From contig JBGVRX010000011.1 in NCBI GenBank assembly GCA_045128835.1, positions 31,548-95,547 on the forward strand: a DNA stretch of 64,000 nucleotides. Direction: 5' to 3'. Origin of the DNA: Bacilli bacterium. Lineage in GTDB: Bacteria; Bacillota_I; Bacilli_A; RFN20; DUOF01. Of the stretch, positions 1 through 64,000 are shown in pieces (positions within the stretch are counted from its first letter, which is position 1; every line of letters begins with the position of its first letter). Made by a program: the position numbers and the translations under genes. Under the pieces are notes generated by a model, which did not search any database, was not told the DNA's origin, and saw nothing but the letters and a program-made list of their open reading frames with translations.

Positions 1-49
1 AATAGTTTAAATTATATAATCCAGTAAAAAATATTACTGGGTGAAATAA

Positions 50-340
50 ATGTCAAAAATAAAATGTGAACAAAAAAATTGTAAATACAATAATCATGAT
101 CATTGTTTAAAAAGCAGTATTTATGTAGCCAAAAATGCATTATGTGAATCTTATAAAGAAGGTAAATCTAAAGAAAATCCCGATTTCGAGATTTCTTCCC
201 TAGAAACTTTAGAAAAAAATATAACATGCGAAGCTACAAACTGCGTTCATAACAAAAATCAAAATTGTTCAATTAATAACCTAAATATAGGTAAAAGTAA
301 AACTAATGCTCCTTGCATTGATTTTGAGAAAAGAATATAG
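50..340 (+). CDS. DUF1540-family small Cys-rich protein (two tandem copies of the domain)
   Basis: Two repeats of I-x-C-x4-C-x2-N-x4-C (IKCEQKNCKYNNHDHC / ITCEATNCVHNKNQNC); GGTGA RBS. Confidence 0.75.
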   Translation: MSKIKCEQKNCKYNNHDHCLKSSIYVAKNALCESYKEGKSKENPDFEISSLETLEKNITCEATNCVHNKNQNCSINNLNIGKSKTNAPCIDFEKRI

Positions 341-364
341 AGTCTTCATAAAGAAGACTTTTTT
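341..364 (+). terminator. Rho-independent terminator
   Basis: agtcttc-ataaa-gaagact followed by T-run. Confidence 0.7.
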
Positions 365-409
365 ATTTGTATAAAAACACATTTTGCTTCCTAATGCGCT
401 TTTGAACTA

Positions 410-437
410 ACTTCTAATGATAGTTAATCATATTTTA
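410..437 (+). promoter_or_regulatory. sigmaK-like promoter of the collagen-like gene
   Basis: AC(410-411)-17 nt-CATATTTTA(429-437) matches the B. subtilis sigmaK consensus AC-N17-CATAnnnTA; short motif in AT-rich DNA. Confidence 0.5.
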
Positions 438-457
438 AAGTAGAAGGAGGTGTAAAA

Positions 458-982
458 ATGAATAATAACTGTACAAATCCATTTTTTTATAACTGCTGCA
501 CTACAAGATGTTGCCCTCAAAGAAATACTTGTTGTAATAATGTAGTTGCTATACCTGGGCCACAAGGTCCTGCTGGACAAGCCGCTACCGTTACTGTAGG
601 TTCTACTATTACAGGACTTCCTGGAACTTCAGCAGTTGTAACTAATTCTGGAACAACATCTAATGCCGTACTAAACTTTATTATTCCTGAAGGACAACCA
701 GGAGCAACTGGACCTCAAGGTCCTGCAGGAACTAATGGTACTGCCGCTACTATTACAGTTGGAACAACTACCACAGGAGCCCCAGGAACTCAAGCATCTG
801 TTACAAATGTAGGAACACCAAATGCTGCCGTATTAAACTTTGTCATTCCAGAAGGGCAACCAGGCACTATAACTCCAGGAGTTGCTGTTCCTCTTCTTGA
901 TGCCACAGCAACATTACCTGATGTAATAACTACCGTTAATGCTCTAATAACATCTTTAACCAATGCTGGATTTTTAGCTTAA
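458..982 (+). CDS. Collagen-like putative spore-surface protein with Cys-rich N-terminus
   Basis: GXX triplets (GPQGPAG), duplicated ~40-aa unit (ATVTVGST...NAVLNFIIPEGQPG), CC-rich N-terminus, AAGGAGG RBS. Confidence 0.7.
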   Translation: MNNNCTNPFFYNCCTTRCCPQRNTCCNNVVAIPGPQGPAGQAATVTVGSTITGLPGTSAVVTNSGTTSNAVLNFIIPEGQPGATGPQGPAGTNGTAATITVGTTTTGAPGTQASVTNVGTPNAAVLNFVIPEGQPGTITPGVAVPLLDATATLPDVITTVNALITSLTNAGFLA

Positions 983-983
983 C

Positions 984-1020
984 AAAAAAGGTATAATCAT
1001 TACGGTTATACCTTTTCTTT
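984..1020. terminator. Bidirectional terminator between collagen-like gene and rtcB
   Basis: aaaaggtataat...gttatacctttt inverted repeat with A/T tails between convergent genes. Confidence 0.75.
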
Positions 1021-2274
1021 TTAATCTACTTCTTCTGTAGCTTTATAGTTATATATAGGTGTTATTTGTTCTAATATTTCTACAGTTGGTTTTATACATT
1101 CTTTTATTTCTTCAATTGGTTTATATGCTTGTGGGGCCTCATCTATAGTAGTTACATCTACAGTTGTAGAATAAATATCTTTCATAGAATTTTTGTACTC
1201 CTCCATAGAAATTATCTCTTTTGCCTTTTTTCGAGACATAAGACGACCTGCTCCATGAGGGGCACTACAGTTCCAATCTTCATTTCCTAAACCTTTACAT
1301 ATTAAGCTTCCATCACGCATATTTATAGGAATTAATATCACTTCATCTTTTTGAGCACTAATTGCACCTTTACGGATGATGTTATGTTCTAAATCAATAT
1401 AGTTGTGTAATGTCTCAAAAGAATATAATTCTTCTCCGTTAACAAAGAATTTATCACCTATAACTTCAGCATTACCAAATATACCTTTAACTATCTCATA
1501 AGCCATTTTTTGGCGGCTCATATGAGCATATTTATAGCATACTTTTATATCGTTTAAATATTCTTCCTTATCTTTACCTTCCAAATAGCACAAATCTTTT
1601 TCTATTTCATTGTCTTTAGCTATACGTTTAGCTTCTTTTAAAGCCGCTTCTATTTCTGTAGTTCTTCCTTCTTTCTTTAATTTTTCAATAATTTCTTTAC
1701 GCTCATCTGTAGTTAAATTACCACCATGACAATGGCTAATTGCGCGTTCCATGTAAATTCTTGCTACTTGATTTCCTAAATTACGGCTTCCAGAATGTAC
1801 TACAAGATACTTGTTCCCAACTGAGTCTACATCTATTTCTATAAAGTGATTACCTCCACCTAAAGTTCCTATACCATACTTTATTTGGTTGTTATAGCTT
1901 AAGTATTCAAAGCACTTCATATTTTCTATTTCAGCATATAAATTTTTTAATTCTTCAGTTAGTTCCATCTCTTTGTGAACTTGGAATCCTGATGGTATTT
2001 TATTTTTTACAACCTCATCAACTTTAGCTAAATCCAATTCAATATTGCCCAATTTAACTAAAAGCATTCCGCAATATAAGTCTACTCCAACAATGTTAGG
2101 TATTATTTTATCTCCTATCGTAGAAGTAAACCCTATAACGCATCCTTTACCACTATGAACATCTGGCATAATTCTCACTTTTTCATTTTTAAAAGACTCT
2201 TGATTCATCAATTTATCTAATTGTTCAATAGCGCCTTCCTCTATAGTTTTTGCATAAATCTTTAAATTTTTCAT
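1021..2274 (-). CDS. rtcB: RtcB-family RNA ligase
   Basis: MPDVH, VGVDLYCG, GTLGGGNHF, HSGSR, HNY, RKGA, SAPHGAGR and DEAP-AYK motifs all present. Confidence 0.95.
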   Translation of the reverse strand: MKNLKIYAKTIEEGAIEQLDKLMNQESFKNEKVRIMPDVHSGKGCVIGFTSTIGDKIIPNIVGVDLYCGMLLVKLGNIELDLAKVDEVVKNKIPSGFQVHKEMELTEELKNLYAEIENMKCFEYLSYNNQIKYGIGTLGGGNHFIEIDVDSVGNKYLVVHSGSRNLGNQVARIYMERAISHCHGGNLTTDERKEIIEKLKKEGRTTEIEAALKEAKRIAKDNEIEKDLCYLEGKDKEEYLNDIKVCYKYAHMSRQKMAYEIVKGIFGNAEVIGDKFFVNGEELYSFETLHNYIDLEHNIIRKGAISAQKDEVILIPINMRDGSLICKGLGNEDWNCSAPHGAGRLMSRKKAKEIISMEEYKNSMKDIYSTTVDVTTIDEAPQAYKPIEEIKECIKPTVEILEQITPIYNYKATEEVD

Positions 2275-2387
2275 TTTAGTTCACTCCTTCGACTTACACT
2301 TATATTATATAATGTTAAATTTTATAATTAAATTGTCTTTGAGAAATAATTAATGTACCCTTTTTTTATATATTTTGCATTTATAAT

Positions 2388-2427
2388 TTGATAATATATA
2401 TATAATAATGTACTATTATATTGTACA
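2388..2427 (+). promoter_or_regulatory. sigmaA-like promoter of the WYL gene overlapped by a TGTAC-N9-GTACA inverted repeat
   Basis: TTGATA(2388-2393)-17-TACTAT(2411-2416); inverted repeat at 2409-2427. Confidence 0.45.
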
Positions 2428-2442
2428 AAGGAGGAATTTATT

Positions 2443-3438
2443 ATGGAAAAAATAAAAATAAATTTAACTAATAAATCTTTAAATGACTTAACTAATGACA
2501 TGGTACTTTTTGAATATTTCAAAAAAGATGGCGAAATAAACAAAAATGGTTTTCTAAACGCATTATTGAAAAACTACTTTTCTATCTACGATGCTAAAGC
2601 AACTGAAGAAATAGAAAGATACACTAATATTGTAAGAAATCATGTCTTCCAAGAAAGAAATGCTAACGAACTAATTAATGATTTGATTTCCTCTAGCAAT
2701 TTTTTCTCATTTAATAAGCAAGATATGCTAGATTCATCTATCTCCTTCAAATTAATAAATTCAAATTATAATATATTTAAAATAATAGAAAACAAGTATT
2801 TAAACTATCAAAGTATCTCTTCTTTCTTTAGAAATATGATTGAAAGTTATTTATCATTACCAAAATATAAAAGAGAACAAATAATATACTTACAAACCTA
2901 TGAACTTTTAAATGATTCTATTGAAGATGGAAGAAAAATAAAAGTGTTTTTCAAATCGGGTGAAGATATAGAAATTTATCCTTATTGTGTGTCTACAAGC
3001 AAAGAAGAAATATATAACTATTTACTAGGTATGAATACAACAAAAGATGATAAAAAGCAAGTTGCAAGTATTCATCTATCAAGAATTGATTCAATTTACT
3101 TATTAAAAGAGAAATTCACTTTCAATAAAGAAGAAAAAGAAAAATTAAACGAAGTAGTAAAAAATGGTGCTCAATTTCCGTATACTAATCCTTGCTGTGC
3201 CAAAATCAAATTAACAAAAACAGGGCAAAAACTATACAAGAAAAAATATCTAAACAGACCTGATATAACAAGCATTGAGAATGATATTTATACTTTCAAT
3301 TGCTCATTTGACCAATTGATGATATATTTCTTTGGTTTTGGTAAAGATGCTGAGGTTATTTCACCAAGTTATTTAAAAAATAAATTAAAAGATAAATATT
3401 ATGATGCTTATAAAACTTATTGTGATGACGAAATCTAA
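2443..3438 (+). CDS. WYL-domain regulator (two RHH-like N-terminal units, WYL, WCX)
   Basis: IYPY...YNYLLG...SIHLSRIDSI WYL core; C-terminal YFFGFGKDAEVISPSYLK WCX motif; strand-helix-helix pattern twice in the N-terminal half. Confidence 0.8.
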   Translation: MEKIKINLTNKSLNDLTNDMVLFEYFKKDGEINKNGFLNALLKNYFSIYDAKATEEIERYTNIVRNHVFQERNANELINDLISSSNFFSFNKQDMLDSSISFKLINSNYNIFKIIENKYLNYQSISSFFRNMIESYLSLPKYKREQIIYLQTYELLNDSIEDGRKIKVFFKSGEDIEIYPYCVSTSKEEIYNYLLGMNTTKDDKKQVASIHLSRIDSIYLLKEKFTFNKEEKEKLNEVVKNGAQFPYTNPCCAKIKLTKTGQKLYKKKYLNRPDITSIENDIYTFNCSFDQLMIYFFGFGKDAEVISPSYLKNKLKDKYYDAYKTYCDDEI

Positions 3439-3536
3439 TAACTACAAATTAAAAGATAATTTATTTTTGTTTTCAAATAAGTGATATTGCTTTTTATATA
3501 ATAAAAAAATATGATAAAATACTATCGTTAAAAGGG

Positions 3537-4589
3537 GTGTATTACATGAAAAAATTCTTGTTATGCTTACTAATGTTAATCGTTACTCCAATAAGCGGAT
3601 GTACTATTGACTATTCAAATTTCAAAAAAAGCGATCCAAATGTTCCACTAGTTCAAAATCCAGATGGAACATATACCAAAAACTTCTTAGATTCATCTTG
3701 TTCAAATATTGATGTTTATTATTTAGATTTGCAAGATGATAAACACGAAACAAAAATAGGTGACTCTACATATATTAAATGTGGTAATGTTGACATCCTT
3801 ATTGATGCAGGCGTTAAAAATGTAGGAAGTAATACCGTAGTTCCTTTCTTAAAAGAAAAAGTTACTGATAAAACACTAGAGTTAGTAATTATTACACATA
3901 CAGACAACGATCATATTGGTGGTTTTGTTGGTCTATCATCTAAAGAAGGAGCATTAAGAATAAGTGATTTCACATACGAATATATTATTGAATCTGGGTA
4001 TGTAGCAGACACACAAGTATACAGAGATTTAATGGAATTAGTAACTGAATCTGGCGCTAAAGTGTGTACTGGACACCAATCACTTACTGGCGAAAATGAA
4101 TGTGCTAAATCATTCAAATTAGGAAACGCTACTCTAGATGTTTTAGATACAAGTTTTTACAACGATAACAAAGCATCTGCTAATGATAGATCTATAGTTA
4201 CTCTTCTTACTCATAACGAAGTAACATTCTTATTCCCTGGCGATTTAGAAGATGATGAAGAACTTGCCAAAATTGTGGAACATGTAGATATTTTTAAAGC
4301 AGCACACCATGGTGCAAGTAGCGCCAACTCTTCTGCTTTACTAAACGCTTTAACTCCAGATGTAATAATCCTATCTACAGGACTTGATGGTGTAGAAAAA
4401 TACGATATTCCTCAACAAGCTACTTTAGATAGAATATATGCAGTAACAGACACTGTATACGCAACATTTACAACTGGAACAATTAAAATAACAAGTAACG
4501 GAACAAACTATACTGTAAGTGCTGATAACTTACAACTATTCCAAACAACAGATTGGTTTACTGCAAACAGAACTTACAACGCTTCATAA
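3537..4589 (+). CDS. Lipoprotein with ComEC/Rec2-like metallo-beta-lactamase-fold hydrolase domain
   Basis: Lipobox ISGC; GDS, LIDAG, THTDNDHIGG, N-x-x-S, FPGD and HHG motifs. Confidence 0.8.
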   Translation: MYYMKKFLLCLLMLIVTPISGCTIDYSNFKKSDPNVPLVQNPDGTYTKNFLDSSCSNIDVYYLDLQDDKHETKIGDSTYIKCGNVDILIDAGVKNVGSNTVVPFLKEKVTDKTLELVIITHTDNDHIGGFVGLSSKEGALRISDFTYEYIIESGYVADTQVYRDLMELVTESGAKVCTGHQSLTGENECAKSFKLGNATLDVLDTSFYNDNKASANDRSIVTLLTHNEVTFLFPGDLEDDEELAKIVEHVDIFKAAHHGASSANSSALLNALTPDVIILSTGLDGVEKYDIPQQATLDRIYAVTDTVYATFTTGTIKITSNGTNYTVSADNLQLFQTTDWFTANRTYNAS

Positions 4590-4600
4590 ATTATTTAAAA

Positions 4601-4629
4601 TTGACATTAAACTATTAGTTTAATAAAAT
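4601..4629 (+). promoter_or_regulatory. sigmaA promoter of cysS
   Basis: TTGACA-17-TAAAAT. Confidence 0.7.
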
Positions 4630-4646
4630 ATATTGATGTTAGGAGA

Positions 4647-6062
4647 ATGATAAAAATGAAATTATACAATACATTAACAAGAAAGTTAGAAGAATTTATT
4701 CCTCATGATGAGAATGAAGTAAAAATGTATACTTGTGGACCTACAGTATATCACTTTGCTCATATCGGTAACATGAGAACTTATATTAGTGAAGATATAT
4801 TAGAAAAAGCCTTAGTATTCTTAGGATACAACGTTAAAAGATGTATGAACATTACAGATGTTGGGCACTTAACTAGTGATGGTGACTTTGGAGAAGATAA
4901 AATGGCTGTCGCAGCAAAAAGAGAAAATAAAGGTGTATTAGAAATTGCTAAATATTACACAGACATTTTCTTTCAAGAAATGGACATGTTAAATATAAAA
5001 ATGCCAGAAATCGTATCTAAAGCAACAGACAATATAAAAGAATATGTAAAAATAACAAAAAAATTATTAGAAACTGGATATGCATATAAAGCTGGAGATA
5101 ACATCTATTTTGATGTATCTAAATTCCCTGATTATTACGATTTATCAAAGAAAAAAGCCGACGATTTACAAGTTGGCTCTAGAGATGATGTTGAGTTTGA
5201 TAATCAAAAAAGAAACCAAGCAGACTTCGTTCTATGGTTTAACTCATCAAAATTCGAAAACCACGCATTAAAATGGGAAACTGAACTAGGAACTGGATAC
5301 CCAGGATGGCACATTGAATGTAGTGGTATATCTTTAAAATATTTAGGAGAATACTTAGATATTCACTGTGGAGCAGTTGACGCTATATTCCCTCACCATA
5401 CAAATGAAATCGCACAAAGCGAAGCATATTTAGGACACAAATGGTGTAATTATTGGGTTCACCTAGCATTTTTAAACGATGAAACTGGAAAAATGTCTAA
5501 ATCTAACGGTGAATTTTTAACTGTTTCTAATTTACAAAAAAGAGGATTTAACCCATTAGCGTACCGTTTCTACTGTTTACAATCGCATTACAGAAACACA
5601 TTAACATTTGATTTTGAAAAACTAGAAGCTACTCAAACCGCTTACAACAAACTAGTAAACAAATTAGATGCAATGAAAGCTAATTACAATGAAAATGATA
5701 TAGATGCAACTACATATGACTCTTATATCGCTAAATTCAAAGAGTATTTATCAAATGATTTAAATACTGCTAGTACAATCACATTAATACACGATTTATT
5801 AAAAGAAGATTGCTCTGACAGCACTAAAATAGCTTTAATAAAACAATTTGATACTGTTCTTTCTTTAGATTTATTAAATAAAAAAGAAACTGAAATAGAC
5901 AAAGACTTAGAGGATTATATAAAAGAAATGATAGATAAAAGAAATTTAGCAAAGAAAGATAGAAACTTCGCTTTAGCAGATCAAATAAGAGAAGAATTAA
6001 AAGAAAAAGGAATCTTAATAAAAGATACTCGTGAAGGAACAATTTACGAATTAATTAAATAA
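4647..6062 (+). CDS. cysS: Cysteine--tRNA ligase
   Basis: CGPTVY, HIGN, GYPGWHIEC, FPHH, KMSKS. Confidence 0.97.
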   Translation: MIKMKLYNTLTRKLEEFIPHDENEVKMYTCGPTVYHFAHIGNMRTYISEDILEKALVFLGYNVKRCMNITDVGHLTSDGDFGEDKMAVAAKRENKGVLEIAKYYTDIFFQEMDMLNIKMPEIVSKATDNIKEYVKITKKLLETGYAYKAGDNIYFDVSKFPDYYDLSKKKADDLQVGSRDDVEFDNQKRNQADFVLWFNSSKFENHALKWETELGTGYPGWHIECSGISLKYLGEYLDIHCGAVDAIFPHHTNEIAQSEAYLGHKWCNYWVHLAFLNDETGKMSKSNGEFLTVSNLQKRGFNPLAYRFYCLQSHYRNTLTFDFEKLEATQTAYNKLVNKLDAMKANYNENDIDATTYDSYIAKFKEYLSNDLNTASTITLIHDLLKEDCSDSTKIALIKQFDTVLSLDLLNKKETEIDKDLEDYIKEMIDKRNLAKKDRNFALADQIREELKEKGILIKDTREGTIYELIK

Positions 6063-6066
6063 AACA

Positions 6067-6097
6067 AAAAGGATGCTTAAAACAAAAGCATCCTTTT
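6067..6097. terminator. Bidirectional terminator cysS/efp
   Basis: aaaaggatgctt...aagcatcctttt. Confidence 0.8.
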
Positions 6098-6118
6098 ATA
6101 TTACTTATTATTTTCTTA

Positions 6119-6676
6119 CTATCCTCTAGAATCGTATTCACCAGTTGTTGTATTAATAACAATCATTTCATCTTGTTCAATAAACAATGGCACTCTAAGC
6201 TTAAATCCAGTTTCTAAAACAGCATCTTTAGTTGCTCTAGTAACAGTATCTCCTCTAACAGCACTTGCAGTTTCTGCAACTTGTAATGTAACCTTTGCAG
6301 GCAACTCTATACCAATAACTTCTTGATTAAAGTATGTAATAGTAGCCACTTTATTTGGAACTAAAAAATTAAGTTCCCACTCAAGTCTAGTTTTAGGAAT
6401 ACTAACTTGATCATAACTATCATTATCCATGAAAACAACCATATCGCCTTCATCGTATAAATAAAGCATACTTCTCTTATCTAAGAAAACACCTTCAACT
6501 TTATCTCCTGCTGTATAAGACAACTCAGTAGAAGCGCCACTTCTTAAATTTTTAACTTTAACCTTTATAACCATTTGTCCTCTAGCACTCTTATTTCTAT
6601 TAATATCTAGTACTAAATATAAAACGCCATCATCAACAAATGTAGATCCTGGTTTAAGATCATTAACTAACATCAT
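6119..6676 (-). CDS. efp: Translation elongation factor P
   Basis: GDT, LETG...VPLFI...YDSR C-terminal motifs; 185 aa; modification loop reads KSARG. Confidence 0.95.
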   Translation of the reverse strand: MMLVNDLKPGSTFVDDGVLYLVLDINRNKSARGQMVIKVKVKNLRSGASTELSYTAGDKVEGVFLDKRSMLYLYDEGDMVVFMDNDSYDQVSIPKTRLEWELNFLVPNKVATITYFNQEVIGIELPAKVTLQVAETASAVRGDTVTRATKDAVLETGFKLRVPLFIEQDEMIVINTTTGEYDSRG

Positions 6677-6739
6677 AATTATTACCCTCTCTCTTACCTA
6701 GATATATTAGCAAATTTAGTCTAAAAAAGTAAAGAATAC

Positions 6740-7132
6740 TCACTCAAACACTTTCATTTTTTCCGTTTCAAAAGACAAAGAGTACATAATAAAAACATTA
6801 TTAATAAGAAAATATGAAATAACTGCAAGATAATCACTAAATTCATATTTGCTAGTAGAAAACATAATCATACTAAAAACCAGCCCAATAACTAATCCAA
6901 CAAAAACATACATGCCATAGTTGTTTTTAAAACGAATTACAAATTTATAAAGGAACAATGAAATTATATCTACCAAAACAACAATCAGATTCGCTAAGAA
7001 TAAATTCTCAATATATTTAAAAGGAAATACTTCCAAATAAAAAAAAGATACTATTCTAAAATAAAAATAAAACAAGAACAAAATATTAAAAAACAATAAA
7101 CTCATAAAAATATAACCAAGGAAATTTTTCAT
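6740..7132 (-). CDS. YqhR-like membrane protein
   Basis: Several hydrophobic helices; C-terminal VFIMYSLSFE resembles YqhR (VFIGYSISxE); near efp as in Bacillus. Confidence 0.5.
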   Translation of the reverse strand: MKNFLGYIFMSLLFFNILFLFYFYFRIVSFFYLEVFPFKYIENLFLANLIVVLVDIISLFLYKFVIRFKNNYGMYVFVGLVIGLVFSMIMFSTSKYEFSDYLAVISYFLINNVFIMYSLSFETEKMKVFE

Positions 7133-7172
7133 TTAATCACCACTATTATCTTTTCCTAAAGAATCAAAATCA

Positions 7173-7201
7173 TTGACATAAAAACGCCAAAATATTATCA
7201 T
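7173..7201 (+). promoter_or_regulatory. sigmaA promoter of the ABC exporter operon
   Basis: TTGACA-17-TATCAT. Confidence 0.65.
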
Positions 7202-7245
7202 TTAATTATCAAATGCCTATCCAATTTTTTTGGAGGGCTTTTTTT

Positions 7246-8967
7246 ATGAAAATTTTACTAAATGAACTTAAAAAATATAAAATATCTATATTTTTAATTC
7301 TTGTAGGAACTTATATAAGCACTACTTTTGAATTAACATTACCCCTATTACTAGCAAATGCATTAAATGTAGGAATAATTCAAAGTTATGGACTAAACTA
7401 CATAAAAATGATTGCAATAATGATGCTTACATTAATTATTATAAGTGTCTTATTAAATTTAATAGTAAATTATCTAATTATAAAAATAAGCACTTACTGT
7501 GCTTGTAATATTAGAAATAATTTATTCTCTAAAGTACTAACACTTAAAATTAATGAATTTAAAAACTTTCCTGTATCTTCGCTTATAACTAGAACAAATC
7601 AAGATGTAGATCAAATCAAAAGTTTTATAGTATCTTTCCTTTCTACTATATTCAAAGGCCCTATTTTATTAATCAGTTGTATTACTGTCTTAAAAACACT
7701 AAATTCTTCATTCCTTGTTTTGATTATAGTGTCAGTCATAATTCTTTTACTATTTCTAGCAATTATGATATATAAATTACTTCCTATTTCAAAGAAAATA
7801 GAATTATCATTAGACAGCTTAAACAAACATTTAAATGAAAAAATATCTGGATATAAACTTATAAAAAGTTACAATAACCTAGAATTAGAAAATAACAAGT
7901 TTGAAAAAGAAAATGAAAATCATTTGTTATTATCAAAAAAAATCATAAAATATTCCTCTTTTATCAATCCTTTTTTAAATTTAATCGTTAATTCAATAAC
8001 AATTATTATCTTATCAATGAGTCTTAGTTTAATTAAAACTAATTCAATGGAAGCAGGAACAATAATTGCTACTATCCAATATATTCTTCAACTACTTTTA
8101 TCAATAGTAATGATTTCACTTCTTGCTATAAACATACCTACAATAAGAATATCATTAAATAGAATTGAAGAAGTATTAAATGCCTCTAGTTTTGAAGTAG
8201 AAACAAGCAATAAAGAATTAAATATAAATTCAATATCATTCAACGATTTAAATTTTTCTTATACTAAAACTTGTCCCCTATTAAAAGATATATCATTTAC
8301 AATAAACAAAGGTGAAAATTTAGGAATACTAGGATTAAATGGAAGTGGCAAATCTACAATTTTCAAACTACTAATGAAAGAATTAGAGTTAGAAAAAGGT
8401 TCAATCAAAATAAATGAAACCGATATTAATGAACTAACAAGAAAAAGTATAACAAACGCAATAACTTATATACCTCAAAAGCCATATATTTTAAAAGGAT
8501 CAATATTAGAAAATATAGCATTCGCCAATAATAAATTAAACATGAACGATATTTCAAAAATAGTTCATACATGTAACCTAGAAAACTTCATATTGGAGAA
8601 AAAAGAACAATTAAACTATCTTTTACAAGAAGATGGTGCTAACCTCTCTGGTGGGCAAAAACAAAGAATCTCGCTAGCTAGAGCGTTAGCAAGAAACAAA
8701 GACTTTCTAATTCTTGATGAACCATTTAGTGCCCTAGACTATCAAACAGAAAAAGAAATAACACAAAAGTTAGATACCTATTATAAAGAAACAACTTTTG
8801 TAATAATTTCCCAAAGAATATCATCTATACTAAAATGCAATCAAATTATAGTGCTAGATGATGGCAAAATTATAGCTAAAGGATCTCACGAAGAACTACT
8901 AAACAATTGCAAACTATACAAAGAAATATTTTCGCTTCAAAAGGAGGCTATAGAATATGACATTTAA
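7246..8967 (+). CDS. Heterodimeric ABC exporter subunit A (TMD+NBD, degenerate H-switch)
   Basis: Transmembrane domain, GLNGSGKS, LSGGQ, ILDE, SQR instead of AHR; start moved to the ATG after GGAGG. Confidence 0.9.
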   Translation: MKILLNELKKYKISIFLILVGTYISTTFELTLPLLLANALNVGIIQSYGLNYIKMIAIMMLTLIIISVLLNLIVNYLIIKISTYCACNIRNNLFSKVLTLKINEFKNFPVSSLITRTNQDVDQIKSFIVSFLSTIFKGPILLISCITVLKTLNSSFLVLIIVSVIILLLFLAIMIYKLLPISKKIELSLDSLNKHLNEKISGYKLIKSYNNLELENNKFEKENENHLLLSKKIIKYSSFINPFLNLIVNSITIIILSMSLSLIKTNSMEAGTIIATIQYILQLLLSIVMISLLAINIPTIRISLNRIEEVLNASSFEVETSNKELNINSISFNDLNFSYTKTCPLLKDISFTINKGENLGILGLNGSGKSTIFKLLMKELELEKGSIKINETDINELTRKSITNAITYIPQKPYILKGSILENIAFANNKLNMNDISKIVHTCNLENFILEKKEQLNYLLQEDGANLSGGQKQRISLARALARNKDFLILDEPFSALDYQTEKEITQKLDTYYKETTFVIISQRISSILKCNQIIVLDDGKIIAKGSHEELLNNCKLYKEIFSLQKEAIEYDI

Positions 8968-10675
8968 ACGCTTATTTTCCTACTTTAAACCTTATAAAGT
9001 CAAATTAATATTAATTATATCAATAACCTTAATTTCTGCGATTATATCCATATTTACCCCTAAACTACTTGGAGATTTTATCACTTCTATCTATGAAAGC
9101 ATTAAAGACAGCAGTTCAGTTCAAACAAAATATTTAATAATCATTCTTATAACATTATCAGTACTCTACTTATTTAATATCTTATTATCTTTTTTAGAAA
9201 ACAATCTTATAGGAAATTTAGGGCAAAAAATAGTACATACCCTAAAAGACAAAACAAATCAAAAATTATCCAAACTTCCTGTCTCTTATTATGAAACTCA
9301 CAGCAAAGGAGAACTATTATCTAAATTTAACAATGATATAGATTCTATAACTACAATCTATACTGTCACATTGCCAAAAACTATCAATTATATCGCTACA
9401 TTTATAGGAACTTTAATAATGATGTTTTATATTGACCATCTTTTAACTCTAATAACTCTAGTTTCATTACCTTTAATATTTTTATTTACTAAACTACTAT
9501 TAAAACTTTCTAAGAAAAAACAAGAACTATATCTTCAAAAAATCGGATATTTAAATAGCGTTATAACCGAATCATACCTAAACATGGAAATTATTTCATT
9601 GTTTAATAATGATGAATTAATGACTGATAGTTTTAAAAAACTAAATAAAGAACTATCAAAAACAAACTTAAAGGTCACTTTAATAACAAGCCTTCTATCC
9701 CCTTTTATTTCCCTAATCAACTATCTTACTTATCTTTTAATCCTAGTTTTAGGATCTAAACATGTAATTGAAGGAAGAATAAAATTTGGAGAAATACAGG
9801 CACTAATACAATACACTAAGCAATTAGGATCACCCATTAATAGTTTCACCTCATTAACAACTCAAATTCAAAATTCCTTACTTGCTGCGAAAAGAATATT
9901 TGAAATACTAGATGAAAAAGAAGATGAAGAAAACACATCATCTAACACTATAAATCCCATAAATAAAATAGAATTCAAAAATGTTTCCTTTTCATACAAT
10001 GATACCCCATTTATAGAGAATTTAAATCTATCCGTAAATAAAGGAGAAAAAATAGCAATAGTCGGAGAAACTGGAAGCGGTAAATCTACAATTATAAATC
10101 TTTTAATGAATTTTTATAAAATCAATAAAGGAGAAATCCTAATAAATGGCAAAAACTTATATGATTATAATTTGAAATCTTATTACAATCAAACCTCATT
10201 AGTCCCTCAAAATACCTGGTTATTAAATGACACTATCGAAAACAACCTAAAATACGGCAACACAGACATTTTAGAAGACTCGCTAGTAAAAACCTGCAAA
10301 GATACTAATTTCATTGAAATAATAAATAAAATGCCAAATTTATATAAAGAAATAATAAATGAATGCACACAAAATATATCCGAAGGAGAAAAGCAACTAC
10401 TAACCATTACTAGAGCATTATTAAAAGAACATAGCCTTCTAGTTTTAGATGAAGCAACTAGTTACATAGATTCAAAAAATGAAGAATTGATTCAAAACGC
10501 TATAAATAATAATTATGAAAACAAAATAACGATAATAGTCGCACATCGCTTATCTACAATTATAAACGCAGATAAAATACTCGTTATAAAAAAAGGTAAA
10601 ATAATAGAAAGTGGAACACATGATTCTTTGTATAAAGAAAAAGGAGAATACTTTAAGTTATTACAAGCCTTATAA
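8957..10675 (+). CDS. Heterodimeric ABC exporter subunit B (TMD+NBD)
   Basis: GETGSGKS, degenerate signature ISEGE, LDEATS, AHRL; overlaps subunit A. Confidence 0.9.
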   Translation: MTFKRLFSYFKPYKVKLILIISITLISAIISIFTPKLLGDFITSIYESIKDSSSVQTKYLIIILITLSVLYLFNILLSFLENNLIGNLGQKIVHTLKDKTNQKLSKLPVSYYETHSKGELLSKFNNDIDSITTIYTVTLPKTINYIATFIGTLIMMFYIDHLLTLITLVSLPLIFLFTKLLLKLSKKKQELYLQKIGYLNSVITESYLNMEIISLFNNDELMTDSFKKLNKELSKTNLKVTLITSLLSPFISLINYLTYLLILVLGSKHVIEGRIKFGEIQALIQYTKQLGSPINSFTSLTTQIQNSLLAAKRIFEILDEKEDEENTSSNTINPINKIEFKNVSFSYNDTPFIENLNLSVNKGEKIAIVGETGSGKSTIINLLMNFYKINKGEILINGKNLYDYNLKSYYNQTSLVPQNTWLLNDTIENNLKYGNTDILEDSLVKTCKDTNFIEIINKMPNLYKEIINECTQNISEGEKQLLTITRALLKEHSLLVLDEATSYIDSKNEELIQNAINNNYENKITIIVAHRLSTIINADKILVIKKGKIIESGTHDSLYKEKGEYFKLLQAL

Positions 10676-11275
10676 CTTGTAATTTTCTCTTTCTTCTCCT
10701 ATTGTTGTTGTCTCCCCATGTCCTGGGAAAACTTTAAACGAATTGTCTAGAGTAAATAAATATTCTAGACTTTTTTTTAGATTCTTTTTATCTCCGCCAT
10801 ATAAGTCTGTTCTACCGCAAGTTCCTTTAAATAATGTATCTCCAGTAAATACTCCATCCCCTATAATATAACCTACCCCTCCAGGAGTATGTCCAGGAAG
10901 GAATATTACCTCAATATTAAACTCACCTATTTCTAGAACAACTTCTTCTTCAAAATAAACTACACTATCAAGTTTAATTTCTTTTTTAACGAATCTCAAA
11001 GAACCATTTTTATCTGCATCTTCAATTATTTCTTTATCGTACAAAGAAGCATAAATATTACATTTTTCTATTATTGATAACTCTTTAGCAGCACCGATAT
11101 GATCGTAATGGCCATGAGTAAGCAAAATAGCTTTAGTTTTAAGATTTTTCGAATTTAAATAAGAATTTATCTTATTAAGATCTGCGCCTGGATCTATAAC
11201 AATGCAATTACCGGCTTTACTAATAACGTAAGTATTTTCTTGTAACAATCCCGTTTTAATCATCTTAATTTCCAT
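10670..11275 (-). CDS. MBL-fold metallo-hydrolase (glyoxalase II-like)
   Basis: THGHYDH, PGHTPG, FTGDTLF, PGHG. Confidence 0.9.
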   Translation of the reverse strand: MEIKMIKTGLLQENTYVISKAGNCIVIDPGADLNKINSYLNSKNLKTKAILLTHGHYDHIGAAKELSIIEKCNIYASLYDKEIIEDADKNGSLRFVKKEIKLDSVVYFEEEVVLEIGEFNIEVIFLPGHTPGGVGYIIGDGVFTGDTLFKGTCGRTDLYGGDKKNLKKSLEYLFTLDNSFKVFPGHGETTTIGEERENYKL

Positions 11276-11297
11276 CTATTTACCCTCCTTTTGATTC

Positions 11298-11320
11298 AAA
11301 AAAAAGTCCATACGGACTTA
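11298..11320 (-). terminator. Terminator after rpmG
   Basis: Minus strand agtcc-gtat-ggact followed by T-run. Confidence 0.6.
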
Positions 11321-11467
11321 TTTCTTTTCTTTATGCATAGTTTTTTTATTACATTTTTTGCAATATTTTTGGATTTCTACTCTATCAGGGTGTAATCTCT
11401 TATTTTTAGTTCCAATATAATTTTCTTCTCCACAAACACTACAACGATATATGATGTTTTCTCTCAT
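11318..11467 (-). CDS. rpmG: 50S ribosomal protein L33, Zn-ribbon form (absent from ORF track)
   Basis: Manual translation MRENIIYRCSVCGEENYIGTKNKRLHPDRVEIQKYCKKCNKKTMHKEKK; GGAGG RBS. Confidence 0.95.
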   Translation of the reverse strand: MRENIIYRCSVCGEENYIGTKNKRLHPDRVEIQKYCKKCNKKTMHKEKK

Positions 11468-11570
11468 AAGTGCACCTCCATATAATTGACTTTAGTATAT
11501 TATCATAATTATATTAAAATTTCTACATTAAAATATAAAATTTACATTATTTTGCAATATTTAAAGTAAA

Positions 11571-12239
11571 TTAACGCCTATTTTTAGGACTTTCACTTTC
11601 TAAAATATTAGAAATTTTAGCTTTATGTCCTTTTTTCTCAATATCTTTCCTTATTTTAATCAAAGCGCTACCTATTAAGTGATAAACCTCTATTCTTGTA
11701 ACCCCTCTAGATGCTGCTATTTCTGATATTGTCACTGGGTCATTTCCTTCTAATCCATAGTGAGCAATCATACATTCAATTTGTTTACCTGTTAATCCTA
11801 TTGACTTAGAAAAAATAATTTTCTTCAAAGATTCTAAATCAATATCCGAATTCATCTCATCCTCACATTCATAAACAAGACCTTCTTTTTTTAAAGTCTC
11901 ATAATCTTCTCTAAAAGAATATAAAGACACTTCATTATCCGCGATATATCTTTCATTTGATATTTCCTTATCTACTGCATTAACGCATGTAGTAAAAATA
12001 TATCTATAAAAAGCTGAATCATTATCATAAATTCTCTCCAAAGAAGCTATCTTTTTTGATAAATAGATATAAGCACATCCTAAATATTCTTTATATTTAT
12101 CTTCACTAATATCATGTTTTCTTAAAGCTGATTTTACTGCCTTTGTAACAATATCTTGGCTATTTTCTAAAATTTCACCAACAATAGAAGAATCCTTTGT
12201 CTTCACATACAATTTAAGTAATTCGCCATTTGATTTCAT
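11571..12239 (-). CDS. Divergent sigma70-family-like protein (regions 2 and 4)
   Basis: Region-4 HTH LTGKQIECMIAHYGLEGNDPVTISEIAASRGVTRIEVYHLIGSALIKIR; region-2-like AFYRYIFTTCVNAV; GAGGT RBS before ATG 12239. Confidence 0.7.
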   Translation of the reverse strand: MKSNGELLKLYVKTKDSSIVGEILENSQDIVTKAVKSALRKHDISEDKYKEYLGCAYIYLSKKIASLERIYDNDSAFYRYIFTTCVNAVDKEISNERYIADNEVSLYSFREDYETLKKEGLVYECEDEMNSDIDLESLKKIIFSKSIGLTGKQIECMIAHYGLEGNDPVTISEIAASRGVTRIEVYHLIGSALIKIRKDIEKKGHKAKISNILESESPKNRR

Positions 12240-12257
12240 ACCTACACCTCTATAAAA

Positions 12258-12286
12258 ATTATAAGGCACAATAGCCAACAAATCAA
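12258..12286 (-). promoter_or_regulatory. sigmaA promoter of the sigma-like gene
   Basis: TTGATT-17-TATAAT on the minus strand. Confidence 0.6.
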
Positions 12287-12287
12287 C

Positions 12288-12310
12288 AAAAAAAGAGTGG
12301 TTACCCACTC
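12288..12310 (-). terminator. Terminator after the 211-aa ORF
   Basis: gagtgg-gtaa-ccactc plus T-run. Confidence 0.75.
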
Positions 12311-12311
12311 A

Positions 12312-12947
12312 TTATCTCATTGGTTTTTTAAAAGAATTTAAGATATCATACCCTTTCATTGCATGTCTGCTTACAATCTCTTGTTTATCAATTACCGATA
12401 CAGCAATTTTACTTCTCAAGTTTTCAAATAAGCTATGCTCGAACGCTCTAATTATTTTATTAAAATCATCCTTACAATACTCATCTCTAATATATCTCAT
12501 TTCAAATTCAACTTTAAAATTATAAATTTCAGTATCTAGTAGTTCCTCAAATCCAATAAAGTTAAAGTCACACATTCTATCTATTGTATCCTTAACAGAA
12601 CAACTCATTTTCTTTTTTACATTATCTCCTTTAACAAGTTTCTTTTCAAAAAAATTGCACATTGATTGTTTTAAAATTTCAACTTCCTTATCAAAAATAT
12701 TTTGACATTTTAAAACATGTGCAACTTTATCATTCATCATCTTCTGTTTAAATTCATTAATTATTATTACAAGTTTTCTCTTATCTACAACTAAATATTC
12801 GCAATTAAAATAGTCAAGGCTATCTTCCAAATCTTTAAACTCTAAATCAAAGATTTCATCAATACCCCTTTTCATACGGTTATTACTAGAACTAAACTCC
12901 TCATGCATGCTAGCAACATTATCTAACAAGCTATCGTGCGCATTCAT
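12312..12947 (-). CDS. Hypothetical helical protein
   Basis: 211-aa ORF with GGAGG RBS and own terminator; no recognisable motif. Confidence 0.7.
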   Translation of the reverse strand: MNAHDSLLDNVASMHEEFSSSNNRMKRGIDEIFDLEFKDLEDSLDYFNCEYLVVDKRKLVIIINEFKQKMMNDKVAHVLKCQNIFDKEVEILKQSMCNFFEKKLVKGDNVKKKMSCSVKDTIDRMCDFNFIGFEELLDTEIYNFKVEFEMRYIRDEYCKDDFNKIIRAFEHSLFENLRSKIAVSVIDKQEIVSRHAMKGYDILNSFKKPMR

Positions 12948-13056
12948 TGTAATTACCTCCTTTTTATTATTCTAGCATAAATTTAATAAAATAATATATT
13001 TTATGAAAGTAGTTGTTAATAATTTAACTACTACATATATTATACAGGTGATACTA

Positions 13057-13317
13057 ATGTTTATGAACATTTTAATAAATAGTTACTTAAAAAATATAAC
13101 TACTGAAAAAGCCATTCTAGTAGCCAAACAATTATGCATAAATTTTTCATTTGAAGAAATGAATATCATACTACCTATTATTAAAAATAAATGGCCAGAC
13201 TTTTTAGATGAAAATAAAAAGCCTGTTCTATTAAACCATATAGCTAATAGAACAAGCCTTGAAACATCTAAAAAAACAGATGCCTTATTAAATAAATTAT
13301 TAATTATTCTCTCTTAA
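13057..13317 (+). CDS. YqfT/DUF2624-like sporulation protein
   Basis: Pattern similar to YqfT and convergent on nfo as in Bacillus; AGGTGA RBS; CATATATT -10-like element upstream. Confidence 0.6.
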   Translation: MFMNILINSYLKNITTEKAILVAKQLCINFSFEEMNIILPIIKNKWPDFLDENKKPVLLNHIANRTSLETSKKTDALLNKLLIILS

Positions 13318-14160
13318 AAGAGCTATTTCTTCTTTATAAGGAGCCTTGTCATCAACCCAAGGTGTTTCTAATATTTTAATCATATTATCAAGTCTAGGGT
13401 GATGAACCACTTTCTTTAAAGTTTCTAGTCCGATATAACCTTTTCCAATATTTTCGTGTCTATCTTTACTAGCTCCTCTAATGTTTTTAGAATCATTAAC
13501 ATGAATAACCTTTAAGTATTGTAATCCTATAACACTATCAAATTCTTCAATAACATTATCCAAATCATTTACCAAATCATACCCTGAATCATGAGTATGA
13601 CAAGTATCAAAACAAACACCAATTTTTTCTTTTTTATCAATATTTTCTATAATATATGCTATTTGTTCAAAAGAAGCCCCTACTTCGTTACCTTTACCCG
13701 CCATAGTCTCAAGAAGTACTACAACATCACTCTCATCTTTACTAAACACTTCGTTTAATCCATCAATAATTCTAGATAAACCAACTTCAACACCTAAACC
13801 TAAGTGACTTCCAGGATGAAGAACAATATATTTACATCCTATATAAGCCGTTCTACTTATTTCATCACTCAAAACCTTTTTTGATAATTCATAAATGCCA
13901 TCATCTTTAGCATTAGCTAAATTTATAATATATGGAGCATGTACGACAACATTTTTAATATCGATATTATTTTCTTCCATTAACATTCTTGCTTCTTCAA
14001 CTTTCAATTGTTCAACTGGCTTTCTTGCACTGTTTTGAGGTGCTCCAGTATAAAACATAAAAGTATTAGCGTTATAACTAAGTGCTTGCTCAACACTTCC
14101 TAGTAGCATCTTAGGCGCAGACATATTAACATGAGAACCTATAATTATTTCCTTACTCAT
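13300..14160 (-). CDS. nfo: Endonuclease IV
   Basis: IGSHV, HAPYIINL, HPG, ETMAGKG, DTCH, DRHENIG, ILETP. Confidence 0.96.
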   Translation of the reverse strand: MSKEIIIGSHVNMSAPKMLLGSVEQALSYNANTFMFYTGAPQNSARKPVEQLKVEEARMLMEENNIDIKNVVVHAPYIINLANAKDDGIYELSKKVLSDEISRTAYIGCKYIVLHPGSHLGLGVEVGLSRIIDGLNEVFSKDESDVVVLLETMAGKGNEVGASFEQIAYIIENIDKKEKIGVCFDTCHTHDSGYDLVNDLDNVIEEFDSVIGLQYLKVIHVNDSKNIRGASKDRHENIGKGYIGLETLKKVVHHPRLDNMIKILETPWVDDKAPYKEEIALLRENN

Positions 14161-15520
14161 GATAATTCTTTCCTCCTGGTTTGTATGATTTTTTTCTTTG
14201 TTCTTCTATACTTTTCTTAATAATTTGTCTTTTGTGTTTTCTCTTTAATTTGTCTATTTCTGCTTGCATTTTCTTCTTATAACCAGGTTTAACTTTAGCA
14301 TTCTTATTTTTAATTACAACTTTATTTATTTCTTTAGATAATTCAGGATCCAATTTCTTACTTTTATTTTCTCTAACGAATGGTTTTAATGTTTTCATTA
14401 CACCATTTTTAAATTCTACATTTTCTATTTTTAATCCTTTTGCAATCAATTGTTTAATTATCTTTTCATCCTTCTCATCGTATAAAGAATAACAATCTCC
14501 AGTTGCTCCGTTTCTACCACATCTACCTGCTCTATGGAAATAGAATTCTAAATTGTGAGGAAAATCTATACTGATAACATGACTTACACCCTCAATATCA
14601 ATACCTCTAGCGGCAATATCACTAGCCACTACAAATTGATAATCAAAAGATGTAATCTTCTTCATCGCTTGTCTTCTACTTCTTGAATCTAAATCACCAT
14701 GAATTAACCCAACATTGTAACCTTTTTCTCTAAGCAATTTAAAATACTCATTAACATTCTCTTTTTTAGAAGCGAATACTAAACACAAGTAAGGATTGAT
14801 GCTTTCACATAAGCTAAGCAAAGCATCTTTTCTACTTCTTCCTTTTAATGGAATAGCATAATGGTTAACTTCATCTGCTGTTAACTCTTTTTTAGATAGT
14901 TCTATAAGAACATTACTTTCCATATATTTTTTTATAAAGATTTTTAATTGTTCACTAATAGTCGCACTGAAAGCCATTGTTTGGACATTTTTCTTTAATT
15001 TAGACATGATTGCATCTATATCTTCTAAAAATTTCATTTCAAAAATCATATCAATCTCATCTAAAACAATAGTCTTAACTTTAGATATATCATACATACC
15101 ATTACCTAAAAGTAAATCTTTAAGTCTAGCAGGAGTTCCAATAATAACGTGAGGATTACTAGATTTTTTATCTAAATCTCTTTTTCTATCAAATCCACCC
15201 ATTAAAAGTTTTACCCTTAACTTCTTTTCATTACTTGCATAATCCATTGCATTAGAATATATTTGGCTTGCTAATTCTCTAGTAGGAGCAATAATAATAA
15301 CTTCTACATTATCACTTTCTAAATAAATATTCTCCATAATAGGAATTAAGAAAGCATCAGTCTTACCACTACCGGTACTACTTTTAGCAATAATATTCTT
15401 TCCTTTTTTTGCAATAGGAACTACTTCCTTCTGTATTTGCGTTAATTCCCTATAACCCTTAGTTTCTACTAAAGTATTATAGACAAAATCTTTAAAACCA
15501 TAACCTTTAATTTCACTCAT
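14153..15520 (-). CDS. cshB: DEAD-box RNA helicase (CshB-like)
   Basis: TGSGKT, PTRELA, DEID, SAT, ARGID, HRAGRCGR; VKPGYKKK tail; adjacent to nfo. Confidence 0.88.
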   Translation of the reverse strand: MSEIKGYGFKDFVYNTLVETKGYRELTQIQKEVVPIAKKGKNIIAKSSTGSGKTDAFLIPIMENIYLESDNVEVIIIAPTRELASQIYSNAMDYASNEKKLRVKLLMGGFDRKRDLDKKSSNPHVIIGTPARLKDLLLGNGMYDISKVKTIVLDEIDMIFEMKFLEDIDAIMSKLKKNVQTMAFSATISEQLKIFIKKYMESNVLIELSKKELTADEVNHYAIPLKGRSRKDALLSLCESINPYLCLVFASKKENVNEYFKLLREKGYNVGLIHGDLDSRSRRQAMKKITSFDYQFVVASDIAARGIDIEGVSHVISIDFPHNLEFYFHRAGRCGRNGATGDCYSLYDEKDEKIIKQLIAKGLKIENVEFKNGVMKTLKPFVRENKSKKLDPELSKEINKVVIKNKNAKVKPGYKKKMQAEIDKLKRKHKRQIIKKSIEEQRKKSYKPGGKNYHE

Positions 15521-15602
15521 TTAAATCACCACCAAAATTATACCTTATTTTTAAACAGTAAACAATCCCAGATAAATGCATATTTTACTATAGGTGACAA
15601 TA

Positions 15603-16001
15603 ATGAGAAATTTTAATCCTATGTTTAATACACTTAATATGACACGAGGAGTATCTCCTTTTGCTACTGCAGGGTCTTCTTTTGCTTTTCAAAATGCCTC
15701 AAGAGGAATATTTTCTAAACTTGGAAGCAGTAAGTTAACTTTATCCGGAATCCTAAATGGTGCTCAAAAAACAATAGGAACAGTAAATCAAATTGTTCCA
15801 TTATACAATCAAATAAAACCTATTGTACAAAACTCAAAAACAATATTAAATGTAGCCAAAGGAATAAGAGGAAAACCAAGAACGCAAAGACAAAATATAA
15901 ATAAACCTATTTCTAAAAACATCGTTGATGTAAAGGAAGAAAAAAAAGAAGAAAAAGAAACTAATGTCTCTTCTCCTTCTAATCCTTTTTTCATCAAATA
16001 A
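15603..16001 (+). CDS. YqfQ/VrrA-like spore protein
   Basis: GILNGAQKTIGTVNQIVPLYNQIKPIVQN amphipathic motif, low-complexity tail, divergent from cshB as in Bacillus; CATATTTTA upstream. Confidence 0.7.
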   Translation: MRNFNPMFNTLNMTRGVSPFATAGSSFAFQNASRGIFSKLGSSKLTLSGILNGAQKTIGTVNQIVPLYNQIKPIVQNSKTILNVAKGIRGKPRTQRQNINKPISKNIVDVKEEKKEEKETNVSSPSNPFFIK

Positions 16002-16002
16002 A

Positions 16003-17115
16003 TTAAGCTAATACAAATTTCATCTCTACTGGATTGTGATCACTATATAAGAATAATTCTCCTTCTTCTTGTGCAATATTAGTAACGCTAGTTACAGTAA
16101 CATTATCACTAACAATAAACCCGTCTATAACAACACTGTAATTATAGTCTTTTGTATATGGCATATCTGTACTTCTACATGTAGGAATATTATCGCTACT
16201 AGCAAAACTATATCCTTCTGCCAAATCAGAATCACTTAACACATAAACCCATTCAGGAACTTGTTGCTCTGTAGCAAATTTATTTAAACTATTAGCGATA
16301 TCGTGGTTGAAGTCTCCTCCTGCGATAACATAGTTACCTTTTTCTCTCTCTTCCTTCAAAATTTCATTAAGCAAATCTAATTGTTTTTTACGATATACTC
16401 CGCCTTCATCATAGGCACTTAAATGAACGTTTATTAAAACTAATTCCTTACCTTCATTAACTGTATATCTAGTAATCATAAAACATCTATCTAAGTCAAA
16501 GAATTTGGTAGGAAATGATTCATCAATTGGAAGTTTATATCTAGTAGCTTCTTTAATATCATATTTAGAAAGCGTTGCTATTCCTGCTTCTGTTTTACCG
16601 ATTGGATCATTAAATGGATACAACAAATAAGCGCTATGAAAGTTTGAAGCATATACACTTGAATAACTATTAAAACTATTCATTAACATCTCATATTGAT
16701 TAACATCATAACTTCTATTAGCCTTCTTATCTACTTCTTGGAAAAACAAGAAATCCGAATTCAAATTTTTAATTGTATTTATTGCCCCATTCGTATTACT
16801 TAACACAACTTCTTTACTTTGAGCTTTTGCGTACTTCCCACTTACATAAGTGCCATCTTTCATATACCCTTCATCCATAAAAAAGGAATATTCGTGATTA
16901 TAAGCCCCAAAACCAATATTGTATGTAGATATACTATATTCCCTATGCAAAGATATAGTTTTGCTATTACTTTCTCTATCAATATCCAATTTAACAACAT
17001 CATCATAACGAGAATATTGAATAATAACATATCCTAAATACCCTCCAATAAGCAAAACAAAAACACCTACAATTATTCCAACTCCAATTAAAAACTTTTT
17101 TAATTTAGCATTCAT
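16003..17115 (-). CDS. Membrane-anchored endonuclease/exonuclease/phosphatase-family protein
   Basis: N-terminal TM; TYNIG, QEVD, HLSA, GGDFN, SDHNPV. Confidence 0.88.
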   Translation of the reverse strand: MNAKLKKFLIGVGIIVGVFVLLIGGYLGYVIIQYSRYDDVVKLDIDRESNSKTISLHREYSISTYNIGFGAYNHEYSFFMDEGYMKDGTYVSGKYAKAQSKEVVLSNTNGAINTIKNLNSDFLFFQEVDKKANRSYDVNQYEMLMNSFNSYSSVYASNFHSAYLLYPFNDPIGKTEAGIATLSKYDIKEATRYKLPIDESFPTKFFDLDRCFMITRYTVNEGKELVLINVHLSAYDEGGVYRKKQLDLLNEILKEEREKGNYVIAGGDFNHDIANSLNKFATEQQVPEWVYVLSDSDLAEGYSFASSDNIPTCRSTDMPYTKDYNYSVVIDGFIVSDNVTVTSVTNIAQEEGELFLYSDHNPVEMKFVLA

Positions 17116-17706
17116 TTACTTCTCACCTCTATTTGTTGAACCAAATCCTCCATTACGAGTAATATTTAAGCATTCATCATCTTTAGTAAGATAAAATGGC
17201 ATAAATATACCTTGAACCATTTTAGCTTTTTCTTCTCTTGCTAAACCTACACTTTTATTAACCCAATCTTTAGTTCCATGGTTTGTAAAAGATGCGAACA
17301 TATGACCTTCATTATTACTGTTACCATAATAATCAGCATCTACAACACCAACTTGATTAGATAGTCTAACATTGTATTTAAACCCTGTACCACTTCTAAT
17401 AAATAAATTAAATATCTCATCATCATTCATATGAACTCTAAATCCTGTTGGAACAACTATTGTTTCTCCAGGTTTCAAAACAAAATCATATGGAGCAAAA
17501 AAGTCATATCCTCCAGCATGAACTGTACTTCTGCACGGATAAGGTAAATCCTCATGCATCTTTTTTATCTCCTCATCACTATAAATATCTACATATTTTT
17601 TAACTGCTTTAGTAAATTCTTCTAAACTTACCTTTTCAAAGAAGCGATTACTTCTCTTGCCTTCTTCGATCTCCTCCAACAACTTCAACAACTCAAATTT
17701 ATCCAT
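17116..17706 (-). CDS. dut: Trimeric dUTPase
   Basis: AGGYDF, PTG, RSG, GVVDADYY, RNGGFGST. Confidence 0.9.
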   Translation of the reverse strand: MDKFELLKLLEEIEEGKRSNRFFEKVSLEEFTKAVKKYVDIYSDEEIKKMHEDLPYPCRSTVHAGGYDFFAPYDFVLKPGETIVVPTGFRVHMNDDEIFNLFIRSGTGFKYNVRLSNQVGVVDADYYGNSNNEGHMFASFTNHGTKDWVNKSVGLAREEKAKMVQGIFMPFYLTKDDECLNITRNGGFGSTNRGEK

Positions 17707-17773
17707 AAAAAGCCACCCTTTATATAATACTACAAAACGAGAAAATTTCCTAATTGTATTTAAGCAAATAAAT

Positions 17774-17800
17774 AAAAAAAGGTTAGATTAACTAACCTTT
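17774..17800 (-). terminator. Terminator after trmK
   Basis: ggttag/ctaacc stem with T-run on the minus strand. Confidence 0.7.
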
Positions 17801-18476
17801 AAATAACATTGTTTATTAAACTTACAATAGACTCAAGAAGCTTATAATTATAGCATTCTTTATCATTGATGTTTTCCATGATTCTAAGTAAATATGCTCT
17901 ATGATTATTCCATTTTGTTACAAATGTTTCGCTTTTTTCTTGAAGTAAGATAGGTCCAAAGAATAATTCTTCTTTACTATACTCAACATTTCCTCTTTCT
18001 GCCTTAATAATTTCATAGAAACGATTATCTTCTTCGATTAATTTTTCAAAAACAACTTTATATCCATTGTTCATTAACCAAATACGAACGTTTTCTTCAT
18101 TATTGTTAGGTTCTAGTACAAGAGTTGTAACGTGTTCTAGTTTTTCTTTATCTTTATCCAAGATATCAACGATTAAACTACCACCCATACCACAAATAGA
18201 AATTGTAGTAACATCTTTTTCAAGTTCACTTATACCATCTGACAAAACCGCTGTAACATAATTGCTTACACCATGTTTTTCAATGTTTTTTACTGTGGCT
18301 TCATAAGGTCCTTCATTAACTTCACTTGCATATGCTCTAGTTACTTTACCATTTAAAACAAGGGCAATTGGAAGTAATGCATGATCACTACCAATATCTG
18401 CAATAACATTACTTTGAGGAACCATATCATATATGGCCTGTAATCTTTTAGATAATTTTATATTAACTTGCGTCAC
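17799..18476 (-). CDS. trmK: tRNA (adenine22-N1)-methyltransferase
   Basis: [20 protein letters not shown]; follows sigA; probable GTG start overlapping the end of sigA. Confidence 0.93.
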
Positions 18477-19698
18477 GGAAATCACCAAACCTTTTTGATC
18501 TTGTAGGATGTCTTAATTTACGAAGTGCTTTAGCTTCGATTTGTCTAATTCTTTCTCTAGTAACTCCAAATTCTCTACCAACTTCTTCTAGAGTACAAGG
18601 ACGTCCATCATCTAAACCATATCTTAAACGAAGAACTCTTTCTTCTCTATCAGTTAAGTCTTTCATAACGTTATATAATTCATCTTTTAATAACTCATTA
18701 CTTGCATATTCATTAGGTGACAATGTTTCTTTATCTTCAACGAAATCACCTACGTGAGAATCATCTTCTTCACCAATTGGTTTTTCTAATGATAATGGTT
18801 CAAGAGATAACTTTTGAATTTCTCTAACTCTATCTCCAGTCATTCCTCCACCCATTTCCTTAGCAATTTCTTCTCCACTAGGATCTCTACCTAATTTTTG
18901 AACCAATTGTCTTTGAACGCGAGTCATTTTATTAATTGTTTCTACCATATGTACAGGAATTCTTATTGTTCTTGCTTGATCTGCAATTGCTCTAGTAATT
19001 GCTTGTCTAATCCACCAAGTCGCATAAGTAGAAAATTTAAATCCTTTTTCTGGATCAAACTTTTCACTAGCTTTAATTAAACCTAAGTTTCCTTCTTGGA
19101 TTAAGTCCAAGAACAACATTCCTCTACCTAAGTATTTCTTTGCAATAGCAACAACTAATCTTAAGTTAGCTTGTACTATTTCATCTTTAGCTCTTTGATC
19201 GCCTTGAGCAATTCTATTAGCTAAATAGATTTCTCTTTCCTTAGACAATAAAGGAACTTTACCAATTTCCTTCAAATACATTTTTACAGGATCATTTACT
19301 TTTACGTCTCCACTGATAATAATATTATCATTTTCGATATACTTTAAGGCATCAGCTTCACTTCTAAGTAAATCTTCATCTAAAAATATATCATCTTCAT
19401 CTTCAACAACTTCATCTAAATTTTCTAGATTTTTCAAATCCATATCGTCAACATCGATATCTTCTAACTCCCCATTAGAATCATCTTCATTAACAACTTC
19501 TATCTTTTTACCTTTAAAATATTCGACTAAGTTTTCTAAATCAGCGTCACTTAAATCAAGATGTGAAACAGCTTCTTCAATTTCTTCGAAAGTTAAATAC
19601 TTTCCATTTGCTTTAGCTGTCTTCTCTAATCTCTTCTTAATGGCATCTAAAGACTCAAACTCTTCTAATTCATCATCGTTTTCTACTATTTTTGCCAC
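18463..19698 (-). CDS. rpoD: Primary sigma factor SigA/RpoD
   Basis: [58 protein letters not shown]. Confidence 0.98.
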
Positions 19699-19702
19699 TA
19701 AA

Positions 19703-21484
19703 CTAATCCCCCTTTTCCACTACATACTTGGATTTACATTCATTCAGTTTTATTTTCTTAAGTCCTATCTGCATTACAATTTCAGGTATTTTCTTCGGAT
19801 CAGAGCAATTTTTCTTTTCCTCGAGTAATTGATTAATCTCAAGCTCTAATGATCTCTGACTTACCGCATCAAACACTCCTCTATTGAACTTAGATGGGAG
19901 CTCGGCATCATAAATTTTTCTTAATCCCTCTGCAGACTTAAAATCTTTTTCTTTTATATACTCAATAATTTGCAGAGGATCAACACTATTAAACTTATCA
20001 TAGTATTCAACAATGTAAGTGGCCATCTTACGGTTATCTGCATCAAACATAAAACATTCCTTTTGAATGTAATATATAACCGCTTTAGAATCAAATAACA
20101 TTTGTCTCAAAGCTTCCATTTCCGCCTTGACATATCTATCTACTGCATTACTCTTATCTTTAAAAAGTCTCTTACTTGTAAAGTTTACCACTTTGCCTTG
20201 CAACTTGTCAACACTTTGGTCTATTACATCTTTGCTACATTTTATTTCATTACACGCCAACGTTTTAAAATAATCTCTCTCACTAACACTATCAATACTG
20301 TTTATAAGCCTAGCTACGTAGTCGATAAGTTTACATTTATCACTATAATTTTCTAAATTTGTTTTTCTTAAATTATAGTAAAACTTAAATTCATTAACAG
20401 AATATGTATTATTTAAGAAACTTCTAATGCCTGATTCACCTGATGCATTATAAATTTCATCTAAGTCTTTGCCTGATTCACTAACTCCTGTTGTTAAAAC
20501 ATGTAAATTAGAATTTTTTAAGGCTTCAATTGTTTTGTACATTGATGTTTGTCCTGCGTTATCTCCATCAAAAGAGAAAATCATTTGAGCATTCATCTTT
20601 TCTATCGCTTTGACATGTTCTTTACTTAGTGCAACCCCCATCGTAGCAATAGCGTTTCTAACACCAGCTTTATAAAGAGCAATAACATCCATAAACCCTT
20701 CTACTACATAAACTTTATTTTCTCTTAGAATATCACTTTTTGCTTCAAAGAAGTTGTATAAACAAGCACTCTTATTAAATAAAGCATTCTCATTACTGTT
20801 AACGTATTTACTTACATCACTATTGTCAATCTTACGTCCACTAAAGCCTACAACTTCACCTTTCATATTAGTTAAAGTAAAGATTACTCTACCTTTAAAT
20901 CTATCTATGAAAGTTCCGCTTGTCTCTATACCAATACCAGCCTCAACAATTTCTTGTGTTGTATAGCCTTTTTTAGTTAAATAACGCAAAATCTTACTAG
21001 AATCACTATCAGCATATCCTAACTTGAAATTTTCTATAATCTCCTTAGTTATGCCTCTTTTTTCAAAATATTTTATTCCATCGTTAGATGAATTAAGCAA
21101 ATTATATGTATAAAATTCACTTGCTTCTTTAGCTAAAGACAATAATTTTTCTTGCTTAGGATTAACATTTTTTTGAGGAAGAGCAACATCATACCCACTC
21201 AAATCATAACCAATAAAATCTGCAACTATTTTAACAGCCTCTATAAAAGATACTTTTTCAAATTCTTCTACAAAAGTAAAAACATTTCCTCCAGCACCAC
21301 AAGCAAAACATTTATATATTTGCTTATCTTCTGATATTTGCATACTTGGATTTGTGTCGTTATGAAAAGGACAAACAGAAACATGATTTCTTCCCTTTTT
21401 ACTTACGGGAATATATTTAGATATTACATCAACTATATTAGCTTTATTTTTTATATCCTCAATAATTTGCTCATCTATTTTCAT
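19703..21484 (-). CDS. dnaG: DNA primase
   Basis: CPFH...CFAC zinc finger, [21 protein letters not shown]. Confidence 0.96.
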
Positions 21485-21513
21485 AACTTCACCTCCCCAA
21501 ATTTATTTTTTTC

Positions 21514-22887
21514 TTATAAAGTTACTTTTTCTTCAATATACTTTTCTAAATCTGCAATCTTAATTCTAACTTGTTCCATAGTATCTCTATCTCTAACAGT
21601 TACGCTATCATCATTTGCAGTATCAAAATCAATTGTAATACACATAGGAGTACCAATTGCATCTTGTCTACGGTATCTCTTACCAATACTTCCTGCTTCA
21701 TCATATTCAATCATGAATTTCTTGCTTAAGTTTGTGTAAACTTCAATAGCTTTTTCATTTAATTGCTTACTTAATGGCATAATGCATGCTTTATATGGAG
21801 CAATTGCAGGATGTAATCTCATAACGATACGAGTATCATCTTCTTTTACAACTTCTTCATCATACGCTTCACATAATGTAACTAAAGTTAATCTTTCTAC
21901 TCCTAAACTAGGTTCAACACAGTTAGGAATATAGCGACTATTGTCAGTTGGATCAATATATTCAAAGTTAGCACCACTGTGATTAGCGTGTTGACTTAAG
22001 TCGTAATCTGTACGGTCAGCGATACCCCATAATTCACCCCAGCCAAATGGGAACTTATATTCAATGTCACTTGTTCCTTTAGAATAGAAACACAACTCTT
22101 CTTTAGCGTGTTCTCTCAATCTCAAATTTTCTTCTTTAATACCTAAACTTCTAACAAAGTTCATACAGTATTCTTTCCAATATTCATACCATTTTAAATC
22201 TTCACCCGGCTTACAGAAGAATTCTAATTCCATTTGTTCAAATTCTCTAGTTCTAAAGATAAAGTTACCTGGTGTAATCTCATTTCTAAATGATTTACCA
22301 ATTTGTCCTATACCAAAAGGAATTTTCTTTCTTGTTGTTCTTTGTACATTTTTAAAGTTAACGAAAATACCTTGAGCAGTTTCTGGTCTTAAATAAATAG
22401 TACTTTTGCTGTCCTCTAAAACACCTTGGAATGTTTTAAACATCATATTGAACTTACGAATACTACTGAAGTTGTGGCTTCCACATTCAGGACATGCAAT
22501 ATTGTGTTCTTTAATAAATGCTTCTAATTCTTCATCACTAAGAGCACCACCGTTAACACTTGGATCAAATTCTTCAACTAGTTTATCTGCACGATGTCTA
22601 GTTTTACATTGTTTACAATCCATTAAAGGATCTGCGAATGTAGCTAAGTGACCACTAGCAACCCAAACTTCTGGATTCATTAATATTGCAGCATCTAATC
22701 CTACGTTATATGGATTTTCTTGGATAAATTTCTTCCACCATAATTTCTTTAAGTTGTTTTTAAGTTCAACTCCTAAAGGTCCGTAATCCCACGCATTAGC
22801 TAAACCGTTATAGATTTCACTACCTTGGTATACAAAACCACTTGTCTTAACATGACTAACTATTTTTTCAAAACTAAATTCACTCAT
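21514..22887 (-). CDS. glyQS: Glycine--tRNA ligase (alpha2 type)
   Basis: [51 protein letters not shown]. Confidence 0.97.
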
Positions 22888-22888
22888 T

Positions 22889-23617
22889 TTATATTTCCTC
22901 CCTTTTTAGCACTCTTAATAAGAATGACTTACTCTTAAAATAAATTCCAATCTTAGTTTCTATCATACTAATAACTTCTTTAATATACTTGTAAGCGTAT
23001 ATACAGTCAATATCTATCTTATCAATATTCTTATAATCAACCTTACTAAGTATTCTCATATTCTTTAAATAAGCAATATCATCATTTACTGTATTACAGC
23101 AATTCTTACAAAGAAAACCTCCACTTTCAAAACTGAACTTAACTATTTTTTCTTTGCTAGAACAGCAAACACATTCATCAGAATTAAGTTTACATCCTTG
23201 CTTATCCAAGAAATAATTCAAAAATGCAATCAAGACATATTCACTTTTATATTTACTTTTCATTGCATCTAAACAATCTACAAAACAGACAAAACTATCT
23301 TTCTTATCATCTATTAGTTCAATTCCTTCGCTAACAAAATTCACAACACTTATATATTCTAAATTGTCACTTATGAATGATGGATAATTTATAAGTTTCC
23401 CCTCACTCAAAGTCAAGTAGCCGCTTTTTGAACTCCTATTGACCTCAAACTCGCTGTAAGCAAAATTCATGACCGAACTTGCATTTTTAGAGTTAATTTT
23501 TTTAACTCCTCTTGCCCTTAAGCAAACAAGGCCATCTTCACATAAAACATTAACTAGACAATCGTTATCTTTATAGTCAATTGAATTAAGGACATAACCT
23601 GTATATCTTTCTTTCAT
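22889..23617 (-). CDS. recO: DNA repair protein RecO
   Basis: N-terminal OB fold (ARGVKK), CxxC...GGFLCxxC zinc motif; era-recO synteny. Confidence 0.88.
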
Positions 23618-23618
23618 A

Positions 23619-24515
23619 CTACTCAGTGTCCTTGTAGCCGTATTCTTTTAGAAGATACATTGAATCACGCCAATCTTTTTCAACTTTAACAAATAGTTCT
23701 AACATAACTCTTATTCCTAAAAGTTCTTCGATATCTTTTCTAGCATCAATACCTATTTGTTTAAGCATCTTGCCGCCTTTTCCTATAATTATTCCTTTTT
23801 TAGATTCCCTATCAACAATTATTGTCCCATGAATATGGAATAAGTTATCTCTTTTTCTCTTCATTGACTCTATTACTACCGCCACACTATGAGGCACCTC
23901 TTCATCTGTCAAATACAAGATTTTCTCTCTTATTAATTCACTAACAATAAATCTTTCTGGATAAGAACTTATGCTATCTTTAGAATAGTACATTGGGCCA
24001 AAAGGTAATATTTCTTTAACAACTTTCATCAAGTTTTCTAAGTTTTCACTATTCAATGCACTTATCGGAACAATTGCTTTAAATTCATATTGTTTATTCC
24101 AAAAGTCAACTACTTCAATAAGTTTATTCTTACTAATCAAATCAATTTTATTTAAAACAAGAATTACTGGATGATCAAAACCTTTTATTTCTTCTAAAAC
24201 GAATTTGTCTCCATCCAAGAAATCTTTACTAGCGTCAACAATAAGAATAGTCCCCTCAACATCTTTAGATGAAGAATAAGCCATTTTATTTAACTCTACG
24301 CCTAACTTATTGTTAGGTTTATGAATTCCAGGAGTATCAATGAAAACAACTTGGCAATCATCATCACTATATATTCCTTGAATCTTATTTCTAGTAGTTT
24401 GAGCTTTAGGGCTAACAATCGCTACTTTATGTTTTACTAAACTGTTAAGTAATGTCGACTTTCCAGCATTAGGTCTACCAATTATTGAAATAAAACCAGA
24501 TTTAAAATTATCCAT
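23619..24515 (-). CDS. era: GTPase Era
   Basis: GRPNAGKS, QTTR, DTPG, NKID, KH domain IIIGKGG. Confidence 0.97.
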   Translation of the reverse strand: MDNFKSGFISIIGRPNAGKSTLLNSLVKHKVAIVSPKAQTTRNKIQGIYSDDDCQVVFIDTPGIHKPNNKLGVELNKMAYSSSKDVEGTILIVDASKDFLDGDKFVLEEIKGFDHPVILVLNKIDLISKNKLIEVVDFWNKQYEFKAIVPISALNSENLENLMKVVKEILPFGPMYYSKDSISSYPERFIVSELIREKILYLTDEEVPHSVAVVIESMKRKRDNLFHIHGTIIVDRESKKGIIIGKGGKMLKQIGIDARKDIEELLGIRVMLELFVKVEKDWRDSMYLLKEYGYKDTE

Positions 24516-24921
24516 TCAAGTCATCCCCCTTAAATGCATAAGGAAGTAATTTTTTCACCTTAACTTCTCTAATTTCTTCTTTTTTATTAATTAAGAACAC
24601 TGAAACAGTTTCATTTAAAAGTTCTGCCATTACTTGTCTACATGCCCCACAAGGATAAATAAAGTCAACTGTATCACTACTAATAGCAAATCCAACAATA
24701 TCTTTCTTTGTGTATCCTTGAGAATAAACACTAAACAAGCAAGATCTTTCAGCGCAGTTACTCAAACCATAACTAGCATTTTCAATGTTTGTTCCTTTAA
24801 TAACAGTTCCATTTTTCAAAAGTGCCGCAGCCCCTACTCTAAAATTAGAATATGGTGAATATGAATTTACTTTCGCAAGCACCGCTTCTCTTATCAATAA
24901 ATCTTGATTCTTCATTTTCAT
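24508..24921 (-). CDS. cdd: Cytidine deaminase
   Basis: PYSNFRVGAA, CAER, PCGACRQ. Confidence 0.96.
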   Translation of the reverse strand: MKMKNQDLLIREAVLAKVNSYSPYSNFRVGAAALLKNGTVIKGTNIENASYGLSNCAERSCLFSVYSQGYTKKDIVGFAISSDTVDFIYPCGACRQVMAELLNETVSVFLINKKEEIREVKVKKLLPYAFKGDDLNG

Positions 24922-24923
24922 CC

Positions 24924-25415
24924 CTACCTATCTATTTTCATATCTGCCAAAATTTTCTTTTGCAAGCCAAACATTTCTTCTTCATCACTTTTATTCATAT
25001 GGTCATAACCTAACAAATGCAATACACCATGAGTGAACAAAAAACACATTTCTCTATTTAATGTATGCCCATACTCTTCTGCTTGAGATTGAGCCTTATC
25101 ATAACTAATAATAATATCTCCGATTTCTCTAATTGAAGACAATTTCTTCATAGCCATTAAAAGTTCTTCATTTTCATCATCTTCGATAGCAAATGACAAC
25201 ACATCTGTAGGAACATCCTTATTGCGATAATTTTTATTAAGTTCTTGAATGTAATTGTTATCGCATAAAGTGACACTCATACCTATTTTCCCTTTAATAT
25301 TTAGTTCTTTTTTTACTCTTTTTAAAATCTTTTTAAAAGTCTTTTCATAGTCTTTTAAAACCGCATTATTCATCAAGTCTATAAACTCAATATTGTTTCC
25401 CATATAAATCACCAT
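24924..25415 (-). CDS. ybeY: rRNA maturation factor YbeY
   Basis: PTDVLSF, HGVLHLLGYDH. Confidence 0.96.
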   Translation of the reverse strand: MVIYMGNNIEFIDLMNNAVLKDYEKTFKKILKRVKKELNIKGKIGMSVTLCDNNYIQELNKNYRNKDVPTDVLSFAIEDDENEELLMAMKKLSSIREIGDIIISYDKAQSQAEEYGHTLNREMCFLFTHGVLHLLGYDHMNKSDEEEMFGLQKKILADMKIDR

Positions 25416-25453
25416 TAAACATTATACCACAATTATTTTTTAAGTAAATGATT

Positions 25454-25813
25454 TTATACTTTAGTATAAAACAAACAAATGCCACTCCACTTTTTAGCAA
25501 AATCTTCTACTTTTTTCTTCCTCAAACTCAAGAACAAAGGATCGTAATAATATACTTTACCTTTCCTTATTGCTTTAATAACAATATAATGCATACTTCC
25601 TTTCTTGCAATTAATTAAAGTTAAACAGCAACTCTTAACATCTAAAACATACTTCACCTTCAAACAATCACAATAATATCCATTGTCAAAAAGAATCTCT
25701 TTAATCGCAAATAAACTAATATACCTCTCACGTACAATTTTCTTTTTCAATATGTACCTAAGACAAAAAAAGCCACAACTCCCTGGGCTGAAAATAAACC
25801 TCAAATTAAACAT
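25454..25813 (-). CDS. Stand-alone peptidase C39-like domain protein
   Basis: SCGFFCL, MHYIVI, YYDP, F-x-KKWSG; GGGGAG RBS before ATG 25813. Confidence 0.75.
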   Translation of the reverse strand: MFNLRFIFSPGSCGFFCLRYILKKKIVRERYISLFAIKEILFDNGYYCDCLKVKYVLDVKSCCLTLINCKKGSMHYIVIKAIRKGKVYYYDPLFLSLRKKKVEDFAKKWSGICLFYTKV

Positions 25814-25845
25814 TGCATCTCCCCTTAATTTAATAACAAGAGATT

Positions 25846-25874
25846 TCATATTTTATCTTAATTTATAATATATT
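25846..25874 (+). promoter_or_regulatory. sigmaE-like promoter of the Na/Pi cotransporter gene
   Basis: TCATATT-14-AATATATT. Confidence 0.5.
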
Positions 25875-25888
25875 TTACTGGTGATATT

Positions 25889-26806
25889 ATGTCATTATCT
25901 CTTCTAATCGGAGGAATAACTCTTTTTATATATTCAATAAACACATTAAGTCAAAGTTTGTCGTGTCTTTCTTTAGAAACAATAAAAAAGAAAATATTAA
26001 AATTTACCTCTTCTACAAGAAAAAGCATGCTTGCAGGATTCCTATCAACTATTATAATCCAATCAAGTTCCGCAGTTATTTTACTTACAATAAGTCTAAT
26101 AAACGCCAAAATATTAACATTTAACAATAGTATAGGAATCCTCTTAGGAAGCAATATAGCTACAACGATAACATCATTTATAATCGGCTTAAATATCGAA
26201 AAAATTTCATCATACATAATGCTTCTCGGATTCATTTTAATGATTAGCAAAAACAAATTTAACAAAATCGGTGCTATAGCATTCAATATAGGATTACTTT
26301 TTTTTAGTTTATTTTTAATGTCTACCTCAATAGAATCATTAAAAGATTCTCAAACTTTATACAACTATATTCAATACGTATCTTCCTCATTTATTTTAAG
26401 TTTAATTGTTGGAACATTAATAACTATAATCCTTCAATCTTCTGGTGTCTTTATCGCTATTTTACAAGTTCTTTCTCTTTCAGGTTTTATTACGATATAT
26501 CAAGCAATTCCATTTATATTCGGCGCGAACATTGGGACTACTTTCGACTCTTTTTATGGCATATTAAACTCCGAAAAAGACTCAAAAAAACTAGCCCATT
26601 TCAACCTCTTCTTTAACATTGGATCTGTCTTGTTATTTTCTCTATTAATAGCCCCATTTTCTAGTTTGATTGAAATTATAACTAGTTTATTTCAGACAAA
26701 TCCAGCACTTAATATAGCCATAATAAATATTCTTTTCAATTCTCTAGGAGTAATACTAATTTTACCTTTTATACCTAAAATAAAAAGATATTACGCTAAA
26801 TGGTAA
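25889..26806 (+). CDS. Na+/Pi cotransporter family protein (short YqeW-like form)
   Basis: QSSS...GSNIATT and QSSG...GANIGTT repeats; many TMs. Confidence 0.88.
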   Translation: MSLSLLIGGITLFIYSINTLSQSLSCLSLETIKKKILKFTSSTRKSMLAGFLSTIIIQSSSAVILLTISLINAKILTFNNSIGILLGSNIATTITSFIIGLNIEKISSYIMLLGFILMISKNKFNKIGAIAFNIGLLFFSLFLMSTSIESLKDSQTLYNYIQYVSSSFILSLIVGTLITIILQSSGVFIAILQVLSLSGFITIYQAIPFIFGANIGTTFDSFYGILNSEKDSKKLAHFNLFFNIGSVLLFSLLIAPFSSLIEIITSLFQTNPALNIAIINILFNSLGVILILPFIPKIKRYYAKW

Positions 26807-27722
26807 TATCTTCTAAAAGCATATAATAAACCTTCATTTTTCCTTCTTTACCATCAATAGAATAATTTAAAACCCTCTCGATTTCTATTCTTTCACCTTT
26901 TGATATATATTCACTAATTTTCAGTTTTGCTTTATCTAACATTTTCGAAAAAACAATCGCAGTGTCTTCTTCATCATGGTTTAAAGAAACTTCTATCATA
27001 TAAAAGGTATTCGCATACACGCTTCCTAATGTTCCTACATTTATAAAATCTCCTCCACTAGTTTCTACAACATCACTAACTAACAAGTCACCTTTTCTTA
27101 CATAATCATTCTCCTTAACTTGTTTAACTCCACTTTGAATTTCAAAATATTTGATAAGCCCATCTTTAGTCGCGTACAATTTTTTCTTTTTTTGAGGAAG
27201 CGTTATTTTTTCTCTTCTTTTTTGATATCTAACACTTATTAAACCACCTCTTCTCCTTACCTCCAAAAACTCAATTTCTTTGGAAAGATTCAAAGATATG
27301 ATATTCTCTATTTCTTTAAGCTTGTTGCTGCTAGGATAATAATTGCTTATAATCAAATTATTCTTATATAATTCTTCTTTTATTCTCTCTTCAATTACTT
27401 GATAGTCCCCATAAATTTCTATTTTCCACATTCTTTTAGAAACATCGTATAAAGAAAATAAAGAAATCAAAATACACAAAAAAGTTGTTTTTTTCAAACC
27501 TGATTCAAAACAATTGATGAATCCTTTTTTTCTTATTATTCTACTTTCTTTAAAATTATCCTTAATTAATTTTCTGTTTTTTCTTTGAGTTTCAAAGCTA
27601 TATGTATACTTTTTAATCTCTTTAAAATTATAGATTTTTATATTATAAAAGTTTAGTTTGTTAAGCAGTGATTCTTTATCATAAAAAACAATTTGCCATA
27701 TATCTATATTTTTATTAAGCAT
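26796..27722 (-). CDS. yqfD: Sporulation protein YqfD (SpoIV)
   Basis: MWKIEIYG, YATKDGLI...SG...VRKGDLLVS, GSVYA; follows yqfC. Confidence 0.8.
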   Translation of the reverse strand: MLNKNIDIWQIVFYDKESLLNKLNFYNIKIYNFKEIKKYTYSFETQRKNRKLIKDNFKESRIIRKKGFINCFESGLKKTTFLCILISLFSLYDVSKRMWKIEIYGDYQVIEERIKEELYKNNLIISNYYPSSNKLKEIENIISLNLSKEIEFLEVRRRGGLISVRYQKRREKITLPQKKKKLYATKDGLIKYFEIQSGVKQVKENDYVRKGDLLVSDVVETSGGDFINVGTLGSVYANTFYMIEVSLNHDEEDTAIVFSKMLDKAKLKISEYISKGERIEIERVLNYSIDGKEGKMKVYYMLLEDITI

Positions 27723-27930
27723 TATCTTTCACCATTTTATATTTAAAATTGACATTTTTTATAACACCTTTAATTCCTGCTTCTTTATCTTCCAAATATG
27801 GCATCACAAGCGAATCACCACTTATAGTTAAATCATATCTTTTAAACGAAAAACTTATCTCTTTATCACTTAGCAATAATATTTTTTTGAAGTTCCCTAC
27901 GACTAGCATTTTATCATCAAAATAAAACAT
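27715..27930 (-). CDS. yqfC: YqfC/YabP-family sporulation protein
   Basis: VGNFKKILLLSDKEI...LTISGDSL...IKGVIKNV pattern; directly upstream of yqfD. Confidence 0.7.
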   Translation of the reverse strand: MFYFDDKMLVVGNFKKILLLSDKEISFSFKRYDLTISGDSLVMPYLEDKEAGIKGVIKNVNFKYKMVKDNA

Positions 27931-27945
27931 AGAATCACCATTATA

Positions 27946-27974
27946 ATTCTATGTTTTCAATAATAAATAAATGA
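27946..27974 (-). promoter_or_regulatory. sigmaE-like promoter of yqfCD
   Basis: TCATTTA-14-CATAGAAT; yqfCD is sigmaE-controlled in B. subtilis. Confidence 0.65.
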
Positions 27975-27985
27975 TTTTACAAATT

Positions 27986-28013
27986 AAAAAAGCTCAATTT
28001 TTCAATTGAACTC
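27986..28013 (-). terminator. Terminator after 6S RNA/aspS
   Basis: agttcaatt-gaaa-aattgagct plus T-run. Confidence 0.7.
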
Positions 28014-28017
28014 TTTT

Positions 28018-28172
28018 ACAAGTTAAGAGACGTTTGACTATCCTCTTTTCAATAGTTTCCTTTAGATTTCATACCTATAATTAGGATCCTAAGACTAGTT
28101 AGTATTCAACACATACAGGTATTACATCACTTTACGTGAATGTCTTGCGATAAGTGTTCCTCCTTAACTTGA
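28018..28172 (-). ncRNA. ssrS: Probable 6S RNA
   Basis: Long rod fold: caagttaag/cttaacttg closing stem, ttatc/gatag stem, central bubble, atacctgta/tataggtat apical stem; TATAAT upstream and terminator downstream; downstream of aspS like B. subtilis 6S-1. Confidence 0.7.
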
Positions 28173-28216
28173 TTATATAGTACTATATTTCAAAAAAATA
28201 TTAAATAATTTATATA

Positions 28217-29956
28217 CTATTTGTTGATAGAAATATGTAATTCTTTTAATTGACGTTCTCCGACAACATTTGGCGCTTCACTCATTGGACATACTGCACT
28301 TGCGTTTTTAGGGAAAGCAATAACATCTCTGATATTATCTGTATTAGTTAATAACATTACTAATCTATCTAATCCAAATGCTAGTCCACCATGAGGAGGA
28401 GTACCATACTTTAATGCTTCAACAAAGAAGCCAAATTTAGTATTAATATCTTCTTCAGTTAATTCTAGTGCTTTAAACACTGTTTCTTGAATCTTTTGAT
28501 CGTGAATTCTTATAGAACCTCCACCTGCTTCATAACCATTAATAACGATATCGTATGCTTTAGAATAGCAGTTAGCTTGGTCATTTAACAATTTAGCTTC
28601 ATCTCCATCTTTAGGGCTAGTAAATGGATGGTGACAAGAAACATATCTCTTTTCTTCTTCACTATATTCAAATGTAGGGAAATCTGTTACCCATAACATT
28701 TTGTAATCATTTTCTTTAATTAAATTTAAATCTCTGGCAAGTTTACATCTTAAAGCACCTAAACTAGTTTTTACTATATTCTTTTTATCTGCAACAAATA
28801 AAACTAAGTCTTCATTTTCTAAACCTAATTTTTCTTTTAAAGCGCTAACTTCTGTTTCACTTAAAACTTTAGCAATACTTCCAGTTAATTCTTCACCAAT
28901 TTTTAAAGTAGCCAAACCACTTGCTCTATAAGTTTTCGCATATTCTGTTAATTTATCTAAATCTTTTCTAGAGTATTTACTAGCAACACCTTTAACAACT
29001 AAACAGTTAATTAAACCGCCATTATTTAAAACATTGCTGAACACACTGAATTCTGTATTTTTAAAGATTTCACTAACTTCATTAATCTTCATTTCAAATC
29101 TTAAGTCTGGTTTATCACTACCATAATCATTAATTGCATCATCATATTTCATACGCATTAAAGGTAATTTAACATCTACATTTTTAATATTTTTAAAGAT
29201 TCTTGCAACTAAAGATTCTGCTAATGTCATAACATCATTTTCTTCAACGAAACTCATCTCAATATCAATTTGAGTAAACTCAGGTTGACGGTCTGCTCTT
29301 AAATCTTCATCTCTAAAACATTTTGCTATTTGGAAATATTTATCCATTCCTCCAACCATTAATAGTTGTTTAAATAATTGAGGAGATTGAGGTAATGCAT
29401 AAAATTTACCTTTATTAACTCTACTTGGAACTAAATAATCTCTAGCACCTTCAGGAGTAGACTTACACAAAATAGGAGTCTCTACCTCTACAAACCCAAC
29501 TTCATCTAAAAACTTTCTTGTTTCCATACAAACTTTATGTCTAATCATAAGTTCATTTTGAATAGATGGTCTTCTTAAATCTAAATAACGATATTTAAGT
29601 CTAGTATCTTCTAAAGCATCAGTTTCATCTGCGATTATAAAAGGTGGAAGTTTAGCTTCGCTTATAACTTTTACATTACTTACTTCTATCTCAATATCTC
29701 CAGTTTCCATTTTAGGATTCTTTGCTTGTCTTTCTACAACTTTACCTTCTACTTGAATTACATATTCATTTCTAATATTACTCAAAATATCACTAAACTC
29801 ATTACCAAATACTAATTGAGTAATACCATATCTATCTCTTAAGTCGATAAAAACTAAATTACCAAAATTTCTTTTTTTAGCAACCCATCCTGCAAGTGTA
29901 ACTAATTCACCTACATTATTAATTCTTAATTCACCATTTGTTTTACTTCTATACAT
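28217..29956 (-). CDS. aspS: Aspartate--tRNA ligase
   Basis: [46 protein letters not shown]. Confidence 0.98.
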
Positions 29957-29969
29957 TTTTATTCCTCCC

Positions 29970-31037
29970 TTAATGATGATGTTCATCTATACTTTCTAAA
30001 TCTTTAATAAAATCTTTAAACAAAACTGTACTTTGTTGTTTGCTTAATGAATTTCTAACTTTAATTGTTTGCTTCTTTATGTCTTCTTCCTCAATTATTA
30101 ATGAATATGTAACATTAACACGATCCATTAAATCATCTAAACGCTTTAAATCATACTCTTTGTAATGAATTTCTACGACAGCCCCTAACTCTCTTAAAAT
30201 TTCACTTACATACAATGCATATTCAAAACATTTATCATTTACAGGTATGATGTAAAAATCTACTTCTTCTTTAAAATCAGGGAATATTTCTTGTTCATCC
30301 ATTAATTTGATTAGTTTTTCAAAGTTTATTTGGCTACCAATACAATCAATTAAAACATTGCCAATTGTATCAATAAGACTATCATATCTTCCTCCAACAA
30401 TTACTGCTTCATAATTATCGATATCAATATTATAAGCAATACCCGTGTAGTACTCTTTTAAAACAAGATTATCAGCTTCTTCATAATTAACCCCTAAGTT
30501 CTCTAAGGTTTCTTTAATAGTCTCATAATAATCTTCATCTGCACCTACATTTTTAATTTTCAAATTATAGCCATTTAAACCCAAGAAATTAACTATTCTT
30601 AAACTTAAAAGAATATTCTCTATATCTAGGTAAGGAGACTTTTCGCCAATACATTCAAAGCCAAATTCAAAATGACTAGCTTTAGAAGATTCTTTCTTAT
30701 TATATTGATATACTTCCTTTAAATACATAAGTTTTAGAGGCAAACTCTTATCTACATAAAGTTTACTCTCTACGACACTTCTTAAAGTTGATATTGAACT
30801 ATCATAATTTAATGAAGCATCATTAGTAAATCTTCCTTCTATAGTAAACAATCTATTTTCAATATCTTCTTCATAGCAAGCCTTAAACAAATTACTTTCT
30901 TCAATACAAGAAGTTTGAACCATCTTATAACCATATACATTACTTACTTCCTCTATTGTATCCTTTAAAAACATATACCTTTTATAATCAGCAGGCATCA
31001 AATCTTTAAATCCTCTGCATAACTTATATTTGCTCAT
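29970..31037 (-). CDS. HisRS-derived protein with degenerate active site (intact ORF, anticodon-binding domain retained)
   Basis: [13 protein letters not shown]...PLKLMY, FGFECIG, GGRYD and the C-terminal anticodon domain follow Bacilli HisS; motif 2/3 arginines, RPEGT and RGLDYY are lost; hisS position; AGGAG RBS before ATG 31037. Confidence 0.8.
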
Positions 31038-31056
31038 TCTCATTCTCCTTTCCAAA

Positions 31057-31285
31057 CAAAAAAAGTCCCTATTTAACAAATAGGAACTTGAAATTTCATA
31101 CAAGCGGTACCATCCTAATTTATAGATTTCTCTATACACTTAATTGACTATTAACGCTAGTTACACGAAAATGGATACTCAATTCCCCATTTTTCTTCCA
31201 GAGTGTCCCAACTAGTTCAGTAATAAGTGCTTTCACCTAACCACTCTCTCTTACAATTACCTACCTAATCTTCTTTCCTTCATTA
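31057..31285 (-). promoter_or_regulatory. T-box riboswitch (probably Asp-specific) for the hisS-like/aspS operon
   Basis: AGAGA and GTGAA stem I motifs, specifier GAC-A (31205-31207), AGGATGGTACCGC antiterminator (TGGTACC 31106-31112), terminator agttcctattt...aaatagggact plus T-run. Confidence 0.85.
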
Positions 31286-31298
31286 GATTTACCCTTAT

Positions 31299-31326
31299 AT
31301 TTTATCATGTATTTTTCTTTTGTCTA
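31299..31326 (-). promoter_or_regulatory. sigmaA promoter of the T-box leader
   Basis: TAGACA-16-TAAAAT with extended TG. Confidence 0.6.
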
Positions 31327-31331
31327 CTATT

Positions 31332-32954
31332 TTAATTTTTATTTTTTATCTCTTTGTAATAATCATAATTACCATTATATACAGTTAAATTACCATTATT
31401 AAACTCTACAACCTTGTCTGCGAATTTATTAATAAAATATCTATCGTGTGAAACAAAGATAAATGTTCCTTTAAATCCCTCTACAGCCCTCTCGAGAACT
31501 TCTTTTGTCGAGATATCAATATGATTCGTAGGCTCATCAAAAATAAGACAATTAACCTTACTTTGAAGCAATATTGCAAGTTTTAGTCTAACCCTTTCTC
31601 CACCTGATAAATTTTTAATAAATTTATTTACATCCTCTTTAAAAAAGTGAAAACTAGCTAATATTGCCCTGCTTTTCTGTTCATCTAAACAAGTTTCATT
31701 TTTAAAATAATCTAAAACCTTAACTTTTTCTCCATCAAAAGTAATTACTTGTGGCAAATAGCCTATATTTACACTTGGCCCAATGGAAAAATTGCCTAAA
31801 TATTCTAAATCGCTCACACCTAAAACAACTTTAAGGAATGTTGACTTTCCACTTCCATTATCTCCAATAAAAGCCACTTTTTCTCTTGATTTTATTATCA
31901 GCGAAACATCGTCTAATATTAAATCACCATTAGGTTTCATAACACTTAAGTTTTCTGATTTTAGAACTATTTCGCTTCCTCTTTTAGTCTCATTAAAGTC
32001 TACAACCAATTCTCTTTGTTCTTTGGGCTTTTCTACTTTTCTTTCTAAGATTCTATTTAAACTAGTTTGCAACGCTTTTGCCCTATTACATAATGTTGAA
32101 CTGTTTGTTGCCATTCCTCTTTCGGAAAAATATTTAATTTGTTCTTGCAAACGCTTTATAACTATCTGTTGATTTTTATAGTCTGATAGTTGTTTTTGAA
32201 ATTCTTTTTCCCTTTCAACTAAATAACCACTGTAATTTGTGTTGTAAACTTTAGCTTCTATATCACTTAAATCTAGTATTTTAGAAGACATTTTATCTAA
32301 AAAATATCTGTCATGAGAAACAATAACGCAAGCCCCTTTAAAACTTTTTATGTACTTTTCTAACCATTCAACCCTAGAAATATCTAAATGGTTTGTAGGT
32401 TCATCCAAAAGCAATAAATCCGGTTTTAAAAGAAGAACTTTTGCTAGTTGAACTAACGTTTTTTCTCCGCCACTTAAAGAATTATAATTCTGATTTAGTA
32501 AAAAATCGCTTATGCCTAAACCGCTACAAACTGTATTTATTCTAACATCAACATCATATCCACCAAGAGAAGAATATTCTTCTAAAAGTTTGCAGTATGA
32601 TTCTAAATATTTTTCACTGTCTTCTTCCATTAATTTTTCATATTTTTTTATTCTATTCATTAAATTATTTATTTCTTTGAAAGTTTCTAAAAGGATATCT
32701 TTTACAACCCTATCATCACTCTTATCAGAAATAATTTGATCTAAATAAGCAACGGTAGCATCTTTCTTTATGCTGATGCTACCGTTGTCTAATCTTTCTT
32801 CTTTTGCAATTAATCTTAATAAAGTAGACTTACCACAGCCATTATGGCCTACAATGGAAATGGATTCTCCTTCATTTAAAGAAAATGTTACATTTTCAAA
32901 CAAAGATCCATATCCAAAATTCTTACTAACTTTATTAACGTCTAATATTATCAT
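31332..32954 (-). CDS. ABC-F family ATPase
   Basis: Two NBDs (GHNGCGKS/LSGGE/DEPTNHLD; GDNGSGKS/LSGGE/DEPTNHID), helical linker, no TM. Confidence 0.92.
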   Translation of the reverse strand: MIILDVNKVSKNFGYGSLFENVTFSLNEGESISIVGHNGCGKSTLLRLIAKEERLDNGSISIKKDATVAYLDQIISDKSDDRVVKDILLETFKEINNLMNRIKKYEKLMEEDSEKYLESYCKLLEEYSSLGGYDVDVRINTVCSGLGISDFLLNQNYNSLSGGEKTLVQLAKVLLLKPDLLLLDEPTNHLDISRVEWLEKYIKSFKGACVIVSHDRYFLDKMSSKILDLSDIEAKVYNTNYSGYLVEREKEFQKQLSDYKNQQIVIKRLQEQIKYFSERGMATNSSTLCNRAKALQTSLNRILERKVEKPKEQRELVVDFNETKRGSEIVLKSENLSVMKPNGDLILDDVSLIIKSREKVAFIGDNGSGKSTFLKVVLGVSDLEYLGNFSIGPSVNIGYLPQVITFDGEKVKVLDYFKNETCLDEQKSRAILASFHFFKEDVNKFIKNLSGGERVRLKLAILLQSKVNCLIFDEPTNHIDISTKEVLERAVEGFKGTFIFVSHDRYFINKFADKVVEFNNGNLTVYNGNYDYYKEIKNKN

Positions 32955-32995
32955 TTTAACACCTCATTTCTAGTTTAATGAAAGTGTATAAAAGC

Positions 32996-33655
32996 TTATT
33001 CTACTGTTGGTAAACTAAATTTGATAACTTGAGTGTATCCAACTTTAATAGAAACGATAACTTTATTACCATTCTCTGCCTTATATTCTAAAGCAATATT
33101 TTTAACCTTATCAGTATTACTTATTTCTATACTTAATTTAACTTCAGAAACTCCTTCTACATCAAATCCAAAGAAATTATCTAAAGCATCATCTTTTAAA
33201 GGACCTTCAAGGAATTTATTTCCGCCCTCTTCTTTAATGCTGTAATTTTTAAATATATCTTCACTTATAGAAACACCTATATTTGCAGAAGAATTTTCTT
33301 TTTGTTTAATTTTCCATTTACCATTCTCTTGATAATAGAAATCATTACCATTTTGATAATATACTTCTTCTTTCTCGTCGTACAAATTTTCACTGTCTAA
33401 ATCTGCTATAGACTCAGTATTAACAACGATTCTATACTTTTCTTCATTTAAGTAGACATTTTTCTCTTCTTTATATAACAACAAATTCTCATTATATATT
33501 TCTTGAGTAACAACATAATATCTATAACCTTCGATATCATTCACCTTATCTTTAAAGAAGGTGAAATTAAGTTTATTGCAGCTACATCCACTGAAACAAA
33601 TAATACTAATTAATAAAACTAATAAATTTAATACCTTTTTCATAATTTCACTCAC
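32996..33655 (-). CDS. Hypothetical lipoprotein
   Basis: Signal peptide ending FSGC; beta-rich body; directly follows the giant protein. Confidence 0.65.
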   Translation of the reverse strand: MSEIMKKVLNLLVLLISIICFSGCSCNKLNFTFFKDKVNDIEGYRYYVVTQEIYNENLLLYKEEKNVYLNEEKYRIVVNTESIADLDSENLYDEKEEVYYQNGNDFYYQENGKWKIKQKENSSANIGVSISEDIFKNYSIKEEGGNKFLEGPLKDDALDNFFGFDVEGVSEVKLSIEISNTDKVKNIALEYKAENGNKVIVSIKVGYTQVIKFSLPTVE

Positions 33656-33661
33656 CCCTTC

Positions 33662-36600
33662 TTATAAAGACTCAAATCTTCTTTTTGTAATAAATAGAAC
33701 TGCAAGCATTGGAATAACCACCATAGACATTATTACACCAAATTCTACAAAATCAGCCAATTTATTTGATGTAGTTAAATTTTCTTCATAACTATCCATC
33801 GCCTTTTCAAATTTAGTTTTTAAAGTTTCATAGAATTCCAACTTTTGTGCATCCAATTCTTTTACATTTACATCTTTTAAATTCTTTTCTATTTCCTTGA
33901 TTAATTTCAAGTTTTTCTCATTAACTTCATCTGTTAATTTATCTATGCTTTCATGAATAATGCTAGGATTTTTTGTTGTTTTAATTTCATAAATAACTGG
34001 ATCACTTGCATACATCAAATCACTTTCTTTAACTCTTACACTAATTCTATAACTAGTATTTTCTCTAAGTCCTGTAAAGATGTTTGAAGAAGTATATTCA
34101 CCATTGTCTATACGGTACTCTAAATCCATTTGAAGTTCTACAATTATCCTATTATGATAAATGTCTAGAGTTACTTCTTTAGAAGTTCCTTTAGCTTTTT
34201 TAACTTCAATTTCAATATTAACATCAGCAGAATCATTCTTAGTATTAACAACTACATTTATTACGTATGTTCCTGGGTTAACAATTGAGTTAACTTCATT
34301 TGTACCACTTAGATACTTAATTACACATTCATATCCTCCACAATCAACAACAGGCACGATATTTTCACCTGTGTAATCGTATTCTGTTTGTTCAACTGTA
34401 ATACTGTCTTTTACATCTCTCTTGTTGATAACAACTGTAATGTCTTCGTAATCTTTTGGTAAACAATAATTTGTATCATCTACTATAACTTTAATTGTAT
34501 ATGAACCTACATTAATACGATTTCCCTCATATTCTACATGTGCCTCTCCAACAAGAGTAACATCTAAAATTTGCTCTGTTCCATCATAGTAGAACTCTGC
34601 GTTTTTATCGTAATTAATTTCAATTGGTTTAGGATTAATAACAAAATATACTTCATCCTCACTAATAGATAACACATAATTACTTCCTGCATCTAAGGTA
34701 CCCAAATTGATTAGATATTCGCCAACATCTTCGCCGCTTTCTCTTCCTAAAGTTCCATCAATTGAATCACCTTCAAATAAATCTTCACTTAAAATATATT
34801 CGATATTTGGATTTGTATCACCAAATGTTTTTGAAGTTTGTACAGGAGTAACTTCAATTGCTTTTGGAACAATTGTTAATGTTATTGTGTTATTGTCACT
34901 TAATTTGTAGTTAGCAGCATCTTCACCTTCTATTGAAACAACTTTAATTGTATAGACACCAGCACCAACCATATCTTGGACTTTTTCATTTCCTCTATAA
35001 TACTCATATACTACTACAGCATCGTCAAACACATCAATATTGCTAGTTGTTATATCATTTACAAATGAACAAGCACAATATGTTTGTTCTTTATCTACAA
35101 AATTATCAAACGCTACTTCTAATTGAATAATTTCAAAGTTAATAACACTATTGATAATTCTATAATTGTTATTAACTGGCTTAATTGTCATCGTGTATTT
35201 TCCCACATTTACTGGTGCTTCACCATCTTCAGTATTAAATGCCATCTCATAACTTTCACTACTGCTGATTGTAGGATGTTGTTTGTTAGCGTTATAAACC
35301 AAAGTTGTTGCGCCATATTCTACAACAAGTCTTTTTTGTACAACAGTTATTGTCTTTGATGAAACTACAGATATATAGTTATTCAAATCATCATCTATTT
35401 GGGCTAGAACAATATATTCTCCTAATCCAAGAATCTTATCAACTACAACTTTATCCTTTAAAACAATGTATGTAACTGTTGCGTTTCTTCCATCTGCAAA
35501 AGCAATATTATCTAATCTATAATCTACGCCAGCAGAACTATATTCATACTCTTCACTAACTGTTCCATAACCTAAAGTGTTTTCAGCTTTTTTAACCTCA
35601 ATTATAGCAGTTAAAACTAACTCATTATAGTTGCGATTTCTCATAATAGCTTTAACCTCATATGTTCCTGCATTTACAATATTTTGAATAACATCTTCTT
35701 CAACATAATATACTACATCAGCTTCATTATTATCGCTAAGTATTTTATTGCTTACACCAAATTCTACATTTTTACCATCATAAGTAACAGTAACATCTTC
35801 AAATGTTACACCCTCAATGTCTAACTTATTGATTGTATAGATGCCATCTTCGAAATAAACAGCATATTGATCATTATCATATGTTCCTGAGATTAAATAT
35901 GTTCCCGCATTCAATCCATCTTCTTTAGTTAAAACAATATTCAAATCATCACCTTCAACAACAGTTCCAGTTGTTGTATATGTAAGCAATTTCAATTCTT
36001 CTAAATAATCACTTTCTTTATTGTCTATCTTAATATGCAATTCTCTTTGAGTAATTTCATACTCTCCATTAACAAAAGTAATATCATAATTGCTATTGTC
36101 ATACGTTGCAGTAATAGCATATTTTCCTACAGTTTTGCCCTCTTCCTTAATTAATTGTAGATTTAACGAAGCCTCACTATGAACTACTCCACTTGTTATT
36201 TGATATGTTAATGGTACTATAGGGTCTCCATATGAACTTATCTTATTATCAATTGTTATTGCAACAACTGATTTTTCAATAACTAAAGTAATAACCTTTT
36301 CACATCCATTGTATACTTGCGTACTTACAAATTCAATCTTAACTGAATAAGTACCCACGCCGATAGCGCTATCAACTGTTTCACCATTTTTAGTATAAGT
36401 ATAGTTAAATGTTGGATTTAAAACTTCATCACCATTTGCATCTTTTAATTTAACCTTTGCGTATTTCCCTATAAAATCTGTTCCTCTATAAACATACGTT
36501 ACTGTATCATCTGAAATAATTTCTGTGTCAATTCCTACTATTTTTAAAGTTCCTTCATTAAGAGTAATATTATAATTTTCTTCTAATTCAAGATCATTAT

Positions 36601-39600
36601 TCAATACTATTAATAAATCATAAACTCCACACTCTAGGTTTGCACTCAACTCATAATGAACATTATCTTTTACAATACTATAAATGACTTGAACCTTATC
36701 ATCTCCTAGAACTCCACTAGAACTAATAATGATGTTTGGAACACTTTCCTTATATGAAATTTCATAATCTGCAATACTAATCGTTAAATCTGCCTTTGTA
36801 ATTGTGAAAGTTTTTGATTGTGTTTCTTCAGTTGCTTTATAATTTTCATTTTCAAAAACAACACTTACCACATATTCACCAGCATTTTTAATTGAATCAA
36901 AATTAAATCCTACAGAAATATTATTGCCATCTTCAACATAATAAGCGCTAATATCATTGATTCTTTCTTCTCCTGTATAAGTTCCAGATATTTCGCCTTC
37001 CCAAATAACTTCCACTTCTTTTGGATTAATTACTAAATTCTCTACACGAATTTCTCCCAAGTTATAATATTCGCTATTAGTTATATCAAAACTAGCAGCA
37101 ACTCTATAAATACCTGCATTTATAGGCTCTACAGCATTACCTTGTTCATCAATATAAACTATTGTTAAATTACTTATTGTATCATTAAATTTATTAGCAA
37201 ATTCTATTTTTAAATCTAATTCTTTCTTTGCACCATCATACTCAAATTCATGTTGTTCAACAGTTGCTGTCAATGTTTTACTCCTAAGAGGAACTGTAAA
37301 TGTAATATATTCGTTATACACAACAGTTTCGCCTTTAGTTGAAGCAAATACTTCTTTAGATTTTATTGTTACATTGCGTTCAACAATATCTTCTAAGCTA
37401 TAATCAAATTCAATAGTCTTTTCTTCTAAGTTACCACTCAAATACTCAACAATTACTTCAACAATTGCTTCATCACCATAAATAATTTCTAAATAAGTAT
37501 CCTTTAATCTTATATCTTTTACAATTACATCTAACCAATCATTTAGATCTTCTTCTCGAATATTATTTGCCTCTAAATAATTATTGTAATATTCTAGAGT
37601 TTCCTCACTAACATTTTCAGCAGTATATCTATTATTCAATAAATTATATTTAGTTTTAATAGCATTAGCCTTATAGATAAATTCCTCGCTAGCACCATTC
37701 AATTCATCAAAAGCAGTCTTATATTCATCTAACATTAAAGTAATTCTTTTTAAAGTAACTTTTTCGATAACTCTATATGTTTCATGAACAAGTTCTGTAT
37801 CAACAAAAACCAATTCATCTCCTAATAAGTCATCTTCACTTAAATTAGCATTTAATGTAAGTTCTTCCGTACTACCATCAGAGAATGTAACGATTCCTTT
37901 TAAAATCCATTCATTTTTACTATCCACTTCAAGAACACTATTATCTGCATCAAATTCAACACTCTTTGGAACTAATATTTGTCCAACAAAAGTTGAATTC
38001 AAAGTATATTCTTTTTCAACTAATAAAGCGCCGCTAATAACAGAAGCATATAAGTTGTCGTTATTCATAGCAAAAATTATCAATCCGCTATCATCACTAA
38101 CATATTTTTGACCATCAATTGTAAGTTCTACATCTTTTTCTCCAACACTTAGAGTATAATAATTTTCTAATTTAGAGTTCTCATCAGATGCATTAACATT
38201 GCTTATTCCAAAGAAAACATAATTTACACTTTCTTTATTTCCGTTTTTTCTTGCTAAACCATAGTTTTTATTTACGCCAGAATAATAAACATTAGAACCT
38301 CTACCAGAGAAGAATACAGAAGAATCAAACTCTGCATAGTTCGTACAATCTACAAATGTAGCTTTGATACTATCTAAACTAATAAGTAATGCAGTTGATT
38401 TATCTGCATTCAATTCCATATAGTTAGTAATATTTCTAAATTCTATTTCGCTATTTGCTCCAACAAATTCACCAACAAAAGCAGCATAATATTTAGCAGT
38501 AATATTTCCCTTTAATGTTAAGTTTTTAATAATAGTTGCCGCATCAGAAGAAGCATAATTTATAAATGCACCTAATCTTGAATTTGCATTATTCATCGCT
38601 AATGTTATTTCTTTGTAATTTCCATCTATACTACCCATATAAGGGAATGCTTTACTAATCGCCAATCCTTTGAATGAACTAGATGTGAAGTCTAAATTTG
38701 CTCCTAACACAAAATTAATAGTTAAGTTAGAAACTCCATAAGTGTAATAATCACCTAAAGTTACAGGAATTCCGTAATTAATTATTAAAGATAAATGTTC
38801 AAATGTTGTAACATCACTAACAGTAACTGTTAAGTATGAAGAAACCTCAACACCATCCAATTCTACAACACTATATAAACTCGAATTTGTATCAACGTCT
38901 AAATTTTCCAAATCACTTGAGTATGACTTAACTGTATCCAAATCAATAGCAATATCTTTTGAAACAATGCGATTATCCTCTAAATCAAAAACTTCATAGT
39001 ACTTATGAGTTCCATCACTCATAACAAATAAAATTACATATCCTGAAACGCTTGCATAATTTCCATATAGGTTGTTTCCTTCATTAGTATTAAATACAAC
39101 ATCAACACTAAAGTTTCCGTTATTTAGAGAAACTTCAAATCCCTCTTTTACTAAACCTAATCCAAACAATCTTGCAGATACAACTTCATTTGTACTTGTA
39201 TAACTACCGCTAATCTTGTGAATTGAATTTTGAATATATAAATCTTCATCAGAAACTATAATTCCTAAGGAACTCTCTTCAACATAATTATTAGAAAGTT
39301 TTACATTTCCTGAAACTACTACGTTGCTTAGCGTAGCGTAATTTGAATAACCAATAGCACCGCCAACAAAGCCAGTTCCCTCAACATCTACAGATGCAGT
39401 ACTGTTATAAAAACTTCCCCCAACACCACTTAATCCACCTGTGGCACTTTGATAAATAGAAGAAACTTTAACGCTACCACTCGCACTAACTTCATGGAAT
39501 GATGCATTTTGTGCTTGTCCAACAATACCACCAGCAACAAGCAATAATTCTTCATCATCAACATATTGCAACGAAATGTTTGTGTTAATAACTTTAACAT

Positions 39601-42600
39601 TTGCTATTTCAGTGTTATTAATATACCCTGCAAGAGTTCCTACAATTAAACCTCCAGTAATAGCAGGATTCTCAATAGTCAAATTTTTAATAGTTGCATC
39701 ACTAACAACCCCAAATAATCCATTGAATTGTCCTGAACTAATTACTAAACCTGTAACTTTAAAGTTACCTCCATCAAAATGTCCAGTAAATGGAACATCA
39801 TATGTTCCAATTCCAATCCATTCACCACTCAACTCTAAATCATGTCTTAAAACATAATAATAGTACTCTCTAATATTTGAAATTTCTTTAAATTGTTCTA
39901 CACTGAAAATTTCATAAGGATTTTCATATGTACCATATCCAGTAGAAATAGAAGTGCCCTCAATTCCTTGATTATAATAATAAGTATTAAAATTAGTAAC
40001 TCCATTCGAAATAATTAAGGTACTCTTACCACGTTCATTTAAATTTAATTCAATAACATTATCAAACTCAAGAACTTGACCATTTAGTGTATATGTATAG
40101 CCAGCTACACCTTTAACAAATATTTTAGTTGAATTTGTGGAATTAATAGTTTTATATTCGAAATCGCTAACACTAATTTCGTCTAATTTTTCTAGCATCG
40201 CCTCAAAGTCAAATGGTGATTCAGCAGTTCCCTCACCTTCAACTAAATTTAGAATACTTTCTTCACTAACAAAAGAAAAATCTTTCATGTACAAATAGTC
40301 TGTATCACTGTAATAATATTCTCCATCTACCTTAATAGTAACAAAATGATCATCACTATCGTAAAAAGAAGTTTTTAAAGTGTGCCACTCATTAACAGAA
40401 TAATTATCATCATTAACATTTATGCATTCCATTAAATCTATACAAATAGTTATAGTTAGATTTGTATGAGTAAAATATTTGAAAGACATATTAAAATAGC
40501 CCTTGCCAGATGAGCGTAAAGATAAAATTTCTCCATTTAATTCTGTACATTCAGGATTAATAGAAACTACGCTCTCATTATCTACTTCCGTTAAAACAAA
40601 CCCCAAAGAAGAACTATAACTTATATTTTCATCAGTAATTAGATGAGCATTGTATTTAAATGATATTTCTAAATCATCGAAACCAACTTCTGACACTATA
40701 ACAATTATATCATTTGTATATTCTAAATATTCACTCAAATTATAGTTTCCATCTACATTAGGATTAACTATATTTCCGTTAATCTTAACCACTACAGATT
40801 GAGACTCTAATAATTCTTCAAAAACAATAACTGGATTTGTATTTTCCCAATCAAAATAAATAGTATCTGTTCCAACACGGAAATCACTTCCACCAATTGT
40901 AGCCCCTACAAATTCAGCATAAAGTTTTTCTTCAAACATCAAACTTCCAAAGTAAACAGCATCTATTTCATCATTCCCGTATGCATCTTTTTCATAACTA
41001 AAAGTAACAACATCATTTTCAAATAAATTCAAACGAACTCTTTTCCAAATTCTAGAATTGCTTGTTTTTAATACAACTTCATCATTTACTTTTACTATTA
41101 ATAAGTCTCCATCTTCAGTTAATGCCAAATATTCAAAATCTAATATTCCTCTAGCAGGAGCAATAAATGACATCGCTGAAGTAGTATTAGACAGCCCTTT
41201 AATATTAGATCTTATAATTTCGTCTCCATCATAGATATCTCTAACGAAAGGATTTACTTCATCATTAATAAAAAATGAATCCCCAACTAATTTTTCTTCA
41301 TACAAATAAAATAAAATTGTTCTAGAAATTGTTTCACCGCTACTAAAAGCAACCTCTACAGCATTTGCCTCACGTAAACCACTTAGCACATAAGCGCTTT
41401 TTTCTTCATTATATTCTACTTTAATACCGTTTATCGAAACAAGAACAGTAACATCTTCTTCAACTTCTCCTACTGTAACATTATACTCTTCGTTTTTATC
41501 TATAACTACTTTAGAACCGTTAACAACTATTTCGTTATTTACTTTTACTTCTGCAACTGAGCTAAATTCAACAGCATCAAAAGCAACATTTTTCAAGTAA
41601 AAACAATCATCCCCAACTGCATATGCTCCATTGTTAGAATAATATGAAAAAATAATTCGATAGTTCTTAACTTCGTAAAAATTAAGTGAAACATTAGTAA
41701 ATCTATCAAAATTTCCTGTTTCTTCAATTATTTTGTCACCAGCAACATAAACTCTGAAATAATCAAAATTTTCTCTTCCTGACATTAAGTAACTGAAAGA
41801 GAATACACCACTACCAAAAACATCCATATATAACTCAGAATAACTTCCATCTTTAGTGTTAGTTGATTTGATAGCTACATCACCATCATATTCTTCCAAT
41901 ACATACATATTTTTAGAATCATTTACAAATGTTAAACCATTGCTAGCCACTGTGTTTAAAGAAGCGTTGTAAATCAAAGAAAAGTTTCTTGTTTTATAAG
42001 ACTCTAAATTATATGAAATCTCTATATTATTATTAATTTTATAGTTTTCATTATTTTTCAAATTGTAAGAAAATTCACTCCCTACAACTTCAACACCATT
42101 TAATTTAACAACAACATTGTAGTTTGTAGCATTTGCAAAAGAAAGAATTCCAGAATTTGATTCATAAGTATAATAAATTATAGACTCAGAATTATACGCT
42201 ACACCATCAATAGAAAAATTTAACAAAGGTGAATATAAAGTGTTATCAAAACTCAAACCCTTCAAGTAACAGCAATCATCGCCTCTCGAATTACTAATAT
42301 CCTTACTATATTCAACAACAATAGAATTTGTTTGATTTTCTTCGCTATACCAAGAAAATTTCTTCCAAACGCCTTCATTACCGCTATCAGTAACCATTTC
42401 AGCTCCATTAACAGAGATTGTTATAACATCCCAACTTTGTTCACTTGAAACAAGATAATCAAAACTAATTTCACCAATTCCGGTAAAAGTAAGGGTTAAA
42501 GTTGATTTGGTTTCATCCTCTCCTACATTTGTACTCTTGATGACATTAGTTTCATCTTTAATTGCATTTTCAAAAGGATAATCACCTTTACTAGTTACTG

Positions 42601-42715
42601 TAATTCCTTCTAATTCAAAATTACTTGTATCAGCACTTACCTTGTCATTTGAGCACACAAAAAAGCCAAACAACATAATTGCTATTAGCATAAAATATGA
42701 TTTAAATTTCTTCAT
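33662..42715 (-). CDS. Giant (~3000 aa) surface protein/adhesin with GLUG-like and MBG-like repeats, C-terminal membrane anchor
   Basis: Signal peptide (VSA-D), four N-terminal beta-rich repeats, GTYENPYEI...FTGHFDG...GLFG region, many YDG/NAGTY/YGD repeats, C-terminal TM plus KRR. Confidence 0.85.
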   Translation of the reverse strand: MKKFKSYFMLIAIMLFGFFVCSNDKVSADTSNFELEGITVTSKGDYPFENAIKDETNVIKSTNVGEDETKSTLTLTFTGIGEISFDYLVSSEQSWDVITISVNGAEMVTDSGNEGVWKKFSWYSEENQTNSIVVEYSKDISNSRGDDCCYLKGLSFDNTLYSPLLNFSIDGVAYNSESIIYYTYESNSGILSFANATNYNVVVKLNGVEVVGSEFSYNLKNNENYKINNNIEISYNLESYKTRNFSLIYNASLNTVASNGLTFVNDSKNMYVLEEYDGDVAIKSTNTKDGSYSELYMDVFGSGVFSFSYLMSGRENFDYFRVYVAGDKIIEETGNFDRFTNVSLNFYEVKNYRIIFSYYSNNGAYAVGDDCFYLKNVAFDAVEFSSVAEVKVNNEIVVNGSKVVIDKNEEYNVTVGEVEEDVTVLVSINGIKVEYNEEKSAYVLSGLREANAVEVAFSSGETISRTILFYLYEEKLVGDSFFINDEVNPFVRDIYDGDEIIRSNIKGLSNTTSAMSFIAPARGILDFEYLALTEDGDLLIVKVNDEVVLKTSNSRIWKRVRLNLFENDVVTFSYEKDAYGNDEIDAVYFGSLMFEEKLYAEFVGATIGGSDFRVGTDTIYFDWENTNPVIVFEELLESQSVVVKINGNIVNPNVDGNYNLSEYLEYTNDIIVIVSEVGFDDLEISFKYNAHLITDENISYSSSLGFVLTEVDNESVVSINPECTELNGEILSLRSSGKGYFNMSFKYFTHTNLTITICIDLMECINVNDDNYSVNEWHTLKTSFYDSDDHFVTIKVDGEYYYSDTDYLYMKDFSFVSEESILNLVEGEGTAESPFDFEAMLEKLDEISVSDFEYKTINSTNSTKIFVKGVAGYTYTLNGQVLEFDNVIELNLNERGKSTLIISNGVTNFNTYYYNQGIEGTSISTGYGTYENPYEIFSVEQFKEISNIREYYYYVLRHDLELSGEWIGIGTYDVPFTGHFDGGNFKVTGLVISSGQFNGLFGVVSDATIKNLTIENPAITGGLIVGTLAGYINNTEIANVKVINTNISLQYVDDEELLLVAGGIVGQAQNASFHEVSASGSVKVSSIYQSATGGLSGVGGSFYNSTASVDVEGTGFVGGAIGYSNYATLSNVVVSGNVKLSNNYVEESSLGIIVSDEDLYIQNSIHKISGSYTSTNEVVSARLFGLGLVKEGFEVSLNNGNFSVDVVFNTNEGNNLYGNYASVSGYVILFVMSDGTHKYYEVFDLEDNRIVSKDIAIDLDTVKSYSSDLENLDVDTNSSLYSVVELDGVEVSSYLTVTVSDVTTFEHLSLIINYGIPVTLGDYYTYGVSNLTINFVLGANLDFTSSSFKGLAISKAFPYMGSIDGNYKEITLAMNNANSRLGAFINYASSDAATIIKNLTLKGNITAKYYAAFVGEFVGANSEIEFRNITNYMELNADKSTALLISLDSIKATFVDCTNYAEFDSSVFFSGRGSNVYYSGVNKNYGLARKNGNKESVNYVFFGISNVNASDENSKLENYYTLSVGEKDVELTIDGQKYVSDDSGLIIFAMNNDNLYASVISGALLVEKEYTLNSTFVGQILVPKSVEFDADNSVLEVDSKNEWILKGIVTFSDGSTEELTLNANLSEDDLLGDELVFVDTELVHETYRVIEKVTLKRITLMLDEYKTAFDELNGASEEFIYKANAIKTKYNLLNNRYTAENVSEETLEYYNNYLEANNIREEDLNDWLDVIVKDIRLKDTYLEIIYGDEAIVEVIVEYLSGNLEEKTIEFDYSLEDIVERNVTIKSKEVFASTKGETVVYNEYITFTVPLRSKTLTATVEQHEFEYDGAKKELDLKIEFANKFNDTISNLTIVYIDEQGNAVEPINAGIYRVAASFDITNSEYYNLGEIRVENLVINPKEVEVIWEGEISGTYTGEERINDISAYYVEDGNNISVGFNFDSIKNAGEYVVSVVFENENYKATEETQSKTFTITKADLTISIADYEISYKESVPNIIISSSGVLGDDKVQVIYSIVKDNVHYELSANLECGVYDLLIVLNNDLELEENYNITLNEGTLKIVGIDTEIISDDTVTYVYRGTDFIGKYAKVKLKDANGDEVLNPTFNYTYTKNGETVDSAIGVGTYSVKIEFVSTQVYNGCEKVITLVIEKSVVAITIDNKISSYGDPIVPLTYQITSGVVHSEASLNLQLIKEEGKTVGKYAITATYDNSNYDITFVNGEYEITQRELHIKIDNKESDYLEELKLLTYTTTGTVVEGDDLNIVLTKEDGLNAGTYLISGTYDNDQYAVYFEDGIYTINKLDIEGVTFEDVTVTYDGKNVEFGVSNKILSDNNEADVVYYVEEDVIQNIVNAGTYEVKAIMRNRNYNELVLTAIIEVKKAENTLGYGTVSEEYEYSSAGVDYRLDNIAFADGRNATVTYIVLKDKVVVDKILGLGEYIVLAQIDDDLNNYISVVSSKTITVVQKRLVVEYGATTLVYNANKQHPTISSSESYEMAFNTEDGEAPVNVGKYTMTIKPVNNNYRIINSVINFEIIQLEVAFDNFVDKEQTYCACSFVNDITTSNIDVFDDAVVVYEYYRGNEKVQDMVGAGVYTIKVVSIEGEDAANYKLSDNNTITLTIVPKAIEVTPVQTSKTFGDTNPNIEYILSEDLFEGDSIDGTLGRESGEDVGEYLINLGTLDAGSNYVLSISEDEVYFVINPKPIEINYDKNAEFYYDGTEQILDVTLVGEAHVEYEGNRINVGSYTIKVIVDDTNYCLPKDYEDITVVINKRDVKDSITVEQTEYDYTGENIVPVVDCGGYECVIKYLSGTNEVNSIVNPGTYVINVVVNTKNDSADVNIEIEVKKAKGTSKEVTLDIYHNRIIVELQMDLEYRIDNGEYTSSNIFTGLRENTSYRISVRVKESDLMYASDPVIYEIKTTKNPSIIHESIDKLTDEVNEKNLKLIKEIEKNLKDVNVKELDAQKLEFYETLKTKFEKAMDSYEENLTTSNKLADFVEFGVIMSMVVIPMLAVLFITKRRFESL

Positions 42716-42808
42716 TCTATTGCCTCCTACTTCTTGCAAAAAACTACCGCTACTTTAGTATAACTAAAAAACTCAATATATTAAATAAACTAAGCCATAA
42801 ATGTTAAC

Positions 42809-44674
42809 TTAATTTCTAATTTTGCTCGCTCTCATAGAGTTTATTATTGATAAAACACACAAACCAACATCTGAAAAGATAGCTAACCACATATTTACAT
42901 ACCCAAATAAGCTAAGTATCATGAAAACTATTTTTAAACTCATTATGCAAATCAAATTCATTAAAATGATTTTCCTAACCTTCTTAGCAAATTCAAATGC
43001 CACGCCAATGTTTTCCAAATTATCATTTTCTATAACAATATCACTATATTCTATAGAGGCATCACTACCTCTCATCCCCATAGAAACAGAAACATCCGCC
43101 AAAGATATAGATAAAGTATCATTAACACCATCACCAACAAACATTGTTTGTCCTTCTTTAATGATTTCTTCCAGTTTTTTCATTTTTTCTTCAGGTAATA
43201 ATCCAGAATAATACTCGTCAAAATTTAATTCCTTGCTAACTTTTTTACAAACTTCCTCGTTATCGCCACTTAACATAATCTTTCTATAACCACTTAAAGA
43301 TTCCATGGCTTTATATGAATTTTCTTTTATCTTATCTTCTAAGGTAACATATCCTAAATATTCCTTATTAACAGCCAAATGAACGCAAGTTTCTTTTATG
43401 TCTTCACAAGCAATATTTTTATCTTGCATAAGTTTAAAACTGCCTGCATAAATAGTACTTCCATCTTCTAAAGAAGTTATCATACCTTTACCTGCTAATT
43501 GCTCACTTTTAATTATTTTATTCACATTAATTTTAATGTCATTAAAATGACTTTTTATACTTGTAGATATTGGATGATTTGAATTGTATTGACTCAACAA
43601 TAAAAGTTCCTCACTATTCTCTTTTAAACTCACTTTACTAACGCTAAATTTACCTTCGCTTATTGTTCCGGTTTTATCAAAAGCGATGTTTTTAACTCTA
43701 TATAAAGTATCCAAAAAATTTGCACCTTTAATCAAAACACCTCTTTTACTAGCCCCACCAATCGCAGCGAAATACGTTATCGGAACAGAAATAATAATTG
43801 CGCATGGGCAAGAAATCAATAGAAACGTTAATGCTATATATACAGTGTCTTTTATATCGCCTATTTGAAAAATCCATGATCCCAAAACAATAGAAACAGC
43901 AACCAAAATAACAATTGGCGTATAAATTCTTGCTATTTTTCTTATAATTTTATCGCTTTTACTCTTTCTATCACTTGCATCCTCTACTAATGATAAAACT
44001 TTATTTATTTTGCTATCTTTATATTCTCGTAAGACTTCGATTTCCAAAACCTCACCACAATTAATAACCCCAGAGAAAAGTTCATCACCACAAATAACCT
44101 CTTTAGGTAAAGATTCCCCGGTCAAATTACTTTCATCTATATAACCGTTACCTTTACAAATTTTTCCATCTACTGGTAATAAATCTCCTTTTTTCAGGAT
44201 TATTATATCTCCTATTTTAAGTTCTTTAGGATCTACTTCTACTGTATCATTTCCCTTTTTTAAGTACGATTTGCTCTTACTAACCCCAACAAGTTTGACA
44301 ATAGATTCCCTAGACTTTTCTACAGCTTTGCCTTGAAGCAATTCTCCTACAATGAATAATAACATAACCATTATAGACTCATGATATTCACCCACAAAAA
44401 ACGCCCCAACAGTAGCGATTATCATAAGCAAAAACTCACTGAAAATATCTCCTTCTTTAACTCCGTTAAAAGCCTCTAAAAATATATCATATGAAATAAA
44501 CAAATAAGCACCTATTGTAATGAACAAACTCACATTACCGTTGTCTTCAAATATATGTTCTAAAATTAGCGCTAATATTGCAACCGCAATTTTAATCCCT
44601 AATATCCAGTAATTAGTTTTTTCAACCTCTTCATGGTGATGATGACAATTACATTCACAACATTTACATCCCAT
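42809..44674 (-). CDS. Heavy-metal P1B-type ATPase (Zn/Cd)
   Basis: TGES, SCPC, DKTGT, HP, GDGVND; N-terminal CKCCECNCHHHH. Confidence 0.93.
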   Translation of the reverse strand: MGCKCCECNCHHHHEEVEKTNYWILGIKIAVAILALILEHIFEDNGNVSLFITIGAYLFISYDIFLEAFNGVKEGDIFSEFLLMIIATVGAFFVGEYHESIMVMLLFIVGELLQGKAVEKSRESIVKLVGVSKSKSYLKKGNDTVEVDPKELKIGDIIILKKGDLLPVDGKICKGNGYIDESNLTGESLPKEVICGDELFSGVINCGEVLEIEVLREYKDSKINKVLSLVEDASDRKSKSDKIIRKIARIYTPIVILVAVSIVLGSWIFQIGDIKDTVYIALTFLLISCPCAIIISVPITYFAAIGGASKRGVLIKGANFLDTLYRVKNIAFDKTGTISEGKFSVSKVSLKENSEELLLLSQYNSNHPISTSIKSHFNDIKINVNKIIKSEQLAGKGMITSLEDGSTIYAGSFKLMQDKNIACEDIKETCVHLAVNKEYLGYVTLEDKIKENSYKAMESLSGYRKIMLSGDNEEVCKKVSKELNFDEYYSGLLPEEKMKKLEEIIKEGQTMFVGDGVNDTLSISLADVSVSMGMRGSDASIEYSDIVIENDNLENIGVAFEFAKKVRKIILMNLICIMSLKIVFMILSLFGYVNMWLAIFSDVGLCVLSIINSMRASKIRN

Positions 44675-44838
44675 CAAAATTCCCCCAATCACATATTGAT
44701 TATACTCTTTTAATAAAAAAATTTGTTTATATACACTAATTTTTGTTAAAAATAAAAAGTTAATAGATAATAATTTTATTATTATAATGCAAATTGATTT
44801 ATATTTTGTTATAATTGTTAAGCGAAAGAAGGTATTAT

Positions 44839-46506
44839 ATGAACGATTTTAATGAATTAGCGGATCTAATATTCCCTAATGTTACTCAAACTATTGAAGA
44901 TTTAGAAAAACAATATCCTGTAAGAAATTTAAAGGAAGGTGCTTATGTGACTAGATTTGCTCCATCTCCTACTGGTTTCTTACATTCAGGATCTTTATTT
45001 ACTACTCTAGTAGATTATTTCTTTGCTAAACAAACTGGTGGTGTTTTCTATATAAGACTTGAAGACACTGACCAAAAAAGAGAAATCGAAGGAAGCGGTA
45101 ATACACTATTAAACGAATTAGCAAAATTCAACATCATTCCAGATGAAGGATATATGGGAGATCACGAAAAAGGAGAATATGGCCCTTATACGCAATCAAA
45201 AAGATCTCACATTTACGATATAGTTATTAAAGATTTATTAAGAAAAGGTTTAGCATATCCTTGTTTCTGTTCTAGTGAAGAATTAGAAGAATTAAGAAGA
45301 ATGCAAGAAAAGAAAAAAATCAGACCTGGATATTATGGTAAATATGCTAAATTCCATTCAATCACTCCAAGTGAAGCTATAGAAAGAATCAAAAACGGAG
45401 AACCATACATTATAAGATTCAAATCGAGTGGTAATGAAAACAACAAGATAACTGTTTACGATGAAATTAGAGGTAAACTTGAATTAACAGAAAACGATTT
45501 AGATATCGTTATTCGTAAAGGTGATGGCCTTCCTACTTATCACTTTGCTCATTTAGTAGATGATCACTTCATGCACACAAATCTAGTAATAAGAGGAGAA
45601 GAATGGTTACCTTCACTTCCTATTCACTATGAACTATTCAAAACTATGAATTGGGAATTTCCTAAATATGCGCATTTACCTGTAGTTATGAAAATCGGCG
45701 AAAACGGTTCAAGAAGAAAACTATCTAAACGTTTAGATGCAGAAGCTGCAGTATCATACTTCTTAGATAATGGTTATCCAAAAAATGGATTAATTGAATA
45801 TCTATTAACTATTATCAACTCTAACTTTGAAGAATGGAGAATGGAAAACCCAAGAGCAGATCTTTCTGAGTTCAAACTAACATTCGAAAAATTCTCATTT
45901 GATGGAGCTTTGTTTGATTTAGACAAAATCAAAAACATTTGTAAAGAAAACCTATCTAAAATGAATAAAAAAGAAATTACTGATGAAACTTATACATGGG
46001 CATCTGCTTATGATTTAGAATTAAAAGAATTAATCGACAGAGATAGAAATTATTTTGAAGAAATAATGAATATCGAAAGAGAAATAGAAAAGCCTAGAAA
46101 AGACTACGAAAAATATAGTGATATTAAAGAAAGCGTATTATTCTTCTATGATGAACATTATAACGAAATGTTAAAAGAAGAATTACCATTCAACCCTGCT
46201 ATTTCTAAAGAAGATACAATAAATGTATTAAATACATTCATAAAAGAAAATGATACAACATTAGACGAAGCAGAATGGTTTAACAACTTAAAAAGAATTG
46301 CTGTACTTTGCGGTTTCTGTGATAATGTAAAAGAATACAAAAAGAACAAAGAAGCTTACAAAGGCCATATCGGTGATGTAGCATCTATCGTTAGAATTGC
46401 TATGTGTACTAAAACAAAATCACCTAACCTATACAACATTCTTCAAATCTTAGGAAAAGATAGATACGAAGAAAGAATAAATAAAATTATTAATATCATC
46501 AAATAA
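44839..46506 (+). CDS. gltX: Glutamate--tRNA ligase (long form)
   Basis: RFAPSPTG, EDTD, AYPCFC, PTYHFA, RGEEW, KLSKR. Confidence 0.96.
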   Translation: MNDFNELADLIFPNVTQTIEDLEKQYPVRNLKEGAYVTRFAPSPTGFLHSGSLFTTLVDYFFAKQTGGVFYIRLEDTDQKREIEGSGNTLLNELAKFNIIPDEGYMGDHEKGEYGPYTQSKRSHIYDIVIKDLLRKGLAYPCFCSSEELEELRRMQEKKKIRPGYYGKYAKFHSITPSEAIERIKNGEPYIIRFKSSGNENNKITVYDEIRGKLELTENDLDIVIRKGDGLPTYHFAHLVDDHFMHTNLVIRGEEWLPSLPIHYELFKTMNWEFPKYAHLPVVMKIGENGSRRKLSKRLDAEAAVSYFLDNGYPKNGLIEYLLTIINSNFEEWRMENPRADLSEFKLTFEKFSFDGALFDLDKIKNICKENLSKMNKKEITDETYTWASAYDLELKELIDRDRNYFEEIMNIEREIEKPRKDYEKYSDIKESVLFFYDEHYNEMLKEELPFNPAISKEDTINVLNTFIKENDTTLDEAEWFNNLKRIAVLCGFCDNVKEYKKNKEAYKGHIGDVASIVRIAMCTKTKSPNLYNILQILGKDRYEERINKIINIIK

Positions 46507-46510
46507 AAAT

Positions 46511-46573
46511 GAGGACTTAAATGTCCTCTTTTTTATATATTTAAATAAAGAAAAAGTGCTTTTTCAAGCACTT
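46511..46573. terminator. Back-to-back terminators for gltX (+) and degV (-)
   Basis: gaggac/gtcctc plus T6 (46511-46534); aagtgctt/aagcactt (46551-46573). Confidence 0.7.
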
Positions 46574-47417
46574 ATTTTAATATATATAGAATTCCAATTG
46601 TTCCCTTACCACAGTGAGAACTAATTACGCAACCTGCATTAGTTTCTTCTACTACGGCATCACTAATTTCATTATTTAAAGTTTCTTTTATATAAGCAGC
46701 ATCTTCATCAGCATATGTATGAGTAACCATTACGCAATCTTTATGAATATTATCTTTGTTAGCAATAATATCGTCAAGCATTACTTTTAATCCTTTTCTT
46801 TTACCAATAGTTTTAGCTAAAACATCTAATTTACCATCAGTAACTGCTATAACAGGTTTTAGACGAGCCAACGTACCAATAAATCTAGCAACACCGCCGC
46901 ATCTTCCGCCTTTATGTAAATATTCTAAAGAATCTACAACAAACTTAGAACGAACATTAGGAACCAAAGCATCAATTTCTGCCTTTATTTCCTTTGCATT
47001 CTTACCTTCTTTTGCTAACTTTGCAGCCTTTAAAACTAACAAACCAACACCAGTTGATAAGTTTGCACTATCGCTAACTTGTACTTTATCAGTATCTAAG
47101 TCTTCTTTTGCTAACATCGCATTTGCATATGTTGAAGATAATTTACTTCCAATACCTGTATAGAACACTTCATAGCCTTCATCTAGGTATTGTTTGAATA
47201 ATGAAATGAAATCTCCTACAGAACAAGCTGCTGTCTTAGGTAGTTTTTTATTTATCTTTACTAGTTCATACAATTTTTCAGAAGTGATTTCAACACCATC
47301 CTTATACATATCAGCATCAAAAGAAACATATAAAGGAATAATTTTAACATTATTCTCTTCGATAAGTTTTTTAGATAAATCACATGTACTATCTGTTATA
47401 ACGATTACTTTTCCCAT
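46572..47417 (-). CDS. DegV/FakB fatty-acid-binding protein
   Basis: ITDSTCDL, PKTA, LSST, LEYLHKGGR, ISSHCG. Confidence 0.93.
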   Translation of the reverse strand: MGKVIVITDSTCDLSKKLIEENNVKIIPLYVSFDADMYKDGVEITSEKLYELVKINKKLPKTAACSVGDFISLFKQYLDEGYEVFYTGIGSKLSSTYANAMLAKEDLDTDKVQVSDSANLSTGVGLLVLKAAKLAKEGKNAKEIKAEIDALVPNVRSKFVVDSLEYLHKGGRCGGVARFIGTLARLKPVIAVTDGKLDVLAKTIGKRKGLKVMLDDIIANKDNIHKDCVMVTHTYADEDAAYIKETLNNEISDAVVEETNAGCVISSHCGKGTIGILYILK

Positions 47418-47495
47418 ATTTACACTCCCCTTAAATAACTTCCTTATATATTCTATAGATTTTATCTATAATTTAATATCTTTTTCTACCTTTTT

Positions 47496-50054
47496 TTAAA
47501 AATCATCGCCTAGAAGATCTAAAATAGAAATTTTCTCATATGAATCTTCCTCTTTCTTTTCTTCTGCCGGTTCTTCTTTCTTCTCTATTGTAAAATGCTC
47601 TGCTTCAACATGGAATGTAGGTGTATTAGAATCAACACACGCAACTTGAAGAGTTGAAGTAACAACAACTAACTCCTTATCTTTTAAATCTAATTCTCCC
47701 CTAATATTCTTATCAAAAGGTTGAGCTCTTTCACTAACATCAACTTCAATAATTTCATTTTTATTAGTTAATGCATACGCTTTTTTAGTTTCATCAACCA
47801 TACCAAAACCTACGGCTTTATGAGGATCAGATTTGAAACATTTATAAACTGGAGTTGCTTTATTTGTTCTTAATGTTAAATTAACATTTCTTGGGTTGAT
47901 TACTTTGTGTCCACCTTTATCTGTAACTAAATATGTTAATTTAGTATTCTCACCAGTTAAAACAACGCATCCAATTAAATTACCTGTTTTAGCTACATCA
48001 TTAACAGCCTTAACACCACCAGATTTAAGACCAACGATAGGAACTCCACCTTCATGATATCTAAGTACATTTCCAGTTTCGCTAATTACAACAACTTCAC
48101 TATCTCCATCACTGTAAGCAGCACCTACCATTGCATCATCTGCCTTTAAGCTCATACACTTAACTGGTTTAGTATATCTTTGAACTTTGAATTCTTCTAA
48201 ACTTGATTTTTTAACAAAACCTTTCTTAGAAACCATTACAATATTAATATCTTTCTTGAAGTCTTTTACAAGTAAAGCCCCAATAATATATTCTTCACTA
48301 GTCAAAGTAACTACATTATTTATATGAACCCCTTCATCTTTCCATTTGCCTTCAGAAAGTTCAAAGACTGGAATATATAAATAATTTCCTTTATTTGTAA
48401 ATAACAATAATGTATCTACTGTATTAGCTTGTGTTATTGCTATCAAGATATCATTTTCTTTAGTTGCAGGTAAACTTCCTTCACTAGCACTATAAGATTT
48501 CAACGATGATCTCTTACAGTATCCTTTTCTAGAAATACTTACCATAACTTCTTCTTTAGAAACCATAGCCATCTTATCAATAACCAAATCATCAACTTGA
48601 TCTTGAATAACGCTCTTTCTTTCTACTGCATAAATTTTCTTTATCTCGTTTAATTCACTAATAATAAGTTTTTTCATTTTCTTATCATCTTCAAGTAAAG
48701 AATTTAATTCTATGCAAAGAGCCTCTAAAGATTTTTGTTCATCTTTAAGCATTGTGATATCTGTAGAAGATAAACGATATAATTGCATCATTACAACTGC
48801 TTCTGATTGTTTTTCACTCAATCCAAATCTTTCTTGTAATTTACTCTTACATTCAGCCTTGTCTTTACTAGATCTAATTAATTTAATAACTTCATCTAGG
48901 TTGTTAATTGCTATTATTAATCCTTCAATAATATGAAGTCTTGCTTTAGCTTTATTCAATTCAAATACAGTTCTTCTTGTATCAACATCAATTTGATGCG
49001 CAATATAAGCATCTAAAATTTGAGTTAAAGACATCAACATAGGTCTTTTATTAGATATAGCAATAACGTTGTAGTTATAATTTATTTGAAGAGATGTTTG
49101 CTTCATTAAATAATTTAAAATAACATTTGCATCAACATCTTTCTTTAAATCAATGGCAATTCTAATTCCTACTTCTTTATCAGATTCATCTCTAACTTCA
49201 ACGATTCCATCAACTTTCTTGTCAAACACAAGTTGATCTATACTTCTAACTAAATCACTTTTAACTACCTCAAAAGGTATTTCTGTGATAATGATTTGTT
49301 TCCCAGACTTAGTCTCAACAATCTCTGTTTTAGACTTAATAACGCACTTACCTCTACCAGTTTTAAAGGCTTCTAAGATACCTTCTTTTCCTTGAACAAT
49401 ACCGCCTGTTGGAAAATCTGGGCCTTTTATAAATTCCATTAAATCTTCAGTAGTACAATTTTTGTTTTTAATTCTATGTATTGTTGCATCAATAACCTCT
49501 CCTAAATTGTGTGGAGGAATCTCTGTTGCATAACCCGCAGCAATACCTTTAGAACCATTTACTAAAAGATTTGGGAATCTACAAGGAAGAACTGTTGGTT
49601 CAAGAGAAGTATCATCAAATGTATAAGCCATTGTTACCGTATCTTTTTCAATATCTTTTAATAGTTGGCTTGATATATTACTTAATCTTGCTTCAGTATA
49701 ACGCATTGCCGCAGCAGGGTCATTATCTATAGAACCGTTGTTACCTTGCATATCAATAAGTGGGGCATTTTGCTTCCACCATTGAGACATTCTCACCATT
49801 GCATCATATACACTAGTATCACCATGTGGGTGATAGTTACCAATAACCACACCGACTGTTTTAGCACTCTTACGAGTTGGTTTATTATAAGTATTTCCCT
49901 CAACATGCATTGCATATAAAATTCTTCTTTGAACTGGTTTTAAACCGTCTCTAACATCAGGAAGAGCTCTATCTTGAATAATATATTTTGAATATCTACC
50001 AAATCTATCACCAAATATATCCTCTAAAGGAAACACTAAATTTCTATCACCCAT
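47496..50054 (-). CDS. parC: DNA topoisomerase IV subunit A
   Basis: YSKYIIQDRALPDVRDGLKPVQRR, YHPHGD, AAMRYTE; plsY-parE-parC synteny. Confidence 0.93.
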   Translation of the reverse strand: MGDRNLVFPLEDIFGDRFGRYSKYIIQDRALPDVRDGLKPVQRRILYAMHVEGNTYNKPTRKSAKTVGVVIGNYHPHGDTSVYDAMVRMSQWWKQNAPLIDMQGNNGSIDNDPAAAMRYTEARLSNISSQLLKDIEKDTVTMAYTFDDTSLEPTVLPCRFPNLLVNGSKGIAAGYATEIPPHNLGEVIDATIHRIKNKNCTTEDLMEFIKGPDFPTGGIVQGKEGILEAFKTGRGKCVIKSKTEIVETKSGKQIIITEIPFEVVKSDLVRSIDQLVFDKKVDGIVEVRDESDKEVGIRIAIDLKKDVDANVILNYLMKQTSLQINYNYNVIAISNKRPMLMSLTQILDAYIAHQIDVDTRRTVFELNKAKARLHIIEGLIIAINNLDEVIKLIRSSKDKAECKSKLQERFGLSEKQSEAVVMMQLYRLSSTDITMLKDEQKSLEALCIELNSLLEDDKKMKKLIISELNEIKKIYAVERKSVIQDQVDDLVIDKMAMVSKEEVMVSISRKGYCKRSSLKSYSASEGSLPATKENDILIAITQANTVDTLLLFTNKGNYLYIPVFELSEGKWKDEGVHINNVVTLTSEEYIIGALLVKDFKKDINIVMVSKKGFVKKSSLEEFKVQRYTKPVKCMSLKADDAMVGAAYSDGDSEVVVISETGNVLRYHEGGVPIVGLKSGGVKAVNDVAKTGNLIGCVVLTGENTKLTYLVTDKGGHKVINPRNVNLTLRTNKATPVYKCFKSDPHKAVGFGMVDETKKAYALTNKNEIIEVDVSERAQPFDKNIRGELDLKDKELVVVTSTLQVACVDSNTPTFHVEAEHFTIEKKEEPAEEKKEEDSYEKISILDLLGDDF

Positions 50055-51994
50055 TAATTAGCACTCCCTTCCATAAAAGTATCTTCTAACGTAAACTTAA
50101 CGTTATCTTCTATCCATTTTCTTCTTATATCAGGTTTATCCCCCATAAGTACACTAATTCTTCTTTCGGCCGCTATTGCATCATCAATAGTAACCTCAAT
50201 TAAACTTCTAGTTTCAGGATTCATTGTTGTTTCCCATAATTGATGGTAATTCATTTCTCCAAGTCCTTTATATCTTTGAATAGTGTATCCATTACCATAT
50301 TCTTTTTTATACTTGTCTAATTCTTCATCATCCCAAGCATATTTGAACTTCTCACCTTTACCAGAATTTTTACTTATCTTATATAAAGGAGGACAAGCAA
50401 TAAATACTCTTCCATTTTCAATTAAAGGTCTCATGAATCTGTAAATAAAGGTTAATATTAAAACTTGGATATGAGCTCCATCAGTATCGGCATCGGTCAT
50501 AATTATTAATTTACCATAGTTAGCATCTTTAATATTGAAATCCGCACCAACACCAGCGCCCATAGTATTAATGATCGTAGCAATCTCTTCATTCTTCATT
50601 AATTCAGCTAGTTTAGTTTTCTCACTATTAATAACTTTACCTCTTAAAGGAAGTATAGCTTGGTGATGTCTATCTCTACCTTGTTTAGCACTACCACCAG
50701 CAGAATCACCCTCTACTAAGAATAATTCATTTTTAATTTTATCTTTTGATTGAGCAGGAGTTAACTTACCACTCAAAATTCTTTCTACTTTTGCTTTTTT
50801 AATACCTCTTGCTTCATCTCTAGCTTTTCTAGCAGCTTCTCTTACTTGATAAGCTTTTAATGCTTTTTTTATCAAAGATTGAGCAACTTCTTTATTTTCA
50901 TCTAAATAAATACTAAGTTTCTCATACATCATGTTTTCTACTGAACCTTTAGCCTCACTAGTACCTAGCTTAGATTTAGTTTGACCTTCAAATTGAAGCA
51001 ATTTTTCAGGAACTTTAATAGAAACAATTGATGTTAAACCTTCTCTTATATCATTACCTTCTAAGTTTTTATCTTTTTCTTTTAATAATCCCGTTTTTCT
51101 AGCATAATCATTAAACGCTTTAGTAAAGGCAGTTTTTAAACCAACTTCATGAGTACCACCATCTTTAGTACGAACATTATTAACGAAAGACAATGTATTT
51201 TCATCATACTCTTCGCAGAATTGGAAAGAAACGTCCATTACTATACCATTAGATTCGCTACCATTAAAATATACAGGAGCGTGCAAAGGAGTTCTTGACT
51301 CATTAATAAACTCAACGAATGCTAACATACCATTTTCGTAGTGATATGTTTCTTGTTTATCATTTCTTAAATCTACTAAATTAATTTCTAAACCTTTAAG
51401 TAAAAATGCACTTTCTTTTAACCTTTCACTTATAGTATTAAAGTTAAACTCACTAGTAGAGAATATTTTAGCATCTGGCTTAAAGTGAACCATTGTACCA
51501 TGTCTATAAGTATTACCAATAATCTCTAAAGGAGTTACACATTTACCACCATTTTCAAATCTTATATGATGAATTTTACCATCTCTATAAATTGTTACAT
51601 CCATAAAAGTAGATAAAGCATTAACAACAGAGCCACCTACACCATGAAGACCACTAGATGTTTTATATCCGCCTTCTTGACCGAATTTACCACCCGCATG
51701 TAAAACTGTATATACAACTTCTGGAGTAGATTTACCAGAAGCATGCATTCCTGTTGGAACACCTCTTCCTTCATCTAGTATAGAAATTGAATTATCTTTA
51801 TAAATAGTTACTGTAATTTTATTACCATAACCTGCCATAACTTCATCAATTGCGTTGTCAACTATCTCCCAAACAAGGTGATGAAGACCGCGATAATCCG
51901 TAGATCCAATATACATACCTGGACGCTTTCTAACAGCCTCCAAACCTTCTAATATTTGTATACTACTCTCATTATAACCATTTTTTGCCGCCAC
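50054..51994 (-). CDS. parE: DNA topoisomerase IV subunit B
   Basis: EAVRKRPGMYIG, EGDSAGGSAKQGR, PLRGK, DADTDG, YKGLGEM; probable GTG start. Confidence 0.93.
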   Translation of the reverse strand: MAAKNGYNESSIQILEGLEAVRKRPGMYIGSTDYRGLHHLVWEIVDNAIDEVMAGYGNKITVTIYKDNSISILDEGRGVPTGMHASGKSTPEVVYTVLHAGGKFGQEGGYKTSSGLHGVGGSVVNALSTFMDVTIYRDGKIHHIRFENGGKCVTPLEIIGNTYRHGTMVHFKPDAKIFSTSEFNFNTISERLKESAFLLKGLEINLVDLRNDKQETYHYENGMLAFVEFINESRTPLHAPVYFNGSESNGIVMDVSFQFCEEYDENTLSFVNNVRTKDGGTHEVGLKTAFTKAFNDYARKTGLLKEKDKNLEGNDIREGLTSIVSIKVPEKLLQFEGQTKSKLGTSEAKGSVENMMYEKLSIYLDENKEVAQSLIKKALKAYQVREAARKARDEARGIKKAKVERILSGKLTPAQSKDKIKNELFLVEGDSAGGSAKQGRDRHHQAILPLRGKVINSEKTKLAELMKNEEIATIINTMGAGVGADFNIKDANYGKLIIMTDADTDGAHIQVLILTFIYRFMRPLIENGRVFIACPPLYKISKNSGKGEKFKYAWDDEELDKYKKEYGNGYTIQRYKGLGEMNYHQLWETTMNPETRSLIEVTIDDAIAAERRISVLMGDKPDIRRKWIEDNVKFTLEDTFMEGSAN

Positions 51995-52091
51995 AAAAAA
52001 AACTCCCTTCATGATTAACATATTAATTATACTAAAATTGCTTTAAAATTGCACGACATTAATATATAATTTAAATGCATGAGGTGAAACT

Positions 52092-52730
52092 ATGTATATA
52101 TTTTTAACTATTTTAATGAGTTACATTCTAGGTTCTATTCCTAACGCTCTAATCATAGGAAAAGTTTTCTTTAAAAAAGATATTAGAAACTACGGAAGTG
52201 GTAATCTTGGAGGAAGCAATTCTGGTAGAGTACTAGGAAAAAAGATTGGTTTACTAGTAATGGTTCTAGATCTATTAAAAGCTGCACTTGCTGTTGGATT
52301 AACTAGAATAATTATAGGAAATACTGATCCAGAGTTATTAAATTTGAGCATTTATTTATCTAGTGCATTTGTTTTATTAGGACACTGTTATACATGCTTT
52401 GCTGGATTTAAAGGCGGAAAAGCTGTGGCTAGTACATTTGGAGTTTTGCTTATAACTAATATTTATATTTTCTTAATATGTCTTGTGCTATATGCAATAT
52501 TATTGAAATTAACAAAATTAGTTTCGTTAAGTTCAATAATTATATTCTTTATAGCAGCTGCACTAACTTTGATTCCTGCATTTAGATACTCACCTTTATT
52601 AAGTGTAAATCTAGATATGTTTTATTGTTTAACACTTCTTTTAGTAGCATGTTTCGTTGTATATAGACATCGTTCTAACATAGAAAGACTAAGAAAAGGT
52701 ACAGAAAACAAAATAACTTGGATGAAATAG
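52092..52730 (+). CDS. plsY: Glycerol-3-phosphate acyltransferase PlsY
   Basis: GSIP, GSGNLG, FKGGKAVA, HRSNIERL. Confidence 0.95.
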   Translation: MYIFLTILMSYILGSIPNALIIGKVFFKKDIRNYGSGNLGGSNSGRVLGKKIGLLVMVLDLLKAALAVGLTRIIIGNTDPELLNLSIYLSSAFVLLGHCYTCFAGFKGGKAVASTFGVLLITNIYIFLICLVLYAILLKLTKLVSLSSIIIFFIAAALTLIPAFRYSPLLSVNLDMFYCLTLLLVACFVVYRHRSNIERLRKGTENKITWMK

Positions 52731-52737
52731 ATAAAAC

Positions 52738-52763
52738 AAAAGGTTCCAATCGGAACCTTTTTT
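52738..52763. terminator. Bidirectional terminator plsY/yneF
   Basis: aaaaggttcc-aatc-ggaacctttt. Confidence 0.8.
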
Positions 52764-52768
52764 ATTGC

Positions 52769-52984
52769 TTATTTATATCTATTCATTGAATTCATTACTT
52801 GTTTAATTTGAGTTTCAGATGGTTTTCTACCCATTTGCATAAACATAGCACGAATCATTTTTTCGTTAATTGGAGGATTCTTCTTTAATTGAGTAGCAAA
52901 TACTTTTCTAGCAATAAAGAAACCTGCAACACCGCCAACAAGAACACCTAATAATAAATATAATAAATTAGCCCACATATTCAA
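52769..52984 (-). CDS. yneF: YneF/UPF0154 protein
   Basis: GFFIAR...KNPPINEKMIRAMFMQMGRKPSE. Confidence 0.92.
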   Translation of the reverse strand: MNMWANLLYLLLGVLVGGVAGFFIARKVFATQLKKNPPINEKMIRAMFMQMGRKPSETQIKQVMNSMNRYK

Positions 52985-53013
52985 ACCTCATTTCTTTCTT
53001 TATTTTACCTAAT

Positions 53014-53424
53014 CTAAATTGAACTTACAAGTCCAATTCTATCAATTTTATAATTATTTACATCTATACCTACTAAATCAGGAAAATTATCTGCTAAAGT
53101 TCTAATAAACGGACTAATCTCATAATCCGTTTCTATCACTATAGCATTATGTAACAACGTTAATTTTTCATCATTAGATGTAATAAAGTTATTCAAAGAA
53201 AAGACATTCCTATCTACGAAAAAGTCTCTTCTTGATTCAAATTTATTTTTTAAAACATCACCTATTTTAAGAACATCTAGTTCTTTAACAAATAGATCAA
53301 ACTGTTTAGCATAAAACGATGATTCTTCTTTTCTAAAAAAAAGTTCTAGAAAGGCTTTTAAATTATCACCTTTAAATAAATTATAAAAATCATCCTCTAT
53401 CAAATAAAAATAATACTTTTTCAT
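53014..53424 (-). CDS. sirA: Sporulation inhibitor of replication SirA-like protein
   Basis: YYFYLIEDDF N-terminus resembles SirA; tkt-sirA-yneF synteny; upstream Spo0A box. Confidence 0.7.
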   Translation of the reverse strand: MKKYYFYLIEDDFYNLFKGDNLKAFLELFFRKEESSFYAKQFDLFVKELDVLKIGDVLKNKFESRRDFFVDRNVFSLNNFITSNDEKLTLLHNAIVIETDYEISPFIRTLADNFPDLVGIDVNNYKIDRIGLVSSI

Positions 53425-53456
53425 CATATCACCAATAATATTATCCATATTAAAGA

Positions 53457-53463
53457 TGTCGAA
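53457..53463 (+). promoter_or_regulatory. Spo0A box upstream of sirA
   Basis: Perfect TGTCGAA in the short tkt-sirA gap; sirA is Spo0A-activated in B. subtilis. Confidence 0.65.
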
Positions 53464-53474
53464 ATTTATCTAAT

Positions 53475-55424
53475 TTACTTAACTATTTTTCTTATTTTTG
53501 AATAAACACTTTCAAAATCAAATCCCATAGCCTTTATAACATCACTAGCTTTAGCACTCTTACCAAAAGTATCTAAACCAATATTATATTTTCCATACTT
53601 GCTCCATCCCATTGTAGACAACATTTCAAGAGTTATTGTTTTATTGTATGGATTACACAAAATACTTTTTTGATACTTTTTGCTTTGTTTTTCAAACATA
53701 TACCAAGATGGCATAGAAACAACATTAATATCTATATTTTCTTCTTTTAATTTATCATATACATCAAGCGCAAGATTAACTTCACTACCGCTCGCAATTA
53801 CTGTATATTTACCATTTTCGCTATATCTAACAAAATATGCACCTTTATTAAATTCTTCTTCACTAGCAATATGCTTTGTTTTTAAATTTTGTCTTGTAAG
53901 GATAAGCGCTACTGGATTATTGCTATTAAACGCAACCTTATATGCAAGTTTAGTTTCACACTCATTACATGGTCTAATAACATTGAAAGAAGGAATACTT
54001 CTAAGCATTGCTAATTGTTCAATAGGCTCATGAGTTGGCCCATCTTCTCCTACTGCAATTGAATCATGAGAGAATAAATAAACATTGTTCAAATGCATTA
54101 AAGATGCCATTCTTAAACTTGGCTTCATGTAGTCACTAAAGACTAAGAAACTACCACCAAAAGTACTTAAACCACCATGTAATAAAATACCATTGTTGAT
54201 ACTACCCATAGCAAACTCTCTAATTCCATAATTCATTATTTGTCCATCAAAACTATCTTTACTAATACAAGTAGAATTATCTAGATTTGTCATAACAGAT
54301 TTAGCCACATCCGCACTTCCACCAATAATGAATTCATTTGAATCTGCTAGTAAATTAAGCATTGCTTTAGAAGCATTACGCGTAGAGATTTCTTTATCCA
54401 TGATTGTTTCATAGTTATCCAAAGAACTAAAATCTATTTCTTTATTTAAGCATTTCATTAATCTAGAATAATCGCTTGGATATTTAGCTTCATATTCTTT
54501 CAATAATTTACTCCATCTAGAGTATTCTTTTTTTCCTCTTTTAACAAAATTATCTTCGAAATCTTTATACGATTCTTCGCTATACTCAAATGTAGTATTT
54601 ACTTCTAATTTATTTTTTAATTCTCTTAAATCTTCTTCATCTAATGGGGCTCCATGAACTTTACATGTTCCTTGATATTTACTACCTTCACCGATTATTG
54701 TTTTTACAATAATAAGATTTGGTCTATCACTCTTCTTAGCTTCATTTATTGCTTTCCCCACTGAATATGGTTCATTATTTTCAATATTAATTACATTAAA
54801 ACCACAAGCATCAAATCTTTGTGCTACATTTTCACTAAATGAATTTGACAAAGGCCCATCTAAAGTAACATCATTAGCATCATAAATAATAATTAGTTTA
54901 TTTAGTTTCAAGTTCCCTGCTAAAGAAATTGCTTCTTGAGTAACACCTTCTTGCATATCACCATCACCACATAAAACATATGTATAATGATCAAACAATT
55001 CAATATCTTCTTTATTAAACAAACTAGCTAGTTTTCTTTCTGCAATCGCACTACCTATTCCCATAGGAATTCCTTGTCCTAAAGGACCTGAAGTAGCATC
55101 AACTCCATCAGTAACATCACATTCTGGGTGTCCTGGGGTTAATGAATCTAATTTTCTAAAGTTTTTCAAATCATCCATGCTAATTTTATAGCCACACAAA
55201 TGCAATACATTATATAACAAACTAGAAGCATGTCCACTAGCTAATATAAATCTATCTCTATTTATCCATTTACTTTTCTTAGGATATGCAGTTAAAAAAC
55301 GATTATATAAAGTGTACATAATAGGTGCACTACTAAGTGCCATACCAGGATGTCCACTTTTAGCATTACAAATAGTATCCATTGTAACAGCTTTCAATTC
55401 GTTAATTGTTTTCATTTTTGTCAT
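53475..55424 (-). CDS. tkt: Transketolase
   Basis: SGHPG, RDRFILASGH, TPGHPE, GDGDMQEG, GIREFAM, GEDGPTH. Confidence 0.96.
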   Translation of the reverse strand: MTKMKTINELKAVTMDTICNAKSGHPGMALSSAPIMYTLYNRFLTAYPKKSKWINRDRFILASGHASSLLYNVLHLCGYKISMDDLKNFRKLDSLTPGHPECDVTDGVDATSGPLGQGIPMGIGSAIAERKLASLFNKEDIELFDHYTYVLCGDGDMQEGVTQEAISLAGNLKLNKLIIIYDANDVTLDGPLSNSFSENVAQRFDACGFNVINIENNEPYSVGKAINEAKKSDRPNLIIVKTIIGEGSKYQGTCKVHGAPLDEEDLRELKNKLEVNTTFEYSEESYKDFEDNFVKRGKKEYSRWSKLLKEYEAKYPSDYSRLMKCLNKEIDFSSLDNYETIMDKEISTRNASKAMLNLLADSNEFIIGGSADVAKSVMTNLDNSTCISKDSFDGQIMNYGIREFAMGSINNGILLHGGLSTFGGSFLVFSDYMKPSLRMASLMHLNNVYLFSHDSIAVGEDGPTHEPIEQLAMLRSIPSFNVIRPCNECETKLAYKVAFNSNNPVALILTRQNLKTKHIASEEEFNKGAYFVRYSENGKYTVIASGSEVNLALDVYDKLKEENIDINVVSMPSWYMFEKQSKKYQKSILCNPYNKTITLEMLSTMGWSKYGKYNIGLDTFGKSAKASDVIKAMGFDFESVYSKIRKIVK

Positions 55425-55599
55425 TCTCCTTTACAACTTTAATAGATTCTAATCTTTGTCTAAATCCCTCTCTAAAAAGTCTTAAGTACTCTTTTCTTAA
55501 CTCTGCTTGTTCTGCCAATTCTTCTTCAGTTAATCCTTCTTCAGTTTTACTTTTATTAGCTAAAAAATTTATTCTATCTATTAATTTTTGATCAATCAT
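55402..55599 (-). CDS. DUF896/YnzC-family protein
   Basis: RINFLANK...GLTEEE...LRKEYL; upstream of tkt. Confidence 0.9.
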   Translation of the reverse strand: MIDQKLIDRINFLANKSKTEEGLTEEELAEQAELRKEYLRLFREGFRQRLESIKVVKENDKNENN

Positions 55600-55951
55600 T
55601 TTCCTTCTCCTTTACATAATTACTTGCTTCTTCATAAGTAGGAAACTTTCTAATAGTACGTTCACTACCAACTTTTCTAACCTTAAAAGACCCATCAATT
55701 TCAACGATTTCATAATCACTAAGTTTTTCTTCTTTTTTATCTTCCTTAACTGCCTCTACAACTGAAGCAGTTTCTTCTTTACTCACTTCAACTTTTTCTT
55801 GTTCTTCGCTGACAATTGGCTTGTTTTCTACAACTTTATCCGTCTTTATAAATAGCCACACAATTAAAGCTAAAACAGCTAAAGAAAATACGATAAGCCA
55901 TATTAATCCAAAAGTATTTCCAAACATTTTTTCTAAAAACATATTAATCAC
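55592..55951 (-). CDS. Membrane-anchored protein with DUF2188-like C-terminal domain
   Basis: N-terminal TM, charged linker, FKVRKVGSERTIRKFPTYEEA. Confidence 0.55.
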   Translation of the reverse strand: MINMFLEKMFGNTFGLIWLIVFSLAVLALIVWLFIKTDKVVENKPIVSEEQEKVEVSKEETASVVEAVKEDKKEEKLSDYEIVEIDGSFKVRKVGSERTIRKFPTYEEASNYVKEKEND

Positions 55952-55975
55952 CCATAACTATTATAAATAATAAAC

Positions 55976-56004
55976 AAAAAAAAAGACAGTTTTACCTGTC
56001 TTTT
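55976..56004 (-). terminator. Terminator after greA
   Basis: aaaagacag/ctgtctttt stem. Confidence 0.7.
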
Positions 56005-56022
56005 CTCTTTTAATAGTTTAAA

Positions 56023-56499
56023 TTAATTCTTTTCAATTGCTAAAATTTCTACTTTGTATGGTCTAGCAACTTCAACTTCTACAGTTTCACCAATTTTATG
56101 TCCTAAAATTGCTTTTGCTAAAGGTGCTTCATTAGAAATTTTATTTTCCATTGGATTTGCTTCAATAACGCCAACGATTTCATAAGTTTCTTCTTCATCG
56201 AAATCAATTAATCTTACTGTAACACAAGAACCAACTTGAACTGTTTTTGTAGAACCCTTTTCTTTGATTAACTCATAATTATCTAAAATAGCTTCAATTT
56301 CTTTAATTCTAGCTTCAATTCTAGCTTGTCCTTCTCTAGCTGCATCATAATCTGCATTTTCAGATAAATCACCTAATGCTCTTGCTTCTACTAATTCTTT
56401 AGTAATTGCAGGTCTTTCAACATCTAATAAATGTCTGTATTCTGCTTCTAACTTAGCTACGCCCTCTTTTGTTAATTGAAATTTTTCCATATAACTCAA
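56023..56499 (-). CDS. greA: Transcription elongation factor GreA
   Basis: ARALGDLSENADY, ISNEAPLAKAILG. Confidence 0.96.
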   Translation of the reverse strand: MSYMEKFQLTKEGVAKLEAEYRHLLDVERPAITKELVEARALGDLSENADYDAAREGQARIEARIKEIEAILDNYELIKEKGSTKTVQVGSCVTVRLIDFDEEETYEIVGVIEANPMENKISNEAPLAKAILGHKIGETVEVEVARPYKVEILAIEKN

Positions 56500-56645
56500 C
56501 TCCCCTATTCAATTAAATACTTCACGGATTATAGCATTAAAATAAGTAAAAGACAAGTTTTTAAAACAAATTAATTTTTATTTAAAATAAAAAAAGATTT
56601 CACCTAGTTTATCACCAAATAAAATCCTCTTAATATTACATTTTT

Positions 56646-56891
56646 TTACTCTTCTTCATCTAAGAATGATTCTAAAACTTCATTAGCAAGTTCCCATTCT
56701 TCTTCACTTTCAAGTTCACTTAATTCATGAGTTTCTTCATTGTATCTAAATGGTAGAACATCACCGTTTTCATCATTTTCATCATAATAAAGAACATATT
56801 TATATCCTAACTCTTCGCTTTCAAAAGTTAAAAGAATAGTCAATTCAACTTCTGTTCCATCTTCTTTAGTAATTAAAATTTTATCATCCAT
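56646..56891 (-). CDS. DUF1292-family protein
   Basis: Acidic; ILLTFESEELGYKYVLY...ESEEEW; follows ruvX. Confidence 0.85.
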   Translation of the reverse strand: MDDKILITKEDGTEVELTILLTFESEELGYKYVLYYDENDENGDVLPFRYNEETHELSELESEEEWELANEVLESFLDEEE

Positions 56892-56903
56892 TTTGTTTTC
56901 CTC

Positions 56904-57323
56904 CTATTTTTTACTATCTAAGTAGTTTTGTAAAATAACTACCGCAGCCATCTTATCGATAATTTGCTTTCTTTTATTTCTTGATAAATCAAATTCAAGA
57001 AGTCTATTTTGAGCTAATTTTGTTGTCCATCTTTCATCAACTAGAACAACTTCTAACCCCAAATTATCAATTATCTTATTTCTAAAATCTTCGCAAAGAA
57101 GCGCCTTATCTCCAATATCACCATTCATGTGTTTAGGATACCCCAAAACAATTTTACTTACTTTTCTTTCTTTAGCTATTTCTACAACTCTTCTTAGCGC
57201 ACTTTCAAAGTCATCTTCTTTAAAACGAAATGTTTCTACTGCACTAGCAATCATCTCTAAACTATCCGAAATAGCAATACCAATTGTCCTTGTTCCTAAG
57301 TCCAAACCTAAAATCTTACCCAC
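56904..57323 (-). CDS. ruvX: YqgF/RuvX nuclease
   Basis: GLDLGTRTIGIAISD, DERWTT, DKMAAVVILQ. Confidence 0.95.
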   Translation of the reverse strand: MGKILGLDLGTRTIGIAISDSLEMIASAVETFRFKEDDFESALRRVVEIAKERKVSKIVLGYPKHMNGDIGDKALLCEDFRNKIIDNLGLEVVLVDERWTTKLAQNRLLEFDLSRNKRKQIIDKMAAVVILQNYLDSKK

Positions 57324-57430
57324 AAAGCACTCTCCTCACGAATTAATTATATCACCGTTTTAAAAAAATTACATATTTATTATATATAAAAAGGTTTTTT
57401 AGCAAAAAAATAGTATAATAAAAAAAGGAA

Positions 57431-58267
57431 GTGATTGTAATGGTAAGAGTTATTGCTACTGACTTAGATGGAACTTTATTAACCCCTAGAAAAAAATTTA
57501 CTTTAGTTGCAAAAGAAAATAAAGATTATCTAAAAAATTTCTACGGAGATATTGTTTTGGTTTCGGGCAGAAATCCTCGTTTTTGTGCAAAAATTTGTAA
57601 TTGTCTTAAAATACACCACAATTTTGTTGCTCTTAATGGCGCACTTATTGTAAAAAACGGAAATGTAATTTATAGGCAATCAATGAAAAAAACAGGCTTA
57701 GTTGCTATGTTAGAATTTTTAAAAGCCTATTACACAAATTTTGAATTATTGATTTTTGACAAATATGATAGAATCGTATGCTACTCACCAATGAAGAAAA
57801 GCAAAATAAAAATCAAACATTTCAAGCATTTTATGAAGCATGGTCGTTTGCACGAAAAGATAATTGTAAACAACAAACTTGCTTTAAAACTATTAAACAA
57901 CAATGTTGATATTCATAAAGCTATAATTTATGGAGATCATTGTGATGACATGTACAATTTACTAAAAAAAGAATTCAGTGAACACTTTGCTTTCTTCCCT
58001 AGCCACCACTCAATTGAAGTGTCTCCTATCGGAGTAAGTAAGGGAGATGCTTTGAATTATCTTATAAATACAACTAAAGTAAAAAAAGATGAAGTATTTG
58101 TTGTCGGAGACAGTGCCAATGATTTAACTATGTTTGAACAATTTAAAAATTCATTTGTAATGGACACTGCCGAAAACTATATTAAAGCAAAAGCAAAACA
58201 TACTATACACAATTTCACAGATTTAAGTAAGTTCACAACTTTGAACAACAATTTTAAAGAGGTATAA
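57431..58267 (+). CDS. Cof-type HAD-IIB hydrolase
   Basis: DLDGTL, SGR, NGA, SKG, GDSAND. Confidence 0.9.
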   Translation: MIVMVRVIATDLDGTLLTPRKKFTLVAKENKDYLKNFYGDIVLVSGRNPRFCAKICNCLKIHHNFVALNGALIVKNGNVIYRQSMKKTGLVAMLEFLKAYYTNFELLIFDKYDRIVCYSPMKKSKIKIKHFKHFMKHGRLHEKIIVNNKLALKLLNNNVDIHKAIIYGDHCDDMYNLLKKEFSEHFAFFPSHHSIEVSPIGVSKGDALNYLINTTKVKKDEVFVVGDSANDLTMFEQFKNSFVMDTAENYIKAKAKHTIHNFTDLSKFTTLNNNFKEV

Positions 58268-58269
58268 AA

Positions 58270-58992
58270 ATGGACTACTTCAATTACACTTTTTTTGAAA
58301 TACTAAAATACAAAATTGAATTTTCTTCTTGCCTAGAATACGCAACTGAATCTTATGAATTAAAAAAGGAAGAACTAGAAAAGAACATATCTTATTTAAA
58401 AAATAATTTAGAAAGCGGCATGTATAAAGAAATTGTCACTTCTTTATTTACAAACTGCGATATAATAAATGAAAATTTATCAATATTTTTTAAAAATTTT
58501 TCAATTTCAAAAATAATTAAATTAACAAAAGCAAAAAAAATAGCACCAAGAATCTCATACATTAAATCTATAGTGGACTGCAATCATACTTTAGGCAATA
58601 TCATTAAAAGTTTTTTAACCGAAGAAGAATTAAAAAACAAACTGGATAAAAAAATATTGCAATTACTCAAAACGCATGAAAAACATTATAATCATTTCTT
58701 ATATTTTATTGTTTATAATATGTATATCTGTTCCCTTTATCCAAATAAATCGAAATTAAAATATAAAGAAGAAGACATCAAAGATATAGTTGGATTATTA
58801 AAATATTGTAATAACGAAAACATATTTGATAATTCTTTGAAAGTTTTAGAAAAAAATATTGAATTAGATATAAATAATGAATTCGAAAAAATCTCCAACA
58901 AATGCATAGAATTAGAGAATGAGTTGGATAAAGAAACAAAAGAAGTTATAAACTTGTTGAATTCACAATTAGAAAAAAGCAAAAATTCTTAA
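58270..58992 (+). CDS. Hypothetical helical protein
   Basis: 240-aa ORF 2 nt after the HAD gene with GAGG RBS. Confidence 0.65.
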   Translation: MDYFNYTFFEILKYKIEFSSCLEYATESYELKKEELEKNISYLKNNLESGMYKEIVTSLFTNCDIINENLSIFFKNFSISKIIKLTKAKKIAPRISYIKSIVDCNHTLGNIIKSFLTEEELKNKLDKKILQLLKTHEKHYNHFLYFIVYNMYICSLYPNKSKLKYKEEDIKDIVGLLKYCNNENIFDNSLKVLEKNIELDINNEFEKISNKCIELENELDKETKEVINLLNSQLEKSKNS

Positions 58993-59056
58993 TTAAGATT
59001 GTAAAAACAATATAATTTTGTTATCATAAATAAGTAATTTTAAGGAGACGAAAGAC

Positions 59057-59332
59057 ATGAAAAAAATAGACTTCAAAAAAATAAATTATAAAAAAATCAT
59101 TTATATTACAGTTCTAGTTGTACTAGGAATTATCTTCGTTGGAGCTCTTACTTTTGGTTCAATTGCAGCATTTGCTGGAGAAACAAGAGAAAGCATTGAA
59201 GTATGGTATGCTGGCAAATTTGAGAAAGAAATATCTTTACTAAAACAATCTATAATTTGGTTATTGGTATCAAGTTCATTATTAGTATTCATTTTATCTT
59301 TCAAAGATTTCAAAAACAAATATTTAAATTAA
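59057..59332 (+). CDS. Small two-TM membrane protein
   Basis: AGGAG RBS, two hydrophobic segments, terminator directly after. Confidence 0.65.
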   Translation: MKKIDFKKINYKKIIYITVLVVLGIIFVGALTFGSIAAFAGETRESIEVWYAGKFEKEISLLKQSIIWLLVSSSLLVFILSFKDFKNKYLN

Positions 59333-59353
59333 GCAACTTAGGTTGCTTTTTTT
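59331..59353 (+). terminator. Rho-independent terminator
   Basis: aagcaac-ttag-gttgctt plus T-run. Confidence 0.75.
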
Positions 59354-59438
59354 ATTCTTAAACAAATTACAAATACTTTATTTGTAAATATTATAAATAT
59401 AATTTAATCATGCTATAATGAAATTGTGGTGATATAGT

Positions 59439-61100
59439 ATGAAGAAATATAGTTTATTACTTTTTTTAGTTACTTTTTTGCTTAGTGGTTGTTCTATTTC
59501 CTACTCTACTAATATAAATGGTGGAGGCAATATTCAAGACAGCGGTTCTAGCAATGAAGGGAATGGAAATTCTAATAATGGAGGAAATAATGGTGAAACT
59601 CCGCCTCCTTCTGGAGATAACGGTTCAGATAATCAAGGCGATTCTGGAAATAGCAATGTCTTAACACCTAATTTATCAGCTATTAATAATCCTGACATAG
59701 CCGCTCCTAGCACTATAAATGATAGCGCTCTATTTTATCCAAGTTATTTGAATGCATCGAGTTCTATTATATTGCAACATTCATATGTTGATGATACCAA
59801 AACCGGTCAATATAAAGTGTATTCTGCTTATTATTCTTCTTACTATGATACTCTATATATTGCTTACGATTCTGTAACAAACCCAGTTCAAACAATAACA
59901 GCCAAAGATTTATATCAAATGGAAAGACACGCAATAAACTATTTCGTTACAGATAATAATAAAACGGATTATAAAAACTATTTAAAAGCTGTTCTTGTAT
60001 ATCCAGATACTTTAGCAAGTAGTTGTAGAAAAGGACTAACTGATAATTCATCAATCAGCATTAACGGATGCGCCAATTATGTAGGAAAAGAAGCCGTTAT
60101 TAGTTTAAATAGAATGTCTGAACTTGCACATTTTTATGAAGAAAGAAAAATACCTGCTTCTGGAACTACCTATTATCAAGTTGAAGCAATGAGATTTACT
60201 TTTGCCCATGAATTTGGTCATGTATCTACATTCTACAATATGGCCCATCAAAGTGATGAAAATTATGAAGACTATTTAAAACTTAGATTAGGAGACCTAT
60301 ACTCTACAATTTACCCAAATGGTTTGCCTACATCATACAGTAGCCAAAATACAGGTTATTATACTCAACCAAGTGAAATCTTAGCAGATGATTATGTTGA
60401 ACTATTCTATGATAGATCACAAAAAGTTAGCGAAGATACATATAGTTACACACTTGATAAAAACTACGATAGAAACTCTTTGAAAGATTATTCATCTATC
60501 AAAGATTTAGAGACAAATGAAACTCTATATACTGTGCTTAGAACTTACTATATCAATTATTTCTTAGATAACTCTAGCAGAGTAACATACACAACACCTA
60601 AAATTATGTCACTACCATCTAATGCAAGACAAATAGAATATTATGAATCAGTTTCAAAAATAGGCTCTTCAAAGAAAACAATCTCTACTTCATCTGAAGT
60701 TCACCTTATAGCGGTAGGAGAAATAACAGTAAACAGTGTTAAATATTATAGAGTCATCTTATCTAACACATTCAATGCTTTATCTTCTGGTTCATACGAT
60801 GAAAAAGAAGCAGGAAAAAAAATGGGTTATGTTAAAGCTTCAGATTACACAAGAAACACTCAATTAAAGCTTTATAAAATAGATAACAATCTTTCTCAAA
60901 ACACGAAAATGACTAAATATCAAATGGCTCCAATCGAGCAACACAGCAACATATTTGTCTTACCATACTATGACTTTTCATATGTTTTAAATAAATCTAC
61001 AAGTACAAACTATGCTACAATGTATGATTACTTAAACACTAAAATTTCTGGTCAAACTTATAAAATAAATATATACAGTTTTGGAACATTACTTAACTAA
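59439..61100 (+). CDS. Lipoprotein with zincin-like HEXXH metalloprotease motif
   Basis: Lipobox LSGC, G/N/S-rich linker, FAHEFGH and downstream EILADDY. Confidence 0.7.
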   Translation: MKKYSLLLFLVTFLLSGCSISYSTNINGGGNIQDSGSSNEGNGNSNNGGNNGETPPPSGDNGSDNQGDSGNSNVLTPNLSAINNPDIAAPSTINDSALFYPSYLNASSSIILQHSYVDDTKTGQYKVYSAYYSSYYDTLYIAYDSVTNPVQTITAKDLYQMERHAINYFVTDNNKTDYKNYLKAVLVYPDTLASSCRKGLTDNSSISINGCANYVGKEAVISLNRMSELAHFYEERKIPASGTTYYQVEAMRFTFAHEFGHVSTFYNMAHQSDENYEDYLKLRLGDLYSTIYPNGLPTSYSSQNTGYYTQPSEILADDYVELFYDRSQKVSEDTYSYTLDKNYDRNSLKDYSSIKDLETNETLYTVLRTYYINYFLDNSSRVTYTTPKIMSLPSNARQIEYYESVSKIGSSKKTISTSSEVHLIAVGEITVNSVKYYRVILSNTFNALSSGSYDEKEAGKKMGYVKASDYTRNTQLKLYKIDNNLSQNTKMTKYQMAPIEQHSNIFVLPYYDFSYVLNKSTSTNYATMYDYLNTKISGQTYKINIYSFGTLLN

Positions 61101-61118
61101 AAAAAAGAGAATTTAGAT

Positions 61119-62294
61119 TTATTTATCTAAGTTCTCTTTTTCATTTAATAATCTATCTAATGTTATTGTATAGTTAAATTCTTTTTTCAAATTATCTAAT
61201 TCTTCTTTTTGCTTTTTATAATTTATGTTTTTATCTCTTTTAACTGCTCTTATTAGGATATTCTTTGGTGTATGTTCCATATCAATGAATTCTAATAATT
61301 GTGTTTTATAACCATTTAATTCTAAAAGTTTAGCTCTAGTAACATCTGTAATTAATGCGGACATTCTTTCTTTTACAATCCCATAATCTGTAAGTGCTTT
61401 TAAGTTATCCGTTTTAATTTGCTTGTTTAGTTCATGTTGACAACAAGGGACCGAAAGAATGACTTTTGCTCCCCACTTTATAGCATTATACAAAGCATAA
61501 TCTGTAGCTGTATCACAAGCATGAAGTGTTACAACCATATCAACTTCACTCTCTTTATAGTCTTTTATATCTCCGACTTGGAATTTAATTCCTTTCATAC
61601 GATATTTACTTACTATTTGATTACACTTATTTATTACATCTTTCTTTAAATCCAATCCTATAATATTTACTTTATAATTTAAAACTTCAGTTAAATAATA
61701 ATGAATTGCAAATGTTAAATATGACTTACCACAGCCAAAATCAATTATATTAATTGTTTTAGTTGTATCAAATTCCTCTACGATATCTTGAACAAATTCT
61801 ATAAATCTATTTATTTGTTTAAATTTATCATACTTATCATTTAACACCTTACCTTGTAAGTTCATTACTCCAAGTTCTACTAGAAAAGGAACAACAGTAT
61901 TATCTTTTATAATGTATTGTTTTTCTCTGTTATGAGAGTATTTTAACTCTTTATGCGCTACTTGATTAGCCCTTTCAACAATACTTATTTTACCCGATTT
62001 GTTAGATAAAATATGATATTCTTTTTCACTTGTATTAATAAGTACTTGTTTAAAAATATTTGTTATAAGCGCTACTACTTCATCAATTGAGTTAGCAATA
62101 TCTAAATTAGAATGTGCTACTCTATTTTCAAAATGATAAGTAAATTGATATTTAATTTCTTCATTAGATTCGAATGGTTTTACTGTTACCTTTACGATTG
62201 ATTCCTTATCTTTTTTATAAGGATTAGAGAAAATCATTCTTAAAATATTTTTATCACTAAATAAATTTTCTATTAATTGTCTTAAATTATTCAT
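61119..62294 (-). CDS. Class I SAM-dependent methyltransferase
   Basis: [30 protein letters not shown]. Confidence 0.88.
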
Positions 62295-63682
62295 CCTATA
62301 CTACCTTCCATTTCTAGCTTAATTAAATTATTAAGCTCTACTGCATATTCCATTGGAAGTTCTTTAGCAAAAGGCTCAATAAATCCCATAACAATCATTT
62401 GAGAAGCTTTAGTTTTATCCAAGCCTCTAGACATTAAATAAAATAATTCATCTTCGCTGATTTTAGAAACACTAGCTTCGTGTTCAATTATTGAAGAGTT
62501 ATTATTAACTATATTTGTAGGTATTGTATCACTAGTAGATATGTCATCAATCAATAATGTGTCACATTCTACTTTACTACGAGAATTCTTCGCTTTTTCT
62601 CCAATTTTTACAAGACCTCTATAATCTACAACACCACCGAGTTTACCAATAGATTTAGAGATGATAGTTGAACTAGTGTTTGGTGCCAAATGAATCATCT
62701 TAGCTCCAGCATCTTGAATTTGATCTTTGGATGCTACTGCTATAGAAATACATACACCTTTAGCGTATCTTTCCTTCAAAACACAAGCAGGATATTTCAT
62801 ATTAATGTGCGAACCAATATTACCATCGATCCATTCCATTAATCCATTTTCTAAAACTAATGCTCTTTTTGTAACTAAGTTTATAATATTAGTTGACCAG
62901 TTTTGAATTGTAGAATATCTACATTTTGCATCTTTACAAACTATTATTTCTACGACTGCAGCATGCAACGAATCTTTAGAATAAATAGGTGCGCTACATC
63001 CCTCTACATAATGAACTTCACTACCCTCATCTACAATAATCAAAGTCCTTTCAAATTGTCCCATTTGTTGTGAGTTAATTCTAAAATAAGATTGTAAGGG
63101 CTTATCCAATTTTGTGTTTTTTGGTATATAAATAAACGAACCACCAGACCATACTGCGCTATTTAAAGCAGCAAATTTATTGTCTGTAAAAGGAACTACA
63201 GTACCAAAATATTTCTTAAATAGTTCTGGATATTGTTTTAATGCAGAGTCAGTATCTAAGAAAATAATACCTTTTTCTTCAACTTCTTTTAACATTGAAT
63301 GATATACAACTTCAGATTCATATTGAGTTGAAACTCCTGACAAGAATTTTTGTTCTGCTTCTTTAATGCCCAGCTTATCAAAAGTGTTTTTTATGGTTTC
63401 AGGAACTTCATTCCAATCTGCAGACACCTTGTCACTAGGTCTTATAAAATAAGTAAAATCATTAAAATCTATTTCACTTAAATCAGGACCAAAACTTGGC
63501 ATAGGTCTTTTAACAAACTCATTGTATGACTTAAGACGATACTCAAGCATCCATTCAGGTTCATTTTTATATTTAGAAATTTGTCTTATTATATCTTCAT
63601 TTAAACCTTTTTCAGTTTTAAAGATAGAAACGTCTTTATCTTTAAATCCATATTTATACTCTGTTTCTTTTTCTAAATCCAT
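62291..63682 (-). CDS. sufB: Fe-S cluster assembly protein SufB
   Basis: [34 protein letters not shown]. Confidence 0.96.
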
Positions 63683-63701
63683 TTCTACCCCTCCATTCTT
63701 T

Positions 63702-64000
63702 TTATTTATCTTTATTAATTATTTCTTTTAGTCCATTCCAAGATAAAGTTGCACATTTAATTCTATTTGCTTGTTTTGATGTATTAACAAACGCTGCAGC
63801 TTCACCTAATAATTCTTCATCATAGTCTTTTCCATAAAGCATATTCAAATAATTTTCAATAATAACATTTGCTTCTTCGACACTCTTATCTTTTAAAAGT
63901 TCACTCATAATCGAAGTTGAAGCAGTAGAAATAGTACACGCTACGCCATCAAAACAAATATCTTTTATTGTTCCATCTTCTACTAAAACCTCTAAATCAA
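63702..64000 (-). CDS. sufU: SufU/NifU-like scaffold (5' end outside the window)
   Basis: [16 protein letters not shown]...RIKCATLSW; upstream of sufB. Confidence 0.88.

Follow-up and report, generated by a model that had tools for sequence, protein, structure and literature searches.

GCN2 is a eukaryotic multidomain eIF2-alpha kinase whose HisRS-like region binds uncharged tRNA. This region combines a degenerate HisRS core with an anticodon-binding-like region and serves binding, not catalysis (PMC4335047). HisZ is the only function of a HisRS paralogue listed in passages of a review that also describes SLIMP, a SerRS-like protein, and, in trypanosomatids, the inactive half of the TyrRS pseudo-dimer as cases in which activity was lost and the copy retained (PMC9437257). 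No bacterial HisRS-like protein of the kind described below was found in the open-access literature searched.

The gene under study lies in a window of 64,000 nucleotides, the whole stretch of DNA that was analysed, from a Bacilli genome (G000, 90.9% complete; all genomes compared here are metagenome bins). It encodes P0001, a member of a family of HisRS-like proteins denoted the short form. In common with the HisS of Bacilli, the short form occupies the same genomic slot (T-box, hisS, aspS) and possesses GGRYD.L, the N-terminal RGxxD, and the LR..G of the anticodon-binding domain; unlike Bacilli HisS, it lacks the insertion domain, the motif 1 proline, and the arginines of motif 2, HisA, and motif 3, its anticodon-binding domain is acidic, and P0001 scores under the hisS cut-off. 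Like HisZ, which is a non-enzymatic subunit, the short form is a paralogue of the HisRS catalytic core without the aminoacylation residues; unlike HisZ, it arose independently and recently, from the hisS of its own order, and is controlled together with aspS by a T-box(Asp). The GCN2 domain differs from P0001, a stand-alone 355-aa bacterial ORF with an acidified anticodon-binding domain. Finally, the TyrRS pseudo-dimer and SLIMP are eukaryotic duplications or fusions, whereas in the present case the original copy degenerated once a different type of HisRS had taken over.

The HisRS-like gene, its product and its operon

The features of the locus are given below in the direction of transcription.

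31079..31292, minus strand: T-box leader (RF00230), specifier GAC (Asp) followed by a conserved A; the UGGU bulge pairs with the end of tRNA-Asp (G73)
31040..31078, minus strand: 3' arm of the terminator hairpin, U-run, and ribosome-binding site, AGTTCCTAT...ATAGGGACTTTTTTT, then AAGGAG (direct reading)
29970..31037, minus strand: gene for the HisRS-derived, catalytically degenerate 355-aa protein P0001, stop included (profile matches, predicted fold)
30543..31037, minus strand: N-terminal half of the class II core, residues 1-165, with degenerate motifs 1 and 2 and LNYDSS in place of LRPEGT
30534..30545, minus strand: junction, residues 165-168 (GADE), site of the insertion domain of ~62 residues missing in frame
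30288..30542, minus strand: C-terminal half of the core, residues 166-250, with VLKEYY, GGRYD.L, and FEKL
29982..30287, minus strand: class IIa anticodon-binding-domain fold, residues 251-352, acidic (PF03129 at residues 261-348)
29973..29981, minus strand: His-His-His C-terminal tail
28217..29956, minus strand: aspS, second gene of the operon, bacterial-type AspRS of 579 aa, P0093 (TIGR00459)

The uninterrupted ORF of the preliminary description, with its ribosome-binding site, was recovered as 355 aa plus TAA on the minus strand, with AAGGAG 7 nt before the ATG; the MSKYK start is common to all five orthologues in the genus of the window. P0001 is matched by the Pfam families tRNA-synt_His (PF13393, 69.3 bits) and HGTP_anticodon (PF03129, 40.5 bits). 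The hisS model TIGR00442 scores 182 bits, under its cut-off of 286.75, and aligns in two separate stretches, positions 3-168 and 231-404; S. aureus HisRS (1qe0), the best match among solved structures (E 1e-38), is matched over chain residues 3-168 and 232-410, with 169-231 unmatched. Because both match in two pieces, ~62 residues are missing in frame at P0001 165/168, and the previously described clean deletion of the insertion domain corresponds to TIGR00442 positions 169-230. The AF2 model of P0001 (pLDDT 91.4, pTM 0.82) is matched by Foldseek to solved HisRS structures with TMq 0.84-0.90, the two-domain fold being shared with 1qe0 at TMq 0.84. Pfam, AF2, and Foldseek all place a HisRS fold and a C-terminal class IIa anticodon-binding domain in the protein.

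The gene is also covered by contigs of two other DNA runs, from which it differs at 7 and 2 bases and by no internal indel; an assembly artefact is therefore rejected. Two RNA libraries yielded contigs with stretches of 151 nt from the gene and leader, at 0-2 differences, which, DNA carry-over being possible, is a weak hint of expression; stretches of the gene without such cover carry no information.

As had been proposed, the gene is the first of a T-box/aspS operon, in the order T-box leader, HisRS-like gene, aspS. The leader aligns to the full RF00230 model (1-219) with 91.9 bits (E 7.9e-21; gathering score 93) and was found with the E-value threshold only, an Rfam search of positions 26000-36000 at the gathering threshold having given no match. 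Orthologous leaders score 78-121 bits; the specifier and following purine, GACA, are invariant in all 10 aligned leaders, with the hairpin and U-run present, and the bulge, UGGU or UGGC, complements G73 of tRNA-Asp, whereas tRNA-His has C73. P0001 ends in EHHH just before the aspS ribosome-binding site, as described earlier: TAA, GGGAGG, and 7 nt precede the aspS ATG, which lies 13 nt past the stop. P0093 scores 787.3 bits against TIGR00459 (cut-off 373.85), identifying it as a bacterial AspRS.

Descent from hisS and degeneration of the active site

Short forms were found in 7 of the 11 species genomes of one family of uncultured gut Bacilli, and a profile search of 1.84 billion proteins yielded only four clusters at 50% identity. 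The ORF is uninterrupted in all seven carrier genomes and in 40 full-length database clusters, with no stop anywhere in a family that diverges to 27-34% identity. The anticodon-binding domain is its most conserved segment; H354 is ≥90% conserved among 43 family members, and HHH is invariant in the seven G010-type sequences, which are 58-72% identical. A pattern-based metagenome scan gave 456 matches, none confirmed as a further short form; in a second scan, the best 80 of 99 confirmed relatives were ≤31% identical, and those aligned end to end had the length of canonical HisRS. Since these scans gave no further short forms, the wider gene context of the G010-type is represented by a single locus. 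A search of the ESM Atlas yielded ordinary HisRS clusters only.

In six of the seven carrier genomes, the short form is directly upstream of an aspS gene, and a T-box with a GAC specifier precedes 6/7 loci. Two of the genomes (G001 and G004) have a different, 438-aa AspRS type downstream, the bacterial-type aspS having been replaced. In G010, the short form stands apart from aspS, and no T-box was found near it or around the G010 aspS. Conversely, in G005 (91% complete), a T-box directly precedes aspS and no short form was found, although its AspRS is 85% identical to that of G000; the gene is thus dispensable in at least one lineage.

The window gene descends in place from the ancestral hisS of its order, which headed a T-box(Asp)-hisS-aspS operon. 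Adjacency of hisS and aspS is kept throughout the order, a T-box with a GAC specifier precedes all four canonical hisS-aspS loci examined in it, and, outside its family, the short form is matched best by HisRS of the same order. Of the 13 canonical HisRS of the order, 8 have a His/Cys-rich tail, and short forms carry HHH. In the phylogenetic tree, the short forms constitute a single clade (SH-aLRT 97) at the opposite side from the second HisRS type described below. The tree itself does not put this clade inside the order's HisRS; that placement is merely unrejected by the AU test (LG+G4, p-AU 0.33).

All the substitutions that had been listed for the active site are present in P0001 (TSCIE, LNYDSS, YQYNKK..ASHF, VLKEYY, and FEKL, with GGRYD retained), and the predicted loss of the adenylation residues extends across the short-form family, as judged from an alignment of 37 short forms compared with 43 canonical HisRS. 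At the motif 2, HisA, and motif 3 arginine positions, P0001 has Q111, K119, S121, V192, and K241; these positions are variable over the 37 short forms and are R in 32-42 of the 43 canonical enzymes. Of 47 columns that are ≥80% conserved in canonical HisRS, 20 are lost in short forms, 9 partly kept, and 18 kept. The proline of motif 1, a dimer-interface residue of class II enzymes, is absent from 34/37 short forms (serine in P0001); this loss speaks against dimerisation, although the protein would probably still be a dimer. Judging by these residues, P0001 has presumably lost aminoacylation.

The possibility that the short form is still an enzyme, be it a HisRS whose active-site chemistry is unusual or a different ligase with a histidine-like substrate, gains some plausibility from the 29 g1-type sequences, in which GGRYD.L (GGRYD in 25-29 of 29), a Tyr-Tyr pair, and acidic pocket residues persist (histidine pocket: D 29/29, T/S 29/29, E 29/29, Y 28/29) and lysine is a frequent substitute at the arginine positions of motifs 2 and 3. 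The motif 2 position there reads K12/R6/Q4/N2/C2, the motif 2 loop position S26/C2/N1, and the motif 3 position K14/N5/T2/C2/R1; the HisA position is variable as well. This freedom of replacement (Q, N, C, S, or T) indicates that the positions are unconstrained, whereas the motif 2 and motif 3 arginines of class II synthetases serve ATP binding. Moreover, the pocket is gone in G010-type sequences (V/L/I and V/I at two positions), and its residues are not kept in G006 either. We therefore regard residual catalysis as highly improbable.

A second HisRS and selection on the relic

The preliminary description predicted that a functional HisRS is encoded elsewhere, and a candidate is present in the same genome: P0002, on contig C26, is intact, with ~397 bits against TIGR00442, above the cut-off, and all motifs. 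Its gene adjoins tRNA-His and truB, on a different contig from the window gene. This second HisRS type is located beside tRNA-His in 7/7 loci and is the sole HisRS found in G005 and in 4/4 genomes (95-98% complete) of another family. No T-box was found upstream of it at five loci. Both HisRS genes have a GC content of 27.0%, compared with 29.3% for the genome. The second, intact HisRS is most likely the one that charges tRNA-His. An unusual tRNA-His was considered as the cause of the enzyme swap and rejected, since the tRNA gene encodes G-1 and has a normal C73 and GUG anticodon.

The short form resembles HisZ in its degenerate HisRS core that keeps GGRYD and in its weak matches to HisZ models, and it could accordingly be imagined as an allosteric subunit that serves a phosphoribosyltransferase or some other enzyme of metabolism. 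However, the TIGR00443 score of P0001, 88.6 bits, is far under the HisZ cut-off of 271.65 and is exceeded by the hisS score; the gene belongs to the aspS operon and not to a his operon; and neither hisG (TIGR00070) nor hisD (TIGR00069) had a match in G000, absence being unproven at 90.9% completeness, with controls matched in 14/14 genomes. A HisZ-type role is thus extremely improbable, and the earlier judgment that P0001 is not a canonical HisZ holds. The accompanying argument, that an anticodon domain is missing from HisZ, is correct only in part: in NCBIfam, several HisZ models with a length of ~390-434 positions extend through this domain when aligned to P0001 and P0002. Histidine decarboxylase (PF02329) gave no match either, and the control genomes were equally silent, so this result carries no information. 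A role as transamidosome helper was also rejected, as the searches recovered asnS (599 bits) and no gatB.

The short form is kept under strong purifying selection as an intact two-domain HisRS-like protein. In the least saturated pair, G001/G004, 14 codons differ by an amino acid change versus 51 that differ only synonymously, for a dN/dS of 0.052, and the G000/G002 pair gives 0.094; these NG86 estimates come from related genomes, and dS is saturated in all but one or two pairs. All three protein segments have dN/dS ≤0.17, with 0.056-0.076 in the anticodon-binding domain. At the same time, within the same genome pairs, dN is 2-4 times as high for the short form as for the intact HisRS. This faster change, together with disappearance of the gene without a trace in G005, would fit a gene with no protein function, be it a young pseudogene or an ORF that stays open only because aspS expression depends on its translation, through polarity or translational coupling. 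Against this stand selection on the amino acid sequence itself, the absence of stops at 27-34% identity, the confident fold prediction, and the intact, conserved G010 copy that has no aspS downstream, and we consider lack of function very unlikely. Given the intact copies, the dN/dS of 0.05, the low HisZ score, and the failure to find hisG and hisD, P0001 is neither a decaying pseudogene, as the earlier note had also held, nor HisZ, but a selected, non-catalytic relic made redundant by the second HisRS.

Possible functions of the relic

The best explanation, in which we place moderate confidence, is that the window gene is an in-place relic of hisS, catalytically dead and maintained by selection as a non-enzymatic binding protein after the second HisRS arrived. 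The family has a HisRS of a different type, always adjoining tRNA-His and truB, and its ancestral hisS is without the insertion domain and no longer conserves the adenylation residues; the relic would act as a binding protein on the old scaffold. Uncharged tRNA-Asp would open the T-box, and the relic would be made together with AspRS. The ligand may be a protein or a small molecule rather than tRNA. In the genus of the window, histidine or a histidine-like amine is a tentative candidate, given that the half of the histidine pocket that takes the side chain is preserved in that genus; this could not be the family-wide function, as the pocket residues are not kept in the G010-type or in G006. 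The charge of the anticodon-binding domain has shifted from neutral or basic to acidic, with the changed residues now conserved in the family. The HHH tail, for its part, might be a remnant of the His/Cys-rich tails on the canonical HisRS of sister families and may point to a second, non-catalytic role of the ancestral enzyme that is the sole one to survive.

A tRNA-binding pseudo-synthetase, comparable to GCN2, would instead bind tRNA-His or uncharged tRNAs generally, to sense or sequester them. The fold of the anticodon-binding domain is kept, in the most conserved segment of the protein, and the gene belongs to a tRNA-sensing operon in 6/7 genomes. The domain has, however, turned acidic, with a median pI of 4.81 and net charge of -6 versus 7.66 and +1 in canonical HisRS, charge being a mere proxy for RNA binding, and this makes tRNA binding doubtful. 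In addition, the helix SIKSQFKTxERK of the order's canonical HisRS reads differently in short forms, and the parts that in the T. thermophilus HisRS complex 4rdx reportedly hold the acceptor stem, namely the insertion domain and the loop of motif 2, are gone. The tRNA-binding role originally suggested is thereby weakened, and we rate it as unlikely.

The other suggested role, in which the protein is an accessory subunit of AspRS or regulates it and both are produced from a single T-box(Asp) transcript, draws on the position of the gene directly upstream of aspS in six genomes, at a stop-to-start distance of 13 nt in G000, and on retention of the short form despite the swap from the bacterial-type aspS to the 438-aa type. 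This linkage is not independent evidence, because it was inherited from the ancestral hisS-aspS operon, and the swap means that two different AspRS architectures would need to be bound. Furthermore, one relative (G005) lost the gene although its AspRS is closely similar, and another (G010) keeps it away from aspS, which renders an obligate partnership doubtful and an AspRS-directed role decidedly unlikely. Complex prediction of AspRS (21-row alignment) with the short form (43 rows) scored 0.00 in both runs and, being without controls, says nothing either way. Overall, the preliminary interpretation stands with respect to the dead active site, the second HisRS, and the distinction from HisZ and from a pseudogene, and is weakened in its proposals of tRNA binding and AspRS partnership.

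A more specific version of the binding-protein reading is possible, although rather unlikely: a free-standing bacterial HisRS-like sensor of histidine, a histidine-derived amine, or uncharged tRNA that would be the prokaryotic equivalent of HisZ or of the GCN2 domain, signals to a partner, was born recently from hisS after the second HisRS took over, and has its synthesis switched on by uncharged tRNA-Asp.

The relic of hisS adds a further variant to the theme of aaRS-like pseudoenzymes. HisZ, the HisRS-like domain of GCN2, and SLIMP are ancient, which puts their origins beyond reconstruction. The present event is recent, and its stages are preserved in one bacterial order: sister families with an active T-box-hisS-aspS operon, one family with a second HisRS, and, in that family, the old gene stripped of insertion domain and active site. 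Pipelines based on Pfam (PF13393 plus PF03129) will label the relic hisS, so that in these gut Bacilli HisRS genes may be miscounted and the essential one misjudged. With purifying selection about as strong as that on many enzymes, the relic lends itself to study as an example of a gene that, once relieved of its main task, was retained for a non-catalytic one. If the sensor reading were true, the birth of an aaRS-derived regulator could be traced stepwise, because graded intermediates are available, from the G006/P0095-type through the G010-type to the g1-type.

A degenerate HisRS in the aspS operon

The preliminary description had reported a degenerate histidyl-tRNA synthetase (HisRS) at the hisS locus, and this observation was confirmed, with every substitution that it listed present. 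The product, P0001, is encoded as follows.

31079-31292, minus strand: T-box leader (full-length match; 91.9 bits, E 8e-21; gathering score, 93)
29970-31037, minus strand: P0001 open reading frame (ORF), uninterrupted, 355 codons plus TAA

The sequence AAGGAG lies 7 nt upstream of the ATG, and the protein starts with MSKYK, common to all 5 orthologues in the window's genus, and ends in EHHH. The start codon of aspS, preceded by GGGAGG, follows 13 nt past the P0001 stop and opens a gene for a bacterial AspRS (TIGR00459, 787 bits; cutoff, 373.85). Contigs from two other DNA runs span the P0001 gene, differing from it at 7 and 2 bases and showing no indels, so its open frame is not an assembly accident. 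In the leader, the U-run region of the T-box terminator varies in length: at window position 31097, contigs of two DNA runs (X3 and X5) have one extra T. Also on the minus strand, a 3025-aa ORF (33662-42739) is located three genes upstream of the operon; it appears to have a signal-like segment at its N terminus, many repeated domains, and a membrane anchor at its C terminus.

P0001 matches the Pfam families tRNA-synt_His (69.3 bits) and HGTP_anticodon (40.5 bits) and departs from HisRS in score, catalytic residues, and insertion domain. Against the NCBIfam hisS equivalog, it scores 182 bits, well below the cutoff of 286.75, in two pieces (positions 3-168 and 231-404); the closest solved structure, Staphylococcus aureus HisRS (1qe0; E 1e-38), aligns over chain residues 3-168 and 232-410. 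Thus, the insertion domain, of ∼62 residues, is missing in frame, as previously proposed. The AlphaFold2 model (80 alignment rows; pLDDT 91.4, pTM 0.82) is placed by Foldseek onto the Escherichia coli, S. aureus, and Thermus thermophilus enzymes (TMq 0.84-0.90), showing, at the level of prediction, a well-folding HisRS scaffold.

Residues were compared between 37 short forms (P0001 and its family) and 43 canonical sequences; of the latter, 9 (a 407-aa type in which V replaces the motif 3 arginine) may not be true HisRSs. Of the 47 columns with conservation of 80% or more among the canonical sequences, the short forms keep 18, keep 9 in part, and have lost 20. The motif 1 proline has given way to S, A, or C and is retained in only 3 of 37 short forms. 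Across the 29 sequences of P0001's own kind (g1-type), the R, P, and E of LRPEGT and the HisA arginine are lost and variable, the motif 2 arginine position reads K12/R6/Q4/N2/C2, the motif 2 loop arginines are lost (the second is S26/C2/N1), and the motif 3 arginine position reads K14/N5/T2/C2/R1. Retained features of the short forms are the N-terminal G..D, E46, R86, P100, D138/E140, GGR.D.L, and the L-R..G of the anticodon-binding domain. In P0095, a relative of G006, motif 2 survives in part (…KRQF), which suggests graded decay. In these alignments, the ATP-binding and adenylate-forming residues are not conserved, and P0001 is, as had been claimed, probably catalytically dead, the catalytic residues being lost or variable across the short forms. 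Positions that we take, from the E. coli HisRS structures, to form the histidine side-chain pocket persist in the g1-type: D (replacing E), T/S, and E, each in 29/29 sequences, and two tyrosines in 28/29 and 20/29. In G006 and in 7 sequences like that of G010 (G010-type), several of them carry hydrophobic residues or other changes.

Selection, distribution, and the intact HisRS

One-piece, full-length orthologues (ORFs of 353-410 codons) were found in 7 of 11 species genomes of the family, including the window's own genome, G000: all 5 genomes of the window's genus (the other four 58-75% identical to P0001), G010 (34%), and G006 (28%). G009, of the same family, has a canonical 434-aa hisS instead, and no HisRS of any kind was found in G007 and G008 (85-86% complete). 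A further 40 full-length clusters (90% identity; 353-370 aa) came from a collection of 5.8 billion proteins, along with 3 fragments, one of which is the sole entry with a source name, "histidyl-tRNA synthetase." With a 43-member profile, a search of 1.84 billion representatives gave four one-stretch clusters (585, 477, 381, and 282 bits), then a gap, then ordinary two-stretch HisRSs at ≤195 bits. The bins are titled "Bacilli bacterium" and derive from gut samples of animals and humans.

All 7 genomic copies are free of internal stops. The best pairs (NG86) are G001/G004, with dN/dS of 0.052 (dN 0.017, dS 0.331; 14 amino-acid-changing versus 51 synonymous-only codons), and G000/G002, with 0.094 at a saturated dS of 1.6; all other pairs give 0.23-0.34, with dS saturated. 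Segment-wise values of dN/dS are 0.037-0.087 (residues 1-165), 0.065-0.167 (residues 166-250), and 0.056-0.076 (anticodon-binding domain). Compared with the intact HisRS over the same pairs of genomes, the short forms have a dN two to four times as high. Although these pairs are few and kin to each other, P0001 is under purifying selection, and its reading as a decaying pseudogene is excluded.

The prediction of a functional HisRS elsewhere also held. Contig C26 of G000 (1.40 Mb, 34 contigs, 90.9% complete) carries a second hisS (396.6 bits) whose 439-aa product, P0002, has motif 2, RGLDYY, GGRYD, and motif 3 all intact. The gene adjoins truB (TIGR00431, 240 bits); hisS of this second type lies beside a tRNA-His gene in 7/7 loci examined, and no T-box was found at it. 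In G005, of the window's family, and in 4/4 genomes (95-98% complete) of another family in the class, no HisRS other than the second type was found; the second type is therefore a housekeeping enzyme. A survey of 200 further genomes from the class placed relatives at E ≤1e-80 (∼50% identity) in that one family alone (4/20 genomes); within the order, the type was found in 7/10 genomes of the window's family, and G013 has one relative at 35% identity. Both hisS-type genes have a GC content of 27.0% (genome, 29.3%), with no sign of contamination, and the two diverge in the same order across genomes. The tRNA-His is ordinary (G-1 encoded, C73, anticodon GUG). In G000 (C26:64243-65894), ∼260 bp separate the intact hisS from the sole tRNA-His gene found, a linkage that, together with truB, recurs in 7/7 genomes; enzyme and substrate genes may have been acquired, or be kept, together.

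Additional HisRS genes of the PRK12420 kind, with motif 2 YRDGPVK.GR.REF and V at the motif 3 arginine position, are present in G010 (L058:1550-2830) and G013 (L057); the former (498 bits against NF009085, 346 bits against TIGR00442) brings G010 to three HisRS-like genes. In the other HisRS of G006 (L056:1746-2975, 410 aa), motifs 2 and 3 are intact and the C-terminal domain is short; it scores 281.1 bits, just below the hisS cutoff, and presumably is the working enzyme of that genome.

Probable origin in a tRNA-Asp-controlled operon

A T-box lies upstream of 6/7 short-form loci and of 4/4 canonical hisS-aspS loci examined in sister lineages. In an alignment of 10 leaders, GAC-A is invariant in the specifier loop, and the bulge, UGGU or UGGC, fits G73 of tRNA-Asp, not C73 of tRNA-His; thus, the whole operon answers to uncharged tRNA-Asp, ancestrally and now, and the P0001 gene is transcribed with aspS from this leader. 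The S. aureus hisS-aspS leader is named a histidine T-box in PMC7927825, whereas CAC is not conserved in the leaders here. RNA-library contigs contain pieces of the P0001 gene, a weak hint of its expression, with DNA carry-over in those libraries possible.

His/Cys-rich C-terminal tails are found in 8/13 canonical HisRSs of the order (G013, G014, G015, G031, G021, G040, G026, and G036; L017-L022, L025, and L027). Tails of this sort, which in sister families reach ∼90 residues with repeats such as H-E-C-x-C-x-H-H-H, are unusual for HisRS and could bind metal or tie the enzyme's own synthesis to His-tRNA supply. The short forms retain the HHH: across 43 sequences, H354 reaches at least 90% conservation, and none of the 7 G010-type sequences departs from HHH. 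The second HisRS type is without such a tail. Outside its family, P0001 best matches the order's own HisRSs (∼120-169 bits, versus 52-62 bits for the second type). In a 50-row tree, 16 short forms make one clade (SH-aLRT 97), separated from the second type by a 100-supported branch; their position among canonical HisRSs is not settled by the tree, and G006 sits on a long branch. Forcing them together with the order's 13 HisRSs costs 6.2 log-likelihood units (p-AU 0.33, LG+G4), so that descent in place from the order's hisS is compatible with the tree, not shown by it; the case for it comes from synteny, the shared leader, and the tail.

Possible function and relation to known systems

The earlier interpretation was half right: a dead, selected protein, distinct from HisZ and accompanied by a second HisRS, stood, and the suggested tRNA-binding and AspRS-partner roles found no support. 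HisZ is set aside by score and by the hisG partner; neither hisG nor hisD was found in G000 (90.9% complete), with controls matched in 14/14 genomes. P0001 would act via binding, without catalysis. Judged by sequence, tRNA is a doubtful ligand because the anticodon-binding domain has turned acidic (median pI 4.81, net -6, versus canonical 7.66, net +1), its canonical basic helix is now a conserved [11 protein letters not shown], and the elements on the acceptor side have been lost.

An obligate partnership with AspRS is likewise doubtful. In G005, the short form was lost cleanly, and a T-box (111 bits) stands directly before aspS; in G010, the short form is unlinked and no T-box was found at its locus, which is flanked by a YcxB-like gene on one side and DUF896-transketolase on the other, with gltX nearby; in G001 (L012) and G004 (L038:5074-6390), the downstream gene is of a different, 438-aa aspartate-tRNA(Asn) ligase type (NF003483, 483 bits). 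The G005 AspRS (L061, C1:12450-17183) is 85% identical to that of G000 and that of its genus-mate G010 only 54%, which could point to transfer of the gene between family members or to a mistake in binning. The 438-aa type also occurs downstream in the T-box(GAC) operon of G009 (L016), AspRS having been swapped in place under the same leader in these three genomes; G001 and G004 encode a bacterial-type AspRS elsewhere too (41% identity). A transamidosome role was excluded, asnS being present and gatB not found.

Our best guess, made with low confidence throughout, is that P0001 binds a protein or small molecule, probably as a dimer, that histidine or a related amine may remain its ligand in the window's genus, and that a second function of the ancestral enzyme, linked to the His-rich tail, may live on in it.

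By descent, the nearest known protein is the Bacilli-type HisRS; by concept, HisZ and the HisRS-like domain of GCN2 are nearest. HisZ is the only HisRS paralogue function listed in Table 1 of a 2022 review (PMC9437257), and no description of such a bacterial protein was found in the largely open-access full texts searched. Within the theme of synthetase-like pseudoenzymes, the P0001 family is a new variant restricted to one lineage. Its dispensability in at least one relative weakens the case; its value is that it is young and preserves the intermediates.
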